Source: a virus
Lineage: Duplodnaviria > Caudoviricetes
Length of the DNA stretch: 63,279 bases
Direction: 5' to 3' (one strand)
IMG/VR virus record: IMGVR_UViG_3300046004_002250
Span: 1 to 63,279 of that record
Position 1 is the first letter of the stretch. The number at the start of each line of letters is the position of its first letter. The position numbers and the translations under genes are program-made. Shown piece after piece: positions 1 through 63,279 of this stretch. A model generated the notes under the pieces. The model had not been told where the DNA came from, did not search any database, and saw only the letters and a program-made list of their open reading frames with translations.

Positions 1-1
1 A

Positions 2-412
2 GGCGACACGCCATCTTTGAATCTGGCCGCACATTTGGGCAAGCTGACGCGCTTCAATGATCCGCTGGATGCGGGCTGGGATCTGCGGGATGCGCGGGGC
101 CGGTCGGCGCGGGTGTTTGCACCGGGCAGTCAGGGCCGTGAGCGGCGGCCGAAGGAGTGGTATGAAAAGATCGACAACGAGCGCAAGCTCTGGGCGGGTG
201 CGGCACTGGCCGGCACGGGTCTGGGCGCAGCGGTCATGCACAAGCTGGGCGGCAAGAAGCTGACCGGAGCCACGGAGCGGGCCGTGCAAGCTGAGCGGGC
301 CAAGATCCGCAAGGCGCTGCAAGCCGTGCACAAGAAGCGGGCCGCGGCAGGTGGGCCGCCACCGTCCAACATTCGATTCATGCCCAAACCATCCGCAGGG
401 GCAGCGGCTTAA
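2..412 (+). CDS. 3' end of the large polyprotein (diverged copy of the C-terminus of 57650-61480), 5'-truncated by the window edge
   Basis: Translation nearly matches the last ~135 aa of ORF 57641-61480 (LGKLTRF vs LGKVTRF ... MPKPSAGAAA). Confidence 0.9.
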   Translation, partial: GDTPSLNLAAHLGKLTRFNDPLDAGWDLRDARGRSARVFAPGSQGRERRPKEWYEKIDNERKLWAGAALAGTGLGAAVMHKLGGKKLTGATERAVQAERAKIRKALQAVHKKRAAAGGPPPSNIRFMPKPSAGAAA

Positions 413-450
413 TTGACAACTTCACCCAAACTGACAGACACACTTTTTCC

Positions 451-1242
451 ATGAACACACGCCAACTCATTCAACTCTCCTCCCGTCTCAACGGGGCACT
501 CAACCAATTTGCCCTGGTGGCTAATGCCAGTGGGGAATACCCGTGGCAGCAGCAGCAGCGCGAGAAGCGCAATGGTCGCATGGTCAAGGCGGGCGTGGGT
601 GCCGCTGTGCTCGGTGGTGCCGGAATCTACGGCCATCAGAGCGTGATGAACCGCGCTGCCGCCGCTGGTCCGGTGCGTGCCCGTGATGCTTACAAGTCCG
701 TGGGCAATGAGGTGATGGACAAAGTGAAGCCTGCTATGGATGCCGCTGGAGCGCGTGCGGGTGCTTATGGCAAGAATCTCAAAGGTGCCTATCAGGGTGC
801 GCGTGCCGGTGCTGCTGGCATGGGCTGGAAAAAACCCGGCATGGGTGTGGGCCGCGCTGCGATGGCGGCCCTCAAAGGCGTGCGCTTCTCTACCGCTGAA
901 CGTCTGGTCGAACTGGAAGCGCAGTTGGATGGGGCGCTGGTGGAGTTTGCGGAGCAGCCATCCAACAAAAAGAAAAAACTGGCAATCGCTGGTGGTGCTG
1001 CAGCCGGGATTGGTGCGGGTGCTTATCTTGGTGACCGCGCCATCATGGGTGCCGCCAAGAAGAAGTATGGATTCACCCCAACTCGCGCCAATGCTTACGG
1101 TGATGCCGTCACCAGCGGCATGCAGGCAGGAAAGCGCGGCCTGAAAAAAGGCATGGCTCAAGCATCTTATCATGCCGAGCCAGCCCTGCGCAAAATCAAG
1201 GGTGCGCTGGGTCTGCGTAAAGTCGTGGGCAAGCTCAAGTAA
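451..1242 (+). CDS. Basic Gly/Ala-rich modular protein, putative internal virion/ejection polyprotein
   Basis: Two leader-like motifs (QLIQLSSRLNGALNQF; RLVELEAQLDGALVEF), each followed by a Gly/Ala hydrophobic segment flanked by K/R; lies between portal and protease. Confidence 0.7.
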   Translation: MNTRQLIQLSSRLNGALNQFALVANASGEYPWQQQQREKRNGRMVKAGVGAAVLGGAGIYGHQSVMNRAAAAGPVRARDAYKSVGNEVMDKVKPAMDAAGARAGAYGKNLKGAYQGARAGAAGMGWKKPGMGVGRAAMAALKGVRFSTAERLVELEAQLDGALVEFAEQPSNKKKKLAIAGGAAAGIGAGAYLGDRAIMGAAKKKYGFTPTRANAYGDAVTSGMQAGKRGLKKGMAQASYHAEPALRKIKGALGLRKVVGKLK

Positions 1243-1269
1243 TCCATCATCCCTCATGCCACCGCCGCC

Positions 1270-2253
1270 ATGACATCCCTCTCCCAACTCTCCCGCTTGC
1301 TCACGCAGTTTGAAAAACTGGATCTTGGTTACACCTATGACGACAGTTACCCCTGTCTGGCATCATCGGGTGACTCCAAAGCACCGAAGATTCAGTATCC
1401 GAATCTGTATGTGAACCGGGTGAAGGATGATGTCATGGCGGTGCCGGAGACGGGCACGGCGCTGGTGGAATACAAGATCACCGGCCGCAACATGAACCAG
1501 CGGGATGGCAAGAAAAAGTATGGCATGGATGTCGAGATCCGCAGCTTTGACCCGCAAGCCGGAGCCAAGCTGCTGGCCAAGGCTGGCAAACCCGGCGCTG
1601 CCAAAACCCTAATGCTGATGGCGCAGGGTGAGGTGACGGAGTTTGCTGGAGGTTACATGAACACGAATGACGGAGTGCAAAAGGAGCGCGGGGTGGTGGC
1701 GCATCTGAAACGCAACGCGGCTACTTATGCCAGCATTCCGCTTTTTCTCCCCACACCTGCTGATGACGTTTTAAGCAATTTAATTCCGGCGGCTGGTGCT
1801 GGAATTGACCGGCTTCTCAGGAAGAATAACAACATCCGCAAAACCAGCTACGAGCCAAAGGTGGACAAGAAGGGTCGCGGCCTGTGGAAAGTCCAGCCGG
1901 ATGGCAAAGTGATCAAATTCTCCGACCGCACCCGTGATGGTGATGGGCAGTTTGTGGGGGCGGCGACGGGTGGGGCGGACCCGGTGACGATGCGGCAGGC
2001 GTATGGCAAGAAGCTGGCGGTGGGGGCGGGAGCGTCGGCACTGGCCGGGGCGGGGCTGCTCGGTGGCACGCAGGGCGGGCGCAAGCTGGCCAGCAAGGGA
2101 CTCAAGGTGGCGGGGGCCAAGCTGCGGGATCTGCGCGCTGGACTGGTGAGCCGCTCCAGCGGTGGCCGTGGCAAGGGCTTTATGCAGGGGGGGGCTGAGA
2201 AGGCTTCCGGGCGTGGGTCGATGCTGCAACGGGAGATGCGGCGCGGCGCGTGA
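1270..2253 (+). CDS. Modular putative internal virion protein
   Basis: SRLLTQF, EVTEF and KVIKF junctions; RDGDGQF motif; C-terminal Gly/Ala segment and basic tail. Confidence 0.65.
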   Translation: MTSLSQLSRLLTQFEKLDLGYTYDDSYPCLASSGDSKAPKIQYPNLYVNRVKDDVMAVPETGTALVEYKITGRNMNQRDGKKKYGMDVEIRSFDPQAGAKLLAKAGKPGAAKTLMLMAQGEVTEFAGGYMNTNDGVQKERGVVAHLKRNAATYASIPLFLPTPADDVLSNLIPAAGAGIDRLLRKNNNIRKTSYEPKVDKKGRGLWKVQPDGKVIKFSDRTRDGDGQFVGAATGGADPVTMRQAYGKKLAVGAGASALAGAGLLGGTQGGRKLASKGLKVAGAKLRDLRAGLVSRSSGGRGKGFMQGGAEKASGRGSMLQREMRRGA

Positions 2254-2279
2254 AGGATTGACAGGGGTGGGGTTTTGCA

Positions 2280-3608
2280 ATGAGCAAACCCCTATACACA
2301 TTTGAGACGTTCGGTGCCGATGGTGCCGTGGATGCAGAGAATGCCGTGATCAGCGGCGTGAGCATGATTACTGGTGGCCTGACGGCCAAGGGTCATGGGC
2401 TGGAGGTGGATGGCAAGACGCTGAAACAAATCTACCTCTGCGCCAAAAAGATGGGCCAGGTGCCGGTGAAGACCAATCATGGCAGTGGTGTGGATGCGGT
2501 GAACGGTTTCCTGACCAACTTCCGCATCGATGGCGACAAGGTGCGCGGTGACTGGCATCTCCTCCGGACGTATGCCACCACGGAGCATCTGCTGGAAATG
2601 GCGGAGCGGATGCCGAACAGTGTTGGCTTGTCCGTGGCCTTCCGTGGCGAGCCGGAGACGGCGGATGGGGAGACCATCTTCCATGATGAAAAGACCAAGA
2701 CGGATTACACGCTGGCGGCAGGCGGGCGCAAGGTGCCATTGAAAGCCGGCACCCCGAAACATGCACGCTGCACGGAGCTGGTGAGCACTGATCTGGTGGC
2801 CAGTCCAGCGGCCAATCCGGGCGGGATGTTCAGCGCGGGCGTTGACAGTCCGGAGAAAGGCATGGCTAAAACCACTGAATCCAATCCCACTCCTGCCGCT
2901 GAACCGACTTTGGCGGATGTCATGAACGCTATCAACGGCATCAATCAGCGCATCGAAGCGATTGAAGCCGGTGGTCAAAACGACGATGAACCGGAACTCT
3001 CTGATGAAGAAGTCCAGGAACTCATCGACAACGGCACTCTTGTCGAAGACGGCGAAGGCGGTCTGATGCTGGCTGAAGAAGCTGGTGAAGGCGAGGGTGA
3101 AGGCGAGGGCGAAGGTGAGGGCGAAGGCGAAGGCGAGCACGAAGCTGCCGAAGCTCATGCCCTTTCCAACAACGACCCGATCAAATACTTTGAAGCTCGC
3201 TGCAACAAACTGGAAGCCATGCTTGCCGGTGAGAAGCAGGCCAAGAAGCGTCAGGCTGAACAGACCATGTTTGCCACCATTGAGGCCAAGCAGGAGGCGC
3301 TGATCACCCGCTTTGAGGAAGTGCAGGCTGAAAACGTGGCGCTGCGTGAACTGGTGGCTGAATACCAGTCCGGCGGTGCGGTGAAGCTGAGCAGCAGCGC
3401 CGAGTCGATCATGTTCGATGAATCCGGTGAAGTGGAAGCAGGATCGCCCTTTGAAAAGCGCGTGGCTGCCAAGTTCACGGAACTGCGCAAGAGCCAGCCG
3501 ACTCTGTCGGAGTTCTCGGCCAAGGCTGAGGCCATGAAGTTCGCCATCGCCACCTACCCGGCGGACTACACGGCGCACCAGAAGAACAAGGGCATCACGA
3601 CCCTCTAA
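2280..3608 (+). CDS. Prohead maturation protease fused to scaffold
   Basis: KTNHG, GLSVAF and DLVASPAANPGGMFS motifs typical of phage prohead serine proteases; acidic/coiled-coil C-terminal half; upstream of cement and capsid genes. Confidence 0.8.
   Translation: MSKPLYTFETFGADGAVDAENAVISGVSMITGGLTAKGHGLEVDGKTLKQIYLCAKKMGQVPVKTNHGSGVDAVNGFLTNFRIDGDKVRGDWHLLRTYATTEHLLEMAERMPNSVGLSVAFRGEPETADGETIFHDEKTKTDYTLAAGGRKVPLKAGTPKHARCTELVSTDLVASPAANPGGMFSAGVDSPEKGMAKTTESNPTPAAEPTLADVMNAINGINQRIEAIEAGGQNDDEPELSDEEVQELIDNGTLVEDGEGGLMLAEEAGEGEGEGEGEGEGEGEGEHEAAEAHALSNNDPIKYFEARCNKLEAMLAGEKQAKKRQAEQTMFATIEAKQEALITRFEEVQAENVALRELVAEYQSGGAVKLSSSAESIMFDESGEVEAGSPFEKRVAAKFTELRKSQPTLSEFSAKAEAMKFAIATYPADYTAHQKNKGITTL
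2862..3608 (+). CDS. Nested in-frame scaffold protein (internal start MAKTTESN)
   Basis: In-frame ATG right after the protease domain, preceded by TTGAC-N15 (2842); analogous to lambda C/Nu3. Confidence 0.65.
   Translation: MAKTTESNPTPAAEPTLADVMNAINGINQRIEAIEAGGQNDDEPELSDEEVQELIDNGTLVEDGEGGLMLAEEAGEGEGEGEGEGEGEGEGEHEAAEAHALSNNDPIKYFEARCNKLEAMLAGEKQAKKRQAEQTMFATIEAKQEALITRFEEVQAENVALRELVAEYQSGGAVKLSSSAESIMFDESGEVEAGSPFEKRVAAKFTELRKSQPTLSEFSAKAEAMKFAIATYPADYTAHQKNKGITTL
3083..3137 (+). repeat. Coding hexamer tandem repeat (Gly-Glu)n
   Basis: GGYGAR units encoding GEGEGE... Confidence 0.9.
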
Positions 3609-3646
3609 TCCTGCGGCTGAATCTCACACACGAAAAAACACACATC

Positions 3647-4363
3647 ATGCAACATAGCACACATTTGAGTCTGGTCGCCGATACCGGCGTGGCCATCACG
3701 ATGGGCCGCCGAATCGCCAACGTGGCGGGTTTCGCCGTCCATGCCGGAGCCGCCCAGCGGTTCATGGGCAGCAGCGAAGCCGATTTCAACGGCTCTGAAC
3801 CCTCTGCCAACACGGTGGGCGTGCATCGCCGCACCAACGGCAGTCACTACGCCACCCATGACGGCACCACGGCCATCACCGCTGGTGATGCCATCCAGGG
3901 CGCTGCGTTGGGCAAGATCGACAAGCATGCAGCCGTGGCCAAGGCCATCGCCATGCCAGCCGCAGCCGCCACGGCGGTGACGGCCAGCCATGACCTGTCG
4001 GCTGATCCGGTGAACGGTCTGCAAGTGCAGGTCGTCATCCCTGCCCTGCCTTCGTTGGTGGACGCCAAGGTGGCTACCTTCACGGTGCAGGACAGCGCCG
4101 ATGACATCACCTTTGCCACGATGGTGGGCGTGCCTGCCATCACCCGCACCGGTGCTAGCTCGGCCGGTTCTGCGGCCCTGACCACGAACATTGTGCTGGC
4201 TCCAACGGCCCGCCGTTACGTGCGTCTCTCCGCTGCGGTGGAGTCTGGTGGCGGCAGCAACATCGCCGTCTCGGTCACGCTGAACCTGCTGATGCCGAAG
4301 ATCGGGCAGGCTTTGGAATCGTCCAGCGCGGACGGCACCATCATCCGTGTCACTTACGACTGA
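3647..4363 (+). CDS. Capsid cement/decoration protein with inserted domain
   Basis: Between scaffold and MCP; AITAGD...GKI and IGQALESSSADGTIIRV resemble DUF2190-type cement; internal ...TVQDSADD...RRYVRL domain. Confidence 0.65.
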   Translation: MQHSTHLSLVADTGVAITMGRRIANVAGFAVHAGAAQRFMGSSEADFNGSEPSANTVGVHRRTNGSHYATHDGTTAITAGDAIQGAALGKIDKHAAVAKAIAMPAAAATAVTASHDLSADPVNGLQVQVVIPALPSLVDAKVATFTVQDSADDITFATMVGVPAITRTGASSAGSAALTTNIVLAPTARRYVRLSAAVESGGGSNIAVSVTLNLLMPKIGQALESSSADGTIIRVTYD

Positions 4364-4404
4364 TCAACCTCAACCGAACAGACACACTTTAACGACACAA
4401 AATT

Positions 4405-5376
4405 ATGGCATACGCAAACACAGCCGCCGTCTCCCGCCCAGAAATCCGCGTCCTGCTTGAACAGGCCCGCGAAGCTGACAAGGGTCTGATCGCAGACAAA
4501 GTCCTTGGGGTTTACTCCAGCGAGGACCCAACCGGGCGCTACCCGCGCTACAACATCGGCAACGGCGGCCTTCTGGACGCTGACACCGACACCAAGCGCG
4601 CCCCAGGCACCGGCTACAAGCGCATCAACCGCAGCTACGAATGGGACACCTTCGATTGCGAGGACAGGGGCCTTGAAGAGGCGGTCGATGAAACGGACGC
4701 CCGCAAGGTGAAGAAGTTCTTCGACATGGAAGTTTCCAGCTCCCAGAAGCTGCGCCGCAACACGGCACTGGCCTATGAGAAGCGTGTGGCAGACAAGGTG
4801 ATGAGCGCTGCCAACAGCGGTTTCACCGCCGCCAATAGCGTGGTGGCCTACACGGAAGCCAATCTGGCGACCATCGACCTGCCGCGTGACATCCAGGAAG
4901 CCAAGCAATACCTGACCGCCCGTGGCGTGAATCAGGAGGAGATGTCTCTGGTGATGAGCAACGTGGTCTATGACCGCCTGCGCCGCTCCCCGAAACTGCT
5001 GTCCTATGTGTTCGGCAACCATGCGGATGTGGGCAACAAGCGCCTCAATCTGGCTGAACTGGCGGATGCGCTTGAGGTCAAGGAAATCCTGCTCGGCACC
5101 CGCAGCCGCAACTCAGCCAAAAAGGGCGGCACCCTTTCCCTGAGCGCGATCTGGGGCACCAGCACGGTGCTGCTGGCCAACCTCAAGTCGGGTGAGTTCA
5201 GCGAAGGCGGTATCGGCCGCACGATCGTCTGGACGGAAGATGCTTCCGGCCTGTATGTGGCTGAAAGCTACCGTGATGAAACCAACCGCTCGGACATTGT
5301 CCGCGTGCGTCAGAACAGCACGGAGAAGGTCACGGATGTGAATGAGGGCTACCTCATCACGACTCAGTGGGCCTGA
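4405..5376 (+). CDS. Major capsid protein (lambda gpE-like position and size)
   Basis: 323 aa after protease and cement, strongly biased codons, followed by a terminator; TKRAPG...YKRI and YRDE...DIVRVR motifs. Confidence 0.85.
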   Translation: MAYANTAAVSRPEIRVLLEQAREADKGLIADKVLGVYSSEDPTGRYPRYNIGNGGLLDADTDTKRAPGTGYKRINRSYEWDTFDCEDRGLEEAVDETDARKVKKFFDMEVSSSQKLRRNTALAYEKRVADKVMSAANSGFTAANSVVAYTEANLATIDLPRDIQEAKQYLTARGVNQEEMSLVMSNVVYDRLRRSPKLLSYVFGNHADVGNKRLNLAELADALEVKEILLGTRSRNSAKKGGTLSLSAIWGTSTVLLANLKSGEFSEGGIGRTIVWTEDASGLYVAESYRDETNRSDIVRVRQNSTEKVTDVNEGYLITTQWA

Positions 5377-5400
5377 TGAAAGGATGAAGTCAGAAGGATG

Positions 5401-5432
5401 AAGCGCCGCCGGGAAACTGGCGGCGCTTTTTT
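5401..5432 (+). terminator. Rho-independent terminator
   Basis: AAGCGCCGCC-GGGAAACT-GGCGGCGCTT hairpin followed by a T run. Confidence 0.9.
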
Positions 5433-5459
5433 GTGTCGGTTGACGGGCACTTGTAGTGT

Positions 5460-6005
5460 ATGCGGTGTTATGTAAACCTGACTGAGGGCACAGTGAGCGG
5501 CGAGTATCCGGCGAGAGCCGGGGGCTACCGGCAACTGGTGAAGGCGCTCACGGGTGAGCGGGTGGAGATCCGCTTCATCCAGCATGGCAGTCCCTATGCC
5601 CTGCCCTCTGGCACGGAACTCAAGCTGGTGGTGCGTGACACTAAGGGTGGTGTGCTGCTGGCAGAGCAGACCAGCTTCACGGCACCGGACGATGTGAGCA
5701 GCGGATTTTACACAGCGCGGTTGAGTTTCAACACCGTGAGCGTGGTGACTCTACTGGCGGCCAACCCCCTGAAAACCAGCCTGCCGGTGCTGGGTGAAAT
5801 CTTGTGGAAACTGAGCGGAGCCACCGACTGGGAAGCCAGCGATGACCTGCAACTGACCCTGCAACGCAAGGTGAGCACGGGCGACGACGAAGGCAATCCG
5901 CTGGGCGTGCCGCAGACCATCACGGCAGGCGGGTTCATGCGTTACGAGGCGGCAGATGGCACGGTTTACCATCTGGCGCTCAATCTTGGCGAACCTCCGG
6001 CTTAA
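5460..6005 (+). CDS. Structural protein (fibre-anchoring/BppU-like, tentative)
   Basis: Beta-rich ORF directly before the fibre gene; preceded by TTGAC-N15. Confidence 0.5.
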   Translation: MRCYVNLTEGTVSGEYPARAGGYRQLVKALTGERVEIRFIQHGSPYALPSGTELKLVVRDTKGGVLLAEQTSFTAPDDVSSGFYTARLSFNTVSVVTLLAANPLKTSLPVLGEILWKLSGATDWEASDDLQLTLQRKVSTGDDEGNPLGVPQTITAGGFMRYEAADGTVYHLALNLGEPPA

Positions 6006-6026
6006 TCATTCATTCAACCTGACGAC

Positions 6027-8423
6027 ATGCGATCCCTCCTCTGCGGCTTTTTTACCTTCATCTTCATCCTGTCTGCCTGCGCTCAAACCGTGGGGCAATG
6101 GGAACTGCGCAAGCGCGGCAGCACTGGCATGACCAGCTACGGCATCACGGCGGAAAATGGCAAAGCGATTGGGTTCACGGCAGGCGTGCCGGCCATGCTT
6201 ACGGTGGGCGCGGGTAACGCGATGATTGGTGATCCGCTCAGCCAGTTTGCGGCCACCAGCTCGCAGCAACTGCGCAGTGTCCTCAGTGATGAATCCGGCA
6301 CGGGTTTGTTTTTAACCACCACGGGCAGTGGAGCGACGCTGACAGGCATCACGGCGGGTCAGATTAGTGGCCTGGGCACGCTGGCGACTCAGAGCGCGAC
6401 CATCAGCGACTATCTCACGACCGCATCCGCCGCCAGCACCTACCAGCAACTTGACTCCGACCTTACCGCCATCGCTGCACTGGTCACCACGACGGCCGGA
6501 CGCGCCCTGCTCGATGATGCCGATGCCACCACTCAACGCACCACCCTCGGCCTGGGCACGCTGGCGACTCAGAGCGCGACCATCAGCGACTATCTCACGA
6601 CTGCATCCGCCGCCAGCACTTATGCACCGCTAGCGTCTCCATCGTTCCTTGGTCAGATTGTATCGGACGGTGATATTCAAGGGCGCGTCGGCGGGCCCAC
6701 TCGCTACTCAGATGGCATGGTGCGCTTTTTCGGTGGGGCCAGTGCGTCGCCATGGCATGGAGGTCTTGGTGGATCTCTTTTGCTGCAAGGTGCCGATGCA
6801 GACGGCCAGCACGGTGGCAATGGCGGGTCGTTGATGATGTATGGCACCGCTGGACAAAACGCAGGTAGCATCACCACCATCGCAGGCGGTTCGCTGACGA
6901 TGGGAACAGCGAATCTGGCTGGTGGGGCTGTGGCGGGAACGATTCTAACTACCAACGGTTCTGCTGCTGGGCTTACTGACTTCCCCACCCTGAATCAGAA
7001 CACGACTGGAAACGCAGCGACTGTCACAACGAATGCGAACCTCACGGGTCCAGTAACCTCAGTTGGGAATGCGACAACTATTACAGCGAACGCTATTGGG
7101 GCAACACAGCTTGCTTCCACGGCAGTCACAGCGGGCAGTTACACGTCCACAAACCTGACCGTGGATGCTGATGGCAGGATCACCGCAGCCAGCAATGGCA
7201 GTGGTGGCGGTGCCACACTGGGAGCCAATACATTTACGGGGGCGCAATTACTGACGGTCAATGCTGTAGCCTCCACACCAGCACTGAAACTCACAGGCAC
7301 TGTGTATGCAGGGACAGGTTCAACCTCGACACCATTGCTGCAAATTGAGCCCTCTACGGTGACGGTCTCAAATACTTGGAACACAGCAGGCAGCATGTTT
7401 GGCCTAAATTCCCCGGCAGCATTCACGGGTGACCTGATGATGGTCCAAAAGAATGGAGCCAAGAGATTCCGTGTGACCAGCTCGGATGCCAGTGAATCAA
7501 ACAGTCAAGTGGTCGAAATTAAGGATGACTCCAATTTCATGCTGAAAGTCAGCGGCAGTGTAATCGACACCACGCGAGGTGCGCTCTATCTAGGTTATTC
7601 TGCTTGCCCCGCAGTTTACCTTACCTCTGGAGCCGCCGTGGAATTGACCACTACCAGCATCTCCTTTGGTGGCGATACCTACATGAGAAAAGACGCCTCT
7701 AATACCATGGCGTTCTCGAACTCGACTAACCCCCAAAAGGTGCGAGTTTACGAGACCGATCCGAGCGGGGCCAATGATGAGTATCTCGAAATCTCAGCAG
7801 CCAGCGGATCGAACACGATCAAGCCAGTAGCTACTGGCACTGGTGTAGCTTCCCAAGTGCGCTACTACACCACACCAACAGTCTGGGTTGGGAGCGGGAC
7901 TGGCTCTCCTGAAAGCGTGGAAACAGCTGCTATAGGAAGTGCTTACACCGATAGGTCAACGGGAGAGCTTTACACCAAAACTTCCGGCACTGGTAATACA
8001 GGTTGGGCAGTAGTCGGCGCAGCAGCACCACCACCAACACCAGCCACGCCAGAAACGGCGCATGGCATAGAGCTCTCTGACGAAACGAGCGACAATACTG
8101 CGTCCAGCACTGTCCCAAAGCGGACTTTCCGTATGCCGTATGCGATGACAATCACGCGGCTAAAGTGCTGCCTCACTAAGGCTGCTACGGGAGCTACTTT
8201 TATCGTGGATGTCCATAAGGATGGGACTAGCGTGATGACTACAAACAAACTATCTGTAGATGCTGGTGAAACTACAAGTGCCACAGCTGCCACTGCACAC
8301 ACGCTGACCTCAACGGCATTCGCGGAGGACGCAGTTCTTGAGTTTTTTATCGACCAAGTTGGAACCACCACAGACAACACGGGAGAGGGAGTCAAAGTTT
8401 GGGTCATCGGAACAATCGACTAA
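6027..8423 (+). CDS. Tail or head fibre protein
   Basis: 798 aa T/G/A/S-rich; LGLGTLATQ repeats and TVDADGRITAASNG fibre motif; hydrophobic N-terminus. Confidence 0.8.
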   Translation: MRSLLCGFFTFIFILSACAQTVGQWELRKRGSTGMTSYGITAENGKAIGFTAGVPAMLTVGAGNAMIGDPLSQFAATSSQQLRSVLSDESGTGLFLTTTGSGATLTGITAGQISGLGTLATQSATISDYLTTASAASTYQQLDSDLTAIAALVTTTAGRALLDDADATTQRTTLGLGTLATQSATISDYLTTASAASTYAPLASPSFLGQIVSDGDIQGRVGGPTRYSDGMVRFFGGASASPWHGGLGGSLLLQGADADGQHGGNGGSLMMYGTAGQNAGSITTIAGGSLTMGTANLAGGAVAGTILTTNGSAAGLTDFPTLNQNTTGNAATVTTNANLTGPVTSVGNATTITANAIGATQLASTAVTAGSYTSTNLTVDADGRITAASNGSGGGATLGANTFTGAQLLTVNAVASTPALKLTGTVYAGTGSTSTPLLQIEPSTVTVSNTWNTAGSMFGLNSPAAFTGDLMMVQKNGAKRFRVTSSDASESNSQVVEIKDDSNFMLKVSGSVIDTTRGALYLGYSACPAVYLTSGAAVELTTTSISFGGDTYMRKDASNTMAFSNSTNPQKVRVYETDPSGANDEYLEISAASGSNTIKPVATGTGVASQVRYYTTPTVWVGSGTGSPESVETAAIGSAYTDRSTGELYTKTSGTGNTGWAVVGAAAPPPTPATPETAHGIELSDETSDNTASSTVPKRTFRMPYAMTITRLKCCLTKAATGATFIVDVHKDGTSVMTTNKLSVDAGETTSATAATAHTLTSTAFAEDAVLEFFIDQVGTTTDNTGEGVKVWVIGTID
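6369..6619 (+). repeat. 71-bp internal direct repeat in the fibre gene (6369-6439 / 6549-6619)
   Basis: One mismatch between copies, 180 bp apart. Confidence 0.95.
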
Positions 8424-8424
8424 A

Positions 8425-9192
8425 ATGCGCTGCGTCAAACACATCCTCGCTATAGCTTGCATCCTCGCAGCATTACCCGCTGCTGGATTCATCTTTGGTT
8501 TTGTGAGTACCTCGGGAGGGGGCGACCCATCGTTCAGTAGCGTCAAACTGCTACTGCACGCCGATGGCACCAATGGTGCGACCAGCACCACCGACTCTAG
8601 CTCAGTGAACAATACCGTCACTTTTGGTGGTAACGCGCAGCTAAATACTACGGCCCCTAAATTTGGGACGGCGTCAGTGTTATTGGATGGGACGGGAGAT
8701 TATCTTGAAGTTGAAGACTCCTCTGACTGGGATTTTGGGACAGGCGCATTTACAATAGAAGGCTGGGTAAAATTTACCGCAGCGTCAGACGCCAGTACTT
8801 TCGTCAGTACCTATAACAGCGGAAATGGATTTACTTTTAGGTTCAATGATACAAGTCACTGTTTAGAATTTTTGTGGGGAGGAACAATGATAGCCTCGAC
8901 AACCGCTTGGACATGGGTGCCAACCAATGGATTATGGCAGCATTTTGCGGTTTGCCGCAGTGGCACTAGTTTAAGGATGTTTATTGATGGCGTGCAATAC
9001 GGCACCACAGCTACAGATAGCACAAACATGACAGGCTCTACAGTTGCGCTACAAATAGGGTGTCTGCCTTATGGGTTGCCAACACGTTACCATTTTCTAA
9101 ATGGCCGATTTGACGACATCCGCATCAGTAAAGGTGTCGGTCGATATATAGCCAACTTTACGCCACCAACTAGTGCTTTCTCTAACTTCTAA
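8425..9192 (+). CDS. LamG/concanavalin-A-like lectin domain protein (receptor-binding candidate)
   Basis: LLLHADG, FGTASVLLDGTGDYL, FTIEGWV, WQHFAVCR, GRFDDIRISKGVGRY. Confidence 0.85.
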   Translation: MRCVKHILAIACILAALPAAGFIFGFVSTSGGGDPSFSSVKLLLHADGTNGATSTTDSSSVNNTVTFGGNAQLNTTAPKFGTASVLLDGTGDYLEVEDSSDWDFGTGAFTIEGWVKFTAASDASTFVSTYNSGNGFTFRFNDTSHCLEFLWGGTMIASTTAWTWVPTNGLWQHFAVCRSGTSLRMFIDGVQYGTTATDSTNMTGSTVALQIGCLPYGLPTRYHFLNGRFDDIRISKGVGRYIANFTPPTSAFSNF

Positions 9193-9653
9193 TGAGACTT
9201 CTATACAACACCGTAACTCAGGCTGTTAGTCAGTATCCACGCAGCGACGATGAGGATATTGTCGGGCTGTCTGCTGAATACTTGGCAATGACTGTGACGC
9301 ACGATGAGACTCCTGCGTATAACCCTGTTACACAGCTCCTAGCCAGAGTCGAAACCATCGACGTTCCTGCCCGCACGATCCACTACAGTTGGACTATCAC
9401 CGACTTGCCACCAGCAGTAAAGGTGTGGCCGACTAAGTCGGAGTTCTGGGCAGAGCTTACCGATACCGAGAAGGCAGGCATCATCACTTGCCCGGACGTT
9501 GGCATCAAGCTCCTTGATAAAGAGCTCACGATGTGGACCGCTACCGTGCGGGCCGATGACGCTCGTATCCTTGCTGGGCTGACTGCACTAGTGACGGCTG
9601 GCATCTTGAGTGAATCCCGCAAAACCGAAATCCTAAGCACTACAACACCATGA
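9192..9653 (+). CDS. Fibre-associated/assembly protein
   Basis: Translationally coupled to the LamG gene; PAYNPVTQ and GILSESRKTEIL motifs. Confidence 0.55.
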   Translation: MRLLYNTVTQAVSQYPRSDDEDIVGLSAEYLAMTVTHDETPAYNPVTQLLARVETIDVPARTIHYSWTITDLPPAVKVWPTKSEFWAELTDTEKAGIITCPDVGIKLLDKELTMWTATVRADDARILAGLTALVTAGILSESRKTEILSTTTP

Positions 9654-9967
9654 ACGATCTCCTAACACCACCCCCGGTCAATGCAGCCTATTCGGTTGCC
9701 CAGACCATTGACCAGACTGCCAAGGACGGTGTGCAAAGCTTTGTCAGCAGCATCAGAGAAGCTTTCAAGCTATTCTGGAAACACCCAACAGTTACGCCTA
9801 CCGAGCAAGCGGCGCAGTGGGGGACAAACTGCTGCGCCTTGTTTGACCGACACGCTGCGGCGGTGGCATTCCTGCTGTCACAGGGGGTGGAACTGGACCC
9901 ATCTGACTACACACCACCGCTGCCCTTTGTGCGCAATGAAGACGGCACCGTGACCATTGGAGAATAA
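9650..9967 (+). CDS. Hypothetical protein
   Basis: ATGA overlap with the upstream gene. Confidence 0.65.
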   Translation: MNDLLTPPPVNAAYSVAQTIDQTAKDGVQSFVSSIREAFKLFWKHPTVTPTEQAAQWGTNCCALFDRHAAAVAFLLSQGVELDPSDYTPPLPFVRNEDGTVTIGE

Positions 9968-9971
9968 CAGC

Positions 9972-10478
9972 ATGTGTGAAATCAGCCAGCTTTACACAGA
10001 GCACCGGCAGAATCTGGTGGCGTATGCGGTGGGGTATCATCGCCGTTCGGAGATGGAGGCGCAGGATTGTGTGCAGGATCTGTTTGTGCTGCTGATGCGG
10101 AAGGGGCTGGGGATCAAGCTGGATGAGGCGCGCAATGTGGGGGCCTGGCTGCGGATGAATCTGGGCTGGGTGATCAGTGCGCGGAAAACACGGGCAGCAC
10201 GGCCCTGCCGGGGTGGCACGTCGGAGCATGTGGGGCTGGATCAATGCGCGGAGGTGCCGGATGCGGCCCTGCTGCCAGATGCGGAAGCCAGCCGGGCGGA
10301 TGTGGCGCGGGTGCTGGAAGCCTGTGGAGTCACTGAGGCCACGGTGATCTGGAAACCGGGCATGGAAGATGCCAAACGGGTGGCGCTGTATCGCTTCCGG
10401 AAAAAGGTGCGGGAACAAGTCAGGGCAATGCTGCAACTCAACGAAGATGATGAATTTTACCGAACACTTTCTCACTGA
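9972..10478 (+). CDS. ECF-type sigma-factor-like protein (region 2)
   Basis: LYTEHRQNLVAYA...EAQDCVQDLFVLL...AWL resembles sigma70 region 2. Confidence 0.65.
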   Translation: MCEISQLYTEHRQNLVAYAVGYHRRSEMEAQDCVQDLFVLLMRKGLGIKLDEARNVGAWLRMNLGWVISARKTRAARPCRGGTSEHVGLDQCAEVPDAALLPDAEASRADVARVLEACGVTEATVIWKPGMEDAKRVALYRFRKKVREQVRAMLQLNEDDEFYRTLSH

Positions 10479-10833
10479 AATCAAGCTGACACTGCTGGCT
10501 CTGATCGGCCTTGGTGCATGGGTGGCGGATGCCAGTCAATCGCTGAATCTTCAAGGCTGGGATGAGGTGGGCCTCAAAGGCATCCTGCTGGCGGCGGTGT
10601 TCTTCATTGGCAAGCTGTTCCTGCAAAGCCAGCGGGATCACAAGGCGGAGATGACGGAGACCTGGAAACTGCACAAGGAGGAGAGCACAGCGCGGGAGGA
10701 GCGGATGTGCACGGCGCTGGACAAACATGCGGTGAGTCTGGAGAGGATTGCGGAGCTGAATGAGGAGCAGTTGCAGCACTTTCGTGGCTTTGTGAAAAAC
10801 GCGATCGAGGACAAGATGCGGCCGCATGGTTGA
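10447..10833 (+). CDS. Holin-like membrane protein
   Basis: Two hydrophobic helices followed by a coiled coil. Confidence 0.55.
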   Translation: MMNFTEHFLTEIKLTLLALIGLGAWVADASQSLNLQGWDEVGLKGILLAAVFFIGKLFLQSQRDHKAEMTETWKLHKEESTAREERMCTALDKHAVSLERIAELNEEQLQHFRGFVKNAIEDKMRPHG

Positions 10834-10848
10834 CGCTGGGCGGCAGGA

Positions 10849-11094
10849 ATGAAAAACAAACTTCTCCTGCGGACAGTGGCTGTTCTAATGTTGGTGGTGG
10901 GACTGCTAAGCGGATGCAGTATGGGCAAGCTGAATGACTGGACACTGCGCGAGGGCAACCTTTCGCTGATGGATCTGCTGCGAATCGGCACAGACAGCGT
11001 GGCTGCCGCTGAAATCATCAAGGACGATGTGCGCCGGACACAGGCTGCCAATAGGTCGGCCAAAGCGGTGAAGAATGTAACGGTCAGTAAATAG
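10849..11094 (+). CDS. Lipoprotein (spanin-like candidate)
   Basis: Signal peptide with LLSG-C lipobox, in the lysis-like cluster. Confidence 0.6.
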   Translation: MKNKLLLRTVAVLMLVVGLLSGCSMGKLNDWTLREGNLSLMDLLRIGTDSVAAAEIIKDDVRRTQAANRSAKAVKNVTVSK

Positions 11095-11119
11095 TAACTC
11101 AAAAAAACACACGAAAATC

Positions 11120-11377
11120 ATGCCATTCCTGCTGAATTATCTGACGAAATACCTGCGCGCTGCGCTGGTGAATTACAAGACCACGCTGGTGGGGGTGGGC
11201 ATGATTTTACATGCCTTGCTGGTGCTGGCAGATCAGGCCAATGCGGTGGCCAATGGCACGGGTGAGATTGATCCGGCACAACTGCTGCTGGTCAAAGCTG
11301 AACTGCTGGGCGGTGTGGGCTTCATCTCGACACGGGATGGCGACAAGACTTCTGAGCAATCGGGCGCCAAGCATTAA
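11120..11377 (+). CDS. Holin-like protein
   Basis: NYKTTLVG...G.GFI.(A/T)RD pattern of small 2-TM holins. Confidence 0.65.
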   Translation: MPFLLNYLTKYLRAALVNYKTTLVGVGMILHALLVLADQANAVANGTGEIDPAQLLLVKAELLGGVGFISTRDGDKTSEQSGAKH

Positions 11378-11380
11378 GCC

Positions 11381-12859
11381 ATGGCCATTGTCTTTTCCGC
11401 GTCCGGATTGAAGCCGAGCGTTGGTGCGCGGGTGACGGTGGGGATTGCTGGTGAAACGGTGGCCTATGGGGCTGCCGTTTACTGCGTGCCGGAGACGGAG
11501 CGGTGGTGGCAGTCGGATGCCAATGGCGCGGCGGCCAAGCGGGTGGTGCATGGGCTGGCGCTGAATGCGGCCGTGGTGGGCCAGAGTCTGCTGGTGGTGC
11601 AGGAAGATCCTCACCTGCGCACGGGCCTGACCACGGGCGAGGTGATCGCGGCGGGCTCCATTCTGGTGCTGAGCACAGCGGCGGGCGTGCTGAAAATCGG
11701 GTCGGCGGTCTCTTCCAGCACGGCGGTGGTGGTGGCGGTGGCCAACTCAAGCACGGAGATCCATTTCAAGCCGCTGGCTGGCGGGGAGACGGCGGCGGGC
11801 ACGTTTTACACCCGCACGGCGTTTGTGGCCAGTGGCGGTAATGACAGTGGCGGGACGCTGGGGTATCTGGACCAGCCTTATTTGACGCTGGCGGCGGCAG
11901 TGGGCGCACTGGCGGCGGCCTATCCTGGGCAAACGACGACGATCCGATGTCTGGGAGGAGTTGGCGGGGATGGTGTTTTGAGTTCCAGCGCCAGTCTGGA
12001 CACGCTGCTGACGGCAGGGCTGACGATCCGCAGTCATGACACAGGCGTAGTGTCGCTGGGAGAGGTGAGCTTTGGCAGCCAGCCGGATGCGCTGCTGACG
12101 CTGAATCATGTGAGTATCACTGCGCTGGTCAAGGTGGGGCATGTCGGGGGTGGCGCGGATTCAGCAGGCACGATCACGGGAGATGCCGAGACGGTGATCG
12201 GACTCTTGCAGGTGAGTGGCAGTGGCAGTTACACGCCAGGCGGCAATGGGGCGCATGGAGGGACTGTGAATGCGGATGCAGGCTTTTCCCCGCCGCCAAA
12301 TTCTCCGCCAATGAATGGATACGATGGAGATATGGCGTATGCCAGTGGGGCGGCTGGGAGTGTTGGCAGCACCGGGAACCGGGCGTGGGATGTGACGCTG
12401 GCGGGTGCTGGCTCAGTGTCATACATCACAGCGGTGGGTGGTCCGGGTGGTGATGGCGGGATTGGCGGCAATGGCGGCAGTGCGCTTGGCGGGTTCGGTG
12501 GCCGTGGGGGTGACTCAAACAACAGCATGGCTCCGGAAGTGGGTGGCAATGGCGGCAATGGCGGTAATGCGTATGCCAATGGTGGTGCGGGTGGCACGGG
12601 TGGTCGTGGTGGTGATGGTGGTGACATTGATCTGGGAGCCTGGGCGGGATCAGCCATCGCTTCGTATGCAGGTGGTGCAGGTGGAATCAGCGGGACTCCC
12701 GGCTCTGCTGGAACAGCGACGGCAGGAGGTCTGGGATTAGGTGGTGACGGTGCTCTGGGTGGAGCCAATGGAACGGCTGGCACAGCGGGCACGGCTTATG
12801 CCAATGCTGGCGCATCGGGTGGCACCAATGGGTCGGGCACGGCTGGATCACTGGTCTAA
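11381..12859 (+). CDS. Glycine-rich fibre/decoration protein
   Basis: N-terminal ~135 aa paralogous to 12912-13331; GGxGGxGG C-terminus. Confidence 0.7.
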   Translation: MAIVFSASGLKPSVGARVTVGIAGETVAYGAAVYCVPETERWWQSDANGAAAKRVVHGLALNAAVVGQSLLVVQEDPHLRTGLTTGEVIAAGSILVLSTAAGVLKIGSAVSSSTAVVVAVANSSTEIHFKPLAGGETAAGTFYTRTAFVASGGNDSGGTLGYLDQPYLTLAAAVGALAAAYPGQTTTIRCLGGVGGDGVLSSSASLDTLLTAGLTIRSHDTGVVSLGEVSFGSQPDALLTLNHVSITALVKVGHVGGGADSAGTITGDAETVIGLLQVSGSGSYTPGGNGAHGGTVNADAGFSPPPNSPPMNGYDGDMAYASGAAGSVGSTGNRAWDVTLAGAGSVSYITAVGGPGGDGGIGGNGGSALGGFGGRGGDSNNSMAPEVGGNGGNGGNAYANGGAGGTGGRGGDGGDIDLGAWAGSAIASYAGGAGGISGTPGSAGTATAGGLGLGGDGALGGANGTAGTAGTAYANAGASGGTNGSGTAGSLV

Positions 12860-12911
12860 GCGTTGACAGGGGGAGCGAGGGGAACAGTCAACTCTCTTTT
12901 AATCACTCATT

Positions 12912-13331
12912 ATGGCATCTCCTGTTTTTTCTTCCACTGGACTCAAACCAAGCACTGCCGCCACTAAGGTTATCGGTGTGGCGGGTGAAGCGATTGCCGC
13001 TGGTGATCAGGTTTACCGCGCTGAAACCACGGGCCTGTTCTGGTTGTCAGACGCCAATGGCGCTGCTGCTGCCAAGGTCGTTTATGGCATGGCCATGAAT
13101 GCCGCTGCTGTTGGTCAGTCCCTGATTGTGGTTTCCAAAGATCCGGTGCTGACCACGGGTGCCACCACAACGGTGGTCATGGCTGCCGGTGACATCCTGG
13201 TGCTCGGTGAAACACCGGGCAAGGTGGTGGTGGCTCCAGCTTCCTCCGGTGACGCAGTGATCGTGATCGGAGTGGCGCTGAGTGCGACCACACTCAATTA
13301 CAGTGTGCTGGCAGGTGGCTCGGTGGCCTAA
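12912..13331 (+). CDS. Decoration/cement-like structural protein
   Basis: AGEAIAAGDQVY...GMAMNAAAVGQ; paralog of the N-terminus of the preceding gene. Confidence 0.65.
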   Translation: MASPVFSSTGLKPSTAATKVIGVAGEAIAAGDQVYRAETTGLFWLSDANGAAAAKVVYGMAMNAAAVGQSLIVVSKDPVLTTGATTTVVMAAGDILVLGETPGKVVVAPASSGDAVIVIGVALSATTLNYSVLAGGSVA

Positions 13332-13354
13332 CCTGATTTTCTTCTTCTCCCGGC

Positions 13355-13696
13355 ATGGCCTCTCCCTTTGATGCAGCGTGGACTCTTGAGACAGAGGCTG
13401 CGGTGAATCAGATGGGGGAGGCCATTACGTTGGGTGATGTGGCGCTGACGGCGGTGGTGAGTGAAGTGGAGTCCAGCCCGACCCATCAGGGGCCGATGGT
13501 GGTGAACAGCGGGGTGCTGTTTCAGGTGTTTCTCACTCGGTTACAAGTTACTGAATGTTACCCTGATGACGGTGCGGCGGAACGGCTCAAGGGCAAGGTG
13601 GTGCTGCGTGGCACGCGGCGTGCACGGGTGCTGCGGGTGATCGATCTGGGTGGTGCTGGCGTGCAGCTTGATTGCGGGCCGGTGGGTGATCGTTGA
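13355..13696 (+). CDS. Head-tail joining protein (tentative)
   Basis: Size and position before the tail terminator and tube genes. Confidence 0.5.
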   Translation: MASPFDAAWTLETEAAVNQMGEAITLGDVALTAVVSEVESSPTHQGPMVVNSGVLFQVFLTRLQVTECYPDDGAAERLKGKVVLRGTRRARVLRVIDLGGAGVQLDCGPVGDR

Positions 13697-13711
13697 CGGC
13701 GGCGGTGCTGC

Positions 13712-14164
13712 ATGGCGACGACGACTATCGAACAACGGGTGGAACTGATGCTGGGGGCGGAGCTGTCTGCCCGTGTGCCGGAAATGCGCTGGCTGCTGAG
13801 CCAGCAAAATGCGGAGGGCGATCCGCCGTATGCGCTGATCCAAGCGGATGAAGCGCGGGAAACAACGCCTGAAAGCGGGGTGTTTTACGTCAAGGTTTAC
13901 CTGCTGGTGACGCATGCGCTGGATGAAGAATCCGGTGAGCGGCATGGTGAGATCGTGCAGGCGGTGCGCCTGGCACTGGAGTCCCTGCCGCGGCCAGCGG
14001 AGGATGAAGATCATGGCGTGCGGGTCTATGGCCTGACGGTGCTGCAAACGACCACGGCAAACACGGCGCATGAGATCGGGGTGCTGATGGAACTCAATGT
14101 GGGCTGCGGGGTGCTGGAAAAACAAGAAGGCGGAGCGGTGTATACACCGGATGTGGAGCTGTGA
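13712..14164 (+). CDS. Tail terminator/completion protein (tentative)
   Basis: Acidic 150 aa with PYALI motif, directly before the tail tube gene. Confidence 0.5.
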   Translation: MATTTIEQRVELMLGAELSARVPEMRWLLSQQNAEGDPPYALIQADEARETTPESGVFYVKVYLLVTHALDEESGERHGEIVQAVRLALESLPRPAEDEDHGVRVYGLTVLQTTTANTAHEIGVLMELNVGCGVLEKQEGGAVYTPDVEL

Positions 14165-14185
14165 TGTTGACAGGGTGCGCTGGAT

Positions 14186-14578
14186 ATGGCTCTCAAACAA
14201 TTTGGCAATCAGGGTTACGTCTATGGCTTCACCGATGGTGAGGCTGCAGCAATCGCAGCAACAATCGGGCTGACCCCGCAAGACCTGACGATGCAGGTGG
14301 CTCCCGAAGTCGAGGCGGAGGGCAAGGACATTTACAACCGCGCCGTGGCCTTCACGCTGGACACTCAGGGCAAGAAAAGCTTCACGCTCAATGGCTACAT
14401 CAGCAATGCCGCCCTGTTTGAAGCGGCGATCGGCCAGACGTTTGTTTACAAGACTTTTGTGCTCATCATTTCCGGCCGTGAGCTGGGGGTGAAGAAGGAT
14501 GACTTCCAGACTGGGAGCGTCACGGGAGTGAGCTACAGCCAGATCACGGATCAGGCTGGCACGACGATTGTGGCCTAA
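14186..14578 (+). CDS. Major tail tube protein
   Basis: Biased codons, followed by a terminator, chaperone and tape measure genes. Confidence 0.6.
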   Translation: MALKQFGNQGYVYGFTDGEAAAIAATIGLTPQDLTMQVAPEVEAEGKDIYNRAVAFTLDTQGKKSFTLNGYISNAALFEAAIGQTFVYKTFVLIISGRELGVKKDDFQTGSVTGVSYSQITDQAGTTIVA

Positions 14579-14611
14579 CGGGGCTGCTTGGCAGGATGAA
14601 CAGCAAGGGTT

Positions 14612-14642
14612 AAAGGCCGGGGGTGGTTCCCCCGGCCTTTTT
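14612..14642 (+). terminator. Rho-independent terminator
   Basis: AAAGGCCGGGGG-TGGTT-CCCCGGCCTTT hairpin with T tail. Confidence 0.85.
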
Positions 14643-14662
14643 GTTGACGGCGCGGGTGCTGC

Positions 14663-15382
14663 ATGAGTAAACATCCTGAACTTGATGAAGTGCTGCTGGC
14701 CTGGTGTGGGGGCGGTGACTGGCGTGTGCTGGGGCATCGTCTGCGACCGCTGACGCTGCTGCACATTGAACTGCTGCGCATGATCAACAGTGGGGTGGTG
14801 ACAGGCGGGAAGATGAACTTGCCGGAGCTGGATCTGGCGGCGCGGATTTGCAGCATGGACCCGTGGCGTGCAGGGCGCTGGCTGACGCGCAGGCGGAAGG
14901 GGTGGTGGCAGATATGGGAGCGGGCTCGGTTCACTTTGGTGCTGCTGCGCTGGTGGCGGGCACTGCCGGAGCAGTGGGGCATCATGACGAGTTATGCCGA
15001 GGCCACGCTGAAAGCGCCGGAGATGATGGTGCGTGAGCAGGCGGCGGCCGGGGCCTCTGAAAAGCGGGATGCGCCAGCGTTTCTGGATAGCTGGGCAGCG
15101 ATGGTGGAGGCTGGATTCCCGCACCGTGAGGTGGTGGGCGTGTGGCCTGCTTCACTGATTGGCTGGCTGCAGGAGACGCTGGCCAGCCGGGAAGGCGGAC
15201 GGAAATTCATCACCACGGAAGACCGTGAGTTGATGCGCAAAGCGGAGGCAGCGCGGGCCATGACTGACCCTGCGCCATCAAGCATCGAGGTGATGGCTCA
15301 ACGGGCGCGGCGAATGCGGGCGTTGACGCAGAGGGTTGTGCATGGCACTCCCGAATCTGCGCAATCTGGTCAACAGCAATAA
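14663..15382 (+). CDS. Tail assembly chaperone (tentative)
   Basis: Position between tube and tape measure genes. Confidence 0.55.
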   Translation: MSKHPELDEVLLAWCGGGDWRVLGHRLRPLTLLHIELLRMINSGVVTGGKMNLPELDLAARICSMDPWRAGRWLTRRRKGWWQIWERARFTLVLLRWWRALPEQWGIMTSYAEATLKAPEMMVREQAAAGASEKRDAPAFLDSWAAMVEAGFPHREVVGVWPASLIGWLQETLASREGGRKFITTEDRELMRKAEAARAMTDPAPSSIEVMAQRARRMRALTQRVVHGTPESAQSGQQQ

Positions 15383-18191
15383 AGCCTCAGCGATCGAGGG
15401 CGGCGGAGCGGCGCTGGTGACACTGGCGCTGGGTGGCAGCAAGGCCGAGGCGGCGATGGCTGGTCTTGGGCAGGCGCTGGCGCATAAGGTGCTGGGGCCG
15501 TTGTCCTTGGTGGCCGGTATGGCTTACGGGGCGCTCAAGGGTGTGTTTTCACTGACCAAGGGCTTTGCCAGCATGGGGGTGGCCAGTGCTGCCAGCATGG
15601 AAAAGGTGCAGAACCAACTGCGGGTGATGTTGAAAGGGTTGGATGCCGCCAAACAACGGGTGCGTGAGATGCAGGCATTCAGTGTCAAGACGCCGTTCTC
15701 CATGAAGGATGTGGTGGCGGGCAATCGGGTGATGGAAAGCCTGGGCCGTGGTGCGCTGAGCACCAAGGAGATGATGACTCAGGTGGGGGATGCCGCGGCA
15801 CAGGCGGGCACCGATTTTGAACAGATGTCCATTTATGTGGGCCGTCTCTATGATGGACTGGCAGCGGGTCGGCCAGTGGGGGAAGTGCTGTTTCGACTGG
15901 CGGAACTCGGAGTGGTGAGCGGGGCGGCGCGCACCCGGCTTGAGCAGTTACAGGCCAGTGGGGCTGGATTTGCCGAAGTGTGGGGAGTGGTCGAGCAGGA
16001 ACTCAAGCGCAGCAAGGGCACGATGGACTACACCAGCCGGACGCTGGAAGGCATGCAGCAGGCCGTGGCGGATGCACAGGATCAGATGCAGGCGAGTTTC
16101 AGCATGAACTTCTTGGAAGGGCAGAAGGAGGCGATGCAGGCGCAGATGCAGACCATGCAGAACCTGACACCCGTGGCGGCAGATTTGGGGCAGGCGTTTG
16201 GCAGTGTGATCACGATTGCCACGACGTTCAAGGATAAGGCGCTGGCCATGGTGACGAGCTGGAAGCCTGTGCAGGTGGTGATGAGTGTGGTGGCGCGCGC
16301 GGTGGCCCTGCTATCAGTGGCGATTGTGGGTCTGGCCAGTGTCGTGGGTGTGGTGCGCATCTACCAACTGGTGAGTGGAGTGGCGGCGCTGGGCAAGGCG
16401 GCGCTGGTGGCGCGCTTGGGCGTGACGGCGCTGGGGCGGAGCCTGCTGCTATTGGCATCGGGGCCGTTTGTGCTGCTGGCGGCGGCGCTGCTGCTGCTGG
16501 GGTCGGGCCTGATGATGATCCGTGATAAAGCGGCACGCACCAGCGCGGCGCTGCGTGAGTATCAGGGGGCCACGCGGTCACTGATCACCCAACTACAAGC
16601 GCAGGCGGCAGCGATCAAAACGCTGGACGAACTCAGCCTGGGCTACCAGCAAACGCTAGCCAAACTGCGGGAAGCGTATGAGCAGGAGGCGGATGCTGCG
16701 CTTGCTGGCGAGGGTAAAAAACAAAAGGCGGCGCGTGACAAGATCACGGCACTCAAAGAGCACTTGGCTTATCTGGACAAGATCAATCGGGCTGGACTGG
16801 AGCAACCGCAAAATGTGGTGGACACCATGACGGCACTGAAAGGCAACCGGCGTAACAATGCCGCGGCAGAACGGGAAGCAAACCGGGCCAAAATGACACC
16901 CGAAGGCCGCGCTGCGGACAGTGAGCTGGAGGCCAATGAACTGCTGCGCAGGCGGGAGGCGGCAGCGCGTGAGATTGCCGGCCAGATGAGCTATACGGAG
17001 GGCGGGGCAGAGGCGCAAACGGCTTTGGCGCGCAATCGAACCGATCAAAAGGAAGTGCAGGAGGCTTTCCGTGGTCGTGGGTTGGATGATCCAAAAAAAC
17101 AAGCATTGAATCCAACGGGATATGCTATGCTGACACAGCGGGCGGCAGAGTTAAAAACTCAGGAAATTGAACTGGCCAAGGCGGTGCTGATGCAGGCAGA
17201 GGCCAGTGGCAGCGAGATTGCCGTGATGCAGGAAAAGCTCAAAATTTGGGATCAATGGGTGGCCGTGCAGGCAGATGTTGAGGCGGCGCAAAACGCGGTG
17301 ACTGAGGCGACTTTGGAAGAGGATAAAGATGGTAAAAAGGCGCAAAAAGTCCGTGAGTTGACCATTGCACTGGAGGATCAACTGGAGACCCGGCGGCGCC
17401 TTGCTGAGATTGCTGGCATGGCCAAGATGGACCCACGCACAGCGCAGGCGATGCGGGCCGAGGTGGAGCGGCGTAAGGCTGAGACTGGCGCAGACATCAT
17501 GAACCGGCCGGAGGAGATTGCCAAACGGGATCAGGCGGAACGGGAACGCAAGGCGGCGGATGCGGCGGGCCGGAATGCGGAGCTGGATGTGACGGTGGCG
17601 GGTGCGGGACTGGATGGCCGACTGGCCTCAGAGCAGGCGGCACTGGATGCGGAGCGGCAGCGGCTGGAGATTCAGGCACGCACGGAGAGCATGGATGAAC
17701 GCATCTATGCAGCGCGGCGCAAGCTGCTGGAGATTGATCAACTGCGGCTGAATACACAGAAGGAAATTGCCAAACAGGAACGCACGGGTGAGTTCAAGGC
17801 AGGCGGGTTTGATCTGCGGGCACAGGCGGCGCGGCTGGGTGGTCGCGGAGACAAGATGCGGGAGATGGAGGAGAAGGCGGCGCTGGCGCGTGAGGAGGCT
17901 GGACGCAAGGCGCGTGAGCAGGCGCTGATGGACACGGGCCTGACGGATGAAGAGGCCAAAGGCCAGACCCAGGCGGAGTTTAACCGTAACCGAATGAGCC
18001 GTGAGATGGATCGGCAGGGCAGTCTGCTGGGGGTGGCGATGGGTGAACGCAGTGTGTCTGACAGCATGGCGCGAATCGGTGGTGGTGGCAGCACGTATGG
18101 TGGTGGCGACATCAAGGCCATCACGGATCGACTGGACAAGCTGATCAAGGCGGTGGAGGAGCAGGAAGCGCATGAAGCGAAGCTGCGGTGA
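15342..18191 (+). CDS. Tape measure protein
   Basis: ~949 aa helical; FSVKTPF, VGDAAA and central TM segments; ATG 15342 preceded by TTGAC-N14. Confidence 0.9.
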   Translation: MALPNLRNLVNSNKASAIEGGGAALVTLALGGSKAEAAMAGLGQALAHKVLGPLSLVAGMAYGALKGVFSLTKGFASMGVASAASMEKVQNQLRVMLKGLDAAKQRVREMQAFSVKTPFSMKDVVAGNRVMESLGRGALSTKEMMTQVGDAAAQAGTDFEQMSIYVGRLYDGLAAGRPVGEVLFRLAELGVVSGAARTRLEQLQASGAGFAEVWGVVEQELKRSKGTMDYTSRTLEGMQQAVADAQDQMQASFSMNFLEGQKEAMQAQMQTMQNLTPVAADLGQAFGSVITIATTFKDKALAMVTSWKPVQVVMSVVARAVALLSVAIVGLASVVGVVRIYQLVSGVAALGKAALVARLGVTALGRSLLLLASGPFVLLAAALLLLGSGLMMIRDKAARTSAALREYQGATRSLITQLQAQAAAIKTLDELSLGYQQTLAKLREAYEQEADAALAGEGKKQKAARDKITALKEHLAYLDKINRAGLEQPQNVVDTMTALKGNRRNNAAAEREANRAKMTPEGRAADSELEANELLRRREAAAREIAGQMSYTEGGAEAQTALARNRTDQKEVQEAFRGRGLDDPKKQALNPTGYAMLTQRAAELKTQEIELAKAVLMQAEASGSEIAVMQEKLKIWDQWVAVQADVEAAQNAVTEATLEEDKDGKKAQKVRELTIALEDQLETRRRLAEIAGMAKMDPRTAQAMRAEVERRKAETGADIMNRPEEIAKRDQAERERKAADAAGRNAELDVTVAGAGLDGRLASEQAALDAERQRLEIQARTESMDERIYAARRKLLEIDQLRLNTQKEIAKQERTGEFKAGGFDLRAQAARLGGRGDKMREMEEKAALAREEAGRKAREQALMDTGLTDEEAKGQTQAEFNRNRMSREMDRQGSLLGVAMGERSVSDSMARIGGGGSTYGGGDIKAITDRLDKLIKAVEEQEAHEAKLR

Positions 18192-18215
18192 GGCATTGAC
18201 ACCCGGCGCTGCGAT

Positions 18216-18971
18216 ATGGCTCTGAAAACATTTGGTCCGGTCAATACAGCGCGCACGCTGCCTGACAGTGTGCGGCTGACGCAGAAAAAGAACGGCTTGA
18301 GTGAGGGTGAGGCCAGCTTTGAAGTGTCGGGCGTGCCTGGGGTGGCGCTGGCGGCTTACCTGCCGGGACTCGGGACAGTGCATCCGCTTTCAAGCAATGT
18401 GTGGATGGAAAGCCGGACGCTGACGCAGACTCCGACAGGTATGCGGGCTGACTGCCGCTATGCGGGTGCGGAACCGGCGATGTTCGATGTGCCGCAGTAT
18501 GAGCTGACGATCTCGATGCAGGAGCAGCCGATTGAAACGCATCAACTCTTTGCCAGCACGCTGGCGGGCACTCCCACGGCACCACTGAACGGGGCGATCT
18601 TCATTGACCCGGATACGAACATGATCGGGACCAGCAATGTGAAGTGCGTGTTTGAGCGGTTTGCGCCTGTGCTGACGGGTGGTGGGCGCAATCCGATGGG
18701 TGGACTGGAATCGTTTCTGGCACCGACGGTGACTTACCGGCAGATTTATGTGAGTGACAATCTGCCAAGTGCCACGGGCTTTGGTAAAATTGCCAGCAGT
18801 GGTGTGCCGTTGCCAGGATTTCCGGGCTCATTGGGAGCGCGGACCTGGCTCTACATGGGCTTCACCTACAAGCGGCGCGGTGCGCCTGCGGGTGGGAGCG
18901 GCATTGTCTATGAAGTGCAGAAGGAATGGCTGTTGAGCGGGCCTGCGGGCTGGAACACGGATGTTTACTGA
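18216..18971 (+). CDS. Distal tail/hub protein (tentative)
   Basis: Follows tape measure; EQPIETH and GWNTDVY motifs. Confidence 0.6.
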   Translation: MALKTFGPVNTARTLPDSVRLTQKKNGLSEGEASFEVSGVPGVALAAYLPGLGTVHPLSSNVWMESRTLTQTPTGMRADCRYAGAEPAMFDVPQYELTISMQEQPIETHQLFASTLAGTPTAPLNGAIFIDPDTNMIGTSNVKCVFERFAPVLTGGGRNPMGGLESFLAPTVTYRQIYVSDNLPSATGFGKIASSGVPLPGFPGSLGARTWLYMGFTYKRRGAPAGGSGIVYEVQKEWLLSGPAGWNTDVY

Positions 18972-18973
18972 CC

Positions 18974-19594
18974 ATGAGTGCTGACCGATTTTCTCAAACG
19001 CTGAGTGAGACGACACCGGGCATGCGGATGCAGGAGGCGATCACGGCGGAGCGGATGAATGCGCTGGGGATTCTGGCACAGGAAGCAGCGGCGGGGAAGC
19101 ATGTGCGCGGAGGCATGGGCATTCAGGTTCGCAACGGGCCTGCAGGGGTGACGATCTCAACCCGCAACCGGGCGCGGGGTGCGCCGATTGCGGATCACCC
19201 GTGGCGCTACCGCTCGGCACCTGCGGGAAGCACGGCGTTCCAGTTCTGTCTGACCAGTGGCACGGTGAATCTGATTGTGCCAACTGGGATGGCGGGGCCG
19301 TTCACGGTGGGTTCTTCGTCGGTGCTGTATGTGTGGGTCTCGGTGACGCTGAGTGGCACGGGGGCGGTGACGGGTGCGGCGATGGCCAGCGGTTCATCCC
19401 TGCCGAGTCCGGTGACGGCGTGGTTCAGCGCCACGGGTGCGCCGAGTGCGATCTATCTGCCGGTGCTGAAAGTGACCAGTGATGCTGCTGGGATCACGAT
19501 GGTGGAGCAGATCGAAAAGGTGAACCGGCAGTTTGGCAGGCGGGTGGTTTACATGAGCTGCACGGAAACCAAGTTTGCCATGATGTGGGACTGA
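18974..19594 (+). CDS. Tail tip protein
   Basis: ITAERMNAL...GIQVRNGPAGVTIS; tail module position. Confidence 0.55.
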   Translation: MSADRFSQTLSETTPGMRMQEAITAERMNALGILAQEAAAGKHVRGGMGIQVRNGPAGVTISTRNRARGAPIADHPWRYRSAPAGSTAFQFCLTSGTVNLIVPTGMAGPFTVGSSSVLYVWVSVTLSGTGAVTGAAMASGSSLPSPVTAWFSATGAPSAIYLPVLKVTSDAAGITMVEQIEKVNRQFGRRVVYMSCTETKFAMMWD

Positions 19595-19597
19595 GCC

Positions 19598-21127
19598 ATG
19601 GCCACGACGCTCTGCAACGGTTTCAATCCAAGCTTCACCTGGGTGGAGAAGGCGCAGAACTGCCATTCGGTGACGCCGGATACGGCACCTGCCGAGGGGG
19701 TGGATAACTGCACACCCTGCGGCAGTGGTGCCAGCGCGGTGCTGGAGGTGAAGGCGCGGGTGATGAGTCTGCCCAAAGTGGGCTTTGCTGATCCTGATAC
19801 GGGCGTGAAGCTGTATAAGAAGGTGGTGTCAGACTTGGAAAGTCATTGGACGGAAAAGATTGCGTCTGGTGCGCCGGTGAGTGCTGGCGGGGATGTGCAC
19901 TCCACCTTCACGCAGGAACTGGACATGCTGGGCAACCTGAGTTGTTCAGGCAGTTCCACCATCAGTGGGCAGAATGACACCCGTGATCCGGGCGGGCCGA
20001 CTTACAAGCTGTGCGCCACGGAGAGTTTTTCCGGCAGTTGGAGCGTGGACACAGATGCGTGCGTGACGGGAAGCTGGACATGGACACGGGCGGAGGTGAG
20101 TCACACTTCACCCTGCGGGGTGTATTATGGCACGAATGCCACGGGCTCGTATTACAATGCGCTTGGGTTCGGGCATTTTATCACGCTCTACAACACTGAG
20201 GCATCAGATGAGTGCTGCCCGGCGGCGACTCTGGGCACACCAACAATCACGGGCACGCAATACAAGGTGCTGGGGGTAGGCACGCCAACGCATGGCACGG
20301 CCAGCCTGACTTACACCGATGATTATTCCCTGGAGTCCACGGACGCTGAACTCACTTCGTATGTGACGACCAAGCTGGGCACGCTGCCAGCCCTGAGCAG
20401 CATTGCCTGGGGTGTGGCGGAGACGCTTTACAATGGCAGTCTGCCGAAAACGACGGCCTGCGGCACGGCGATGAGCAGCAACATCACCACGGCAGGGCTG
20501 GCGGACGCGGTGAGTGCGGCATCCACTCTGGTAAGCGCGCGCACATCAGAATTGACGGCGGCCACGGCGGATGTGGCGGCGGCGACTGCGGACTTGGCGG
20601 CGTTTGAAAGTGATTTCACGGCCACACATACGGCGTGGAAGGCGGCGATGCTGGTCTGGTGCACCAGTGGTGGATCTGCGCCGGATGCAACGACGGTGCT
20701 GGCCTATCATGCTACCAAGCGGACATGGCAGGCAGCGCTGGCTGCGGCGATCCATAATGAACTGGATGCCACCCGAGGCAAGGCGGTGGCGGATGCGAGA
20801 TATGCGGCGGCAGTGGCGGCGCAAAGTGCGGCGACGGCGGGCAGTTACAAGTTGCTGCGCTTAGCTTCCGGTGCGGATTATGAGCAGGAGCAGTCCGTGG
20901 TGGTGCTGGCTGGAACAGCGACAATGGCTGAGGTGCAGTATCGCTACCGGATCGACATCCCATACATCGCGGAAGAGGATGAAACATGGACACTGGCGGT
21001 GGCGGATGCCGGAGTGACGCAAACGGTGACGGTGCCGGCCGGGCAATGCTACGCTTATGGGTCGATGTTCACCACAGCGAGCGGGGTGATCGTGCATAGT
21101 GCAACGGTGGTGCTGACACGGGTGTAA
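19598..21127 (+). CDS. Cys/Thr-rich tail tip protein
   Basis: 509 aa at the end of the tail module. Confidence 0.6.
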   Translation: MATTLCNGFNPSFTWVEKAQNCHSVTPDTAPAEGVDNCTPCGSGASAVLEVKARVMSLPKVGFADPDTGVKLYKKVVSDLESHWTEKIASGAPVSAGGDVHSTFTQELDMLGNLSCSGSSTISGQNDTRDPGGPTYKLCATESFSGSWSVDTDACVTGSWTWTRAEVSHTSPCGVYYGTNATGSYYNALGFGHFITLYNTEASDECCPAATLGTPTITGTQYKVLGVGTPTHGTASLTYTDDYSLESTDAELTSYVTTKLGTLPALSSIAWGVAETLYNGSLPKTTACGTAMSSNITTAGLADAVSAASTLVSARTSELTAATADVAAATADLAAFESDFTATHTAWKAAMLVWCTSGGSAPDATTVLAYHATKRTWQAALAAAIHNELDATRGKAVADARYAAAVAAQSAATAGSYKLLRLASGADYEQEQSVVVLAGTATMAEVQYRYRIDIPYIAEEDETWTLAVADAGVTQTVTVPAGQCYAYGSMFTTASGVIVHSATVVLTRV

Positions 21128-21131
21128 AAAT

Positions 21132-21461
21132 ATGACACCGGCTGAAATGTATGCGAGCAAGCGCAAGCTGGTGGTGCCAGACATGCCAAGCGTGAGCAGG
21201 CGCGGGGCGAATGCAGTGGCGGCGGTGGGCAGGGTGGTGACTCAAATGCTGCTGCAAGGACCTGTGCTGGTGCCTGCGGTGGAGGTGCAGCGCAGGCTGG
21301 CAATCTGTCAGGCCTGCGAGTGGTGGCGCACAGAGGCGTATGGTGGCACGGGTGGCTGCGGCCATGAACAATGCGGATGCAGCCGGATGAAGATGCTGCT
21401 GACGACGGAGCGCTGCCCGATGGGCAAGTGGCTAGTTCAGGGCCCGGATCTGGCGGAGTAG
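21132..21461 (+). CDS. Small Cys-rich protein
   Basis: RRLAICQAC...C...CGC...CPMGKW. Confidence 0.7.
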   Translation: MTPAEMYASKRKLVVPDMPSVSRRGANAVAAVGRVVTQMLLQGPVLVPAVEVQRRLAICQACEWWRTEAYGGTGGCGHEQCGCSRMKMLLTTERCPMGKWLVQGPDLAE

Positions 21462-22802
21462 GGTGGGCCAGTTTTGAATGATCTGGACTTGGTCAGAGGG
21501 ATCGATGGCATCCAACGCAGGGAAGCCTTGGGACTCAAGCACGCTGGAGAGGGTGGCGAGGCCGATGTTTTCAGCGAGCATGAGCTGATGCAGGCGCGCG
21601 CGGGATGAAAGCTCGAGAGTGGCGATGTATTTGCGGGCGCGGCCTTCACCTTCACACCTGAACCGGAAGACTCCCCCGTGGGGAAGGGTCCACGTTCTGC
21701 CGCGGCGCTCGGGAGCATAATTTTTCAGGCAGGCACCAAAGCGGGCGTTGGCACTCTGACTGAGGTGGATGCGGGTGAGACCGGTGGCGGCGGAGACTTC
21801 TTCCCTGCCCTCAAGGTAATAGGTGAAGAGACCATTCTGGAAGCAAAGCTGCGCAATCTCATCAAAGGTGAAGGCGTGTGCGGGAAAGCCTTGAGTGAGG
21901 AGGTGAGGATGGATCTTCTCAGTCATGAGATTGACGAGCTTGCGCATGTCGGAATCCACGCTGTTGCCGCTGTTGGAGTCGGCAAAGCGGGGCTCAAAGA
22001 GATCGCCAAACCCTGCGGCACCGATGATGCCGCCGACCATGTTGGAGTAGGTCTCAAAGCCACGACGGACACGACCGGGTGAGGGTGGGCGGCCAAGGTT
22101 GTCCCAATGGGTGACGAGGCCATAGGCGGCGGCGAAGATTTCTTCACGATGCTCCATGATCCATGCCTGCTCGATGGTGTTTTCCACGACGCGGGACTGC
22201 GCTTCCACTTCCTCGACAAAGAGGTCGCACTGCAAAAACCGCTCGACCATGTCCACGCTGAGTTTGAGGTTGTTGCCGGTGATGATGATGCTGCAGTTGG
22301 TGGCGGCGGTGAAGCTGCGGTTGCCGCCAAGGATACGGCCATTCCAGACGGGCAGGGTCATGAAGGCTTCAAGGTTGGGTGACTCGACCTGAGCGCGGAT
22401 GTTGTCGAAAAAGGCGTAGCTGGCACCTTCAAGGGAGATGGTGTCGAGGACTTTACGGAGTTCATTCTCATCCGTGGTGGATTTCTTCTCTCCAGCGACG
22501 GGCCAGGAGCGGCCTGCAGTCCAGCCATGAACGGGACAGATGGCGGACTGTGCCAGCAGGGATTTGCCGGAGCGCTGGGCATTGGCGTTGTAGGCGAACC
22601 CGAGACGGTTGCAGCCTTTGGGCAGCATGGCATTGATGATGAGGCTGACCATGCACGCGAGATGCACCCGAAAACTGCGCGGCCATGCGGCAGCGGGGAT
22701 GTCTTCAAGATTGGCGGCGGCGGTGGTGAGTGACCGCAAATTGCCCTCAGCAAAGGGGAACTCGCGGTAAAGATCGACAAGGTAGGGAGCGGTGGGGGCC
22801 AT
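21432..22802 (-). CDS. Primase-associated P-loop ATPase/helicase, C-terminal part
   Basis: EFPF, Walker A (QRSGKS), Walker B (FFDN), RILG, ITGNNL, DMVERF. Confidence 0.8.
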   Translation of the reverse strand: MAPTAPYLVDLYREFPFAEGNLRSLTTAAANLEDIPAAAWPRSFRVHLACMVSLIINAMLPKGCNRLGFAYNANAQRSGKSLLAQSAICPVHGWTAGRSWPVAGEKKSTTDENELRKVLDTISLEGASYAFFDNIRAQVESPNLEAFMTLPVWNGRILGGNRSFTAATNCSIIITGNNLKLSVDMVERFLQCDLFVEEVEAQSRVVENTIEQAWIMEHREEIFAAAYGLVTHWDNLGRPPSPGRVRRGFETYSNMVGGIIGAAGFGDLFEPRFADSNSGNSVDSDMRKLVNLMTEKIHPHLLTQGFPAHAFTFDEIAQLCFQNGLFTYYLEGREEVSAATGLTRIHLSQSANARFGACLKNYAPERRGRTWTLPHGGVFRFRCEGEGRARKYIATLELSSRARLHQLMLAENIGLATLSSVLESQGFPALDAIDPSDQVQIIQNWPTLLRQIRALN

Positions 22803-22898
22803 GATGGTTAGGAGTGTTTTCTTTTCCGGCGGCGGCCAATGAAGGGCGCGTAGAAAGGTGGTTTCTGCTTGCAGCGGTGAGGTGGGCAGTCGTCGTGG

Positions 22899-23270
22899 TC
22901 ACAGACGCAAAGATGCATGAGCGGGATGCGAGGGGGTGTCCATCAGCGTCATCTCCACGCAGCGTGGCGGCACTGGCCTAACACTGCGCACCACCTGGAC
23001 AATGATGTATTCATCTCCCCATTCTTGCGGCGCTCCACCAGTGCGCAGACAGCCGCATGAGCCTATCCAGTCTTCGGCGGAGGTTTCCTTGATCCATTGC
23101 TCGGCGCGTTCTTGCGTGTGGTAGGGTCCGTGCGCTTGGATCGTGCCCTCTGACATGCCATCCGTTCCGGTGTCGAGCACCCAGAACTGAGAACACGGCA
23201 CTGGTGCCAACCGCCTGGGCTTTTGGCCTTTGGTAGCTGGCTTCTTCGATGGTGTCTTTTTGGTCTTCAT
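22899..23270 (-). CDS. Hypothetical protein
   Basis: 123 aa ORF in the minus-strand operon. Confidence 0.6.
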   Translation of the reverse strand: MKTKKTPSKKPATKGQKPRRLAPVPCSQFWVLDTGTDGMSEGTIQAHGPYHTQERAEQWIKETSAEDWIGSCGCLRTGGAPQEWGDEYIIVQVVRSVRPVPPRCVEMTLMDTPSHPAHASLRL

Positions 23271-23283
23271 AAGTCAGTCGTGG

Positions 23284-23673
23284 TTAGTCGGCGGTCGGCA
23301 CAGTTGGAGCGTTAAGCAGTCGAAACCGCATGAGACATTTTGTGATGGTTTGGCCTGGCTTTACTAGCGGGCGGAACCATTCGTCCATCTCCTTGCGGGA
23401 CTCGAAGCCCTCCGTTTCATGAAGGCGCTTTGCATTCTCCATGCCGTATGAGTAGAGCATCCCGCCATCCTCGCGGCGGGTAATTCGGATCGTCCAGTAG
23501 CCAAGGACAGTGATAGCGGCGACATTGGTTTGTGGCGAGCGGTAGGCGGCACCAGTCCAGTTGTAGAGCATGATCGGTGTTTTGACTGGCCACGGCTTAT
23601 CACGGATCGTGGTGAACTTCTGACCTGAGAGCACTGCGCTGGTGAAGCGGGTGTTGAGTGGGCGCTTGATCAT
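23284..23673 (-). CDS. ASCH/PUA-like domain protein
   Basis: F..AVLSGQKFTTIR, LYNWTG..YRS, EGFES..EM..WF. Confidence 0.65.
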   Translation of the reverse strand: MIKRPLNTRFTSAVLSGQKFTTIRDKPWPVKTPIMLYNWTGAAYRSPQTNVAAITVLGYWTIRITRREDGGMLYSYGMENAKRLHETEGFESRKEMDEWFRPLVKPGQTITKCLMRFRLLNAPTVPTAD

Positions 23674-23865
23674 GGTGTATTGGTGATGACTCGGCTGATG
23701 GCAAACAGGATGGCGAAAACTAGATGAGCGAGGGCATACCAAGTGGACAAAAAGACTGCCCAGCGCAGGAACTTGATTCTGTAGGTGAGCAGGGCGACGA
23801 TGAACCAAAGGGCAGAAAGAGCTTCCTCAGTCTGTGAGGGTGTCCAGGCTGGAACGATGGAGATG

Positions 23866-24120
23866 CTACTTGGCGGCGCGGAGGTGGGTGTAGGCGGTGA
23901 AGAGGGCGGCGAGGTCATCGGTGAGGAGGGCTTGCTTGGTGGTTTCGATCAACTGACTGAGGGTGATGAAGCGGTGGATGGCGGCGGGGCAGGTGGGCTT
24001 GGCGATGTGCTTCTCCAGCAGGAGGTAGCAACGCTGCAACTCGACGGTGATGCTGTGCTCCAAGGTGGCGCGGGTGGCATCAGGCGGCGGGGTAGGTGTA
24101 GATGCGGGTGGTGGTGTCAT
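23866..24120 (-). CDS. Hypothetical protein
   Basis: 84 aa ORF overlapping the upstream gene end. Confidence 0.45.
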   Translation of the reverse strand: MTPPPASTPTPPPDATRATLEHSITVELQRCYLLLEKHIAKPTCPAAIHRFITLSQLIETTKQALLTDDLAALFTAYTHLRAAK

Positions 24121-24610
24121 AACCGGAGGGAAGCAGGCGGATGGCGTGAGTGACGGGATCTAGGACGGGCAGGGGCCGGGCATGGATGGCGACGATCTCA
24201 GGTAACTGGCTGATGAACTGTGAAGCGGTGAGGAGGCCTTCGGCTTCACTCTTGGAGAGGGTGACGGTGATTTCGCGGGTCTGGCCGTTGGCACCGAATT
24301 TCTGCCGCCAAAGCTCGATGTAATCGGAGAAGAAGGTGCGAGCGCTGGCGGGCTCAAGGGGTAGGAGGCCGATGCGGTAGAGGCCGTCTGTCTCGGGGAT
24401 GAGATCGGGAAAGACGATGATGCGGCCACGGCGGAAGAGGATGGGGGTGGCGAGACTGCGCAGGGCGGCGCCAAGGTCGTGAGCGGTGTCGGCAAGGTCA
24501 CGCTCTTCATTGGGCATCTGGACGCGGAGGCGTGGACGGGTGTTCGGCGTGCGCCGGAGCCGGGGTGGTAGGCGGCGCTGGGTCTCGGTGAGAGCGGCGG
24601 GTGTGGGCAC
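24080..24610 (-). CDS. N-terminal part of the primase-associated ATPase family
   Basis: LFRRG...PLPVL...LLPSGYD.TT.IYT, the segment that normally precedes FPF and Walker A. Confidence 0.65.
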   Translation of the reverse strand: MPTPAALTETQRRLPPRLRRTPNTRPRLRVQMPNEERDLADTAHDLGAALRSLATPILFRRGRIIVFPDLIPETDGLYRIGLLPLEPASARTFFSDYIELWRQKFGANGQTREITVTLSKSEAEGLLTASQFISQLPEIVAIHARPLPVLDPVTHAIRLLPSGYDTTTRIYTYPAA

Positions 24611-24657
24611 GGTGAGGGCTGGTGGAAGGGATGATCATGGGTAGTCAACTGACGGGC

Positions 24658-25995
24658 TCAGGCGGTGGGCGGGGGAAGTCCCTGCTGCCACTGCTCCATA
24701 AGGTGAAGGTGATCGGCGTAAACTTGATCGCCCAGATTGAGGGTGCGCCAGTAGGTGCGCCAGTAGCTGGGGGAGCGACGCCCTTTGGGATGGCTGGGGT
24801 CCATGAGGATGAGGCGGGCGGTCATGCCAAGGGTGGTGCTGGTGAGGGCGGCGGCTCGGCACCATTTGAGGAAGCTGAGGGGCGGGGTATCTGGCCGGAC
24901 GGCGGCGGTGAGGCGTGGCCGGATCTGGGCGAGGAAGTCGGTGCCGGTGAGGTGGCCTGCTTTGATGAGGTCATTCAAATCCTTGCACCCTGGAGCGGTG
25001 GGCAGGAGGGTGACGAGGCGGGTGAGGCGGGGACTGAGGGTGTCTAAAAAGCCGCCTTCCTCATACCATTTGGTGCCTGCGGTGTCGGCGTCTCCGATGG
25101 CGATGGCGACGGCGGCGCTGTCGATGGGGATGCCGATGGCGGGATCTAGGAGGAGACGCCAAGACTGTGCACCACGGAGGCCGATGATGCAGACGCCGGG
25201 TGGCATGGAGGCGGGCCAGTGCCAGCCGCAGATGTCGGCGATGGCCATGGCATCCCACTGGCCCTCAGTGAAGAAGATCCACCGTGCACCGATGGGATTA
25301 CCCCAAAAGAAGGGCCATGCGCGGGTGCCGGAGGGGTCGAAGCGCCAGGAGGGTTTGGGATGGGGATTGCCCTGTGAATTGGGCGCAAGTCGGCAGTGGA
25401 TGGAGATGGGGGCAAGCTCGGAACCGCCATCCTGCCTGCCGGTGAGGGCGTGGGTGGGTGCCTGAACAAGGAATGCCTCACGGGTCTCTCCGAAATACTG
25501 CCAGCGGGCCATGAGCTGTGCCTCGGCGGCTCCAATGATGGTGTCGGGGCTGAAACCGCGCCAGTCGGCAAGGTGCTGGACTGCACGCGGGTCGGCGGCA
25601 AGGGCGGCGCAGGCGGACTGCCAGGCGAGCAGGCGCTGAGGTTTCAGGGGCTCGATGAGGATCGGGGCGGGCGTGGCCTTTGGCGTGGGGGTGAAGTCAC
25701 CGCTGCGGAGGTCGGGTGAGTCGGCAAGGAGTGCGGCGATGGTTTCGGCCTTGGTCATGCCGCGGCTGTGGGTGAGGTAGTCGAGGAGGTCACCGTGGAC
25801 GCCGCAGCCGTAGCAGTGGTAGTGGTTGTCTGATTCCCAGATGTGAAAGGAGGGTGTCTTTTCAACATGGAAGGGGCAGCAGGCCATCCATCGACCGGTG
25901 CTGTGGCGGCGCATGACGAGACCGTCTTTTTGCAGCCAAGTGAGGAGGGGATGACGGATTTTTAGCTCGCTGATGAGCTGGGAGGTATCACTCAT
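24658..25995 (-). CDS. DNA primase (CHC2 zinc finger + TOPRIM)
   Basis: CPFHVEKTPSF, YHCYGCGVHGD, EGQWD, DADTAG, KDLND. Confidence 0.9.
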   Translation of the reverse strand: MSDTSQLISELKIRHPLLTWLQKDGLVMRRHSTGRWMACCPFHVEKTPSFHIWESDNHYHCYGCGVHGDLLDYLTHSRGMTKAETIAALLADSPDLRSGDFTPTPKATPAPILIEPLKPQRLLAWQSACAALAADPRAVQHLADWRGFSPDTIIGAAEAQLMARWQYFGETREAFLVQAPTHALTGRQDGGSELAPISIHCRLAPNSQGNPHPKPSWRFDPSGTRAWPFFWGNPIGARWIFFTEGQWDAMAIADICGWHWPASMPPGVCIIGLRGAQSWRLLLDPAIGIPIDSAAVAIAIGDADTAGTKWYEEGGFLDTLSPRLTRLVTLLPTAPGCKDLNDLIKAGHLTGTDFLAQIRPRLTAAVRPDTPPLSFLKWCRAAALTSTTLGMTARLILMDPSHPKGRRSPSYWRTYWRTLNLGDQVYADHLHLMEQWQQGLPPPTA

Positions 25996-26318
25996 GAGCG
26001 TGGTGGGAGATTGAAAATGGGGATTTTAAGGCTCTGGGCGTAGGTGCGCTCGGTGCGTGCGCCGGGACTGGCCTGCCAGTCTGGCAGCATGATGACGGCG
26101 GTGCTGCGGCGCACCATGATGAGGCAGTGCTCCATGTAATGGTCGTAGGTCCAGCCGGCTGGGAAGATGACGGGACTGAGGATGCGGTGGGGCTGGTGCA
26201 GCGTGCGGACGGTCTCCTCTGCGACTCGGAAGCGCAGTTTGAAATCAGGGACGCCGGTGATGGGGCCGGAAAGGTAGATGGTGCCTTTCAGGGCGGCGGT
26301 GGCTCTGGGATCAATCAT
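25992..26318 (-). CDS. DUF4406 / nucleoside deoxyribosyltransferase-like protein
   Basis: IYLSGPITG, YMEHCL, MLPDWQASPGARTE. Confidence 0.85.
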   Translation of the reverse strand: MIDPRATAALKGTIYLSGPITGVPDFKLRFRVAEETVRTLHQPHRILSPVIFPAGWTYDHYMEHCLIMVRRSTAVIMLPDWQASPGARTERTYAQSLKIPIFNLPPRS

Positions 26319-27153
26319 CTGTGGGGAGGGAATCGCGGACGCGGATGGCGGTGTCGATGAGGTCTTCAACCTCGGTGAGGAAGGCGATGCGACGCTCAAT
26401 GGGCCAACTGAGGATGTGATCAGTGCCGCCGACCTGATTCTTCCACTGGCGGAATTTAAGGCTGAGCCCCTGCAAGGTGAGGACGCCGCTGGACTGGCCG
26501 ACGCCCTCCTTGAGATCCTGATCGGTGATGATCACATCCTTTTCGATGGATCGCTTGAGCGCGAGCGGTGAGAGGTGATGCTCATGGGCGCGCTGTGCCC
26601 ACAATTCCTGTGAGACGGTGTCGGTGGCAAATTTCAGGCCAAGGACGTAGTAGTGCTCGCTGGTGAGATTCCACTTTTCCCGCAAGCTGAGCGGGGTGAG
26701 GCCGATGCTGTTTGCATGGGTGATGTCCTCAAACGGGAAGGCAAGCTGGGTGATCTGAGTCTCCACGAACTCGGTGCCGAACTGGCTGCGGCCGTAATTG
26801 AGGAGGTCGGCGAGGGCGGTGTGGTAGGTCTCTTTGACGATGCGGAGACGGGAAAGGGTGATGCTCCACTCTTCCTGTGTGAGGTCGCGGTGAAGGCGCA
26901 AGCCGTGGCGGCAGATGTCGAGGTTCAGGAGCAACTGTCCCTCTGAGCGCATGGCGAGGGCTGTCTCAACTCCGGTGCCGGTGAGCCAGACGGTAGGAAC
27001 TCCAGTCTCATCAACAGGTAGGATGCGACGAATGACGCGGGCCTGTAGGCCAAGCTCAACAAGCTCGGGGTCGAGATCGGTCTCGGGGACTGGCTTGTTC
27101 CTGAGTGCGTCAAAGAGGAAGAGGAGGCGGGGATTGATGGTGGGCTGGGACAT
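26311..27153 (-). CDS. Hypothetical phage protein
   Basis: Coupled ORF preceded by an operator-like site. Confidence 0.7.
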   Translation of the reverse strand: MSQPTINPRLLFLFDALRNKPVPETDLDPELVELGLQARVIRRILPVDETGVPTVWLTGTGVETALAMRSEGQLLLNLDICRHGLRLHRDLTQEEWSITLSRLRIVKETYHTALADLLNYGRSQFGTEFVETQITQLAFPFEDITHANSIGLTPLSLREKWNLTSEHYYVLGLKFATDTVSQELWAQRAHEHHLSPLALKRSIEKDVIITDQDLKEGVGQSSGVLTLQGLSLKFRQWKNQVGGTDHILSWPIERRIAFLTEVEDLIDTAIRVRDSLPTDD

Positions 27154-27202
27154 TGGGTGTGTGACACTGATAGTTAATTGTGACGATTTGTTACGGGTGA
27201 GA

Positions 27203-27793
27203 TCAGGCGGGTTGGGCGGGTGTTTTGGTCGTCCATGTTTTATTGCGCCAGTGCTTGAGGCGCTGAGCCTGTGAGAGGGCGGCTTTGGCTTTGGTGGTCT
27301 TGCCAAAGGTGGTGCTGCTGATGCCAAGCTCGGCTTCCCACTGGCGTTTCTTTTTGCTGATGGCCTCGGGTGAGACATCGATCTGGGCGGCATACTCGCG
27401 GATGCTGCCAAGGCCGTTCAGGGCGTCGAGATTCAGGGCGAAGCAAAGCCCGGCGACGCTGATGCGGACGTTTTGCTCAATGAGAAGGAGGCCGATGACG
27501 CGCTGGATGACGAGGGGGTCGAGGCCACCTGTGCGAGTGGTGGGCGAGGGGTCGCGATCAAGGGAGTCATAGTCAAACCCGATGACGGCGAGGGGTGACT
27601 CGGCGGCGTCCTGGGTCTCGCTGGGACTGTGCCCTGATGCGTGTGAGGACTCAGGAGCGGGTGTGTCGATGCCAAGCTCGACAAGCTTCGCACGCTCGGC
27701 TGGCGTCATGTCGGTCAGCCACTTTTTGTATTCCTCCGCAGCGGCAGCTTCCAGCCTGCGAGCATGCTCCATGTAGGTTGGGTCGATGGCCAT
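27203..27793 (-). CDS. Hypothetical protein with C-terminal HTH
   Basis: SIREYAAQIDVSPEAISK. Confidence 0.6.
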   Translation of the reverse strand: MAIDPTYMEHARRLEAAAAEEYKKWLTDMTPAERAKLVELGIDTPAPESSHASGHSPSETQDAAESPLAVIGFDYDSLDRDPSPTTRTGGLDPLVIQRVIGLLLIEQNVRISVAGLCFALNLDALNGLGSIREYAAQIDVSPEAISKKKRQWEAELGISSTTFGKTTKAKAALSQAQRLKHWRNKTWTTKTPAQPA

Positions 27794-27988
27794 AGTGGTC
27801 AAGCATTGTGGTCAATACCCGCCCAAAAGGCTGAGGATGTGGTGATTAGGGAGGTGGGCGTCTCATTGCGAATGAGATTGCGGTGTGGTAAAAAGGGAAG
27901 TTTACCAAGGAAAGGATTTCCCAAAACCCATCTATTGACCACATTACCCACATGAAAACTGCCAAAGTGGTCAAGAAAAGTGGTCAAG
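27794..27988. other. Putative attP (arm repeats around a symmetric core)
   Basis: GTGGTCAA at 27795, 27808, 27967 and 27980, inverted copy at 27935; core TCTCA-TTGCGAA-TGAGA at 27861-27877. Confidence 0.65.
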
Positions 27989-29010
27989 GTGTGAAGGTGC
28001 GGGGGCTCTCCCAAATCGGGGGGCGTTATTACTATCGGCCGCCTCAAATGAATGGTGTGAGACCGCCGAGAAGGGCGCTGGAAACTTCGTCTTTCGAGGA
28101 GGCTGTGGACATCGCTCTCCAAATCCGCAACAATCGTGCGCCTCAATACACGCCGGGCACGCTGGTCTTTGAGACTGACCGTTTCATGCGAGTGCGCAAG
28201 GCCAAGAAGTTGAGTCGATGGACGCTGGACTCGGATAGCTCGGTGATGCACTTGATTTCTGTAGAGTTTGGTGCTGCAACGACTGTGGCTGCGATCACTC
28301 CACGCATGGTTGAGGCTTGGCGTGAGCGGATGCGTGGAAAAGGTCATTCCGAATCGACGGTGAAGACCTACCTGCTGCGGCTCCATGCTTTCTTTGCGTG
28401 GTTGGTGAAGGATGGTGGGCTGCCAAGAAATCCGATGCTGAATGTTGAACTGCCTTTGGTTAGGAAGACCAGAGCGGAAAAATTCCTGACCAGGGAGGAG
28501 CGGGATAAACTTATCGCGGGGTGCAAGCGTGATGATTTGCGCCTGATGCTGATGCTGGGATTCCACGCAGGTCTGCGGCTCAACGAGATGGTCGAGGCGC
28601 GTGTGGATTGGTTGCGCCTGTGGGAGGGCGGCGGTGAGATCGTGGTGAGTGCGACTGATACTTTCACTCCCAAGGATAGGGAGGCTCGGCGTGTGCCGAT
28701 GAATGATCTGCTTTGGCGTTACATGAAGGACATGAAGTTCGAGGGCACTTATTTGGTGCGTGATGATGTTGCTCGGCAGAAGCATAAATATCGCTGGGAA
28801 CCAAGAAAGCCTTTTGGGCGGCTGGTGGAGGCGATGGGAATGGGGTGGGTAGGATGGCATACGCTGAGACATACTTATGCGACGTTGTTGGTTATGGGTG
28901 GTTGCCCTGTGGCGACGGTGGCGAGGTGGTTGGGGGATGGGATCGAGGTGACTTACAAAAACTATGTGGGCTGCATCCCTCTCAGGGAGCATGTGAATGC
29001 TGGCCTTTAG
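27952..29010 (+). CDS. int: Tyrosine integrase
   Basis: AGLRLNE, TPKD, HTLRHTYAT, WLGD, YKNY; true start may be GTG 27991. Confidence 0.92.
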   Translation: MKTAKVVKKSGQGVKVRGLSQIGGRYYYRPPQMNGVRPPRRALETSSFEEAVDIALQIRNNRAPQYTPGTLVFETDRFMRVRKAKKLSRWTLDSDSSVMHLISVEFGAATTVAAITPRMVEAWRERMRGKGHSESTVKTYLLRLHAFFAWLVKDGGLPRNPMLNVELPLVRKTRAEKFLTREERDKLIAGCKRDDLRLMLMLGFHAGLRLNEMVEARVDWLRLWEGGGEIVVSATDTFTPKDREARRVPMNDLLWRYMKDMKFEGTYLVRDDVARQKHKYRWEPRKPFGRLVEAMGMGWVGWHTLRHTYATLLVMGGCPVATVARWLGDGIEVTYKNYVGCIPLREHVNAGL

Positions 29011-29227
29011 CTTTGGTTGCTTCTTCGTCGTGACCGCCATTGAGGCTTAGCACTTTGAGGGCGGTGTCGATGTCGGCGCGGTGGTAAATGACCTGCCTGT
29101 GGCCTTTGCCTTTGAAGATGGGTTTGAGGCCAGCCTCTACAAGGTGCTCAAGCAGGGCGCGGGCTCCAACATATTCGCGGGCCTCGCGGGTATTGAGCCC
29201 GATCTGGACGGGGGGCTCAATTTTCAT
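28982..29227 (-). CDS. Excisionase-like HTH protein
   Basis: LNTREAREYVG...LKP...IYHRADID; next to integrase. Confidence 0.6.
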   Translation of the reverse strand: MKIEPPVQIGLNTREAREYVGARALLEHLVEAGLKPIFKGKGHRQVIYHRADIDTALKVLSLNGGHDEEATKAKGQHSHAP

Positions 29228-29418
29228 TTGGCGAGCAATGCTTTCTCTACCCAGGAGGTTTTGATTTGATCAAGCTGTTCAGAAAACTCGCTTAAAGCAA
29301 TCCGGTCTGGTCCTGTATCGGCCCGTTTTATACTTTGATTACATATTGCTGTAAACTCGTCTAAGACGTTTTTACGGGCAGATTGAAGTGTCGATATTGG
29401 GAAAATGGAGGCGCTCAC
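29224..29418 (-). CDS. Hypothetical protein
   Basis: First gene of the leftward operon; coupled to the xis-like gene. Confidence 0.45.
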   Translation of the reverse strand: MSASIFPISTLQSARKNVLDEFTAICNQSIKRADTGPDRIALSEFSEQLDQIKTSWVEKALLAK

Positions 29419-29419
29419 A

Positions 29420-29535
29420 CGTTGTTTGTAACGGAAAAGAAAAAGTTACGCAAGGAAATATAAATGAAATGTGAAATTGTAACTGATTGTTACGAAATGA
29501 GTTGTTTTTTTGTTTTCCTGAAAGATTGTTACGAA
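29420..29535. promoter_or_regulatory. Divergent immunity control region
   Basis: AT-rich; GTAAC-TGATT-GTTAC at 29479; repeated GATTGTTACGAAATGA. Confidence 0.7.
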
Positions 29536-29952
29536 ATGAAAACAGCACTAACTGCAAAGATATTGAGGGAGGTCTTGTCGGACCTCGAATGGGATCAAAC
29601 TGAAACGGCTAGACGCGTCAAATTGGCGAGGCCGCAAGTCTCGCTGCATTTGGCTGCTGTGAGGCCAGTGCGGGATGATCATCTGGCGAAATATTTGAAG
29701 GCGCTGCCGAGCACAGATGCTCTGCGTGTGCTTAATGCCTGGATGAAGGATGTGGTGAAAATCGATGTGCTGAACTCGCTGGGGCAGGAGAAATGGACGC
29801 GAGTGGCTAAGGTGCAGATCGATGCGACGCCGAAGGTGAAGGCGGTGATGCAATGGTGGGCTGAGCAGATGGCGGGGGATGCTGAAATGGAGACAATTTT
29901 TATGGCGCTCTCTCGCCGTATGGGATTTGATGAGAAAAAACTCAAACACTGA
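29536..29952 (+). CDS. XRE-type HTH repressor (CI-like)
   Basis: LEWDQTETARRVKLARPQVSLHL; divergent from the xis operon. Confidence 0.7.
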   Translation: MKTALTAKILREVLSDLEWDQTETARRVKLARPQVSLHLAAVRPVRDDHLAKYLKALPSTDALRVLNAWMKDVVKIDVLNSLGQEKWTRVAKVQIDATPKVKAVMQWWAEQMAGDAEMETIFMALSRRMGFDEKKLKH

Positions 29953-29957
29953 AAATT

Positions 29958-30305
29958 ATGGCAGCACTTCCAGACTGGTATGTTTATCTCCCTGAGCAGG
30001 GAGTCATTGGGCCAATGAGTTGGAAGGAACTGCAGGGGTATCCTCGCAACACGCTTGCAGGCTATTCTGGAGGCAAGCTGTGGTATCCCAGGTGCGTGTG
30101 GTGCGAGAATGGTGATCTGTATGTGGGGCTCGTTGGGATGGTGTTTCTTGTGGGATTGATTTGGACTTCGGCGGGGGTGGTGGAATACCTCTTTTATGAC
30201 AGTTACTACTCAAGCGATGAGTGGGGGATCTATTGGGCTGGTATATTGCTGTGGATCTTTCTCATTATTCGCCTGAGGAACAGGCTTGGTGTGTCGTTCG
30301 AGTAG
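29958..30305 (+). CDS. GYF_2-like membrane protein (lysogeny-expressed candidate)
   Basis: WYVY...GPMSWKEL followed by two TM helices; directly downstream of the repressor. Confidence 0.6.
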   Translation: MAALPDWYVYLPEQGVIGPMSWKELQGYPRNTLAGYSGGKLWYPRCVWCENGDLYVGLVGMVFLVGLIWTSAGVVEYLFYDSYYSSDEWGIYWAGILLWIFLIIRLRNRLGVSFE

Positions 30306-30543
30306 GCACCCCGTTCCCCGAGGTCGATCGTGGTTGGAGGCATGTAGCTGTCAGCTTGCAATCCACGATTTCAGAAGTGACCACCACCGTGGAAAAGGAA
30401 TCTCTTTTTGTGTGGGACACGTTGGGTTATACCGAAGGGGAAAAGTCGCGGAGGGTTTGGTTTTTTCTTGAATGTCCCATTGGAGGGGTGGGACACGAAA
30501 TGTCTGAGGTGTCGGCGCTGTAAATTGAGACAGTTGACGGGAC

Positions 30544-31332
30544 ATGTCTCATATCATGAGTGATGAGGCAGGCCATAGTGAGGATGTGGCAGATCAGGCG
30601 CAGGAGGACTTGGAAAGTATCCGGCGTCAGGATTTGCAGAACATCCGTGCCTTTGCGAGAGCCGGGCGGCCTTTGACTGCGGAGCAGTTGCGGAGACTTG
30701 AGGCGGCGGACAGGGGGCAGGGTTCTTTGAATCTGGAGACGAGTGCTGCGGGCCAGCCGGTGTATGTGGCAAATCAGTCCATGCTGGCAGAGGCGCTAAA
30801 TCTGGCGGACCGGAAAACGATCCAGCGTTGGTTGCGCAAGGAAGGTGCGCCGCAGGCGACTGATGACGGGCGCTATGATGTGACGGCGTGGCGGGCTTGG
30901 ATGCTGACCAATGGGCTTGGCAGCAGGCGCAAGGAGCATGATCTGGAATCACTCAAGAAGGAACATGCGACGCTGGACCTGCGGACGAAGCAGATCGAGC
31001 TGGATGAACTGGAAGGACGCAGCGCGCCGATTGATGATGTGGTGCGGATTGTGGTGGAGCAGTATGCGCGGATGGTGCAGGGCTTTCGATCCATGCGGCA
31101 CTCACTGGCACCAGCGGTGGTTGGGGAAACGGTGCCGGAGGCGAGCAAGCGCATTGCGGCGGCGGTTGACGAGGTGCTTGGGCAATTTGCGATTCCTGAG
31201 AGCGCAAAAAAAAAAGTGTTTTGGAGGAACGCATCTACGAAGCTTGCAAGCCGCCTACCAGTGTTGCTCCACACGATTATGCCAGAGCCCACTTCCGTTT
31301 GCACAACGGAGACCGATGGGACCCTGACCTGA
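30544..31332 (+). CDS. terS: Terminase small subunit (Nu1-like)
   Basis: HTH (NQSMLAEAL...RKTIQRW..EGAP...GRYDV) plus coiled coil; upstream of terL. Confidence 0.8.
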   Translation: MSHIMSDEAGHSEDVADQAQEDLESIRRQDLQNIRAFARAGRPLTAEQLRRLEAADRGQGSLNLETSAAGQPVYVANQSMLAEALNLADRKTIQRWLRKEGAPQATDDGRYDVTAWRAWMLTNGLGSRRKEHDLESLKKEHATLDLRTKQIELDELEGRSAPIDDVVRIVVEQYARMVQGFRSMRHSLAPAVVGETVPEASKRIAAAVDEVLGQFAIPESAKKKVFWRNASTKLASRLPVLLHTIMPEPTSVCTTETDGTLT

Positions 31333-32996
31333 GATTTCAGGAAAAGATCATGCGGGATTTTGCCGATCCGGCGATCCGCAAGCAGGCCTGCCAGTGCAGT
31401 GCGCAGAGCACGAAGACGGTGCTGATGTATGGCTGCATGGGTTATGCGTTTTTGGAAGATCCGGGCCCGTTTCTTTGGGTGACGAAGTCGCTGCCGGAAG
31501 CGAAGAAGATGGCGGAAGCCTACTTGTGGCCGTTCTGGGAGAACACGCCAAAGCTGATGGAGAAGCTGCCGACGCAGCGAGACAAGAAACGGAAACTGTC
31601 GGCAAACTTTGGCGGGTTTTATTTCAACATCACGGGGGCTGATGCGGCGGCATCATTGCAGTCGCTGCCTTACCGATACTTATTTTTGGACGAGGTGCGG
31701 CAATGGCGTGCGGGGGCGCTGGAGCAGGCGAGCAAGCGGACGCGGTCGTATCCGCATAACTACAAGCAGTTCATGGTCTCCTGTCCGGACATGGAGGAGG
31801 ATATGATGGATCGAGCGTTTCTGGCCGGCAGTCAGGAACACTGGCATGTGCCATGCAGGAGTTGTGGCCACATGCAGGTGCTTGACTGGGGTGAGAAGAA
31901 AAAACCGGGCGGGGTGAAGTGGGATGACAATGAGATCACGCACCCGAACGGTGTGTGGAATCTGGACGAGGCCACGAAGTCATTGCGCTTTGAGTGTGAG
32001 TCCTGCGGGCATGAGCACCGCGACATCCGGCCATCAGGTGCAGACCGGAAATGGTTTTGTCGTGAAGGTGAATGGGTGGCTTACAATCCTGATGCACCGG
32101 CGGACTACAAGAGCTACACATGGAATGCGCTGCTGCCGCACTTCACCAGTTGGGCGGATCAGTTTCATGAGTTTCTGCGGGCAACGCAGGCGTTGAAGTC
32201 GGGCGACATCATGCCGCTCAAGGATCATTGGAATGAAACCCGCGGCAAGGTGTGGGCTGACCGGATGCGCTTTGCCAAGGACGATGAGTTCTTGAAGGAG
32301 CGTGAGCATCATTACCTGCCGGGCGATGTCTGGGAGAATGAAGTGCGGCGGTTCATGACGATCGACGTTCAGGGCAAGGGCGGACGCCACTATTGGGTGG
32401 TGATTCGTGCCTGGGGACAGTTCGGCCAATCCCGCAAGCTGCATCATGAAAAGGTTTACACGCGGGAGGATCTGATGCGGTTGCAAAAAGAGTGGGGTGT
32501 TGACCCGCGCAATGTGGCGATCGACTCGGCCTACTCGACGGCGGAGATTTACAAGCTGGTCATGGAGAGTGGCGGGCTGTGGAAAGCCATTCGTGGGGAG
32601 GAGAAACAATTCTTCACGCAGGATCACGGAGTCAAGGCGATCTGGGCCATGTCGAAGTTTGACCCGGCCATGGGCACGCGGTTGCAGGGACAGGTGGCGG
32701 CGATGCCGTTGTGGCTGTTCTCAGCACCGGCGACGAGGGAGCGGTTGGTGATGATGATGTATGGTGATCTGGGCGACTGGAGGCTGCCGCTGAATGAGGA
32801 TCATGAATACAAGCGGCAGGTGACAGCTTGGGAGCGCAAGCTGGTGCAGGGCGGACGGGGTGGTGCCAGCTACGTCTGGTATCAAAAGCGGGTCGATGAC
32901 CATCTGGAAGCCTGTGAGCGTATGCAGATTGCATGCGCGGCGATCTGTGGGCTTTTTGAGGCGGCAGATGGCAGTGCGCAGTTGCCACTGCTCTGA
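31221..32996 (+). CDS. terL: Terminase large subunit, GpA family
   Basis: SAQSTKT Walker A, LFLDEV Walker B, CxxC motifs, TIDVQ and DHLEAC nuclease motifs; start uncertain. Confidence 0.93.
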   Translation: MEERIYEACKPPTSVAPHDYARAHFRLHNGDRWDPDLRFQEKIMRDFADPAIRKQACQCSAQSTKTVLMYGCMGYAFLEDPGPFLWVTKSLPEAKKMAEAYLWPFWENTPKLMEKLPTQRDKKRKLSANFGGFYFNITGADAAASLQSLPYRYLFLDEVRQWRAGALEQASKRTRSYPHNYKQFMVSCPDMEEDMMDRAFLAGSQEHWHVPCRSCGHMQVLDWGEKKKPGGVKWDDNEITHPNGVWNLDEATKSLRFECESCGHEHRDIRPSGADRKWFCREGEWVAYNPDAPADYKSYTWNALLPHFTSWADQFHEFLRATQALKSGDIMPLKDHWNETRGKVWADRMRFAKDDEFLKEREHHYLPGDVWENEVRRFMTIDVQGKGGRHYWVVIRAWGQFGQSRKLHHEKVYTREDLMRLQKEWGVDPRNVAIDSAYSTAEIYKLVMESGGLWKAIRGEEKQFFTQDHGVKAIWAMSKFDPAMGTRLQGQVAAMPLWLFSAPATRERLVMMMYGDLGDWRLPLNEDHEYKRQVTAWERKLVQGGRGGASYVWYQKRVDDHLEACERMQIACAAICGLFEAADGSAQLPLL

Positions 32997-33011
32997 CCAG
33001 ACCAGACCTAG

Positions 33012-33320
33012 TTTACTCGTAATCGAGTAAAAACGGTGTTTTCTATAAAAATGGGAAAACTGTGCACACCTTGCTGGAAATTGGCAGACCTTGCAAAAAA
33101 GGAGTGTGCCGCGTGGAACGGTTGAGTTCGTGGCGAGGAACAGTGTTTCATCATACCTTACATACCTTGCATACCTTTTTGAAGATGGGGTAAGGGAAGA
33201 CGCATTAAAAATCGTCGTTTATGTGTATAAGGGATACCCCCCTCTGAGGTGTGCAGGTGTGCAAAAAAGTGCTAGAAGCCTTTTGTCGTGGGCGTTCCAC
33301 GCTGCATGCTTACCTTTTGG
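33012..33320. repeat. Non-coding iteron-like array (origin or packaging site candidate)
   Basis: CANACCTT at 33065, 33085, 33152, 33161 and 33170; inverted AGGTGTG at 33247 and 33255; palindrome at 33012-33031. Confidence 0.6.
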
Positions 33321-33370
33321 CTTGATAACTCCGTTGTTTGGAAGGCTTTAAGCCTGTGGAACGCCTGATT

Positions 33371-33694
33371 TTACGAGGCTTTTGCCAATCTGCGCACCCC
33401 TGGCCTGATGAGCAGAGGTGTGCAGCGCGGTGGGGTTGCGGGTGTTTTTTCCTGCGTAACGATCTGAATTTGAGGGATGTAGGAGCGGTAATCGAGGTAT
33501 GCAGAGCATTCGCTGCGGGCGTGTCCGGTTTGAATGGACCGGACGTGTTTGCAGGTGCGTTGGCCGTCTGCGGTGGTGCGCCTTGTCCAGCCGGGGCAGT
33601 TGCAGGTGATGAGACCGGTATCTAAAACAAGGGTCTCATAGGTGCTTTTGCTGCTGCTGCTGGCAAAGCGGTAAAGCTCATTGATGGTGCTCAT
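33371..33694 (-). CDS. SWIM zinc-finger protein
   Basis: SSSKSTYE...TCNCPGW...CKH. Confidence 0.8.
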   Translation of the reverse strand: MSTINELYRFASSSSKSTYETLVLDTGLITCNCPGWTRRTTADGQRTCKHVRSIQTGHARSECSAYLDYRSYIPQIQIVTQEKTPATPPRCTPLLIRPGVRRLAKAS

Positions 33695-33714
33695 GTTGAT
33701 AGGGCGTTAGTGAG

Positions 33715-34224
33715 ATGCAGACAAAATTAATGGAGATGAGCCAAAGGTTAGATTCGGCGCTGAACGAGTTTTACTATCCGAACATGCCGGCCTTGGCTGC
33801 GGCAGTGAAAATGAAGGGGTCTGGCATTGGCCGCCGTAAGTGGCAGAAAGTGTTCAGAGATGCCCGCAAAGAGCATCCTAAACCGGCGGAATGGTTGACC
33901 GATCCCTCAGTGAAGAGTTTCCGTGGCAAGGTGTTTAAGGCGCCTGTGGCGACTCCGCACGATACGTTCAAGGAACAATATCGGACACATGCCTACCCGT
34001 TGCTCGAAATCCAAAAGCGTTATGGCACAGGTGAAGGCCATGCGAAAGTGGCACGCACGATGGGGTTCACCACGAATCGGCAGGGCTTCGTCTCTCGCGG
34101 AGAGGCACAGCAACGGGCATGGAAAAAAGGGATTCGGATTGATGATCCGGAAGCACCGTGGAGGAAGAAATCTTGGAAAGGTCTTCACTCATCTGACATG
34201 CGTGGTCACTATGGCCCGCCGTGA
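33715..34224 (+). CDS. Antisense cargo cassette 1 (basic protein with conserved leader)
   Basis: TTGAT-N14-ATG; MQTKLMEMSQRLDSALNEF leader; GFTTNRQGFVSR.EA motif. Confidence 0.8.
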   Translation: MQTKLMEMSQRLDSALNEFYYPNMPALAAAVKMKGSGIGRRKWQKVFRDARKEHPKPAEWLTDPSVKSFRGKVFKAPVATPHDTFKEQYRTHAYPLLEIQKRYGTGEGHAKVARTMGFTTNRQGFVSRGEAQQRAWKKGIRIDDPEAPWRKKSWKGLHSSDMRGHYGPP

Positions 34225-34465
34225 TCCATCCGTGAAGATAGGGGGCATAAGCGGGCACATCAAGTGGGGCGCCTGATGCTTTCACAAAGTCCGCTGGGGA
34301 CATGCTTTTGACGCATTTGTGAGTATCGTAATCAAAAAGTTTAACGCTATCATCTTTGTAGAAGAAGCGTGCGGCGTATTCTTGCCCATTTACGGTGACA
34401 TGATCTGAGGTGTTAGATATATGCCACAAGGAGCGGAGAGCATCGGGTGAGTAAGATTGAAGCAT
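34067..34465 (-). CDS. Hypothetical protein
   Basis: Lower-GC ORF whose 3' end overlaps cassette 1. Confidence 0.45.
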   Translation of the reverse strand: MLQSYSPDALRSLWHISNTSDHVTVNGQEYAARFFYKDDSVKLFDYDTHKCVKSMSPADFVKASGAPLDVPAYAPYLHGWITAGHSDHACQMSEDLSKISSSTVLPDHQSESLFSMPVAVPLRERRSPADSW

Positions 34466-34500
34466 GGGTTAAGATAAGAGGCTGGAATAACGGTTCAAGC

Positions 34501-34719
34501 TCATGATTTGTTGGCTGGGACGCCTTCGCGGATTTTCTTTTCAAAGATGCAATGTTCACCGTCAGTGCGAATCCAGCGGTAGCCGTTTTTGAGCAGGTTG
34601 CTGAGTTCGGTGGAGTGTGCATCTGCGGACAGGTAAACACTTTTTGGCACTGGCACGGCGAGCATGGGATTGACGATGTGCAACGGCATTGTGGCGTAGT
34701 GATACAGATCGGAAATCAT
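34501..34719 (-). CDS. Hypothetical protein
   Basis: Coupled to the ParB gene. Confidence 0.5.
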   Translation of the reverse strand: MISDLYHYATMPLHIVNPMLAVPVPKSVYLSADAHSTELSNLLKNGYRWIRTDGEHCIFEKKIREGVPANKS

Positions 34720-36320
34720 TTGGGTTGGAGGGTGATGGGGTCGAGGTGTTTGAGGGAGCCGGGGAGTTTGCTGCCGGTGGCGGCGCGGACGTAGGCGGCG
34801 GGGAGGTCAAACTTGGTGAGGGTTGAGATGTGGGTCATTTCAGCGATGAAGGCGGGGCTGGCGATGTCGCTCTGGCGCTCGGTGTGGGCGCGGTCACGGA
34901 GACGGCGGATGATGACGTTGCAGACGCTGTCCCAAAGCGCGTCAATCGTGGTTTTAAGGTCTTGGTTCTGGAGTTGGTGAAACTCATCCCAGGTCTTGGG
35001 ATTGACGCTGTTGGCGTTGGAGTCGGTGCCAAAGCTGGTGGCGAGTATGAGCAGGGAATCGGTGCCTAATCCAAGGTGGCCAAACTTACAGGCATCAAGG
35101 TGCAGGCGCAGGTCATCGAGGACGAGGCTGTAGCGTTTACCTTGCAGGCGGGTGATGCTGGCGTGGATGGCTTCGGCGGGATCTTTGATGCCGTCTTGGC
35201 TGGAGGGTTTGGGGAGAGGTTTGCTGTTGGGGCCAGTGGGTTCTGGGGCAATTTTCCAAGTGAGTTTGACTTTACCGTTTTCTTCCTCAAGGAAGGGTTC
35301 GGCTACGGGGTCTGATTTCTTGGAAGTTTTCCAGTTATGGAAGTTCCATTGGTTCCGAAGTTTGAGAGTGGACCCATCTGCCAGCGTGACGGGATCGGGA
35401 TCGTAGGATGCAGAGATGGCGTAGTAGCCTTTGGGGGCTTTGGCGATGGCGGCCTGCCACTCGGCGTCACGGGCGAGGTTTTTGCGTTTATTGAAGCAGG
35501 CAGGGTTGAGGCATTGGGCGCACTTGGTCACTTTGGCATCAGCAAACTCGGTGTTGCTGAACAGATCGCTGGCGACGCTGCTGGTGGCGCAACCGCTGGG
35601 GCCGCAGCCTTCGATGAAGGTGGCGGGGTTATCGAGCCATTTGGCGTCTTTGAGTGAGCAACTGAGACTAGACAGCCATGAAACGACTTCGGAATGGCTG
35701 GGGCTTTCATAGCCATCTACGACCCACTCGCTGTGGAAATGCTCCTGCAGTTCGGGACTCAGGGCGGCGACGAGTTCCATGGTGGCGATGGGCAGGTTGT
35801 GGATGCTGCTTTCGGGGTCTTGCCAGGCGGTGTGGATGCTGTCGGTGAGGGCGCAGAGGCGCATCCGGCGTTTGACCCATGAGTCGGGCCGGCCAAGCAT
35901 GGCGGCGATGGATTCCGGGGTGCTGCCGGGCAGTTCAGTGAGTCGGCGGATCTGAGCGGCTTCCTCGCGTGGTTCGGGGTTTTCACGCTGCAAGTTTTCG
36001 ATGGCGAGCATGGCTTCAATTTCGGCATCAGAGAGATCACGGACGATGCAGTCGAGGGAGAGCCCGGCGAGTTTGGCGGCGTGCCAGCGGCGGGCTCCAG
36101 CGCCGAGTTGGTAGCGGTCGGGCTTGGTGGGATGCGGGCGGACGGTGACGGGCTGGATCTGGCCGTGGCTGCGCATGGAGTCGGCAAGGCCGCGGCAGGA
36201 CTCAGGTGTGATCTGCCGGTTGTGCGGATGGGGATCGATGGATTTAGTGGCGATCCATTGGCGAGTGCCGTCGGTGATGGTGGTTTGGGCGGTGGGTTTT
36301 GGGGTGGGTTTGGTTTTCAT
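34716..36320 (-). CDS. ParB/Spo0J-family protein
   Basis: LADSMRSHGQIQPVTVR, GARRWHAA, ENLQREN, HTH, Cys cluster. Confidence 0.88.
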   Translation of the reverse strand: MKTKPTPKPTAQTTITDGTRQWIATKSIDPHPHNRQITPESCRGLADSMRSHGQIQPVTVRPHPTKPDRYQLGAGARRWHAAKLAGLSLDCIVRDLSDAEIEAMLAIENLQRENPEPREEAAQIRRLTELPGSTPESIAAMLGRPDSWVKRRMRLCALTDSIHTAWQDPESSIHNLPIATMELVAALSPELQEHFHSEWVVDGYESPSHSEVVSWLSSLSCSLKDAKWLDNPATFIEGCGPSGCATSSVASDLFSNTEFADAKVTKCAQCLNPACFNKRKNLARDAEWQAAIAKAPKGYYAISASYDPDPVTLADGSTLKLRNQWNFHNWKTSKKSDPVAEPFLEEENGKVKLTWKIAPEPTGPNSKPLPKPSSQDGIKDPAEAIHASITRLQGKRYSLVLDDLRLHLDACKFGHLGLGTDSLLILATSFGTDSNANSVNPKTWDEFHQLQNQDLKTTIDALWDSVCNVIIRRLRDRAHTERQSDIASPAFIAEMTHISTLTKFDLPAAYVRAATGSKLPGSLKHLDPITLQPK

Positions 36321-36340
36321 GTTGATACGTGGGTGGTGGT

Positions 36341-36466
36341 ATGAATCGAGATTTGACGCGATTGAATCGCAGACTGGATGCGGCGCTGACTCAGTTTGGA
36401 GTCACTGAGTTTGCCAAGATGTCGAAGGACACTTTTAAGGCGGTCTGGCGGCGTTCGCGGTTGTGA
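36341..36466 (+). CDS. Antisense cargo cassette 2 (41-aa micro-ORF, possibly a remnant)
   Basis: Translated by hand as MNRDLTRLNRRLDAALTQFGVTEFAKMSKDTFKAVWRRSRL*; TTGAT-N14-ATG at 36322. Confidence 0.7.
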   Translation: MNRDLTRLNRRLDAALTQFGVTEFAKMSKDTFKAVWRRSRL

Positions 36467-36515
36467 TCCAAGCGTGGGTCATCAAAGAGAGTTGGATCGA
36501 GGTAGGGTGTTGAGA

Positions 36516-36902
36516 TCATCGTGATTTGCAAAAAAACGGGCGGTCGAAGGGGTCATCGAAATAGATGTTTTCCGCGCCACGGGAGGTTTCAAAAATGAGG
36601 CAATCGCGCTGGAGGGCGATCATGTCGTCGCGCTCCAATTCACGCGGGCCGGAACGTGGCAGATGCTGCAAGCCAACAATGCCCTGGGAGATTTCCAGCA
36701 CACAGCGTGCGCCGCTGGCTTTGGGTTTGCCGGTGCTGTTGCCGTGGATCATGCTGGCGTGCGCGGCTTGCAGCAAGACGCCGGTGCAGTCATGGATCTG
36801 CTTGCCTTGGATCAAGCGGACGGTGAGACCGCTTTTGAGGTTAGCTTTGCAGTAGTAAATCGTGATTGGTTCTTTGGGTGTGGCGCGGAGGAGGTGTGTC
36901 AT
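36516..36902 (-). CDS. Hypothetical protein
   Basis: Coupled minus-strand ORF. Confidence 0.6.
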   Translation of the reverse strand: MTHLLRATPKEPITIYYCKANLKSGLTVRLIQGKQIHDCTGVLLQAAHASMIHGNSTGKPKASGARCVLEISQGIVGLQHLPRSGPRELERDDMIALQRDCLIFETSRGAENIYFDDPFDRPFFCKSR

Positions 36903-37168
36903 GGTGAGTTGCGGTTTGGGTTGGGGATGGAAAAAAGGGCGTCGTAGGGGCCGTGGCTGTCTTTGCGGCGTTCAGCCCAGACGATGAGAACACGGGGCTT
37001 CATGTGCTCTGGCACGGGTGTGCCGGGGATCTTGCCGGGTTTGTATTTGCCGCGGTCAAAGCGCTCTTTGGGCAAGCTGGCCAAGCTGTGACCTTGAACG
37101 GGGTTGAACAGGGAATCGCGCAAGGCAGCGGTGAACTGTCGCTTGGTGAGGATGGTGTCGTATTTCAT
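36899..37168 (-). CDS. Hypothetical protein
   Basis: MKYDTIL start; ATGA overlaps. Confidence 0.55.
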   Translation of the reverse strand: MKYDTILTKRQFTAALRDSLFNPVQGHSLASLPKERFDRGKYKPGKIPGTPVPEHMKPRVLIVWAERRKDSHGPYDALFSIPNPNRNSP

Positions 37169-37371
37169 GGTTGGCAGTGGAATTTCCAGATTGAATCTTC
37201 TTTGCCGGAGGTGATGCAGAGGTAGCGGGCGACGAGGGTTGTGTTGCCTGCGATCGTGTAGCCAAAGACGCAAAATTGTCCGGCGAAGAAGCGGCCGTCT
37301 GGGCCGGTGGAGACGATGAGTTCAGGTGACTTGCTCATCTCGGACATGGTCATGGTTTCGGTTAGAATCAT
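37165..37371 (-). CDS. Hypothetical protein
   Basis: MILTET start; coupled ORF. Confidence 0.4.
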   Translation of the reverse strand: MILTETMTMSEMSKSPELIVSTGPDGRFFAGQFCVFGYTIAGNTTLVARYLCITSGKEDSIWKFHCQP

Positions 37372-37375
37372 GGGA

Positions 37376-38194
37376 TTAGGCGGCGAAATCGAAGTCGAGT
37401 TGGCCGCGGTTGGCGGTGATGCGGGCCTCGCGTTCGGCGGTGGTGGCGGCGATGGCGGCGGCGATTTTTTGTAGTTCAGCGGTGGCGGTGCGGGCGGCGT
37501 CTTCGGCGCGTTCGACGGCGGTGCGGCGGTAGGGGTGGAGGACGCCAACGAGGGTGGTTTCGTTGCGGTGTTCTTCCAGACTCAGGCTGTTGCCCCAGAT
37601 CACATTGGCGGGCACACCGCAGAGGGTGAGTTGGATGTAGGTGGCCATGAACATCTTGGGGTCAACGTCCACGGCGGTGAGCCAGTAGTGCCAGGGCATG
37701 AAGCCTTTTTCATGGAGCACGTTGGTGGTGGCGATGGCCATCGCTCCGGCACCGCAGGCGGGCTCGCAGATGGTGAGGCGGCGGTCGGGATCGGGTTGTT
37801 GCTCGCCCATCGTCATGCGGGCCATCAGGTCGCAGACGTGTTTTGGGGTGAAGAATTGGCCGTTCCATGAGGAGAGCAGTTCAAGTTCGCTAGCGACACA
37901 GCCGAGGAAATCATAGCGTTCGCGGTCGAGGCCCATGACGAGGTGGGCCATGGCCTCGCGAAACTTGGCGGGGTATTTGTAGCGGGCTTCGATCGAGAGA
38001 AATTCTTTTTCCTTTTCGGTATTCATCTCGCCGGTTTGGAATTTGCAGACGGCTTGCGACAAGCTCAGGTAGGCGAGGTTGAGGAAGTCGCTGAACGTCT
38101 CCCACATGGAGCGCGATCCGAAGGAGGTCTCTTCCAGGCAGGTGGCAAAGGTGTGGTGGTGTTTGTGGGAAAAGTGAGATGATTTCATGGGCAT
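37376..38194 (-). CDS. N6-adenine DNA methylase-like protein (SAM-binding half only)
   Basis: GQFFTP, EPACGAG, AVDVD, GNSLS; no NPPY/F motif seen. Confidence 0.8.
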   Translation of the reverse strand: MPMKSSHFSHKHHHTFATCLEETSFGSRSMWETFSDFLNLAYLSLSQAVCKFQTGEMNTEKEKEFLSIEARYKYPAKFREAMAHLVMGLDRERYDFLGCVASELELLSSWNGQFFTPKHVCDLMARMTMGEQQPDPDRRLTICEPACGAGAMAIATTNVLHEKGFMPWHYWLTAVDVDPKMFMATYIQLTLCGVPANVIWGNSLSLEEHRNETTLVGVLHPYRRTAVERAEDAARTATAELQKIAAAIAATTAEREARITANRGQLDFDFAA

Positions 38195-38217
38195 AAAAAA
38201 ACCGCCGGATGGCGGTT
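38195..38217 (-). terminator. Rho-independent terminator
   Basis: AACCGCC-ATCC-GGCGGTTTTTT on the minus strand. Confidence 0.7.
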
Positions 38218-38308
38218 GGTGGGTGGAGGATGTTGGTGGGATGATTAGAAGGCGGGAAGGGCCATGCGTGCCGGCTGTTCATGCAGGTGCCACATGAAAT
38301 GCTCAACA

Positions 38309-38602
38309 TCAGCGCCAGTCCACTGGCTGGCTGGTTTGGGTGTCTGATTTGAAACGGTTCGGCTCATCTTCGGTGATCTCACAGACCAAATGCTCAGGCA
38401 CTCCATAGAGCACATTGCAGGTGGTCAGCGAGTTGCGCCATGTTGCGCGCTCCACAGTTGCGAGGCCGTTTCCATTCGTGGTCACTTTCACGGACTCGCC
38501 CGTCGAGAAGTTGCAATATGTTCCAGCCAGCGGAGACGCAAGCCGAACAAATCGGATGCAGGCAACGGCTCTAGGAGTCGGTGGAGTATTCATAGCTTTC
38601 AT
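38309..38602 (-). CDS. Hypothetical protein
   Basis: Coupled ORF. Confidence 0.45.
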   Translation of the reverse strand: MKAMNTPPTPRAVACIRFVRLASPLAGTYCNFSTGESVKVTTNGNGLATVERATWRNSLTTCNVLYGVPEHLVCEITEDEPNRFKSDTQTSQPVDWR

Positions 38603-39042
38603 TTCGCCGTCGCCTGATCCGAAGCGTTCTCTAGCGGGTGTGTCTCAAGAGCGGCCATCGCTGATTCCCACGCTTCGCGAATGCGGCGGCAGTCGCCATT
38701 TGTGACCTGGATTTCCACGTCCATATCCCAATCTTCAAAATCAGGCTGATGCTGTTCGCCAATGAGTCGTGTGACGTTCACGCATTTGATGAGCGCGGCA
38801 CGCATGTCGTCCACGGCTCTTTCGGCTTTGCGTGCTCGCATCTTCCATACGCTTGCCATGTTGATTTCGAGTATGCGGTCTTGAGTGGCGTGACTGTTGA
38901 GGATTCGCGCGCACCAGCCGGTGTAGCGTTCGAGAGCTTCTAAGCTGGGTTCAGCATCGAAAGTCACGCTCACGGTGTCGTTGACTTGATCTTGATGCCG
39001 CAGTGTGGCTTTGACTTCGAGTTGGGATTTACCTTTGGGCAT
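38599..39042 (-). CDS. Hypothetical protein
   Basis: Coupled ORF. Confidence 0.6.
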   Translation of the reverse strand: MPKGKSQLEVKATLRHQDQVNDTVSVTFDAEPSLEALERYTGWCARILNSHATQDRILEINMASVWKMRARKAERAVDDMRAALIKCVNVTRLIGEQHQPDFEDWDMDVEIQVTNGDCRRIREAWESAMAALETHPLENASDQATAK

Positions 39043-39290
39043 CAGGGTTGGGGGTCGAGGATGTCTTCGAGGTAGCGGTGGATGGCGCCGGGAGTGGTGA
39101 AGGTGTCGATGATGTCTTCGGGGATGGTGAGCTTGTAATGGTCTTCGACGGCGAGGATCACATCGAGCATGTCGGTGGGATCAGCGCCGAGATCGGTGAA
39201 GAGGGCTTCACGGGTGAGGTCGGTGAGGTCGATGCCGGTGTGGTCGAGTTGGTTGAGCAGGAGTTGTTGCAGGCCGGAGAAGTGAATCAT
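39042..39290 (-). CDS. Acyl-carrier-protein-like protein lacking the Ppant serine
   Basis: FTDLGADPTDMLDVILAVEDHYKLTIPE vs canonical DLGADSLD..ELVMALEEEF..EIPD. Confidence 0.8.
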   Translation of the reverse strand: MIHFSGLQQLLLNQLDHTGIDLTDLTREALFTDLGADPTDMLDVILAVEDHYKLTIPEDIIDTFTTPGAIHRYLEDILDPQP

Positions 39291-39325
39291 GAGAGTTGAG
39301 GGTTTGAGTTCGGTCAGGTGTCACC

Positions 39326-40465
39326 TTATTCAGTGATGCGCATGGGCATGAGCACGGTCTGGCGGCCGTCTGGCTGGCCGCCAAGCATGGGGCTATTGGA
39401 ATCACGCAGGCGAAGATAGGTGCCGCTGAAATCCAGACAGGGCAGGAGCAGGAAGGTGTCGAAAGCAATGTTGAAGGGTTCACTGGTGCCTTTCCATGTG
39501 CCTGCGGGGAAGGGCTCACAAAGAACGGACGGGGTGCCGGAACTGGTTTTGACCGCGGCGGTGACGCTATGGTCGGCGTGCAGATGGAAGGTGGTGGTGG
39601 TTTCAGCGCGGGTGCTGCGCTGGTGGAAGAGCAGAGTTTCGCGAGTGGTGTCGGTGAGGGTGACGAAGGTGGTCATGTCCTCGCTTTTAGGGATGACCTG
39701 GGCGTAGTTGGGATAGGTCCCATCGATGAGGGTGTGCTTGAGCAGGCAGTTGTCGAAAGGTTGGGCGAGGATGGTGCAGCGTGCAAAATCATCATTTGCA
39801 ATGTTCATGGGCTTTGAGAGCCAGAAGGGAATGGGTTTGTCGTCTTCCGGCAGGAGGGGGCTGGTGAGGCATTTCAGGGCACGAGGAGGTATGATGAAGC
39901 TGGCAGGCAGGGTAGTGCCGGGTGCGGGTGGGGTGAAGCCGAGATAGCGGCCATTGGTGGCGACAGTGGTGCCGTTTGGAGCAAAGAAGACGCCATTGAG
40001 GACGTAACGGGTCTCATCTGTGGACATGAAGGCGCTGGAGGCGATGGCATCATGCAGGGTTTTGGGATTGAGCCAGCCGCCGAGATTGAAGCCGGTGGTA
40101 TCAAAAGGCGGGAACTGGTCATGATCGATGCGTGCCTGCGGGCATAGGGAGGCGGTGCCGGTGCTGGTGAAGGCGCGCATGTGGTGATTGAGCTGGCAGA
40201 ACTCAATCCAGCCATCCTTGGGAAGGCTGCGGGTGATGGCGAGAAACCATTCAATGCTGCAGGAGGTGGGTTCAGTGAGGCTGGTGGGCTCGGGGAGTTG
40301 CAGGGGCCAGTGGAACTGGTTTTCCAGATCGCTGGAGGCGAGGACGATGCGGGTCTCGTTGATGGGGTGAATGTGCAGGTGGGTGAGCACGGGCAGTTTC
40401 ACTTTGGAATTGATTGAGGTGAGCAGGGCGCGGAGACGGCGGAGGGTGGGGGTGGTGAGTTTCAT
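39326..40465 (-). CDS. dnaN: DNA polymerase III beta-clamp-like protein
   Basis: LPVL, SDLE, STDETRYVLNGV, VATNG, LIDGTYPNYAQVIP, VLMPMR. Confidence 0.85.
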   Translation of the reverse strand: MKLTTPTLRRLRALLTSINSKVKLPVLTHLHIHPINETRIVLASSDLENQFHWPLQLPEPTSLTEPTSCSIEWFLAITRSLPKDGWIEFCQLNHHMRAFTSTGTASLCPQARIDHDQFPPFDTTGFNLGGWLNPKTLHDAIASSAFMSTDETRYVLNGVFFAPNGTTVATNGRYLGFTPPAPGTTLPASFIIPPRALKCLTSPLLPEDDKPIPFWLSKPMNIANDDFARCTILAQPFDNCLLKHTLIDGTYPNYAQVIPKSEDMTTFVTLTDTTRETLLFHQRSTRAETTTTFHLHADHSVTAAVKTSSGTPSVLCEPFPAGTWKGTSEPFNIAFDTFLLLPCLDFSGTYLRLRDSNSPMLGGQPDGRQTVLMPMRITE

Positions 40466-40489
40466 GGGAGTTGATGAGGGTTGGGTGTT

Positions 40490-41035
40490 ATGTTATTACA
40501 GAGACTGACGCTGCTTGAGGAGAGATTGGATGGTGCTTTGACGCTGTTGTGGACGCGGGAGATTGATGACAAAAAATATGCGGACGGAATGCGGACTGAT
40601 AAGTTCCGGTTGAAGGATGGGTCACTGATCAGCGTGGAGCGTGACGAGCCGCGGGCAAAAACCCGCTACTACAAGGTGGAAGATCCCGGTGGTGCTCATG
40701 TGAGGTATTCCACCCATCAGGGAAAGAATAAAAAGCGCATGAAGGTGGACTGGCTTGTCCACGATAAAAACATGAACGGGATGCCTACCCGCGGGCAGGT
40801 GGCATCCGTTCAGAGGGCAACGCGAAAGGTGATTGGTCGCGCTGACAAGATGAGAATGACTGCTTACACAGATCCAGTGCCCTTTGGGCGGATGCCGGTT
40901 GAGTCACTGGTCAAAATGTATGGCCGGGATAGATTCAAAGGCATCAAGACCGGAGGTGATCTTTCAGCGTCGTTTCGCCGGAAGGACAAGTGGGGTGCTC
41001 TGGGGGCTTTGGTGCGCAAGCCGAAGCTGCGCTGA
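40490..41035 (+). CDS. Antisense cargo cassette 3
   Basis: TTGAT-N14-ATG at 40471; MLLQRLTLLEERLDGALTLL leader; LVKMY...F resembles a GNAT C-terminal motif (weak). Confidence 0.75.
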   Translation: MLLQRLTLLEERLDGALTLLWTREIDDKKYADGMRTDKFRLKDGSLISVERDEPRAKTRYYKVEDPGGAHVRYSTHQGKNKKRMKVDWLVHDKNMNGMPTRGQVASVQRATRKVIGRADKMRMTAYTDPVPFGRMPVESLVKMYGRDRFKGIKTGGDLSASFRRKDKWGALGALVRKPKLR

Positions 41036-41366
41036 CATACAAGGTCTGAGGAGGTGATGGGAAATAATGGAGGAAGGCCGGACAAAGCCAGAAGGTGAGA
41101 CCTTCCTTGAGATGCTCTTTGTCGAGGTAAACAAACCCGCCCATGTCCTTGCGGACAAAGCTGTAATTCAGCGCGGATGGGAAGGGCTGGCTGGATGCGA
41201 GCAGTAAAAAATCACGCTGCGGGGACAAGCCAAAATGCAGTGCCAGATGGGCAAGAGCGGTGTTGGCGGCAAGGACAAAGGGTTCATCGACCAGCCCGTG
41301 ATGCGGATCACTGAAAACATAGATGCTGCCTTTGGGCCTGACGTGGAGAGTGTGGATGGTGTTCAT
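40944..41366 (-). CDS. Hypothetical protein (DUF6717-like)
   Basis: VFSD...GLVDEPFV...WLCPAFLHYF..PP..LYV. Confidence 0.65.
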   Translation of the reverse strand: MNTIHTLHVRPKGSIYVFSDPHHGLVDEPFVLAANTALAHLALHFGLSPQRDFLLLASSQPFPSALNYSFVRKDMGGFVYLDKEHLKEGLTFWLCPAFLHYFPSPPQTLYVSAASACAPKPPEHPTCPSGETTLKDHLRS

Positions 41367-41477
41367 CGATAAGAGTAGTGGCTGAATTTGTGGTAGGAGC
41401 GGACGACGATAACGGCGGCAGTGATGATGGCGATGAGTAAAAGCCAGAGGGCGGTGGTGAGGGTGCGGTGGAGCATC

Positions 41478-41819
41478 TCAGTTGTGGTGGAGGTATTGGT
41501 CGGGGAAGTGACTGGTGACGTTGGTGATCTGGTGGGCTTTGAGCAGACCGAGAACAAATTCCTGGGTGAACTCGTCCCAGCTCATGAGGGTGGCGGGGAC
41601 AAACATGATGCAGTAGCCATTGTCGGCGGGATTGGGAAATCCGGTGAAATACTGGGCGACGAGGTGGCCGGTGGTGCCGGACAGGGAGAAGTCGCGGTGA
41701 TAGTAGGTGCAGGCATTTTGGCCGGGCTGGATGCGGCGCTCGAAATCGCCAAGGATGCCGGCTTGCAGGAGGATGTGGCGGCAGAGTGCGTCTTCCTGAC
41801 AGATGATGATGTCGGACAT
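41478..41819 (-). CDS. Hypothetical protein
   Basis: ORF preceded by a TTCATC-repeat leader. Confidence 0.55.
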   Translation of the reverse strand: MSDIIICQEDALCRHILLQAGILGDFERRIQPGQNACTYYHRDFSLSGTTGHLVAQYFTGFPNPADNGYCIMFVPATLMSWDEFTQEFVLGLLKAHQITNVTSHFPDQYLHHN

Positions 41820-41897
41820 GGCGGAGAAAAGATGAATGATGAAGGATGAAACCGCAGGCCATGCGGGAGGCGTGGCCTGCGGTGCGGTGCTCAGCGG

Positions 41898-43091
41898 TTA
41901 AGCGGCGACTTTGGCCTTGCCTTTTTTAGCGGGAGCGGCAGGCAGTTCTTCCTGCGGCTCGGCCTTTGCGGCGATGTGGGTGCGGACGAGGTCGAGCATC
42001 TGCTGGAGTTCCATCTCCCAGGTGCGGAGTTCGCTCAGATCGGCGATCTCGATGCAGTCCACCAGATCGTCCTGCAATCCGGCGATGGACTGCGTGATGA
42101 TGTCGGTGGAAGGCACGCCATCCATGGCGTCGGCCATGGCGCTGCCGACTTGTTCGGGGGTCAGGTTGTCTTCGTCTTCGTCTTCGACGGCAGGGGTTTC
42201 TTCCTGCTCGTCTTCCGGCTCAGCCGAGGCGGAGGAGAAGGCGACGACGTTGGTGGCGGGTGTCGTGGCAGGTGTGACCGCGGTTTCTTCCTCATTTTCA
42301 GGCTCGGCATCAGCATCAGGCTCAGCATCATCAGGCTCAGTGGTAGTAGCTGCTGGGGCAGTGACCACGGGAGCGGTGATGACGGGAGCGGTGACCACGG
42401 GAGCGGTGACCACGGGAGCGGGTTCAGGTTGCGGCGGTGGTGGGGGTGGGTTGGCGGCGAGTTGGGCGGCCTGCTCGGCAATCTGGACCTGCATGGCGGC
42501 GGCGCTGGCTTCGAGGTCGATGATGCGCTGGCGCTCGGCAGCGGCGTCCACGGCCTGCTGGGCGGCGCGGGCGGTGAGTCCGGCGAGGGTGAGACCAGAC
42601 TCAAAGAAGGATTCAAGCTGGTCATCCCAATCGGCATGGTCGGCGCAGATGGCGCGGGACTGTGTGACGGTGGGGCGGTGCTTGAGATTGCCAAGCAGGG
42701 TCATGGACTTGCGCAGGATGTCACACTGGCGCAGGGTCATGCGGTCGTAGAACGCTTCGGTGAAGGGTTCCTTGGTGCCGTCTGCGGTGGCAAAGAGCAC
42801 GGGCTCGGACAGGGCAGGCAGGGTGGAGAGAACCCATTCGGCGGTGCGGGCGTTGTTCAGGCTGGAGGGCTTGATGCCTGCGGCCTTGAGCAGGTCGGTG
42901 GCGTCTGGCAGGGTGCTGAGGATTTTACCCTGGAGCAGGAAGCTGGCGTTCACTTTGCGCTCGGTGGTGACGTAGAGATCCACGCGCTCGTTTTGCGCCA
43001 TCGCGGTGAGGATGGCGAGGGTGAGGCTTGGAGGGGCATCGGTGGTGGATGCCGTGGTGGTTGCTGCTGGTGTGGTGGTTTTTTTAGCCAT
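41898..43091 (-). CDS. Early protein with Pro/Thr/acidic low-complexity linker
   Basis: MAKKTTT start; PVVTA repeats; strong codon bias. Confidence 0.75.
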   Translation of the reverse strand: MAKKTTTPAATTTASTTDAPPSLTLAILTAMAQNERVDLYVTTERKVNASFLLQGKILSTLPDATDLLKAAGIKPSSLNNARTAEWVLSTLPALSEPVLFATADGTKEPFTEAFYDRMTLRQCDILRKSMTLLGNLKHRPTVTQSRAICADHADWDDQLESFFESGLTLAGLTARAAQQAVDAAAERQRIIDLEASAAAMQVQIAEQAAQLAANPPPPPPQPEPAPVVTAPVVTAPVITAPVVTAPAATTTEPDDAEPDADAEPENEEETAVTPATTPATNVVAFSSASAEPEDEQEETPAVEDEDEDNLTPEQVGSAMADAMDGVPSTDIITQSIAGLQDDLVDCIEIADLSELRTWEMELQQMLDLVRTHIAAKAEPQEELPAAPAKKGKAKVAA

Positions 43092-43210
43092 GGTGGTGGT
43101 TTTTAGGGTTTTGAGCAGCCGGATGGGTGAATGCAGTCGCTGTCCGGCGAGGCGGCGACGGCAAATTAAAGTCACTCGATATTACAAGTGACGGAAAGTT
43201 ACGCGGAAGA

Positions 43211-43507
43211 TCAGGCGGCGGCCTGTCCGGTGAGGAGTTCGGCCTGATGGATCAGGTTGCGGCCGGTGTCGGTGATGTGGATGGCGATGGCGCGGCGATC
43301 AGCGAGGAGTTTGCGCTCGATGTAGCCTTTGTGCTCCAGGGAGTCGAGCTGGCCGGTGATGGCGGCGGGGCTGATGTAGAGGCGTTTGGCCAGATCACAG
43401 GGGCGGATGAGTCCGTCTGTGAGGACGGTGAGCAGGGCAAGCTGGCGCATGGAGATGCCATGCGAGGAGCAGTGGTGATTGAGGACGAGGAGGTTGCGGA
43501 CTGACAT
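43211..43507 (-). CDS. MarR-family winged-HTH regulator
   Basis: DLAKRL.ISPAAITGQLDSLE.KGYIER...DRR...IHITDTG. Confidence 0.9.
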   Translation of the reverse strand: MSVRNLLVLNHHCSSHGISMRQLALLTVLTDGLIRPCDLAKRLYISPAAITGQLDSLEHKGYIERKLLADRRAIAIHITDTGRNLIHQAELLTGQAAA

Positions 43508-43538
43508 GGCGGTGGTGGTGGATGGGGTGGGAAAGAGA

Positions 43539-43642
43539 CGCCGGGGTGCTGGTCGGATCGGGTGAAAGCTGCTACGGCAAAGGCCCGAGCGACCGCTGGT
43601 GGTCAGGCCGAAAGGCCCGACTATAACACCAACACCCCGGCG
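43539..43642 (+). ncRNA. Candidate structured RNA (multibranch)
   Basis: Long closing stem enclosing c(TACG)g and GGCC-GAAA-GGCC tetraloop hairpins. Confidence 0.5.
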
Positions 43643-43896
43643 AAAGGGGGTGTCGTAACAAAGAGTGAAAAGTTAAAAAGAGTTACAAATCAGCGCAGCG
43701 TTTGCACTGGTCGAGGATGTTGGCGATCAGCCGGTGGCGGCGGAGGCGGCGGCGGAACAGGGCGACGTTGTCGGTCACGCGAGTCTTGGTGCTGTGACTG
43801 CTGAGGTCAGGCTGTGGGTCGAGACCGCGGCGGGCGATGATGGGTGGTGGACGGTGCATGATGAACATGGGATGTCAAAAGTGGTTAGACGTTGGC

Positions 43897-44526
43897 TTAT
43901 CGCTGTGCAAAGGACATGAGGACGCCGGAGCCATAGAGGCCACCGCCTGCGGCGAAGGTGAAGCCAGCCATATCGCCACTGTTGGCGTAGAACTGATACT
44001 CGGGCAGGCTGGCGATGAGGGCGAGGTAGCGGGCTTGGTAGCCGCTATTGCCGACGACCACGCGGATGGGTTGGCTGATTTTGCCAGTGGACTGGCACGC
44101 ATCGCAGTCGGTAGTGCCGGCAGAGTCGGGCACGAGTCCGCGGGCGTCACAGGTGCGGCAGTCGTGTTGATGTTCACACTCGGAACAAGTGTGGACGCCT
44201 TCACCTTTGCAGTCCGGGCATGGGCCCAGATGGCCTTGGCCATCACAAGCGGCACATTTTTCAAAGATTGGATCGGGCAGAGGATGCGGGATTGGGGTGG
44301 CGGGGTGGGTGAACAATTCTGCCAGTGGTGCAAAGCACTTGGCAGCGGAGATGGCTTGTGGTGGGGTTGGCTGATTTGGATCAACGGGGTTGAGGGGCAG
44401 CGAGGGCACGCGGACACAAATGCGGGCATCGGTGGCGTAGGTGAAGCCGTCATACGTCCATGGCCTGCGCAGGTTGGGACGGTGTGGGTTAGTGGAGCAG
44501 AAGCGTTGTAGGTCGATGGGGTTCAT
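43897..44526 (-). CDS. Protein with DnaJ-type CxxCxGxG zinc finger
   Basis: CAACDGQG, CPDCKGEG, CRTCDARG; YATDARI. Confidence 0.75.
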   Translation of the reverse strand: MNPIDLQRFCSTNPHRPNLRRPWTYDGFTYATDARICVRVPSLPLNPVDPNQPTPPQAISAAKCFAPLAELFTHPATPIPHPLPDPIFEKCAACDGQGHLGPCPDCKGEGVHTCSECEHQHDCRTCDARGLVPDSAGTTDCDACQSTGKISQPIRVVVGNSGYQARYLALIASLPEYQFYANSGDMAGFTFAAGGGLYGSGVLMSFAQR

Positions 44527-46061
44527 GCGGCGATAGGTTTTTGGTGGAGTTTACGAGGTTGGGCTTGGGTGACGATGGCGGCAGTGGCGGTGGTGACTGG
44601 ACGGGCCTTGCCATTGAGACGCTGGCGGCGGGCCTCGATCTGTTCCTTCATGGTCGTGGCGGTCGGGGTTTCCTTGGCCAGCACGCCGAGAATGTCAGCC
44701 GTGGTGGGTTCACGGACGTTGTCGTTGAAGGCGGTGGCCATGGCTTTCTGCCAAGTGCGCTCAATCTGCCGGCCGGAGAAGCCATCACTGGCACGGGAGA
44801 GGGCGGCGAGGTCAAAGCTGGCGGACTGACGCTTGCGGCGGCGGATGTGGATGGCGAAGATTTCTTCACGCTCCTTGGCATTCGGCAGTTCGACACTCCA
44901 GACATCCAGACGGTCGATCAGTGGATCGGGCAGGTTGTCGATGTCGTTGGCGGTGAAGATGAAGTAGATGCCGGTGCTGTCCTGGATGTCTTGCAGGAAG
45001 GCTTTGATGAGACTGGCCGTGGTGCCGCCATCGGTCTGGCCGCTGGACTTGGCACCGGCGGTCATGCCGTCGATTTCATCGATGTAGAGGGCGCACTTTT
45101 TCAGAGCACGGGCGGTGTCCATGACGCGCTTCCAGTTGTTTTCGGTCTGGCCGACGAGAGAGCCTTTAAGCTGGTCGGCGCGGACACGGAGGACGGGGAT
45201 GCCGAGTTGTTTGCCGACGATGGGAGCGATGAGGCTCTTGCCAGTGCCGGGCATGCCGACGAGCAGGCAGCCTTTGTTGGGTGTGAGATCGTAGTCGGAG
45301 GCAGCGGTGGTGAACTGATTGCGGAAGGTGTTCAGTTCATCCTTGAAGGCATCCCAGCCGCCGACATCCGCCAGGGTGAGGGGACTGTCGATGTATTCGA
45401 CCAGACCATTCTTGCGCAGGATGGCGATTTTTTCACGCAGGACGATGGCGGGATCAAAGCGGCCTTGGGTGATGATGCTGAGGGCAAAGGCATCCTCAGC
45501 CTCCGGACTGGTGAGTCCGGCAGCGGCATCCAGCAGGGCATCAAGGTCAAGACCGGTGGGCAGATCACGGATCTGAGTGCGGACGCCGTCTTCGGTCTGG
45601 TAGCAGAGTTCAGTGGCCAGTGCCAGCAACTCGGCGCGGTCAGGCAGGGCGAAGTCGATGACGGAGAAGTGCTTCTCCAAGTCGATCGGCAGTTTCACTT
45701 CCGGCATGATGAGGACGAGGCTGATGAGGCGCTGCTTGGCAATCTGCAGGCTGTCCTTGATCTGGCGGTAGAGCATGGGGTTGGGATCAGCCATGATGAG
45801 ATGGAAATCGCGGAGCAGGAGCACGGTCTTTTCCGGCAGGCCGCCGACGCTTTTGAGGACTTCAAAGGCATCTTCGCCACTGACGGTTTGAGCGCGGGTA
45901 TCGACCCGGCCTTGGGTGACTGACCATGCGTGCAGGCCATACTCCAGGGTGGAGCAGACGGAGTCGAGCAGGGCTTCGGCACGGCTCTCTTCATGAGAGA
46001 CGAGGATGAGACCGGCATAGCCGGCTTGGATGCGTTGGGTGAGCAGGGTGGTGGTGTTCAT
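44523..46061 (-). CDS. Ycf46-like AAA+ ATPase
   Basis: SHEESR, LLRDFH, GMPGTGKS, LYIDEID, TAN, ELPN..ER..IF. Confidence 0.88.
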   Translation of the reverse strand: MNTTTLLTQRIQAGYAGLILVSHEESRAEALLDSVCSTLEYGLHAWSVTQGRVDTRAQTVSGEDAFEVLKSVGGLPEKTVLLLRDFHLIMADPNPMLYRQIKDSLQIAKQRLISLVLIMPEVKLPIDLEKHFSVIDFALPDRAELLALATELCYQTEDGVRTQIRDLPTGLDLDALLDAAAGLTSPEAEDAFALSIITQGRFDPAIVLREKIAILRKNGLVEYIDSPLTLADVGGWDAFKDELNTFRNQFTTAASDYDLTPNKGCLLVGMPGTGKSLIAPIVGKQLGIPVLRVRADQLKGSLVGQTENNWKRVMDTARALKKCALYIDEIDGMTAGAKSSGQTDGGTTASLIKAFLQDIQDSTGIYFIFTANDIDNLPDPLIDRLDVWSVELPNAKEREEIFAIHIRRRKRQSASFDLAALSRASDGFSGRQIERTWQKAMATAFNDNVREPTTADILGVLAKETPTATTMKEQIEARRQRLNGKARPVTTATAAIVTQAQPRKLHQKPIAA

Positions 46062-46086
46062 GGGATGAAGGGTGAAGGGTGAGGGG

Positions 46087-46410
46087 TTACCAGTTGAAGG
46101 AGGGGAGGTCGGTGTATTCCTGGCCTTCGCTGTCGAGGCGCAGGTGGTGGAAGCCGAGATTGTGGAAGGTCTCGATGAGGTTGAGGAAGGCGTCTGAGTA
46201 ACAGGCGTCTTCCATCCACTCGCCGAGGTCATCGATGTCGAGCAGATAGCCGCCAGCGGGCAGGCGGGCCATCATGGGGCTGCTGTGCGGATCTTCCTCA
46301 AGCAGTGCGGCGTTGTCGGTCTCCTTGATGTGGCGGGTGCTGACGACGGGCACCGCCATGACCCAGGGCACGGTGTTGGCGGGTAGGTTGGGGATTTGTT
46401 CAGTCTTCAT
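46087..46410 (-). CDS. Hypothetical protein
   Basis: VSTRHI...LRLDSEG...DLPSFNW. Confidence 0.65.
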   Translation of the reverse strand: MKTEQIPNLPANTVPWVMAVPVVSTRHIKETDNAALLEEDPHSSPMMARLPAGGYLLDIDDLGEWMEDACYSDAFLNLIETFHNLGFHHLRLDSEGQEYTDLPSFNW

Positions 46411-46960
46411 GGTTTTCGGAATGGAAGAGGGCGATTTCTTCATCTTCTTCGGGTTCGGTTTTGGGTGGCTGGAGATCCCGGAAGCCAGTGAGGCGGAACT
46501 CGTCAAACCATGTGGCGTGGCAGTCATGACAATCGACCATCTGGTCGGCAGTCATGCCGTCCGGTTCCAGGGCGCTGGCTTGGATGGCGGTGCTGCCGCA
46601 GTGCGGGCAGGTGGTGCCGCCATCTTCCAGATACTGCTGTTGAGGGTTGGGCTGGTGGGCACCTTCATGCGGGCAGATGATCCAATGCCAGACGGGGTGA
46701 TCGTGCGGCAGGTTGCGGCGGAGCAGGGTGAACAGAGGAAACGCTGGGTCAGTGACATCAGGCCGGAGGTCGAGGATCTCATGACCTTCAAGTATGTTGC
46801 CTAAAAGATGGCAGAGATGGGCGGCGGTATCGCCGGTGATCTGCCACTTGAGACTTGTCCAGACGTGCTTGGCCACGGCGGCGCGGGAGGCGTCACCAAG
46901 GGCGGCGCTGATCGTTTTGGCGCTGGCGATGAGGTCAGTGTTGAGGGCGGGTTGGGACAT
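46400..46960 (-). CDS. Zn-ribbon protein
   Basis: CPHCGS...CHDCHATW. Confidence 0.65.
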   Translation of the reverse strand: MSQPALNTDLIASAKTISAALGDASRAAVAKHVWTSLKWQITGDTAAHLCHLLGNILEGHEILDLRPDVTDPAFPLFTLLRRNLPHDHPVWHWIICPHEGAHQPNPQQQYLEDGGTTCPHCGSTAIQASALEPDGMTADQMVDCHDCHATWFDEFRLTGFRDLQPPKTEPEEDEEIALFHSENHED

Positions 46961-47003
46961 GGGGAAAGGATGAAGGGTGAAGGATGAAGGATGAAGGTGA
47001 AGG

Positions 47004-48092
47004 TTAGGCGGCTTTGAGTTTGAGCTGGGAGATGTGGCACTCCTGTGGCGAGACATCGTCACGGGGGCCGAGATAGACGGGCTGGAAGACGCAGCCATCA
47101 GGGAAGGCGTAGAGGTAGCGCACCTCGACAATGGAGTCGGCGGGCGGGATGCTGTGATTGGGTGGGATGGTCACATTGCCAAAGCCACGGACGCGGCCCT
47201 GATTCTCGTAGAGGATGAGTTCTACGCTGCGCTTGCCTGTGCTGGTGCTGCCGACGATGAAGCTGGCGGTCTCCGTGAACTTGAACTTGAGGGCAGGGCC
47301 GCCAGTGCTGGGGCGTGAGCTTTGCCACGGAGCATTCAGGTCTTTGAAGACGATGCCTTCGGCGTTGTCGGCGCGGAGTTGGTCGAGTAGGTCTTGCTTG
47401 CTTGCAAGAGTGGTCTCACTATCGACGCATTGCAGGTGGATGAAGTATTCATCATTGACGTAAAGCAGACGCCGGAGCATGTCATGGCGTTCGGCATAAG
47501 AGCGGTGCCGGACATCGATATTGTCCTGACTGAGCAGGTCAAAGGCCATGAAGGTGTCACCCACCATTTCACCGTCGATCACACAAAGGTGGAGTAGATC
47601 AAGCATGGCGCGCTGGACGGTAGCCGGGAAACCACAGGGCAGGCCGCGCTTATTGACGGCAGTCACGACGCCTCTGCCGCCTTGGCTGGTGAGGGTGAGC
47701 GTCATGCGTTTGCCGTCGTGCTTCTGCTGGGCGCAGTAGCGCCCATCACGCAGCAGGCGGTCAAGCTCTGCTTCGGTGATGCTGTTGAGCAGCATGGGCA
47801 GGGTGGGGTCGGCTGCGGGCGCGGTGCTGACGGTGGGGGCCACGGCGGGCGCGGTCTGGCCATCGGTGGCGATGACGTAACCGCCTGCCTGCTTGCTGCG
47901 GATGAGTTTGGTGGCGATGTCTCCGGCCACTTCATGGCGGACGGGTTCGGGCGTCTTGGTGCCGGTGGTCAGGGTGCTGCCACGGCGGCCGTAAGCAAAG
48001 GTGACGATGCTGGTGGTGGCCGTGATGGGGTCGATCGTGACTTGATAGACCTTGTCACTGCCAGCTTGGCGGTTGTAAAGGGTGGTGGTCAT
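47004..48092 (-). CDS. WGR domain + ATP-dependent DNA ligase-like protein
   Basis: SDKVY, YGRRG, KHDGKR, IDGE, AFDLL, EGIVFK, LKFKF, VEVRY. Confidence 0.88.
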   Translation of the reverse strand: MTTTLYNRQAGSDKVYQVTIDPITATTSIVTFAYGRRGSTLTTGTKTPEPVRHEVAGDIATKLIRSKQAGGYVIATDGQTAPAVAPTVSTAPAADPTLPMLLNSITEAELDRLLRDGRYCAQQKHDGKRMTLTLTSQGGRGVVTAVNKRGLPCGFPATVQRAMLDLLHLCVIDGEMVGDTFMAFDLLSQDNIDVRHRSYAERHDMLRRLLYVNDEYFIHLQCVDSETTLASKQDLLDQLRADNAEGIVFKDLNAPWQSSRPSTGGPALKFKFTETASFIVGSTSTGKRSVELILYENQGRVRGFGNVTIPPNHSIPPADSIVEVRYLYAFPDGCVFQPVYLGPRDDVSPQECHISQLKLKAA

Positions 48093-48100
48093 GGACGGAG

Positions 48101-48289
48101 TTAAGCGTTGGCGTTTTGGTAGGTGGTGGCGGAGGTCTGAGCGTGGAACTCAGGTTTCTTTTTGACGGACTGGACGGTGCCGAGTGCGGCCTCGATCTGG
48201 GCGGTGGTGCTCTGGCAGGACTTGCCTTTGAAGCCGCTGGTCTCCACGGAGGTGGCACCGTTGTGCAGGGTGATGGTGATGGTTTTCAC
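48101..48289 (-). CDS. DUF2997-like protein
   Basis: VETSGFKGKSC...T..IEAALG....KKPEF. Confidence 0.85.
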   Translation of the reverse strand: MKTITITLHNGATSVETSGFKGKSCQSTTAQIEAALGTVQSVKKKPEFHAQTSATTYQNANA

Positions 48290-48324
48290 AGAAAGGATAA
48301 AGGGTGAAGGATGAAGGATGAAGG

Positions 48325-48780
48325 TTAGGCGGCGCAGGTGATCTGGATGGCCCCGTTGGGCAGGGTTTTGCGGACGGGCTGGTATCCTTTCTGCCGAAGC
48401 ATGGCCATGGCGGTGTGGGCACCGTAGGTATCCTGCAGGCGGACGAGGTTGTCCCCGAAGCGCTCTTTGAGCTTCATGCCGTCATGGCGCAGGTTTTTGC
48501 CCGTGCCGAAGAAGTCCCAGGCGAGGGTGTAACTGCCGGCGGTGGTCTTGCTGGCGACGACGCCGATCTCGTAATGCACGCCGGGCAGGCGGATGACGTG
48601 ATCACACTTGCCAAGGTCGGCCAGGGTCATGCCCTCTGGCAGAGGTTCATCGCCCACTTTGGCGCCATACCAGTTGTAGGTGGGGACGTTGCGGTGGAGG
48701 GACGCGCCGAGTTCGGCGCAGGCAGCTTCGAGGGTGGCGAGGTCTTTGATGACCAGTTTGATGGTGGTGATGTGGGACAT
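48325..48780 (-). CDS. DUF1257/Ycf35-like protein
   Basis: MSHITTIK..IKDL..L.AAC.ELG, YEIGV, WDFF. Confidence 0.8.
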   Translation of the reverse strand: MSHITTIKLVIKDLATLEAACAELGASLHRNVPTYNWYGAKVGDEPLPEGMTLADLGKCDHVIRLPGVHYEIGVVASKTTAGSYTLAWDFFGTGKNLRHDGMKLKERFGDNLVRLQDTYGAHTAMAMLRQKGYQPVRKTLPNGAIQITCAA

Positions 48781-48804
48781 GGACGGTGGTGGTGGTGGGT
48801 TGGG

Positions 48805-49038
48805 TTATTGGGCGAGCAGGAGGTGATCGTGGTCGTGCTCCCATTGCAGGCAGGTGCTGCGGTCGGAGTGAGCGAAGAGGGGGGCGTGGTCGGACTGGAT
48901 GCGGACTTCCCATTCCTGAGTCAGGAAATTGAAGTCCACCGTGGAAGCGCGCTCGACTTGGCAAGGGCCGAGTTCACGCAGATCGACGGCATCCGTCCAC
49001 AGGGCGCGGGCGGTGCCATTGGCGATTTCGATGGTCAT
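48805..49038 (-). CDS. Hypothetical protein
   Basis: LWTDAVDLRELG...VERASTV. Confidence 0.65.
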   Translation of the reverse strand: MTIEIANGTARALWTDAVDLRELGPCQVERASTVDFNFLTQEWEVRIQSDHAPLFAHSDRSTCLQWEHDHDHLLLAQ

Positions 49039-49052
49039 GGTGGTGGCGTGTG

Positions 49053-49128
49053 GTAACAAAAAGTGACAATTAACTAAACTTAACACGGCGGGCCGTATCA
49101 CGTAAAGTTAATTGTCACGATGAGTGAC
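49053..49128. promoter_or_regulatory. Operator array
   Basis: Four GTNAC-N5-GTNAC-like boxes arranged as an inverted repeat. Confidence 0.65.
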
Positions 49129-49136
49129 GGATGAGG

Positions 49137-49439
49137 TCAGGCGGCGAACGGCAGGCCGCTGGCGGCTGGGGTTGGCAGGGTGGTGGTGGCGGGGTCAAAG
49201 GCGGCGCAGCGCAGCCAGACCCACTGCTTGCTGGCGCTGTCCCAGACACGGCCACGGCGGACGTAGCCGTCGTGGTCGATGTTTAGCAGATCGCCCTCCT
49301 TGCCATGCAGGACAAAGGCGGCGGGTGGGCGGTAACGCTGGGGCACGGTGGTGCTGGCGGCTTGGAGCTTGGCCTCGTTGAGATCTGTGTGGATGCGGCC
49401 GGGCTGGGTGCGGCGGCGGGTGGTGCAGGCGGTGATCAT
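49137..49439 (-). CDS. Hypothetical protein
   Basis: Coupled ORF. Confidence 0.55.
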   Translation of the reverse strand: MITACTTRRRTQPGRIHTDLNEAKLQAASTTVPQRYRPPAAFVLHGKEGDLLNIDHDGYVRRGRVWDSASKQWVWLRCAAFDPATTTLPTPAASGLPFAA

Positions 49440-50392
49440 GCGGCGATGGAGTCAGGGGTGGGTTGAGCGGTTGGGGCGGTGGGTTTCGGAGCGGCGGGTG
49501 CAGCGAGCTTGCGCGGGGCCAGGTTGAGGCCGTAGCTGGTGGCCAGCGTAGATAGGGCGGCGGCGGTGCTGGTGCGGGCGATGGCGCTGTCACGCAGGTC
49601 GGCCTGCGTGCGGTTGAGCATCCGGCGGGCATCGGCCACCAGGCGGCTGATGGTGCTGTCCTCCGTCATGTTGTATTGCGGGGCCAGTTCCAGAATCTCG
49701 TTGAGATTTTCCAGAGTGCGGGCGTGGATTTGTGGCTCGGCTTTGAGGCGTGGCTGGCCGTCGGGGCCGGTCTCGTAGAGAGACTGGAACAGACGGTTCA
49801 TCTTCTCGGTGATGCGCTCCATGAGCTGATTGCGCGCCTGTGTGCCTGCCAGTTGGGTGGCTTGCGCCAGTTGATCCTTGAGCATCTGGACGCGGGCATC
49901 TGACAGGCCGGGCACGGCATCCAACGCATCTGGATTCGGCAGGGGCAGCAGCCCGTAATCGAAACAGAACAGGTCGGGCAGGGTGTGGGCGGCGGGGTAG
50001 TCCTCTTCACGGTAGGCATCTTTGAGGATTTCAAGGCGGGCGCGCTGCTTGTAGGATGCGTAATTGTCGATGAAGCGGCGGACGGCGGCATCCCACTGAT
50101 CCTTCCACGCGGCCATGCTGCGTAGGTAAGCTTCGGAGCGGGAGGCTGGGATGATGCTGCCAAAGGGGGCCACAAAGGTCTGCTTTTCGTGGTCTGACTT
50201 GGCGGCGCTGCGGATCTGGCGGATGGGCTTGAGGCAATCGTCAGGCAGGCGGCAGCGGCTGTATTTTCCGGCTTTGTCACTCATGTTGTGCTTGCGGTGC
50301 ACTTCATCGGTGAGGTCGTCGTCCTTGAGATTGTTGCCGAACAGAGAGAACTTCTGGCGGGCCAGCAGGGTGGTTTGAGTGAGGGGATTCAT
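49436..50392 (-). CDS. DUF3150-like protein (tentative)
   Basis: F..NY..YK..AR...L...YREEDYP...F.FD pattern; clusters with DUF1257, DUF2997 and AAA genes. Confidence 0.6.
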   Translation of the reverse strand: MNPLTQTTLLARQKFSLFGNNLKDDDLTDEVHRKHNMSDKAGKYSRCRLPDDCLKPIRQIRSAAKSDHEKQTFVAPFGSIIPASRSEAYLRSMAAWKDQWDAAVRRFIDNYASYKQRARLEILKDAYREEDYPAAHTLPDLFCFDYGLLPLPNPDALDAVPGLSDARVQMLKDQLAQATQLAGTQARNQLMERITEKMNRLFQSLYETGPDGQPRLKAEPQIHARTLENLNEILELAPQYNMTEDSTISRLVADARRMLNRTQADLRDSAIARTSTAAALSTLATSYGLNLAPRKLAAPAAPKPTAPTAQPTPDSIAA

Positions 50393-50499
50393 GGGCGTGG
50401 GTTTGGGGGTGTAACTGAAACAGTTTTTTTACATTTGGTAACGAACTGACGCAGACTGTCACCGTGCCGCCGGAGTGGCGGCACGGGATAGCGGACGGG

Positions 50500-50685
50500 T
50501 TAGGGTTTGAAGTAGGCATTGACGCCAATGGTCACCGCCTTCTTGCTGCCATCGGCAGCGGTGTATTCGGCGGCATTTTTGGCGGTGTCGCTGGCGAGCA
50601 GGTAGGACTTGCCGGACGAGGAAATCTTGGGCGCGTTCAGGTTGATTTCGATGGTGAGGAGGTTGTTTTTGATGCTGGCTTTCAT
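50500..50685 (-). CDS. Small hypothetical protein
   Basis: LTIEI...SSSGKSYLLAS...IGVNAY. Confidence 0.75.
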   Translation of the reverse strand: MKASIKNNLLTIEINLNAPKISSSGKSYLLASDTAKNAAEYTAADGSKKAVTIGVNAYFKP

Positions 50686-50729
50686 TGGGTGGGTTTGGTT
50701 TGGGTTTGGGGAAAGGATGAAGGGTGGTG

Positions 50730-51383
50730 TTACCATTCCATGAGCAGGCCTGTGCAGAAGCCGAACTCTTGGTGGCGGATGTTTTCCGCGACTACAGCAG
50801 CAAGGCTGGCGATGGGGTCGGCGGTGGCTTGGATGAGGTAATAAGCCTGCTCCACACTGTCGAATCCCGCCTTGGGATCGAATAGGCCGAGCCGCTCTTG
50901 CATGACTTGGGTGATGCGCTCTGCGAGGGCATTGGTTTGATCATCCTGTGCTGCGATGTCGCGCAAATGGATCAGTGCGTCGATCATGGCCTTGTCCACC
51001 TCGGTGAGGGTGGGCGCTTCGGGCGCAGGGACGATGGCGGTGATGGGTGGTTCCGGTGCAAGGCAGCCACACTCGTCGCCCTCATCTGGATGGGGTGGCA
51101 CGGGCATTCCGGGCGGGGTGGCGAGGTGCTGAGAGAAGGTGTCAGTCTCGGGGCCATCCGTGGTGACGCACCAGTCGCCGTAATAGGTATCGTCATAGTG
51201 GATCAAGTCTTCGATGGCAGAGAGGTAGCCTTCTTTGAAGTTTTCAAAGACGAAGTGGGGTGGGTCGCCGTAGGTGCCGGAGAGGCTTTTGATCGGCCCG
51301 AAGGTGGGGCCGACAGTGCCCCAGTCCTCGGGTTGATCGTCGGGGTGGCTGCGGCCGTGGAAGAGATGCAAGAAGAGAGCCAT
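50730..51383 (-). CDS. Hypothetical protein
   Basis: LHLFHGR...DWG..GP...YYGDW. Confidence 0.7.
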   Translation of the reverse strand: MALFLHLFHGRSHPDDQPEDWGTVGPTFGPIKSLSGTYGDPPHFVFENFKEGYLSAIEDLIHYDDTYYGDWCVTTDGPETDTFSQHLATPPGMPVPPHPDEGDECGCLAPEPPITAIVPAPEAPTLTEVDKAMIDALIHLRDIAAQDDQTNALAERITQVMQERLGLFDPKAGFDSVEQAYYLIQATADPIASLAAVVAENIRHQEFGFCTGLLMEW

Positions 51384-51416
51384 GATGTGGGTGGTGTTTG
51401 GGTTTGGGGTGAGTGG

Positions 51417-51632
51417 TTACCAGCAGAGTTGGAGCAGGCCGTTGGCGAGCTTCCAGAGACCGGACTTGCCGGCATTGCGCGGACGGAGTTCACGGGGTTT
51501 CAGGGTGCCGAGGCTGGTGCGGCGGGCGCTGCGCAGGATGTTGGCGGCGTGAGCGCGCACGATTTTTTCATCGCCAATGCTTTCAGGCATGGCGGTGGCG
51601 TGGGGGCTGAGTGGGGTGTAGGTGAGTTTCAT
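51417..51632 (-). CDS. Hypothetical protein
   Basis: MKLTYT start. Confidence 0.5.
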   Translation of the reverse strand: MKLTYTPLSPHATAMPESIGDEKIVRAHAANILRSARRTSLGTLKPRELRPRNAGKSGLWKLANGLLQLCW

Positions 51633-51702
51633 GGCGTTTGGGTGTGGGTATAAAAAAGCCCGCGCCGCTGGGGAGCGGGCGGGCGGGTTGGGGTTGAGTG
51701 GT

Positions 51703-52521
51703 TTAGGCTTGGGTGCGGGTGCCGAGGAAGCGCAGGTCATGCTGGGATTCCCAGATGCTGATGCTGCTGCGGCCCCAGGCGGATGTGCTGGTGCTGGTTT
51801 GGGTGGGGTTGGCGGGTGGACGGTAGGCCAGAGTGCGGGCCTTGAAGGCAGGCACGGGGGCGGGTTCAGGTTGCGGTGGCGGGGTAGGGGCGGGTGCCTT
51901 GGCCTTCACGGTCTTGGCCTTGATGGTCTTGCCGGAGTGCCAGACGGCCTTAAGCAGGGGCGGGCCGCATTCCGGCAGGGTGCCGTCGATGGCCAGTTCC
52001 CAATGAGCGCGGATGCTGGCGGGTGCCTTGGGCACGGGGGCGGACGGGGCGGGGTCTGCCAGACGGGTCATGAGACCGGCTTTGGTGGCGATCCAGCCAC
52101 GGGTGAAGCGATCCATGCGGCGGGCGTGGGCTTCACCTTCGGGGGCAAACCATCGCTGCGCTTTGATGGACGCGATGGCGCTGGACTTGCGCAGCTTGCC
52201 GCCACGGGAGGCAAAGGTGCCTGGACTGGCCTTCTGTGGGAACAGCAGCACGGCTTTGCCATTTTTGTAGCGCGGGGTGCCATCCGCTTTGATTTCCAGA
52301 TTCGCATCCGCGAGGTGGGCGGAGTAGGACATGGGAGCCGCAAAGAACTCATCATGGCAGGCGGGGGCGGTGAAGCCCTTGGTAGGCATATTTTCGGGAT
52401 CAGGGCCGTCATCGGTCGGGAGAAACCGGACGGGGTCGGCGGCAGTTTTAATGGCTGCCCATTTAGCGGCACGGGCCGCAAAGGCTTTCGTGCCTGGACT
52501 TGCAAGTAGATCGGATAACAT
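51703..52521 (-). CDS. Basic Pro/Ala-rich early protein
   Basis: 272 aa; followed by a hairpin and T run at 51652-51687. Confidence 0.6.
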   Translation of the reverse strand: MLSDLLASPGTKAFAARAAKWAAIKTAADPVRFLPTDDGPDPENMPTKGFTAPACHDEFFAAPMSYSAHLADANLEIKADGTPRYKNGKAVLLFPQKASPGTFASRGGKLRKSSAIASIKAQRWFAPEGEAHARRMDRFTRGWIATKAGLMTRLADPAPSAPVPKAPASIRAHWELAIDGTLPECGPPLLKAVWHSGKTIKAKTVKAKAPAPTPPPQPEPAPVPAFKARTLAYRPPANPTQTSTSTSAWGRSSISIWESQHDLRFLGTRTQA

Positions 52522-52672
52522 AAGAGGAGCACGCCGAGCGTGTGGTGGTGGGTATGATTCCAGCTTGGTGCCGCAGAGCGGCGGACGGGGAAAGGCACGC
52601 CGGGCGTGCTATTCAGGGCACGGACATCCCTTGTGCCGCAGAGTTGCGGACGGTGGCCCGTGGGCAAAAGTC

Positions 52673-52705
52673 AAAAAAGAGGGCCGCGCTTTTTAGCGCG
52701 GCCCT
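52673..52705 (-). terminator. Rho-independent terminator
   Basis: AGGGCCGCGCT-AAAA-AGCGCGGCCCT-CTTTTTT. Confidence 0.85.
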
Positions 52706-52710
52706 TGATT

Positions 52711-53502
52711 TTAGGCTGCCTGCTTGAATGGCGCGATGTTCGCGGCAGGTGAAAGCAGGGCTTTCAATTTTTCCGGCGAGTTGCAAAGGGCCGCCAGCAT
52801 AGAGCGGGCCGCCTCTGCCTGCTTGTCATTCATGCGCGAAAGATGGCCTTTCACAAGCTCGACAAGCGCAATCGCTGAAAGCGTAGCGGCAGGCGCATCA
52901 GTGGCGGCAGGCGCAGTGGCGGCAGGCGCATCAGTGGCGGCAGGCGCAGTGGCGGCAGGCGCATCAGTGGCGGCAGGCGCAGTGGCGGCAGGCGCAGTGG
53001 CGGCAGGCGCATCAGTGGCGGCAGGCGCATCAGTGGCGGCAGGGAATTTTTCGAGGATATAAGCAATCCATCCAGCGCGAAACTTACAAGGGCCGCTTAA
53101 GTATTTCGTGAGCTTTTCAAGCGTAGCCGTGTCTTTTTTGATGCTCGAAAAATAATCTGCCAATGTTCGACTTTCAGCGCGTGAAATTGCTTCATAAGAC
53201 GCTTGAGGGATGAAAGCTGAAATAGCGCTCAAGACATCCGCAAAAGACTTGCTATCCTCGAAAGCCTTGCGCGTGCCAGTGCCGTATTCCTTCACAATTT
53301 CGGCGAGTGAAAGGCCGTTTCTTTGTGCGTGAAAGCGAATCGCTCCAATGTAAGGCAAGCGAGAATTGGTGAACGAATCAAGGGCCGCAAATTCTGCGAT
53401 TGCGAGCGTCTTGATAGAATCGCCGGAAAGGGATGCGAGTGAAGCCAAGTCGAACTTGGCGAATTCAGGAGCGGCAGGGGCCGCGATAGGGGATTTTTTC
53501 AT
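52711..53502 (-). CDS. First early gene, with PAAT(D)A tandem repeats
   Basis: 263 aa with distinct codon usage. Confidence 0.75.
   Translation of the reverse strand: MKKSPIAAPAAPEFAKFDLASLASLSGDSIKTLAIAEFAALDSFTNSRLPYIGAIRFHAQRNGLSLAEIVKEYGTGTRKAFEDSKSFADVLSAISAFIPQASYEAISRAESRTLADYFSSIKKDTATLEKLTKYLSGPCKFRAGWIAYILEKFPAATDAPAATDAPAATAPAATAPAATDAPAATAPAATDAPAATAPAATDAPAATLSAIALVELVKGHLSRMNDKQAEAARSMLAALCNSPEKLKALLSPAANIAPFKQAA
52885..53043 (-). repeat. Coding 15/18-bp tandem repeat
   Basis: GCAGGCGCA(TCA)GTGGCG units. Confidence 0.95.
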
Positions 53503-53875
53503 GGGATATTAGAGGCACGCCGGGCGTGCTATTTCGGGCACGTATCTCCCGCCCGTCACCAGTATGGCTTCGGAAAAAACGGAAAGGCACGCGGCCCTCG
53601 CTAAGGTTTGACACTTCACAGTGTGAACCACTGTCTAATCTTAGCAGATCACATAACACTATCAACCACTTTCGACACTTTCCCGAAAAATAAACATTCC
53701 CGCATTCTAAACTTTCGTGATAACTTGGCATGATTCCTGAATTTGTGAAAGCGTGCCAAGTTTAGAAAAAACTGTCACTAGGTGAAATTTACTTATACAT
53801 AAGTAAATTTACTAACCAAGCAGAGATGGGCGCGTGTGGCCTGGGATGCGTCCGGCGGATGGCGGCGGCAGGGGG

Positions 53876-54118
53876 TTAGCGTCCGTGTTCCTGCTGCGCT
53901 GCGAGCCAGGTGGCGATTTCCAGAAAGTAACTGGCGCTGGGCTGGACTTTCCCGCTGGCAAAGTTGCTGACACTGACTCTGGCACCTGGTAATGTGAGGC
54001 CGCGCTGGTGAACGAGATGGCGGGCCAAGGCGCTCTTGCTGCCATGGTGCCGGTTGAGGTGATCGTTCAGCTCGGTGAGCCAGACATCGTAGTTGGCGGG
54101 CAGGGTGATGGTTTTCAC
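53876..54118 (-). CDS. Cro-like HTH protein
   Basis: HGSKSALARHL...VSNFASGKVQPSA. Confidence 0.6.
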   Translation of the reverse strand: MKTITLPANYDVWLTELNDHLNRHHGSKSALARHLVHQRGLTLPGARVSVSNFASGKVQPSASYFLEIATWLAAQQEHGR

Positions 54119-54194
54119 GGAAAGGATGAAGGTGGAAGGATGAAGGATGAAGAGGTGAACTGCAAGCGGGATTGGTGACAGGCCAAGTTTGCTG

Positions 54195-54776
54195 ATGAAT
54201 ATCACAGCAGATCATTGGTTGGATACAGCGGTGCGGCGTCCGGTTGTCGGGGGCTCGGCCATGAATGTGCGGCGCTTTCTGGTCTGGCATTTCACGAGTG
54301 GAGCCACGGCGGTCTCAAGCATCAACTACTGGAACAGCACGGCGGCCAATGGGGCATGCGCTCATGTGGTGATTGATCGGGATGGCACGATCTATCAATG
54401 CCGTCCTTTCAACAAAACCTGCGGTCATGCCGGAGTGAGCAAGTGGCAGGGATTCAGCGGGCTGAACAGTTGCGCCATCGGGATCGAGCTGGCGAATGCG
54501 GGGGATGAGACATCGCTGGCCAAACGCTGGACGAAACTGCCGCTGGTGCGTGCGCGGCATCGCAATGGCGGGCCGGTGCAGGAGTGGGAGGCGTATCCGC
54601 CAGCGCAGCTTGCGGCCTGTGAGGCGCTGTCGAAGGTGCTGGTGAAACGCTACAATCTGGATGACGGGATCGGCCATGAAGATGTGGCACCAGCACGCAA
54701 GAATGATCCAGGCCCGGCCTTTCCCATGCAGGCCATGCGGGAAGCCTGCGGGTTCAAGGGCATGCCGAAACCGTGA
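54195..54776 (+). CDS. Endolysin, N-acetylmuramoyl-L-alanine amidase (Amidase_2)
   Basis: VWHFT, AHVVIDRDG, HAG, IGIELAN, GHEDV, RKNDPGPAFP. Confidence 0.93.
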   Translation: MNITADHWLDTAVRRPVVGGSAMNVRRFLVWHFTSGATAVSSINYWNSTAANGACAHVVIDRDGTIYQCRPFNKTCGHAGVSKWQGFSGLNSCAIGIELANAGDETSLAKRWTKLPLVRARHRNGGPVQEWEAYPPAQLAACEALSKVLVKRYNLDDGIGHEDVAPARKNDPGPAFPMQAMREACGFKGMPKP

Positions 54777-54799
54777 AGTGTTGACGCTGCGGTGTGGGC

Positions 54800-55042
54800 A
54801 TGGGCATGTCACAACACCTTGAGGTTTACGAGAGTTACACCGGCGCGGAACTGGAGGAGGAGATCACGCGGCTGAAAACGGCGCGCAAGGGTTACCTGAG
54901 CCAGTCGATCGGCAGCAAAAGTTACACGCAGGATCTGCGGCGGATCGATGACATGCTGCAAGCCTGCGTTCGGGTGAAGAACGGGAAGGCAAGCAGTGGC
55001 AACAGCGTCATGAAAGGGAGGGCGGATTTTTCCGGAGCCTGA
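54800..55042 (+). CDS. gpW-like head completion protein
   Basis: Helix-SQSIGSKSYT-helix; upstream of a lambda-type portal. Confidence 0.65.
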   Translation: MGMSQHLEVYESYTGAELEEEITRLKTARKGYLSQSIGSKSYTQDLRRIDDMLQACVRVKNGKASSGNSVMKGRADFSGA

Positions 55043-55332
55043 TGCCGATCCAGGAACTCACGACTGAGGAGCAGGCCGCACGGGGCGTGCGCAGCTTCCT
55101 GCTGCAAGGGCAGATGACGCGCTGCCGCGTGGAGATGCAGTGGCAGGAGGAGGTGGACTATTCCGGTGCGCCGGAGTGGCGGGCACTGCCAGCGCCGGGC
55201 AATCGGGTGGTGATGGAAGAGCTGCTGGCGCTGCTGGCGGATTTGCGGCCGGTGATGATGGGGAGCCGTTTGGCCGTTTGGCCGGTTGACGCGGGTGGCG
55301 TGGCATGGGAAAGCCAACACTCAACCTGTTAG
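55042..55332 (+). CDS. Hypothetical protein
   Basis: TGATG coupling. Confidence 0.45.
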   Translation: MPIQELTTEEQAARGVRSFLLQGQMTRCRVEMQWQEEVDYSGAPEWRALPAPGNRVVMEELLALLADLRPVMMGSRLAVWPVDAGGVAWESQHSTC

Positions 55333-57026
55333 AAAAAGTCATTTCGTATGTGTCACCGACCATGGCGCTGGAGCGCGGTCATGCGCGGCAGATGCTGACT
55401 CAATTTGGATACGACGGGGTGAGCGGGGATGGCAGGCGTGGCACCAGCGGGGGCACGCCAGGGCGGAATGGATCACCGGAGAATCCGCGCATGTCGCTGG
55501 ATGTGGTGAAGCTGATGTGGGAGAGCCGGGATCTGGAGCGCAATTCACCGCTGTGGAACGGGGTGCTGAGCCGGACGACGCGCTACTCGCTGGGCACGAT
55601 CAAGTGGCAGAGCCGCACGGGTGACAGTGCGCTGGATGCCGAATATGAGGCCTACTTTGAGAACTGGCAGAAGAATTGCGATTACAAGGGCCAGCATGAT
55701 TTCACCAAGCTGTGCCAGCTTTACCTGCGCTCCATGCTGCGGGATGGGGATGTGGGCGTGCATTTTGTCGATGAAGGCGGTGAACTGAAACTGCAGGGGA
55801 TCGAGGCCGACCGCATTGGTGATCCGAATCAGGCGGGCAATCAGGGCAACAATGAAGTGCGCGGCGTGAAGCTGGGTGAGCACGGCGAGGTCACCGGATA
55901 CAAGATTTACAAGCGGAACCGGAACAACCAGTATGACTTTGATCAGGAGGTGGTGCCGTCTGATTTTGTGCTGCTGATGGATGCGGAGCGGATTGACCAG
56001 ACACGGGGCATCTGCTGGGCGGGCGGGGCGCTGACAGTGCCGCGAGACCTCAAGGAGCTGGATCAATCGGAGATGGATGCCGCCAAGTTTGCCGCCAGCT
56101 TTGCCGGGTTCCTGAAATCCAACAATCCCTACAGCAGCAAGTCCGGCTCGGCCTGGGATGGCAAGGGAGCGGATGGCGTGAACAAGATGGAGATGAAGAG
56201 CGGCATCATCCAGCGGTTGCCGGAGGGGGATGACATTGTTTTCCAGAATCCGCCAAACCGGCCAAACGGTGCCTACATGGCGTATTATGAGAACAAGATC
56301 CGTGAGTTCTCGGTGAAGCTGGACATGCCGTTTGGCTTCATCTGGAATCTGGCCATGCTGGGTGGGGTCACGGCACGCATCGAGGTGAACCAGGTCATGC
56401 GCACCTTGAAGCATTTCCGTGAACTGATGCGGCGGAAGCTGCTGGAAGAAGTGGTGGTGCGAGTGCTGCGGCGCGGGGTGGCGAACAAAGACATCCGCCA
56501 GCATCCGAAACGCGGTGCGGGCAAGTGGAACTTTGGCGCGGAGATCACGGGTGATGTGGGCCATGATACGTCGGCAGATTTGCAGTTGCTGGAAGTCGGG
56601 GCCATCAGCCTGAGTGATCTGGTCGAGGGCAAGCTGGGCGGTGACTTTGAAGAGCTGTGCAAATCACAGGCCCGTGAAATGACCATCCGGCAGGAAGTGG
56701 CGGCGGAGAGCGGCGTGCCGATCGAACTGCAAAGCGAGCGGTTCCCGAATGCGACACAACTGCTGGCAGCCATGCAGACACGGGGAGAGCCGGACGCAGA
56801 GCAGCCTGTGCTGGATGAAAATGCACCGGAGCAGATGCCGATGGACTCCCCTGCCCCACCGGCCGGTCTGGCGGCAGCGCATGGCAAGGACGCGGTCAAG
56901 GGTCTGCTGGACATCATGAAAAAACTGAACACGGGCGAGTTGACTCGCGAACAGGCAGTGACGGTGCTGGTGGCGAGCTACGGCATGGACTTGGCCGAAG
57001 CAGAGCAAATCATCCCGAACCAATAA
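55305..57026 (+). CDS. Portal protein, lambda family
   Basis: SRDLERN, RDGD, IEADRI, RIDQTRG, ARIE. Confidence 0.92.
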   Translation: MGKPTLNLLEKVISYVSPTMALERGHARQMLTQFGYDGVSGDGRRGTSGGTPGRNGSPENPRMSLDVVKLMWESRDLERNSPLWNGVLSRTTRYSLGTIKWQSRTGDSALDAEYEAYFENWQKNCDYKGQHDFTKLCQLYLRSMLRDGDVGVHFVDEGGELKLQGIEADRIGDPNQAGNQGNNEVRGVKLGEHGEVTGYKIYKRNRNNQYDFDQEVVPSDFVLLMDAERIDQTRGICWAGGALTVPRDLKELDQSEMDAAKFAASFAGFLKSNNPYSSKSGSAWDGKGADGVNKMEMKSGIIQRLPEGDDIVFQNPPNRPNGAYMAYYENKIREFSVKLDMPFGFIWNLAMLGGVTARIEVNQVMRTLKHFRELMRRKLLEEVVVRVLRRGVANKDIRQHPKRGAGKWNFGAEITGDVGHDTSADLQLLEVGAISLSDLVEGKLGGDFEELCKSQAREMTIRQEVAAESGVPIELQSERFPNATQLLAAMQTRGEPDAEQPVLDENAPEQMPMDSPAPPAGLAAAHGKDAVKGLLDIMKKLNTGELTREQAVTVLVASYGMDLAEAEQIIPNQ

Positions 57027-57052
57027 CAACCAAACAACCCAAAAAAACCAAG

Positions 57053-57397
57053 ATGGCTGAGATCACACATCGACTTTGTCTGCCCGTGGGCAGTTACATG
57101 AAACAGGGCGCTCAGAAGGCGACCATTGAATACCGTGAGCTGGGCGTGCTCATGGTGTTTCAGGACAATGCAGGCAATGAATGGACGGAGGTGCGTCTGC
57201 ATGTGGATGCGCTCAATCCCGTGCTGGCCACACTGGCACGGGGCCAGATGGAAAAGGGCACCAGCTCGGCGCGGGTGAAATTGTTCGGCATCGACAATGG
57301 CCGTGGGGCATCGAGCCGGGCCAAACCAGCGACACCGGCAGAGACGGGGCCGATGAATACGGCGGCACCGAGTGAGGGCGACGACATTCCCTTCTGA
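57053..57397 (+). CDS. Small SSB-like protein
   Basis: C-terminal DDIPF after a flexible linker. Confidence 0.55.
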   Translation: MAEITHRLCLPVGSYMKQGAQKATIEYRELGVLMVFQDNAGNEWTEVRLHVDALNPVLATLARGQMEKGTSSARVKLFGIDNGRGASSRAKPATPAETGPMNTAAPSEGDDIPF

Positions 57398-57399
57398 TC

Positions 57400-57621
57400 A
57401 TGAGTGCCGGGGTGAAATCCAATCTGGGCGTGTGCTATGGTGGCGCGCAGGATGGGGCTGAATTTGCCCTGGTGGCAGCGAGTGAGCCGGGCAGTGATCC
57501 GCCGTTTGCGCGGCGGGTCATCATCAAGGGGGAGACTTATGTCTGGCATGAGGCCATGAGTCTGCGGCTGGGGCGGCAGGTGTTCGTGCATCAGCGGATT
57601 GAAGCTTGGAAGGTGCAGTAG
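57400..57621 (+). CDS. Hypothetical protein
   Basis: Short ORF between late genes. Confidence 0.45.
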   Translation: MSAGVKSNLGVCYGGAQDGAEFALVAASEPGSDPPFARRVIIKGETYVWHEAMSLRLGRQVFVHQRIEAWKVQ

Positions 57622-57649
57622 GCTGCCAAGTTGACGTGGAGTGGCCAAC

Positions 57650-60600
57650 ATGGCTGACAACTCCAAAATTTCCGGCGGCGACCGCGCGCGCAATGCACTC
57701 ATCACCGGCACGGCCGGGGCTTATCTCGGCAGCATGGTGCTGGATGGGAAGCATAAAATTCCCAAGGCATTGCAGCGTCTGCTGCGCACACGGCGGCGCA
57801 CCATGACCGTGCATGGCGCACGGGCAGGCGGAGTGGCTGGCGCGGTGCTGGGAGCCACCAACAAAGGCAAGCGCAGTGAGACCGTGGACAGTGTGGCCAC
57901 GGGTGGTGACTGGAAATTCAGCGCCTTCATTGAAGACATGGTCTTCAAATCCCTGCCCAAAGAAGTGCAGGGCGAAGTGACGCGCTTTGTCGATGCCAAG
58001 GCAGGCACGCCGCTGGTGCATTACGGTATGACGGTGGCGGAACTGATCGGCAAAGCGGATGCCGAAAATTTGAAGTCGGCACGCAAAGCATTGGGCACCC
58101 TGCGCGCCAGTCGGGCACGGGAAGAGGTGATGGGCAAGATCAAGGGCGGCAGCAAATACATCCTGCTCATGAACGACCGCATTGTGGACGGGCATCACTT
58201 TTTGGCGAAAGCCGAGCGCGGCGCGATCACCAGCAGCCTGAACGTGCTGGATCTGACCCCGGCACGGTTGAGCACAGGGAAGACCACGGAGTTTGGGTTT
58301 CTGTCCATGCGCTCAAACCCAGATCGAGGCACACGGGCCACCAACTCAGATCCGAAGAAGGCTAAGTGGAAAGCTTTGATCGGCAGCGTTACGCCTGACG
58401 AGGCTAAAAAACTTGAAGGCCAGCACCAAAATGCTGAAGCAAAATCGAAAACGGTGAGGGATGCCCAACTGGTGATCGGCGGTGGCTTGGTTGGTCAAAA
58501 GCTGGTGCGTGAGGGGCGGGACAGACTAACTGGCCGCACAACTTTGTATCATGGCACGGACAAAGCCTCCGCGAAGAATATCCAGAAAACAGGGCTGAAA
58601 TCAGCGGACCGTGCGAAGACTCACGGAATTTCGGATGTGATCATGGGCGGTGGGAAGGAGTCGTTTAATCCGTTTGGCGGCAACAAGGCCGACATGCTCA
58701 AAAAGACGCGCAAGGGTGCTTTCTTGTCCCATGAAAAAGGCATGAATGGAGCGGGCCAGTATGCCGCTCAAAGTGCCTGGCTAAAGGAAGGCGGACGCCC
58801 ACTGAGCGCCGAAGATGTCAAAAAGATCATGGACGCCAAGGATAGCGGCAAAGGGATGGGAAAGGCTGTGGTTACGGCGGTGCGTAAAAAACTAGGACGT
58901 GACCTCATGCCGCTCACGCATCGGCACAAAGGCACCGTTTTGAAGTATCGCATGCCGCTGTGGCGGAAAGGATTGCAGAAAAATTTGATGCCGAATCCAG
59001 AGGTTGATCAACTGCTTGATCCAGTTGCTTCCTTCATGCTGAAAGACCGCACCAAAGTGATGAAGAACAAAGCACCGGAATCCTACCGCGTTGGCTCAAA
59101 GCATTACAAGGGGATGTCGATGAAGGAATGGAAACAGTATATCAAACTGCACCCCAAGCGTGCTGCCGCCGGTGCGGGCTTGGCAGTTGGTGGCGCGGCG
59201 ATGCTGGCTGGCAGCGGTGTCTATGCGAAGAAGGCATGGAAGGAACGCAAGGCGCGGAATGAAAAGCTCAAAGAGATGTCGGCGCGTTTGAGCCTGACGG
59301 CGTTCGCTGACCCCTCACGCAATCGCACGCGGGATCTGCGGGACAAGCTGGGGCTGGCGAAGGATGTGGGCGTGCTGGGCTTGATCGGTGGCGCGGGCTA
59401 CGGCGGGCACAAGCTTTATAAGCAGGGGCAGAAGGCGGTGACGGAGCTGACGCCTGCCGTGCGCCGCACCCTGGCGCGGGCGAATGTCGGGCTGCGTCAG
59501 GCGGGCAAGATTGGCAAGAGCTGGCGCAAGGCGGCGATTAGCACCAAAGAAACCCTGGGCACGGTGAACGATGCCGTGCAGCCAGCGGCGTCGATGAATC
59601 GCGGCATTGCCAAGGCGGGTCGCAAGATTGCGGTCGGGGCCAAGAAGATCGGCCAGATCAAGCTGTGGGCGGATGGGCGGAAGCTGACGCAGTTTGAAAC
59701 CGCACCGAAGCGTGACAAGCTGAGCCGTGCGCGTGACATCGCCGTGCTCGGTGGAGCGGCGGCGGCGACGGCTGGGGCGGGTTATCTGGTGCATCAGGGA
59801 CACAAGGTGGTGAAGGCGGTGGCACCGACCGTGAAGGACATGAAGGCAACGACGACGAACGTGCGCCATGCCACCCGCATCAGTGCGGATGTCGGGCGGG
59901 TGTATGGGGATCTGACACAACCGCTGCGTGAGCCGAAACGCTATCAGGCCAAGGTGCGCGGGGCATTCCGGCGCGGGAAGCGCAGTGCTGCGGCAGCGCC
60001 AGCACCAGGCTGGGCGCAGAAGGTGGTGCGCATCGGCAAGAAAATCCGGCTGCTGCAAGTCGGGCCGGAAGGCCAGATGAAGCTGACGCAGTTCAATATC
60101 ATCGGGGCCGCGGTGGGCACGGTGGCGGGGGCGATGCTGGGCGGCAAGGTGCGGGCACCGCTTTACCGGACGCTGTTAAAACGGAATCCTGAAAAGCCGC
60201 TGGGCAAGTGGGCCAAGCGTCGGGCGCGTGCTGGTGCGTATGCCGTGGAAAACGGCATGCCAGCCATCGGCGGTGCAGCGGGTGGCATGATTGGCCGCAA
60301 GCAGCAGGAGATGGGGGATCTGCGTGTGCTGCGTAAGTTTGGCAGCAGTGAGCAGCAGGCTGACCTGCACAGCAGCCGCTACATGGACTCCTGGGACAGT
60401 TTCATCGGCAAATCCAAGGGCTACCGCAAAAAGGATGTGAACGAATACCATCGCCTGCGGCGGCAGTTGGCGGATCATGAATCAGGCGCACGCAAGTTCG
60501 CGCCGGAGACCGTGAGCAAGATCCATGCCAGCATGAAAGACATCGAGGACAATCCGCTGGAAGCCACCACGGGGCAGATTGGGCGCAGCATCATGCGCAA

Positions 60601-61480
60601 GGCCAATACTGTGCGCATGGTGTCGGAGCGCGGCGGCGGTCTGGCGCATGATGCAGTCAAGCATCTGCGCGGCGACAAGCGTGAGAAGGATGCCTGGGGT
60701 CGCGAGAAAAAGCGTGAGTGGGAAAAGCCATGGTTCCAGCGCAAGCGCAATCAGCTTGTGGCAGGCGGGGCCATTCTGGCCACTGGTTTGGCTTACCGCA
60801 AGTTCCCGAAACTGCAGCGCGGAGTTGAGGGACTGAAAATCAAGGGCAAGGATGCCGTGAACAAAGTCTTTCCAGACACCTTTCCAGACAAGGGCACAGC
60901 CCATGCTGCGGCGATGACGGGCAAACCGCAGAGCACCAGCGCCATGATCGAGGAAGAGGCCAAAGCTCTGGCAGCCAAGCTGGCCAAGGATGCCAAAGAG
61001 GCGAAGGCACGCATCAAGGGCTCCAAGCTCAAGGTGGTCAAACCCAAGGCCAGCAGGCCAGTCAAGGGAGGCGACACGCCATCTTTGAATCTGGCGGCGT
61101 ATTTGGGCAAGGTCACCCGGTTCAGTGATCCACTGGATGCTGGCTGGGATCTGCGGGATGCGCGGGGCCGTTCGGCGCGGGTGTTTGCACCGGGCAGTCA
61201 GGGCCGTGATCGCAGGCCGAAGGAGTGGTATGAAAAGATCGACAACGAACGCAAGCTCTGGGCGGGTGCGGCACTGGCCGGCACGGGCCTGAGTGCAGCG
61301 GTCATGCACAAGCTGGGCGGCAAGAAACTGGTCACTGCCACAGAGCGGGCGGTGCAGGCTGAGCGAGCCAAGATCCGCAAGGCGCTGCAAGCCGTGCACA
61401 AGAAGCGGGCGGCCGCCGGTGGGTCGCCACCGTCCAACATTCGATTCATGCCCAAACCCTCCGCTGGGGCAGCGGCTTAA
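57650..61480 (+). CDS. Polyvalent polyprotein: ParB-like module, ADP-ribosyltransferase-like module and several basic Gly/Ala membrane-type modules
   Basis: IVDGHH; LYHGT....IQKTGLK...AFLS; junctions KTTEF, SLTAF, KLTQF (x2), VLRKF, KVTRF. Confidence 0.75.
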   Translation: MADNSKISGGDRARNALITGTAGAYLGSMVLDGKHKIPKALQRLLRTRRRTMTVHGARAGGVAGAVLGATNKGKRSETVDSVATGGDWKFSAFIEDMVFKSLPKEVQGEVTRFVDAKAGTPLVHYGMTVAELIGKADAENLKSARKALGTLRASRAREEVMGKIKGGSKYILLMNDRIVDGHHFLAKAERGAITSSLNVLDLTPARLSTGKTTEFGFLSMRSNPDRGTRATNSDPKKAKWKALIGSVTPDEAKKLEGQHQNAEAKSKTVRDAQLVIGGGLVGQKLVREGRDRLTGRTTLYHGTDKASAKNIQKTGLKSADRAKTHGISDVIMGGGKESFNPFGGNKADMLKKTRKGAFLSHEKGMNGAGQYAAQSAWLKEGGRPLSAEDVKKIMDAKDSGKGMGKAVVTAVRKKLGRDLMPLTHRHKGTVLKYRMPLWRKGLQKNLMPNPEVDQLLDPVASFMLKDRTKVMKNKAPESYRVGSKHYKGMSMKEWKQYIKLHPKRAAAGAGLAVGGAAMLAGSGVYAKKAWKERKARNEKLKEMSARLSLTAFADPSRNRTRDLRDKLGLAKDVGVLGLIGGAGYGGHKLYKQGQKAVTELTPAVRRTLARANVGLRQAGKIGKSWRKAAISTKETLGTVNDAVQPAASMNRGIAKAGRKIAVGAKKIGQIKLWADGRKLTQFETAPKRDKLSRARDIAVLGGAAAATAGAGYLVHQGHKVVKAVAPTVKDMKATTTNVRHATRISADVGRVYGDLTQPLREPKRYQAKVRGAFRRGKRSAAAAPAPGWAQKVVRIGKKIRLLQVGPEGQMKLTQFNIIGAAVGTVAGAMLGGKVRAPLYRTLLKRNPEKPLGKWAKRRARAGAYAVENGMPAIGGAAGGMIGRKQQEMGDLRVLRKFGSSEQQADLHSSRYMDSWDSFIGKSKGYRKKDVNEYHRLRRQLADHESGARKFAPETVSKIHASMKDIEDNPLEATTGQIGRSIMRKANTVRMVSERGGGLAHDAVKHLRGDKREKDAWGREKKREWEKPWFQRKRNQLVAGGAILATGLAYRKFPKLQRGVEGLKIKGKDAVNKVFPDTFPDKGTAHAAAMTGKPQSTSAMIEEEAKALAAKLAKDAKEAKARIKGSKLKVVKPKASRPVKGGDTPSLNLAAYLGKVTRFSDPLDAGWDLRDARGRSARVFAPGSQGRDRRPKEWYEKIDNERKLWAGAALAGTGLSAAVMHKLGGKKLVTATERAVQAERAKIRKALQAVHKKRAAAGGSPPSNIRFMPKPSAGAAA

Positions 61481-61518
61481 TTGACAACTTCACCCAAACT
61501 GACAGACACACTTTTTCC

Positions 61519-62328
61519 ATGAAAACACGCCAACTCATTCAACTCTCCTCCCGTCTCAACGGGGCACTCAACCAATTTGCCCTGGCAGCCAATGCCACCG
61601 GGGAATACCCATGGCAGCAGCAGCAGCGTGAAAAGCGCAACCGCCGTGTCGGTGGTGGGATTGTCGCTGCGGGCGTGCTGGGTGGTGCCGGTTATGCCGG
61701 ACATCGCAGCGTGATGCAACGCGGTGCTGCCGCTGGTCCGGTGCGCGCCGGTGATGCCTACAAAGCCGTGGGCAATGAGGCGCTGGACAAGGTGAAGACG
61801 GCTGGCGCTGCCGGTGCGGCCCGTGCGGCGACCTACGGCAAGAACGTCAAGGGTGCTTATCAGGGTGCGCGTGCTGGCACTGCGGGCCTGGGTTGGAAGA
61901 AACCCGGCATGGGTGTGGGTAAGGCGGCTCTGGCAGCCCTGAAAGGCGTGCGCTTTGGTGCGGCGCAGCGTTTGGTGGAACTCGAAGCGCAGTTGGATGA
62001 CGTGCTGGTGGAGTTTGGTTCCACTATGAAGCATTTGGTGGGTGACGATGAGCGCAAGAAAAAAGCTGCGCGGATCGGTGCCGGGGCAATAGCTGTCGGT
62101 GGGGGTGCTTTTGTAGGTGACCACGCCATCATGAGCGCGGCCAAGAAGAAATACGGATTCACTCCGACCCGCGCCAATGCTTACGGCGATGCCGTCACCA
62201 GTGGCATGCAGGCAGGAAAGCGCGGTCTTAAAAAAGGCATGGCTCAAGCATCTTATCATGCCGAGCCAGCCCTGCGCAAAATCAAGGGTGCGCTCGGTCT
62301 GCGTAAAGTCGCGGGCAGGCTCAAGTAA
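61519..62328 (+). CDS. Allele of 451-1242
   Basis: Same leaders; divergent segment after LVEF. Confidence 0.85.
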   Translation: MKTRQLIQLSSRLNGALNQFALAANATGEYPWQQQQREKRNRRVGGGIVAAGVLGGAGYAGHRSVMQRGAAAGPVRAGDAYKAVGNEALDKVKTAGAAGAARAATYGKNVKGAYQGARAGTAGLGWKKPGMGVGKAALAALKGVRFGAAQRLVELEAQLDDVLVEFGSTMKHLVGDDERKKKAARIGAGAIAVGGGAFVGDHAIMSAAKKKYGFTPTRANAYGDAVTSGMQAGKRGLKKGMAQASYHAEPALRKIKGALGLRKVAGRLK

Positions 62329-62368
62329 GGTTCATCCTCCATCCTTCATCCTTCCTCCTTCCTCCCTC

Positions 62369-63279
62369 ATGACCTCCTTCTCCCGACTCTCACGGCTGCT
62401 GACTCAGTTTGAAAAACTGGATCTTGGTTACACTTATGACGACAGTTATGGCTGCATGCCGAGTCTGAGTGATTCCAAAGCACCGAAGATTCAGTATCCG
62501 AATCTGTATGTGAATCGGGTGAAGGATGATGTCATGGCGCTGCCGGAGACGGGCACGGCGCTGGTGGAATACAAAATCACCGGCCGCAACATGAACCAGC
62601 GTGATGGCAAAAAGAAGTATGGCATGGATGTCGAGATCCGCAGCTTTGACCCGCAGGCCGGGGCCAAGGTGCTGGCCAAGGCTGGCAAACCCGGCGCTGC
62701 CAAAACCCTGATGCTGAATGCGCGGGGTGAGGTGACGGAGTTTGCGGGTGGTTACATGAACACTCATGATGGAGTGCAGAAGGAGCGTGGTGTGCTGGCG
62801 CATTTGAAACGCAATGCGGCTACTTATGCCAGCATCCCGCTTTTTCTTCCCACGCCTGCTGATGATCATTTAAGCAATCTAATTCCGATGGCAGGTGCTG
62901 GGATTGATCGGCTGTTGAGGAAGAATAACAACATCCGCAAAACAAGCCATGAGCCAAAGGTGGACAAGAAGGGTCGTGGCTTGTGGAGGGTTCAGCCAGA
63001 TGGCAAGGTGATCAAATTCTCCGACCGCACCCGTGATGGTGACGGGCAGTTTGTGGGGGCGGCGACGGGTGGGGCAGATCCGGTGACGATGCGGCAGGCG
63101 TATGGCAAGAAGTCGCTGGCGGTGGGCGCAGGTGCGGCGGCGCTGGCGGGTGCGGGGCTGCTGGGTGGCACAGGCGGCGGGCGCAAGCTGGCCAGCAAGG
63201 GACTCAAGGTGGCGGGTGGCAAGCTGCGGGATCTGCGTGCGGCGCTGGTGAACAAGTCCAGTGGCGGACGTGGCAACTC
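62369..63279 (+). CDS. Allele of 1270-2253, 3'-truncated by the window edge
   Basis: MTSFSRLSRLLTQFEKLDLG...; no stop seen before the window end. Confidence 0.85.
   Translation, partial: MTSFSRLSRLLTQFEKLDLGYTYDDSYGCMPSLSDSKAPKIQYPNLYVNRVKDDVMALPETGTALVEYKITGRNMNQRDGKKKYGMDVEIRSFDPQAGAKVLAKAGKPGAAKTLMLNARGEVTEFAGGYMNTHDGVQKERGVLAHLKRNAATYASIPLFLPTPADDHLSNLIPMAGAGIDRLLRKNNNIRKTSHEPKVDKKGRGLWRVQPDGKVIKFSDRTRDGDGQFVGAATGGADPVTMRQAYGKKSLAVGAGAAALAGAGLLGGTGGGRKLASKGLKVAGGKLRDLRAALVNKSSGGRGN

Follow-up and report, generated by a model that had tools for sequence, protein, structure and literature searches.

What are three plus-strand genes doing inside a block of early genes that otherwise runs along the minus strand, and what do they have in common? 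The question arises in an uncultured tailed phage from lake water, whose whole genome (about 61 kb) is contained in the window, that is, the full stretch of 63,279 nucleotides that we analysed. Its portal protein belongs to the lambda family and its major head protein to PHROG family 1005, and the contig ends consist of a repeat (86-88% identical) that includes a copy of gene 451 at 61519. No tRNA genes were found in the window. Megablast of positions 33000-41500 against the phage collection returned no match, nor did the IMG/VR scan with the first of the three genes or the scan of metagenome contigs with TerL, and scanning genome contigs with the capsid protein revealed no prophage.

The three genes, hereafter cassettes 1 to 3, lie at 33715..34224 (169 aa), 36341..36466 (41 aa) and 40490..41035 (181 aa), all on the plus strand. 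Cassette 1 consists of a helix (residues 1-20, nt 33715-33774) and a basic payload, with a pI of 10.3; cassette 3 likewise combines a helix (residues 1-21) with a basic payload (pI 10.4). This region displays many spurious ORFs on both strands, as would be expected if these were merely open frames that arose by chance opposite an early operon in G+C-rich DNA. We regard that explanation as extremely improbable, since it is refuted by several lines of evidence: the codon model of plus-strand genes gives its best score to frame 0 in all three cassettes, cassette 3 has a dN/dS of 0.14 relative to L001 (dS of about 1.0), the cassettes have families of homologs, and the statistics of the motif described below are far from random. 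The family of cassette 1 has three members, all of them tagged with the helix, the two homologs being 62% and 57% identical. Ten full-length members make up the family of cassette 2, with a recognisable tag in eight. Cassette 3 has the orthologs P0005 (96%) and P0001 (80%), and in the relative G005 its ortholog is 80% identical. The three plus-strand ORFs are real accessory genes.

Each cassette is announced by the same signal. An earlier note on this DNA had pointed to TTGAT-N14-ATG in front of the three plus-strand ORFs, and the motif is indeed found at 33696, 36322 and 40471 on the plus strand, immediately 5′ of ORFs 33715, 36341 and 40490. In this form it occurs five times in the window, three of them at the cassettes, against 2.0 expected, and five occurrences were reached in 7 of 100 shuffles. 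For the extended form GTTGAY-N14-ATG we counted 11 matches where 1.17 would be expected, a number reached by none of 100 shuffles; all 11 are on the plus strand and at ORF starts. Eight of them mark starts of late-block ORFs, among which is the portal gene at 55305. The hexamer is GTTGAC in these eight exact late-gene matches of the window and GTTGAT in the three cassettes (33695..33700, 36321..36326 and 40470..40475), where the N14 spacer is G-rich. The proposal that the cassettes share the late motif thus holds at the level of GTTGAY-N14-ATG, which is common to the late plus-strand genes, but not at that of the hexamer itself. GTTGAT-N14-ATG is a variant of the signal GTTGAC-N14-ATG found in front of the late virion genes of this phage, and the cassettes may accordingly be expressed late. 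Of the sequencing runs listed for 33000-41500, 24 are of DNA and none is of RNA.

The relatives displayed the same pattern. On their late strand, GTTGAY-N14-ATG was found 11 times in G001, 7 times in G003 and 3 times in G005, with no match on the other strand of any of the three and none in the reversed control, and TTGAY-N14-ATG precedes all eight early-block cassettes from three lineages. Without the ATG spacing, GTTGATR is not enriched (13 occurrences versus 13.8 expected); the enrichment of the GTTGAT-type signal is confined to a fixed spacing from the ATG. Because GTTGAY lies so near the ATG, a promoter reading is not confident, and the motif may be a translation-start signal rather than a promoter. 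The scan for sigma-70-like sites, a consensus that may not be the promoter type of this host, gave 1 site versus 3.0 expected, and that for terminator-like sites gave 12 versus 8.9, which is not above shuffles. No sigma-70-type promoter or terminator convincingly flanking any cassette was found in the scan.

The cassettes are fitted tightly between their neighbours. The CAT starts of the divergent minus-strand genes measured 20, 20 and 24 nt from the ATGs of cassettes 1, 2 and 3, in agreement with the 20-24 bp given before. In cassette 1 the hexamer is separated from the ATG by 14 nt and adjoins the CAT (33692-33694) of the minus-strand gene 33371-33694, and that of cassette 2 adjoins the CAT (36318-36320) of a ParB-like gene at 34716-36320. 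Meanwhile, the hexamer of cassette 3 is 5 nt from the CAT (40463-40465) of a sliding-clamp-like gene at 39326-40465. On the other side, a convergent neighbour overlaps cassette 1 by 158 nt (34067-34224), and the last 92 nt of cassette 3 (40944-41035) overlap the tail of a convergent DUF6717 gene (40944-41366). The note had taken these neighbours to run on into cassettes 1 and 3 because their stops had been lost. Both overlaps exist, but that of cassette 3 is also kept in G005, indicating that no stop was recently lost there. Within this overlap the frame of cassette 3 is conserved and the tail of the neighbour is not.

The proteins themselves begin alike, with an amphipathic and charged helix of about 20 residues and the consensus x-L-T-x-L-x-x-(R/Q)-L-D-x-A-L-x-(E/Q)-F; L13, D14, L17 and F20 are among its conserved positions. 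A six-frame search with the expression RL[DN].AL..[FL] gave five matches, all on the plus strand and all N-terminal, namely in genes 451, 61519, 33715, 36341 and 40490, and a looser expression added an internal copy in gene 451 (nt ~922). We built a profile from nine leaders and scored it against 2506 six-frame segments of the window. Its own members scored 31-42 bits and the best other segment 6 bits, while the internal helix of 61519, which is absent from the profile, scored 21 bits. Both searches bear out that one helix is present in the three cassettes and twice in gene 451. The search for varied payloads behind the leader, which had been suggested as a check, was run with a profile on 1.84 billion proteins and returned 21 matches, in which the payload modules are either stand-alone genes or fused behind the second helix of gene-451 relatives. 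At least eight payload types share the one clear helix consensus. A further candidate, the 554-aa repeat protein P0027 (E 5e-4), was discarded as unrelated, as its similarity consisted of four weak 8-bit stretches within the repeat.

It might be asked whether the shared 5′ ends are a nucleotide element, such as a translation enhancer, an RNA structure or a recombination site, instead of a protein tag. The conserved GTTGAY-N14 immediately upstream would suit such an element, as would a 30-nt DNA match between the leader of cassette 2 and the site-1 leader of the L001-type relative, which also gives rise to an apparent joint 33180/36349 in three runs. Nevertheless, the leader DNA has a mean column identity of only 56%, and the leaders differ at synonymous positions: the codons for R-L-D, for instance, differ in nearly every copy while the residues are kept. 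In addition, helix copies occur within genes, distant from starts, and the protein profile finds the helix in distant relatives. Loss of the leader in homologs would have spoken against a tag, and we found it retained at the protein level in homologs of 451 and 1270, even from relatives that share only 64% identity in the capsid protein. We therefore consider a nucleotide element very unlikely.

Behind the helix, the cassettes have little in common. BLASTP between non-orthologous cassettes detected similarity limited to the first ~20 residues, confirming that their downstream parts are unrelated. P0023 has a payload that also forms the tail of the 451-family member P0011, P0025 resembles the tail of P0009 as well as that of P0024, and P0024 itself combines the 1270 and 451 families in a chimera. 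Modules move between stand-alone genes and fusions behind helix 2 of 451-family proteins, and the helix-coding stretch is therefore their exchange junction. Taken with the motif counts and the profile, these comparisons support the description of the cassettes as modular units of a late-type signal, a tag of ~20 residues and a varying payload.

Charge is a common property of these proteins. All 13 helix-bearing proteins have a pI of 10.0-11.6; the other 38 proteins of the window have a median of 6.25, and five of them reach 9.5. The payloads gave no significant match in Pfam, PHROGs, NCBIfam or PDB sequence searches. The weak matches of P0002 to SbnI/SerK (E 0.035-0.9), compatible with its DGHHR motif, are a lead only, and so are those in the ESM Atlas, where cassette 1 reached a TM of 0.45 to T4_Y16D models and cassette 3 a value of 0.91 to unnamed viral clusters with a GNAT minority. 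The AF2 model of cassette 3 (mean pLDDT 46.8) was too poor for fold comparison. A weak match of P0006 to the SRPK1 kinase (E 0.006) was not reproduced with the family profile and was attributed to chance.

Comparison among relatives, another check that had been suggested, revealed that the cassettes are present, absent or swapped at exactly these sites. At site 1, a variable segment (33696..34717, both strands) comprises cassette 1 and the minus-strand ORFs 34067-34465 and 34501-34719. In L002, which is 99% identical up to 33695, cassette 1 is absent and the 1022 bp are replaced by 272 bp with a single 83-aa minus-strand ORF; the left breakpoint (33695/33696) falls exactly at TTGAT. In G005 this site is occupied by another payload, 134 aa long and marked by a DGHHR motif. 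At site 2, cassette 2 matches P0030 and P0006 as far as ...FKAVWR, so that its helix tag is followed by 18 residues of a 225-aa family and then by a premature stop. On this point the note needs correcting: the 41 aa are a truncated remnant of a 225-aa gene. In the metagenome contig X7, positions 36321 and 36509 are separated by only 11 nt, so that this variant is without cassette 2; across relatives the site holds a full-length gene, a remnant or nothing. Site 3 was compared in three lineages (the window, G005 and G001) and is occupied in all of them, with a 451-aa payload in G001 instead of the 181-aa one. Collectively, these alignments indicate that the three antisense sites of the early block are hot spots of payload exchange.

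Morons are autonomous accessory gene units in phage genomes. Like them, cassettes 1 and 2 are extra genes between conserved genes, present or absent among close relatives, and to this extent the earlier description of the cassettes as self-contained morons stands. In contrast to morons, they use the phage's own late-gene start signal, no sigma-70-type promoter or terminator rises above shuffles, and the third site is occupied in every lineage examined.

The helix is also shared with genes of the head region. Gene 451 (451..1242, plus strand) encodes a basic, Gly/Ala/Lys-rich protein (pI 10.5) with an N-terminal helix (nt 451-513) and an internal one (nt 889-948), both of which are kept in the 451 family of relatives. 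Its diverged second copy in the end repeat (61519..62328, plus strand) also has both helices, and the DNA similarity between the two copies ends just past helix 2. The adjacent gene 1270 (1270..2253, plus strand) encodes another basic protein, the N-terminus of which is a shortened helix; in its homologs from relatives the helix is either complete at the N-terminus or internal. Taken as families, 451 and 1270 each display the helix twice. Neither gene 451 nor gene 1270 had a match in Pfam, PHROGs or NCBIfam. Both are located between the portal and the scaffold/capsid genes, and from gene position only we infer that they encode head proteins.

Head-region proteins thus have helices at the N-terminus, internally or at their C-terminal end, the last in the 451-family members P0016, P0021 and P0022, which end right after helix 2. 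These locations point to a repeated docking or junction module and not only an N-terminal leader; they are explained no less well by helices that assemble with one another than by a leader that is cleaved off. In 13 of 18 aligned copies the final F/L of the helix is followed by a small residue, and to call this a cleavage site is speculation. Gene 2280 has a protease-plus-scaffold-like appearance, with a putative scaffold domain at residues 195-442, and a conserved internal in-frame start; it had no family match, its identity as a prohead protease was not confirmed, and its AF2 model has a pLDDT of 50.4, falling to ~30 across the N-terminal half. Complex prediction of the leader alignment with gene 2280 and the capsid protein scored 0.00 with controls not run, which amounts to no verdict.

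We postulate that the helix and its payloads form a tag-plus-cargo system like that of the T4 internal proteins (Ip) and their capsid targeting sequence (CTS), and we give roughly even chances to this reading, in which the proteins would be loaded into the capsid and injected and may have an anti-defence role. Through the helix, each bearer would bind one shared partner while the head assembles, the candidates being the 451/1270 proteins and the scaffold core. The basic payloads would thereby end up in the head alongside the DNA and be delivered at the next infection, as happens with T4 internal proteins.

The same helix could instead target the membrane or envelope, acting in an ejection or trans-envelope channel, in lysis or in superinfection exclusion rather than in the capsid loading of soluble effectors. 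A basic stretch and, after it, a Gly/Ala-rich hydrophobic segment come behind the helix in P0007 and the 451 family, and the N-terminus of a neighbouring 1276-aa protein has a weak, non-significant glycine-rich match. Yet by eye no hydrophobic segment was noticed in the sequences of cassette 1, cassette 3, P0002 and P0006, and the helix is amphipathic and charged. Moreover, packaging comes first for ejection proteins too, which makes this explanation overlap with the tag-plus-cargo reading. On balance, a membrane role seems unlikely.

A stronger alternative, possible although we hold it to be doubtful, is that the helix is a coiled-coil-type module that joins 451, 1270 and the cassettes into a late intracellular complex that is never packaged, with possible roles in DNA condensation, help with packaging, or binding to the host nucleoid or RNA. 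The hydrophobic positions 6, 9, 13, 17 and 20 have the heptad-like 3-4-4-3 spacing of such a module, the helices are N-terminal, internal and C-terminal, and every bearer is basic. Against it stand the location of 451 and 1270 between portal and scaffold/capsid genes, the virion-gene start signal carried by the cassettes, and the region upstream of gene 451, which is CA-rich, differs from the GTTGAY signal and contains an element (AGACACACTTT) common to gene 451 and the major capsid gene. The sole difference between this explanation and the tag-plus-cargo reading is the final location of the proteins.

Returning to tag-plus-cargo, the observations can tentatively be combined into a more detailed scheme, which is possible rather than probable. 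In this plug-in cargo system, the repeated helices of 451 and 1270 would build an internal core associated with the DNA, and a basic protein would need only to gain the helix to be assembled along with it and to be delivered together with the genome. The helix DNA would also be the recombination handle by which payloads hop from stand-alone antisense genes to fusions behind helix 2 and back, and the cassettes would be translated via GTTGAY-N14 from a late transcript running antisense to the early operon. Such a system would be an independent, more modular counterpart of T4 Ip/CTS in a phage whose portal is of the lambda type.

PHROGs includes T4 proteins. Cassettes 1 to 3, 451 and 1270 had no PHROG (E<=0.01) or Pfam match, so these family searches detected no homology to T4 Ip/CTS. 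In T-even phages, a short N-terminal leader is all that links a set of small proteins without homology to one another, and their loci are hypervariable among related phages. Here too, BLASTP and the profile (31-42 versus 6 bits) find only the short leader shared, and the loci are hypervariable: cassette 1 is absent in L002 and swapped in G005, cassette 2 has three states and cassette 3 is swapped in G001. The T4 leader loads proteins into the prohead, from which they are injected, and Ip1-3 block type IV restriction enzymes (PMC12373910, PMC3012670, PMC7697877); the CTS has ~10 residues (PMC7697877) and is removed by the head protease (PMC7697877, PMC3012670). The tag described here differs in being ~20 residues long and in being repeated inside or at the end of head-region proteins. 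The lineage is also unrelated (lambda-family portal, ~61 kb), and the cassettes lie in antisense orientation where genes of the replication block meet.

Other systems display parts of this arrangement. Encapsulin cargo is defined by a short conserved peptide that directs diverse proteins into an HK97-fold shell, which resembles the sharing of one tag by diverse proteins here; the encapsulin peptides, for their part, mostly stand at the C-terminus, and the shell protein they bind is that of a compartment that is not viral. For phage P1, PMC9024508 describes an N-terminal stretch of <=30 residues of DarB as sufficient for capsid entry, DarB being an anti-restriction protein delivered with the DNA, and reports that no N-terminal consensus was found among Dar proteins. 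The present phage differs in having one clear consensus across the payload types. In the literature covered, as far as we found, a consensus leader on unrelated cargo proteins has been described so far in T-even phages.

These findings clearly illustrate how modules are shuffled at a junction defined within coding sequence, and they link this to an unusual start signal at a fixed distance, GTTGAY-N14-ATG. If confirmed, the loading of capsids by this helix would provide a new short tag for introducing foreign proteins into them, and a simple sequence rule for candidate injected, possibly counter-defence, proteins in uncultured phages. It would also mean that delivering variable proteins by tagging and loading them evolved on at least two occasions.

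Three plus-strand ORFs lie within the otherwise minus-strand early block: cassettes c1 (33715-34224), c2 (36341-36466) and c3 (40490-41035). The earlier note had placed TTGAT-N14-ATG before each of them, and this was borne out directly upstream, at 33696, 36322 and 40471. The cassette ATGs also lie as close to divergent minus-strand starts as had been claimed, with 20-24 nt from ATG to CAT. Under a codon model trained on plus-strand genes, frame 0 scored -4.07 (c1), -4.13 (c2) and -4.03 (c3) per codon, against -4.24 to -4.67 in shifted frames. Only two relatives of c3 were found among 5.8 billion proteins (96% and 80% identity), and comparison with the ortholog in relative L001 gave a dN/dS of 0.14 at a dS of ~1.0. 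Two relatives of c1 (62% and 57% identity) both keep its N-terminal helix, a tag of about 20 residues common to the cassettes and gene 451. The c2 product can be aligned with a family of ten full-length proteins (221-304 aa) as far as ...FKAVWR, where it ends; P0030 has a leader identical to that of c2. We regard c2 as the remnant of a longer gene and, on codon usage and conservation, all three ORFs as genes; that they are chance open frames is extremely improbable. Convergent neighbours had been described as running into c1 and c3 as if their stops had been lost. The overlaps are present (158 nt at c1, 92 nt at c3), but that between c3 and its DUF6717 neighbour is equally long in L001 and is therefore an old arrangement; within it, the c3 frame is conserved relative to L001 and the neighbour's tail is not.

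The window is one contig of 63,279 bp, the entire record, and the runs holding its DNA, none of them an RNA run, carry the label "lake water metagenome". A second copy of positions 1-2174, 86-88% identical, lies at 61069-63276, which makes the genome unit ~61 kb. Gene 451, part of gene 1270 and the C-terminus of a 1276-aa protein fall within this end repeat, which may reflect either genuine duplication followed by divergence or the joining, during assembly, of two strain variants whose genome is circularly permuted. The virus is a tailed phage, with a lambda-family portal (55305-57026; Pfam PF05136, E 1e-47), a major head protein (4405-5376; phrog_1005, E 1e-33) and a large terminase (31221-32996) ~25% identical to those of named phages, all on the plus strand. 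By gene layout, plus-strand virion genes run from 55.3 kb over the contig end to 21.1 kb and the plus-strand terminase block covers 29.5-33.0 kb, while the minus-strand early block (33.4-54.8 kb) holds ParB-like, clamp-like and DUF6717 genes among others. Plus-strand GC skew is strongly positive window-wide, the minus-strand gene block included (for the most part 0.13-0.33 beyond 10 kb), and therefore minus-strand genes are C-rich and plus-strand genes G-rich. A 71-nt direct repeat of 98.6% identity (6369-6439 and 6549-6619) lies within the 798-aa ORF at 6027-8423. The purine-rich repeat GGAAAGGATGAAGG.TGAAGGATGAAGGATGAAGG (plus strand) lies between genes at three points in the early block (46955-47015, 48270-48335 and 54098-54158), and a similar GGATGAAGG-type run separates the clamp gene from its cassette in the complete relative G001; this repeat may be an early regulatory element.

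The start motif proved, as had been proposed, to be common to cassettes and late genes. GTTGAY-N14-ATG occurs 11 times in the window, always on the plus strand and at ORF starts (1.17 expected; 0 of 100 shuffles reach 11), eight times in the late block and three times at cassettes. The late starts are 10849, 13712, 14186, 14663, 15342, 54800, 55305 (portal) and 57650, with hexamers at 10829, 13692, 14166, 14643, 15322, 54780, 55285 and 57630. These read GTTGAC (8/8), those of the cassettes GTTGAT (3/3), and N15 variants lie upstream of 5460, 18216 and the in-frame internal start 2862. In the motif count, the hexamer by itself was not enriched in the window. The late strands of relatives carry 11 (G001), 7 (G003) and 3 (G005) matches, with none on the other strand or in the reversed control, and TTGAY-N14-ATG precedes eight of eight early-block cassettes in three lineages. 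In G001, the motif stays 14 nt from the cassette ATG although the divergent gene starts ~75 nt off, indicating that it belongs to the cassette. The spacer is G-rich, like a Shine-Dalgarno region (GGTG), and the motif stands before each of the closely spaced consecutive late ORFs 13712, 14186, 14663 and 15342, which favours a translation-linked role over a promoter role in transcription.

Upstream of gene 451 (425-450), gene 3647 (3622-3646) and the major capsid gene (4380-4404), a G-poor, CA-rich region replaces the GTTGAC signal. AGACACACTTT is common to those of gene 451 and the capsid gene, and such regions may represent a second type of gene start, used by head proteins made in abundance. 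Inside gene 2280-3608, GTTGAC-N15-ATG (2841-2864) precedes an in-frame Met (residue 195); translation from there would yield a 248-aa C-terminal protein of its own, predicted to be coiled-coil and scaffold-like. This arrangement is kept in 4/4 relatives, although the hexamer doubles as codons for a conserved G-V-D, and it resembles the nested protease/scaffold genes C/Nu3 of lambda.

A six-frame search for the helix core gave five matches only (genes 451 and 61519, c1, c2 and c3), all N-terminal and on the plus strand. The cassettes do begin with the gene 451 helix, as had been claimed: a profile of nine leaders scored its own members at 31-42 bits and the next best of 2506 six-frame segments at 6 bits, and the internal helix of gene 61519, left out of the profile, reached 21 bits. 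Copies thus placed inside genes, and not only at starts, include a further one in gene 451. Both helices are kept in the 451 homologs of L010 and L011 (capsid protein 64% identical), where the 1270 homolog begins with the helix, while that of L007-L009 has it internally. The shared 5′ ends might instead be a nucleotide-level element; however, the leaders vary at synonymous sites, with a mean DNA column identity of 56%, and we consider this very improbable. We interpret the helix as a protein-level module. Its conserved hydrophobic positions (6, 9, 13, 17 and 20) have heptad-like spacing, and a membrane-targeting role for this amphipathic element seems unlikely.

Behind the helix the cassettes diverge, and BLASTP similarity between non-orthologous ones ends at about residue 20, in agreement with the claim of unrelated downstream parts. 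The suggested comparison of presence and absence in relatives revealed both absences and exchanges. Relative L002 matches the window at 99.0% identity as far as 33695, with identity returning at 34718; in place of 33696-34717 (c1 and two minus-strand ORFs) it has 272 bp with one 83-aa minus-strand ORF, and the left breakpoint falls on the first T of TTGAT. In one metagenome contig only 11 nt separate 36321 from 36509, which makes it a variant without c2. All three cassette sites are also occupied in G005 (L001/L006), whose terminase is 92% identical: by a 134-aa protein bearing a DGHHR motif at site 1, the full 225-aa gene at site 2 and the c3 ortholog at site 3. The first of these, P0002 (L001 12903-13307, minus strand), has weak matches to SbnI and SerK (E 0.035-0.9), which are ParB/Srx-fold proteins, and may carry a ParB/Srx-like payload behind the tag. 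G001 has a 116-aa cassette adjoining the homolog of 36516-36902 and another, of 451 aa, that diverges from the clamp gene; both have unrelated payloads.

Searching 1.84 billion representatives with a profile of 18 helices returned 21 proteins at E<=0.001, mostly members of the 451 family. The diverse payloads anticipated by the earlier note were found among them as varied tails. One match, P0027, was rejected as an unrelated repeat protein. Family members comprise an N-terminal helix, a conserved GEYPW/basic/Gly-Ala-rich unit, a second helix and variable tails, and some stop directly after helix 2. In the stand-alone P0023 (89 aa), a helix is followed by the very tail that P0011 carries behind its helix 2. 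P0025 is similar to the tail regions of both P0009 and P0024, the latter a chimera with an N-terminus of 1270 type and a second helix and tail of 451 type. Between the two window copies of gene 451, DNA similarity is interrupted for ~60-80 nt right after helix 2. The shared tails and this break point to the helix as a junction of module exchange.

All 13 helix-bearing proteins examined are strongly basic (pI 10.0-11.6, net charge +7 to +15 per 100 residues). Among the 38 remaining proteins of the window, the median pI is 6.25; five reach 9.5, among them the 1276-aa protein (57650-61480; net charge +142, pI 10.6), which directly follows the portal, lacks a family match and is a candidate for an internal or ejected component of the virion. 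Searches of Pfam, PHROGs, NCBIfam and the PDB returned no significant family or solved structure for any payload, and AF2 models of c3 and gene 2280 were poor.

In T-even phages, the cited accounts describe unrelated internal proteins (Ip) with only an N-terminal leader in common; the leader directs them into the prohead and is removed afterwards. The Ip genes occupy hypervariable loci, and type IV restriction enzymes are inhibited by Ip1-3 (PMC12373910, PMC3012670, PMC7697877). DarB of P1 has a comparable N-terminal signal, although the Dar proteins are described there as lacking a consensus (PMC9024508). The T-even system is the closest known one, matched here at sequence level by a shared tag, unrelated cargo and polymorphic loci; the cassettes also share a start signal with late genes. 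The earlier interpretation is partly supported: the proposed build of late-type signal, tag and variable payload is borne out, and we are highly confident that these are real genes with a shared signal, a shared tag and swappable payloads. That the products are injected effectors is a further step: we infer that they would be loaded into capsids, cleaved and injected, possibly against host defences. To the full model of loading as in T4 we give roughly even chances, while its main rival, a module for helix-helix assembly of unpackaged basic proteins, is possible but distinctly less probable.

Collectively, these data suggest a tag-and-cargo organisation like that of T4 Ip and its capsid targeting sequence (CTS) in an unrelated, uncultured phage lineage. 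The tag is longer than in T4, and features beyond the T4-like plan are helices repeated inside head-region proteins, exchange of modules where the helix forms the junction, and cassettes placed antisense at junctions of the replication block.
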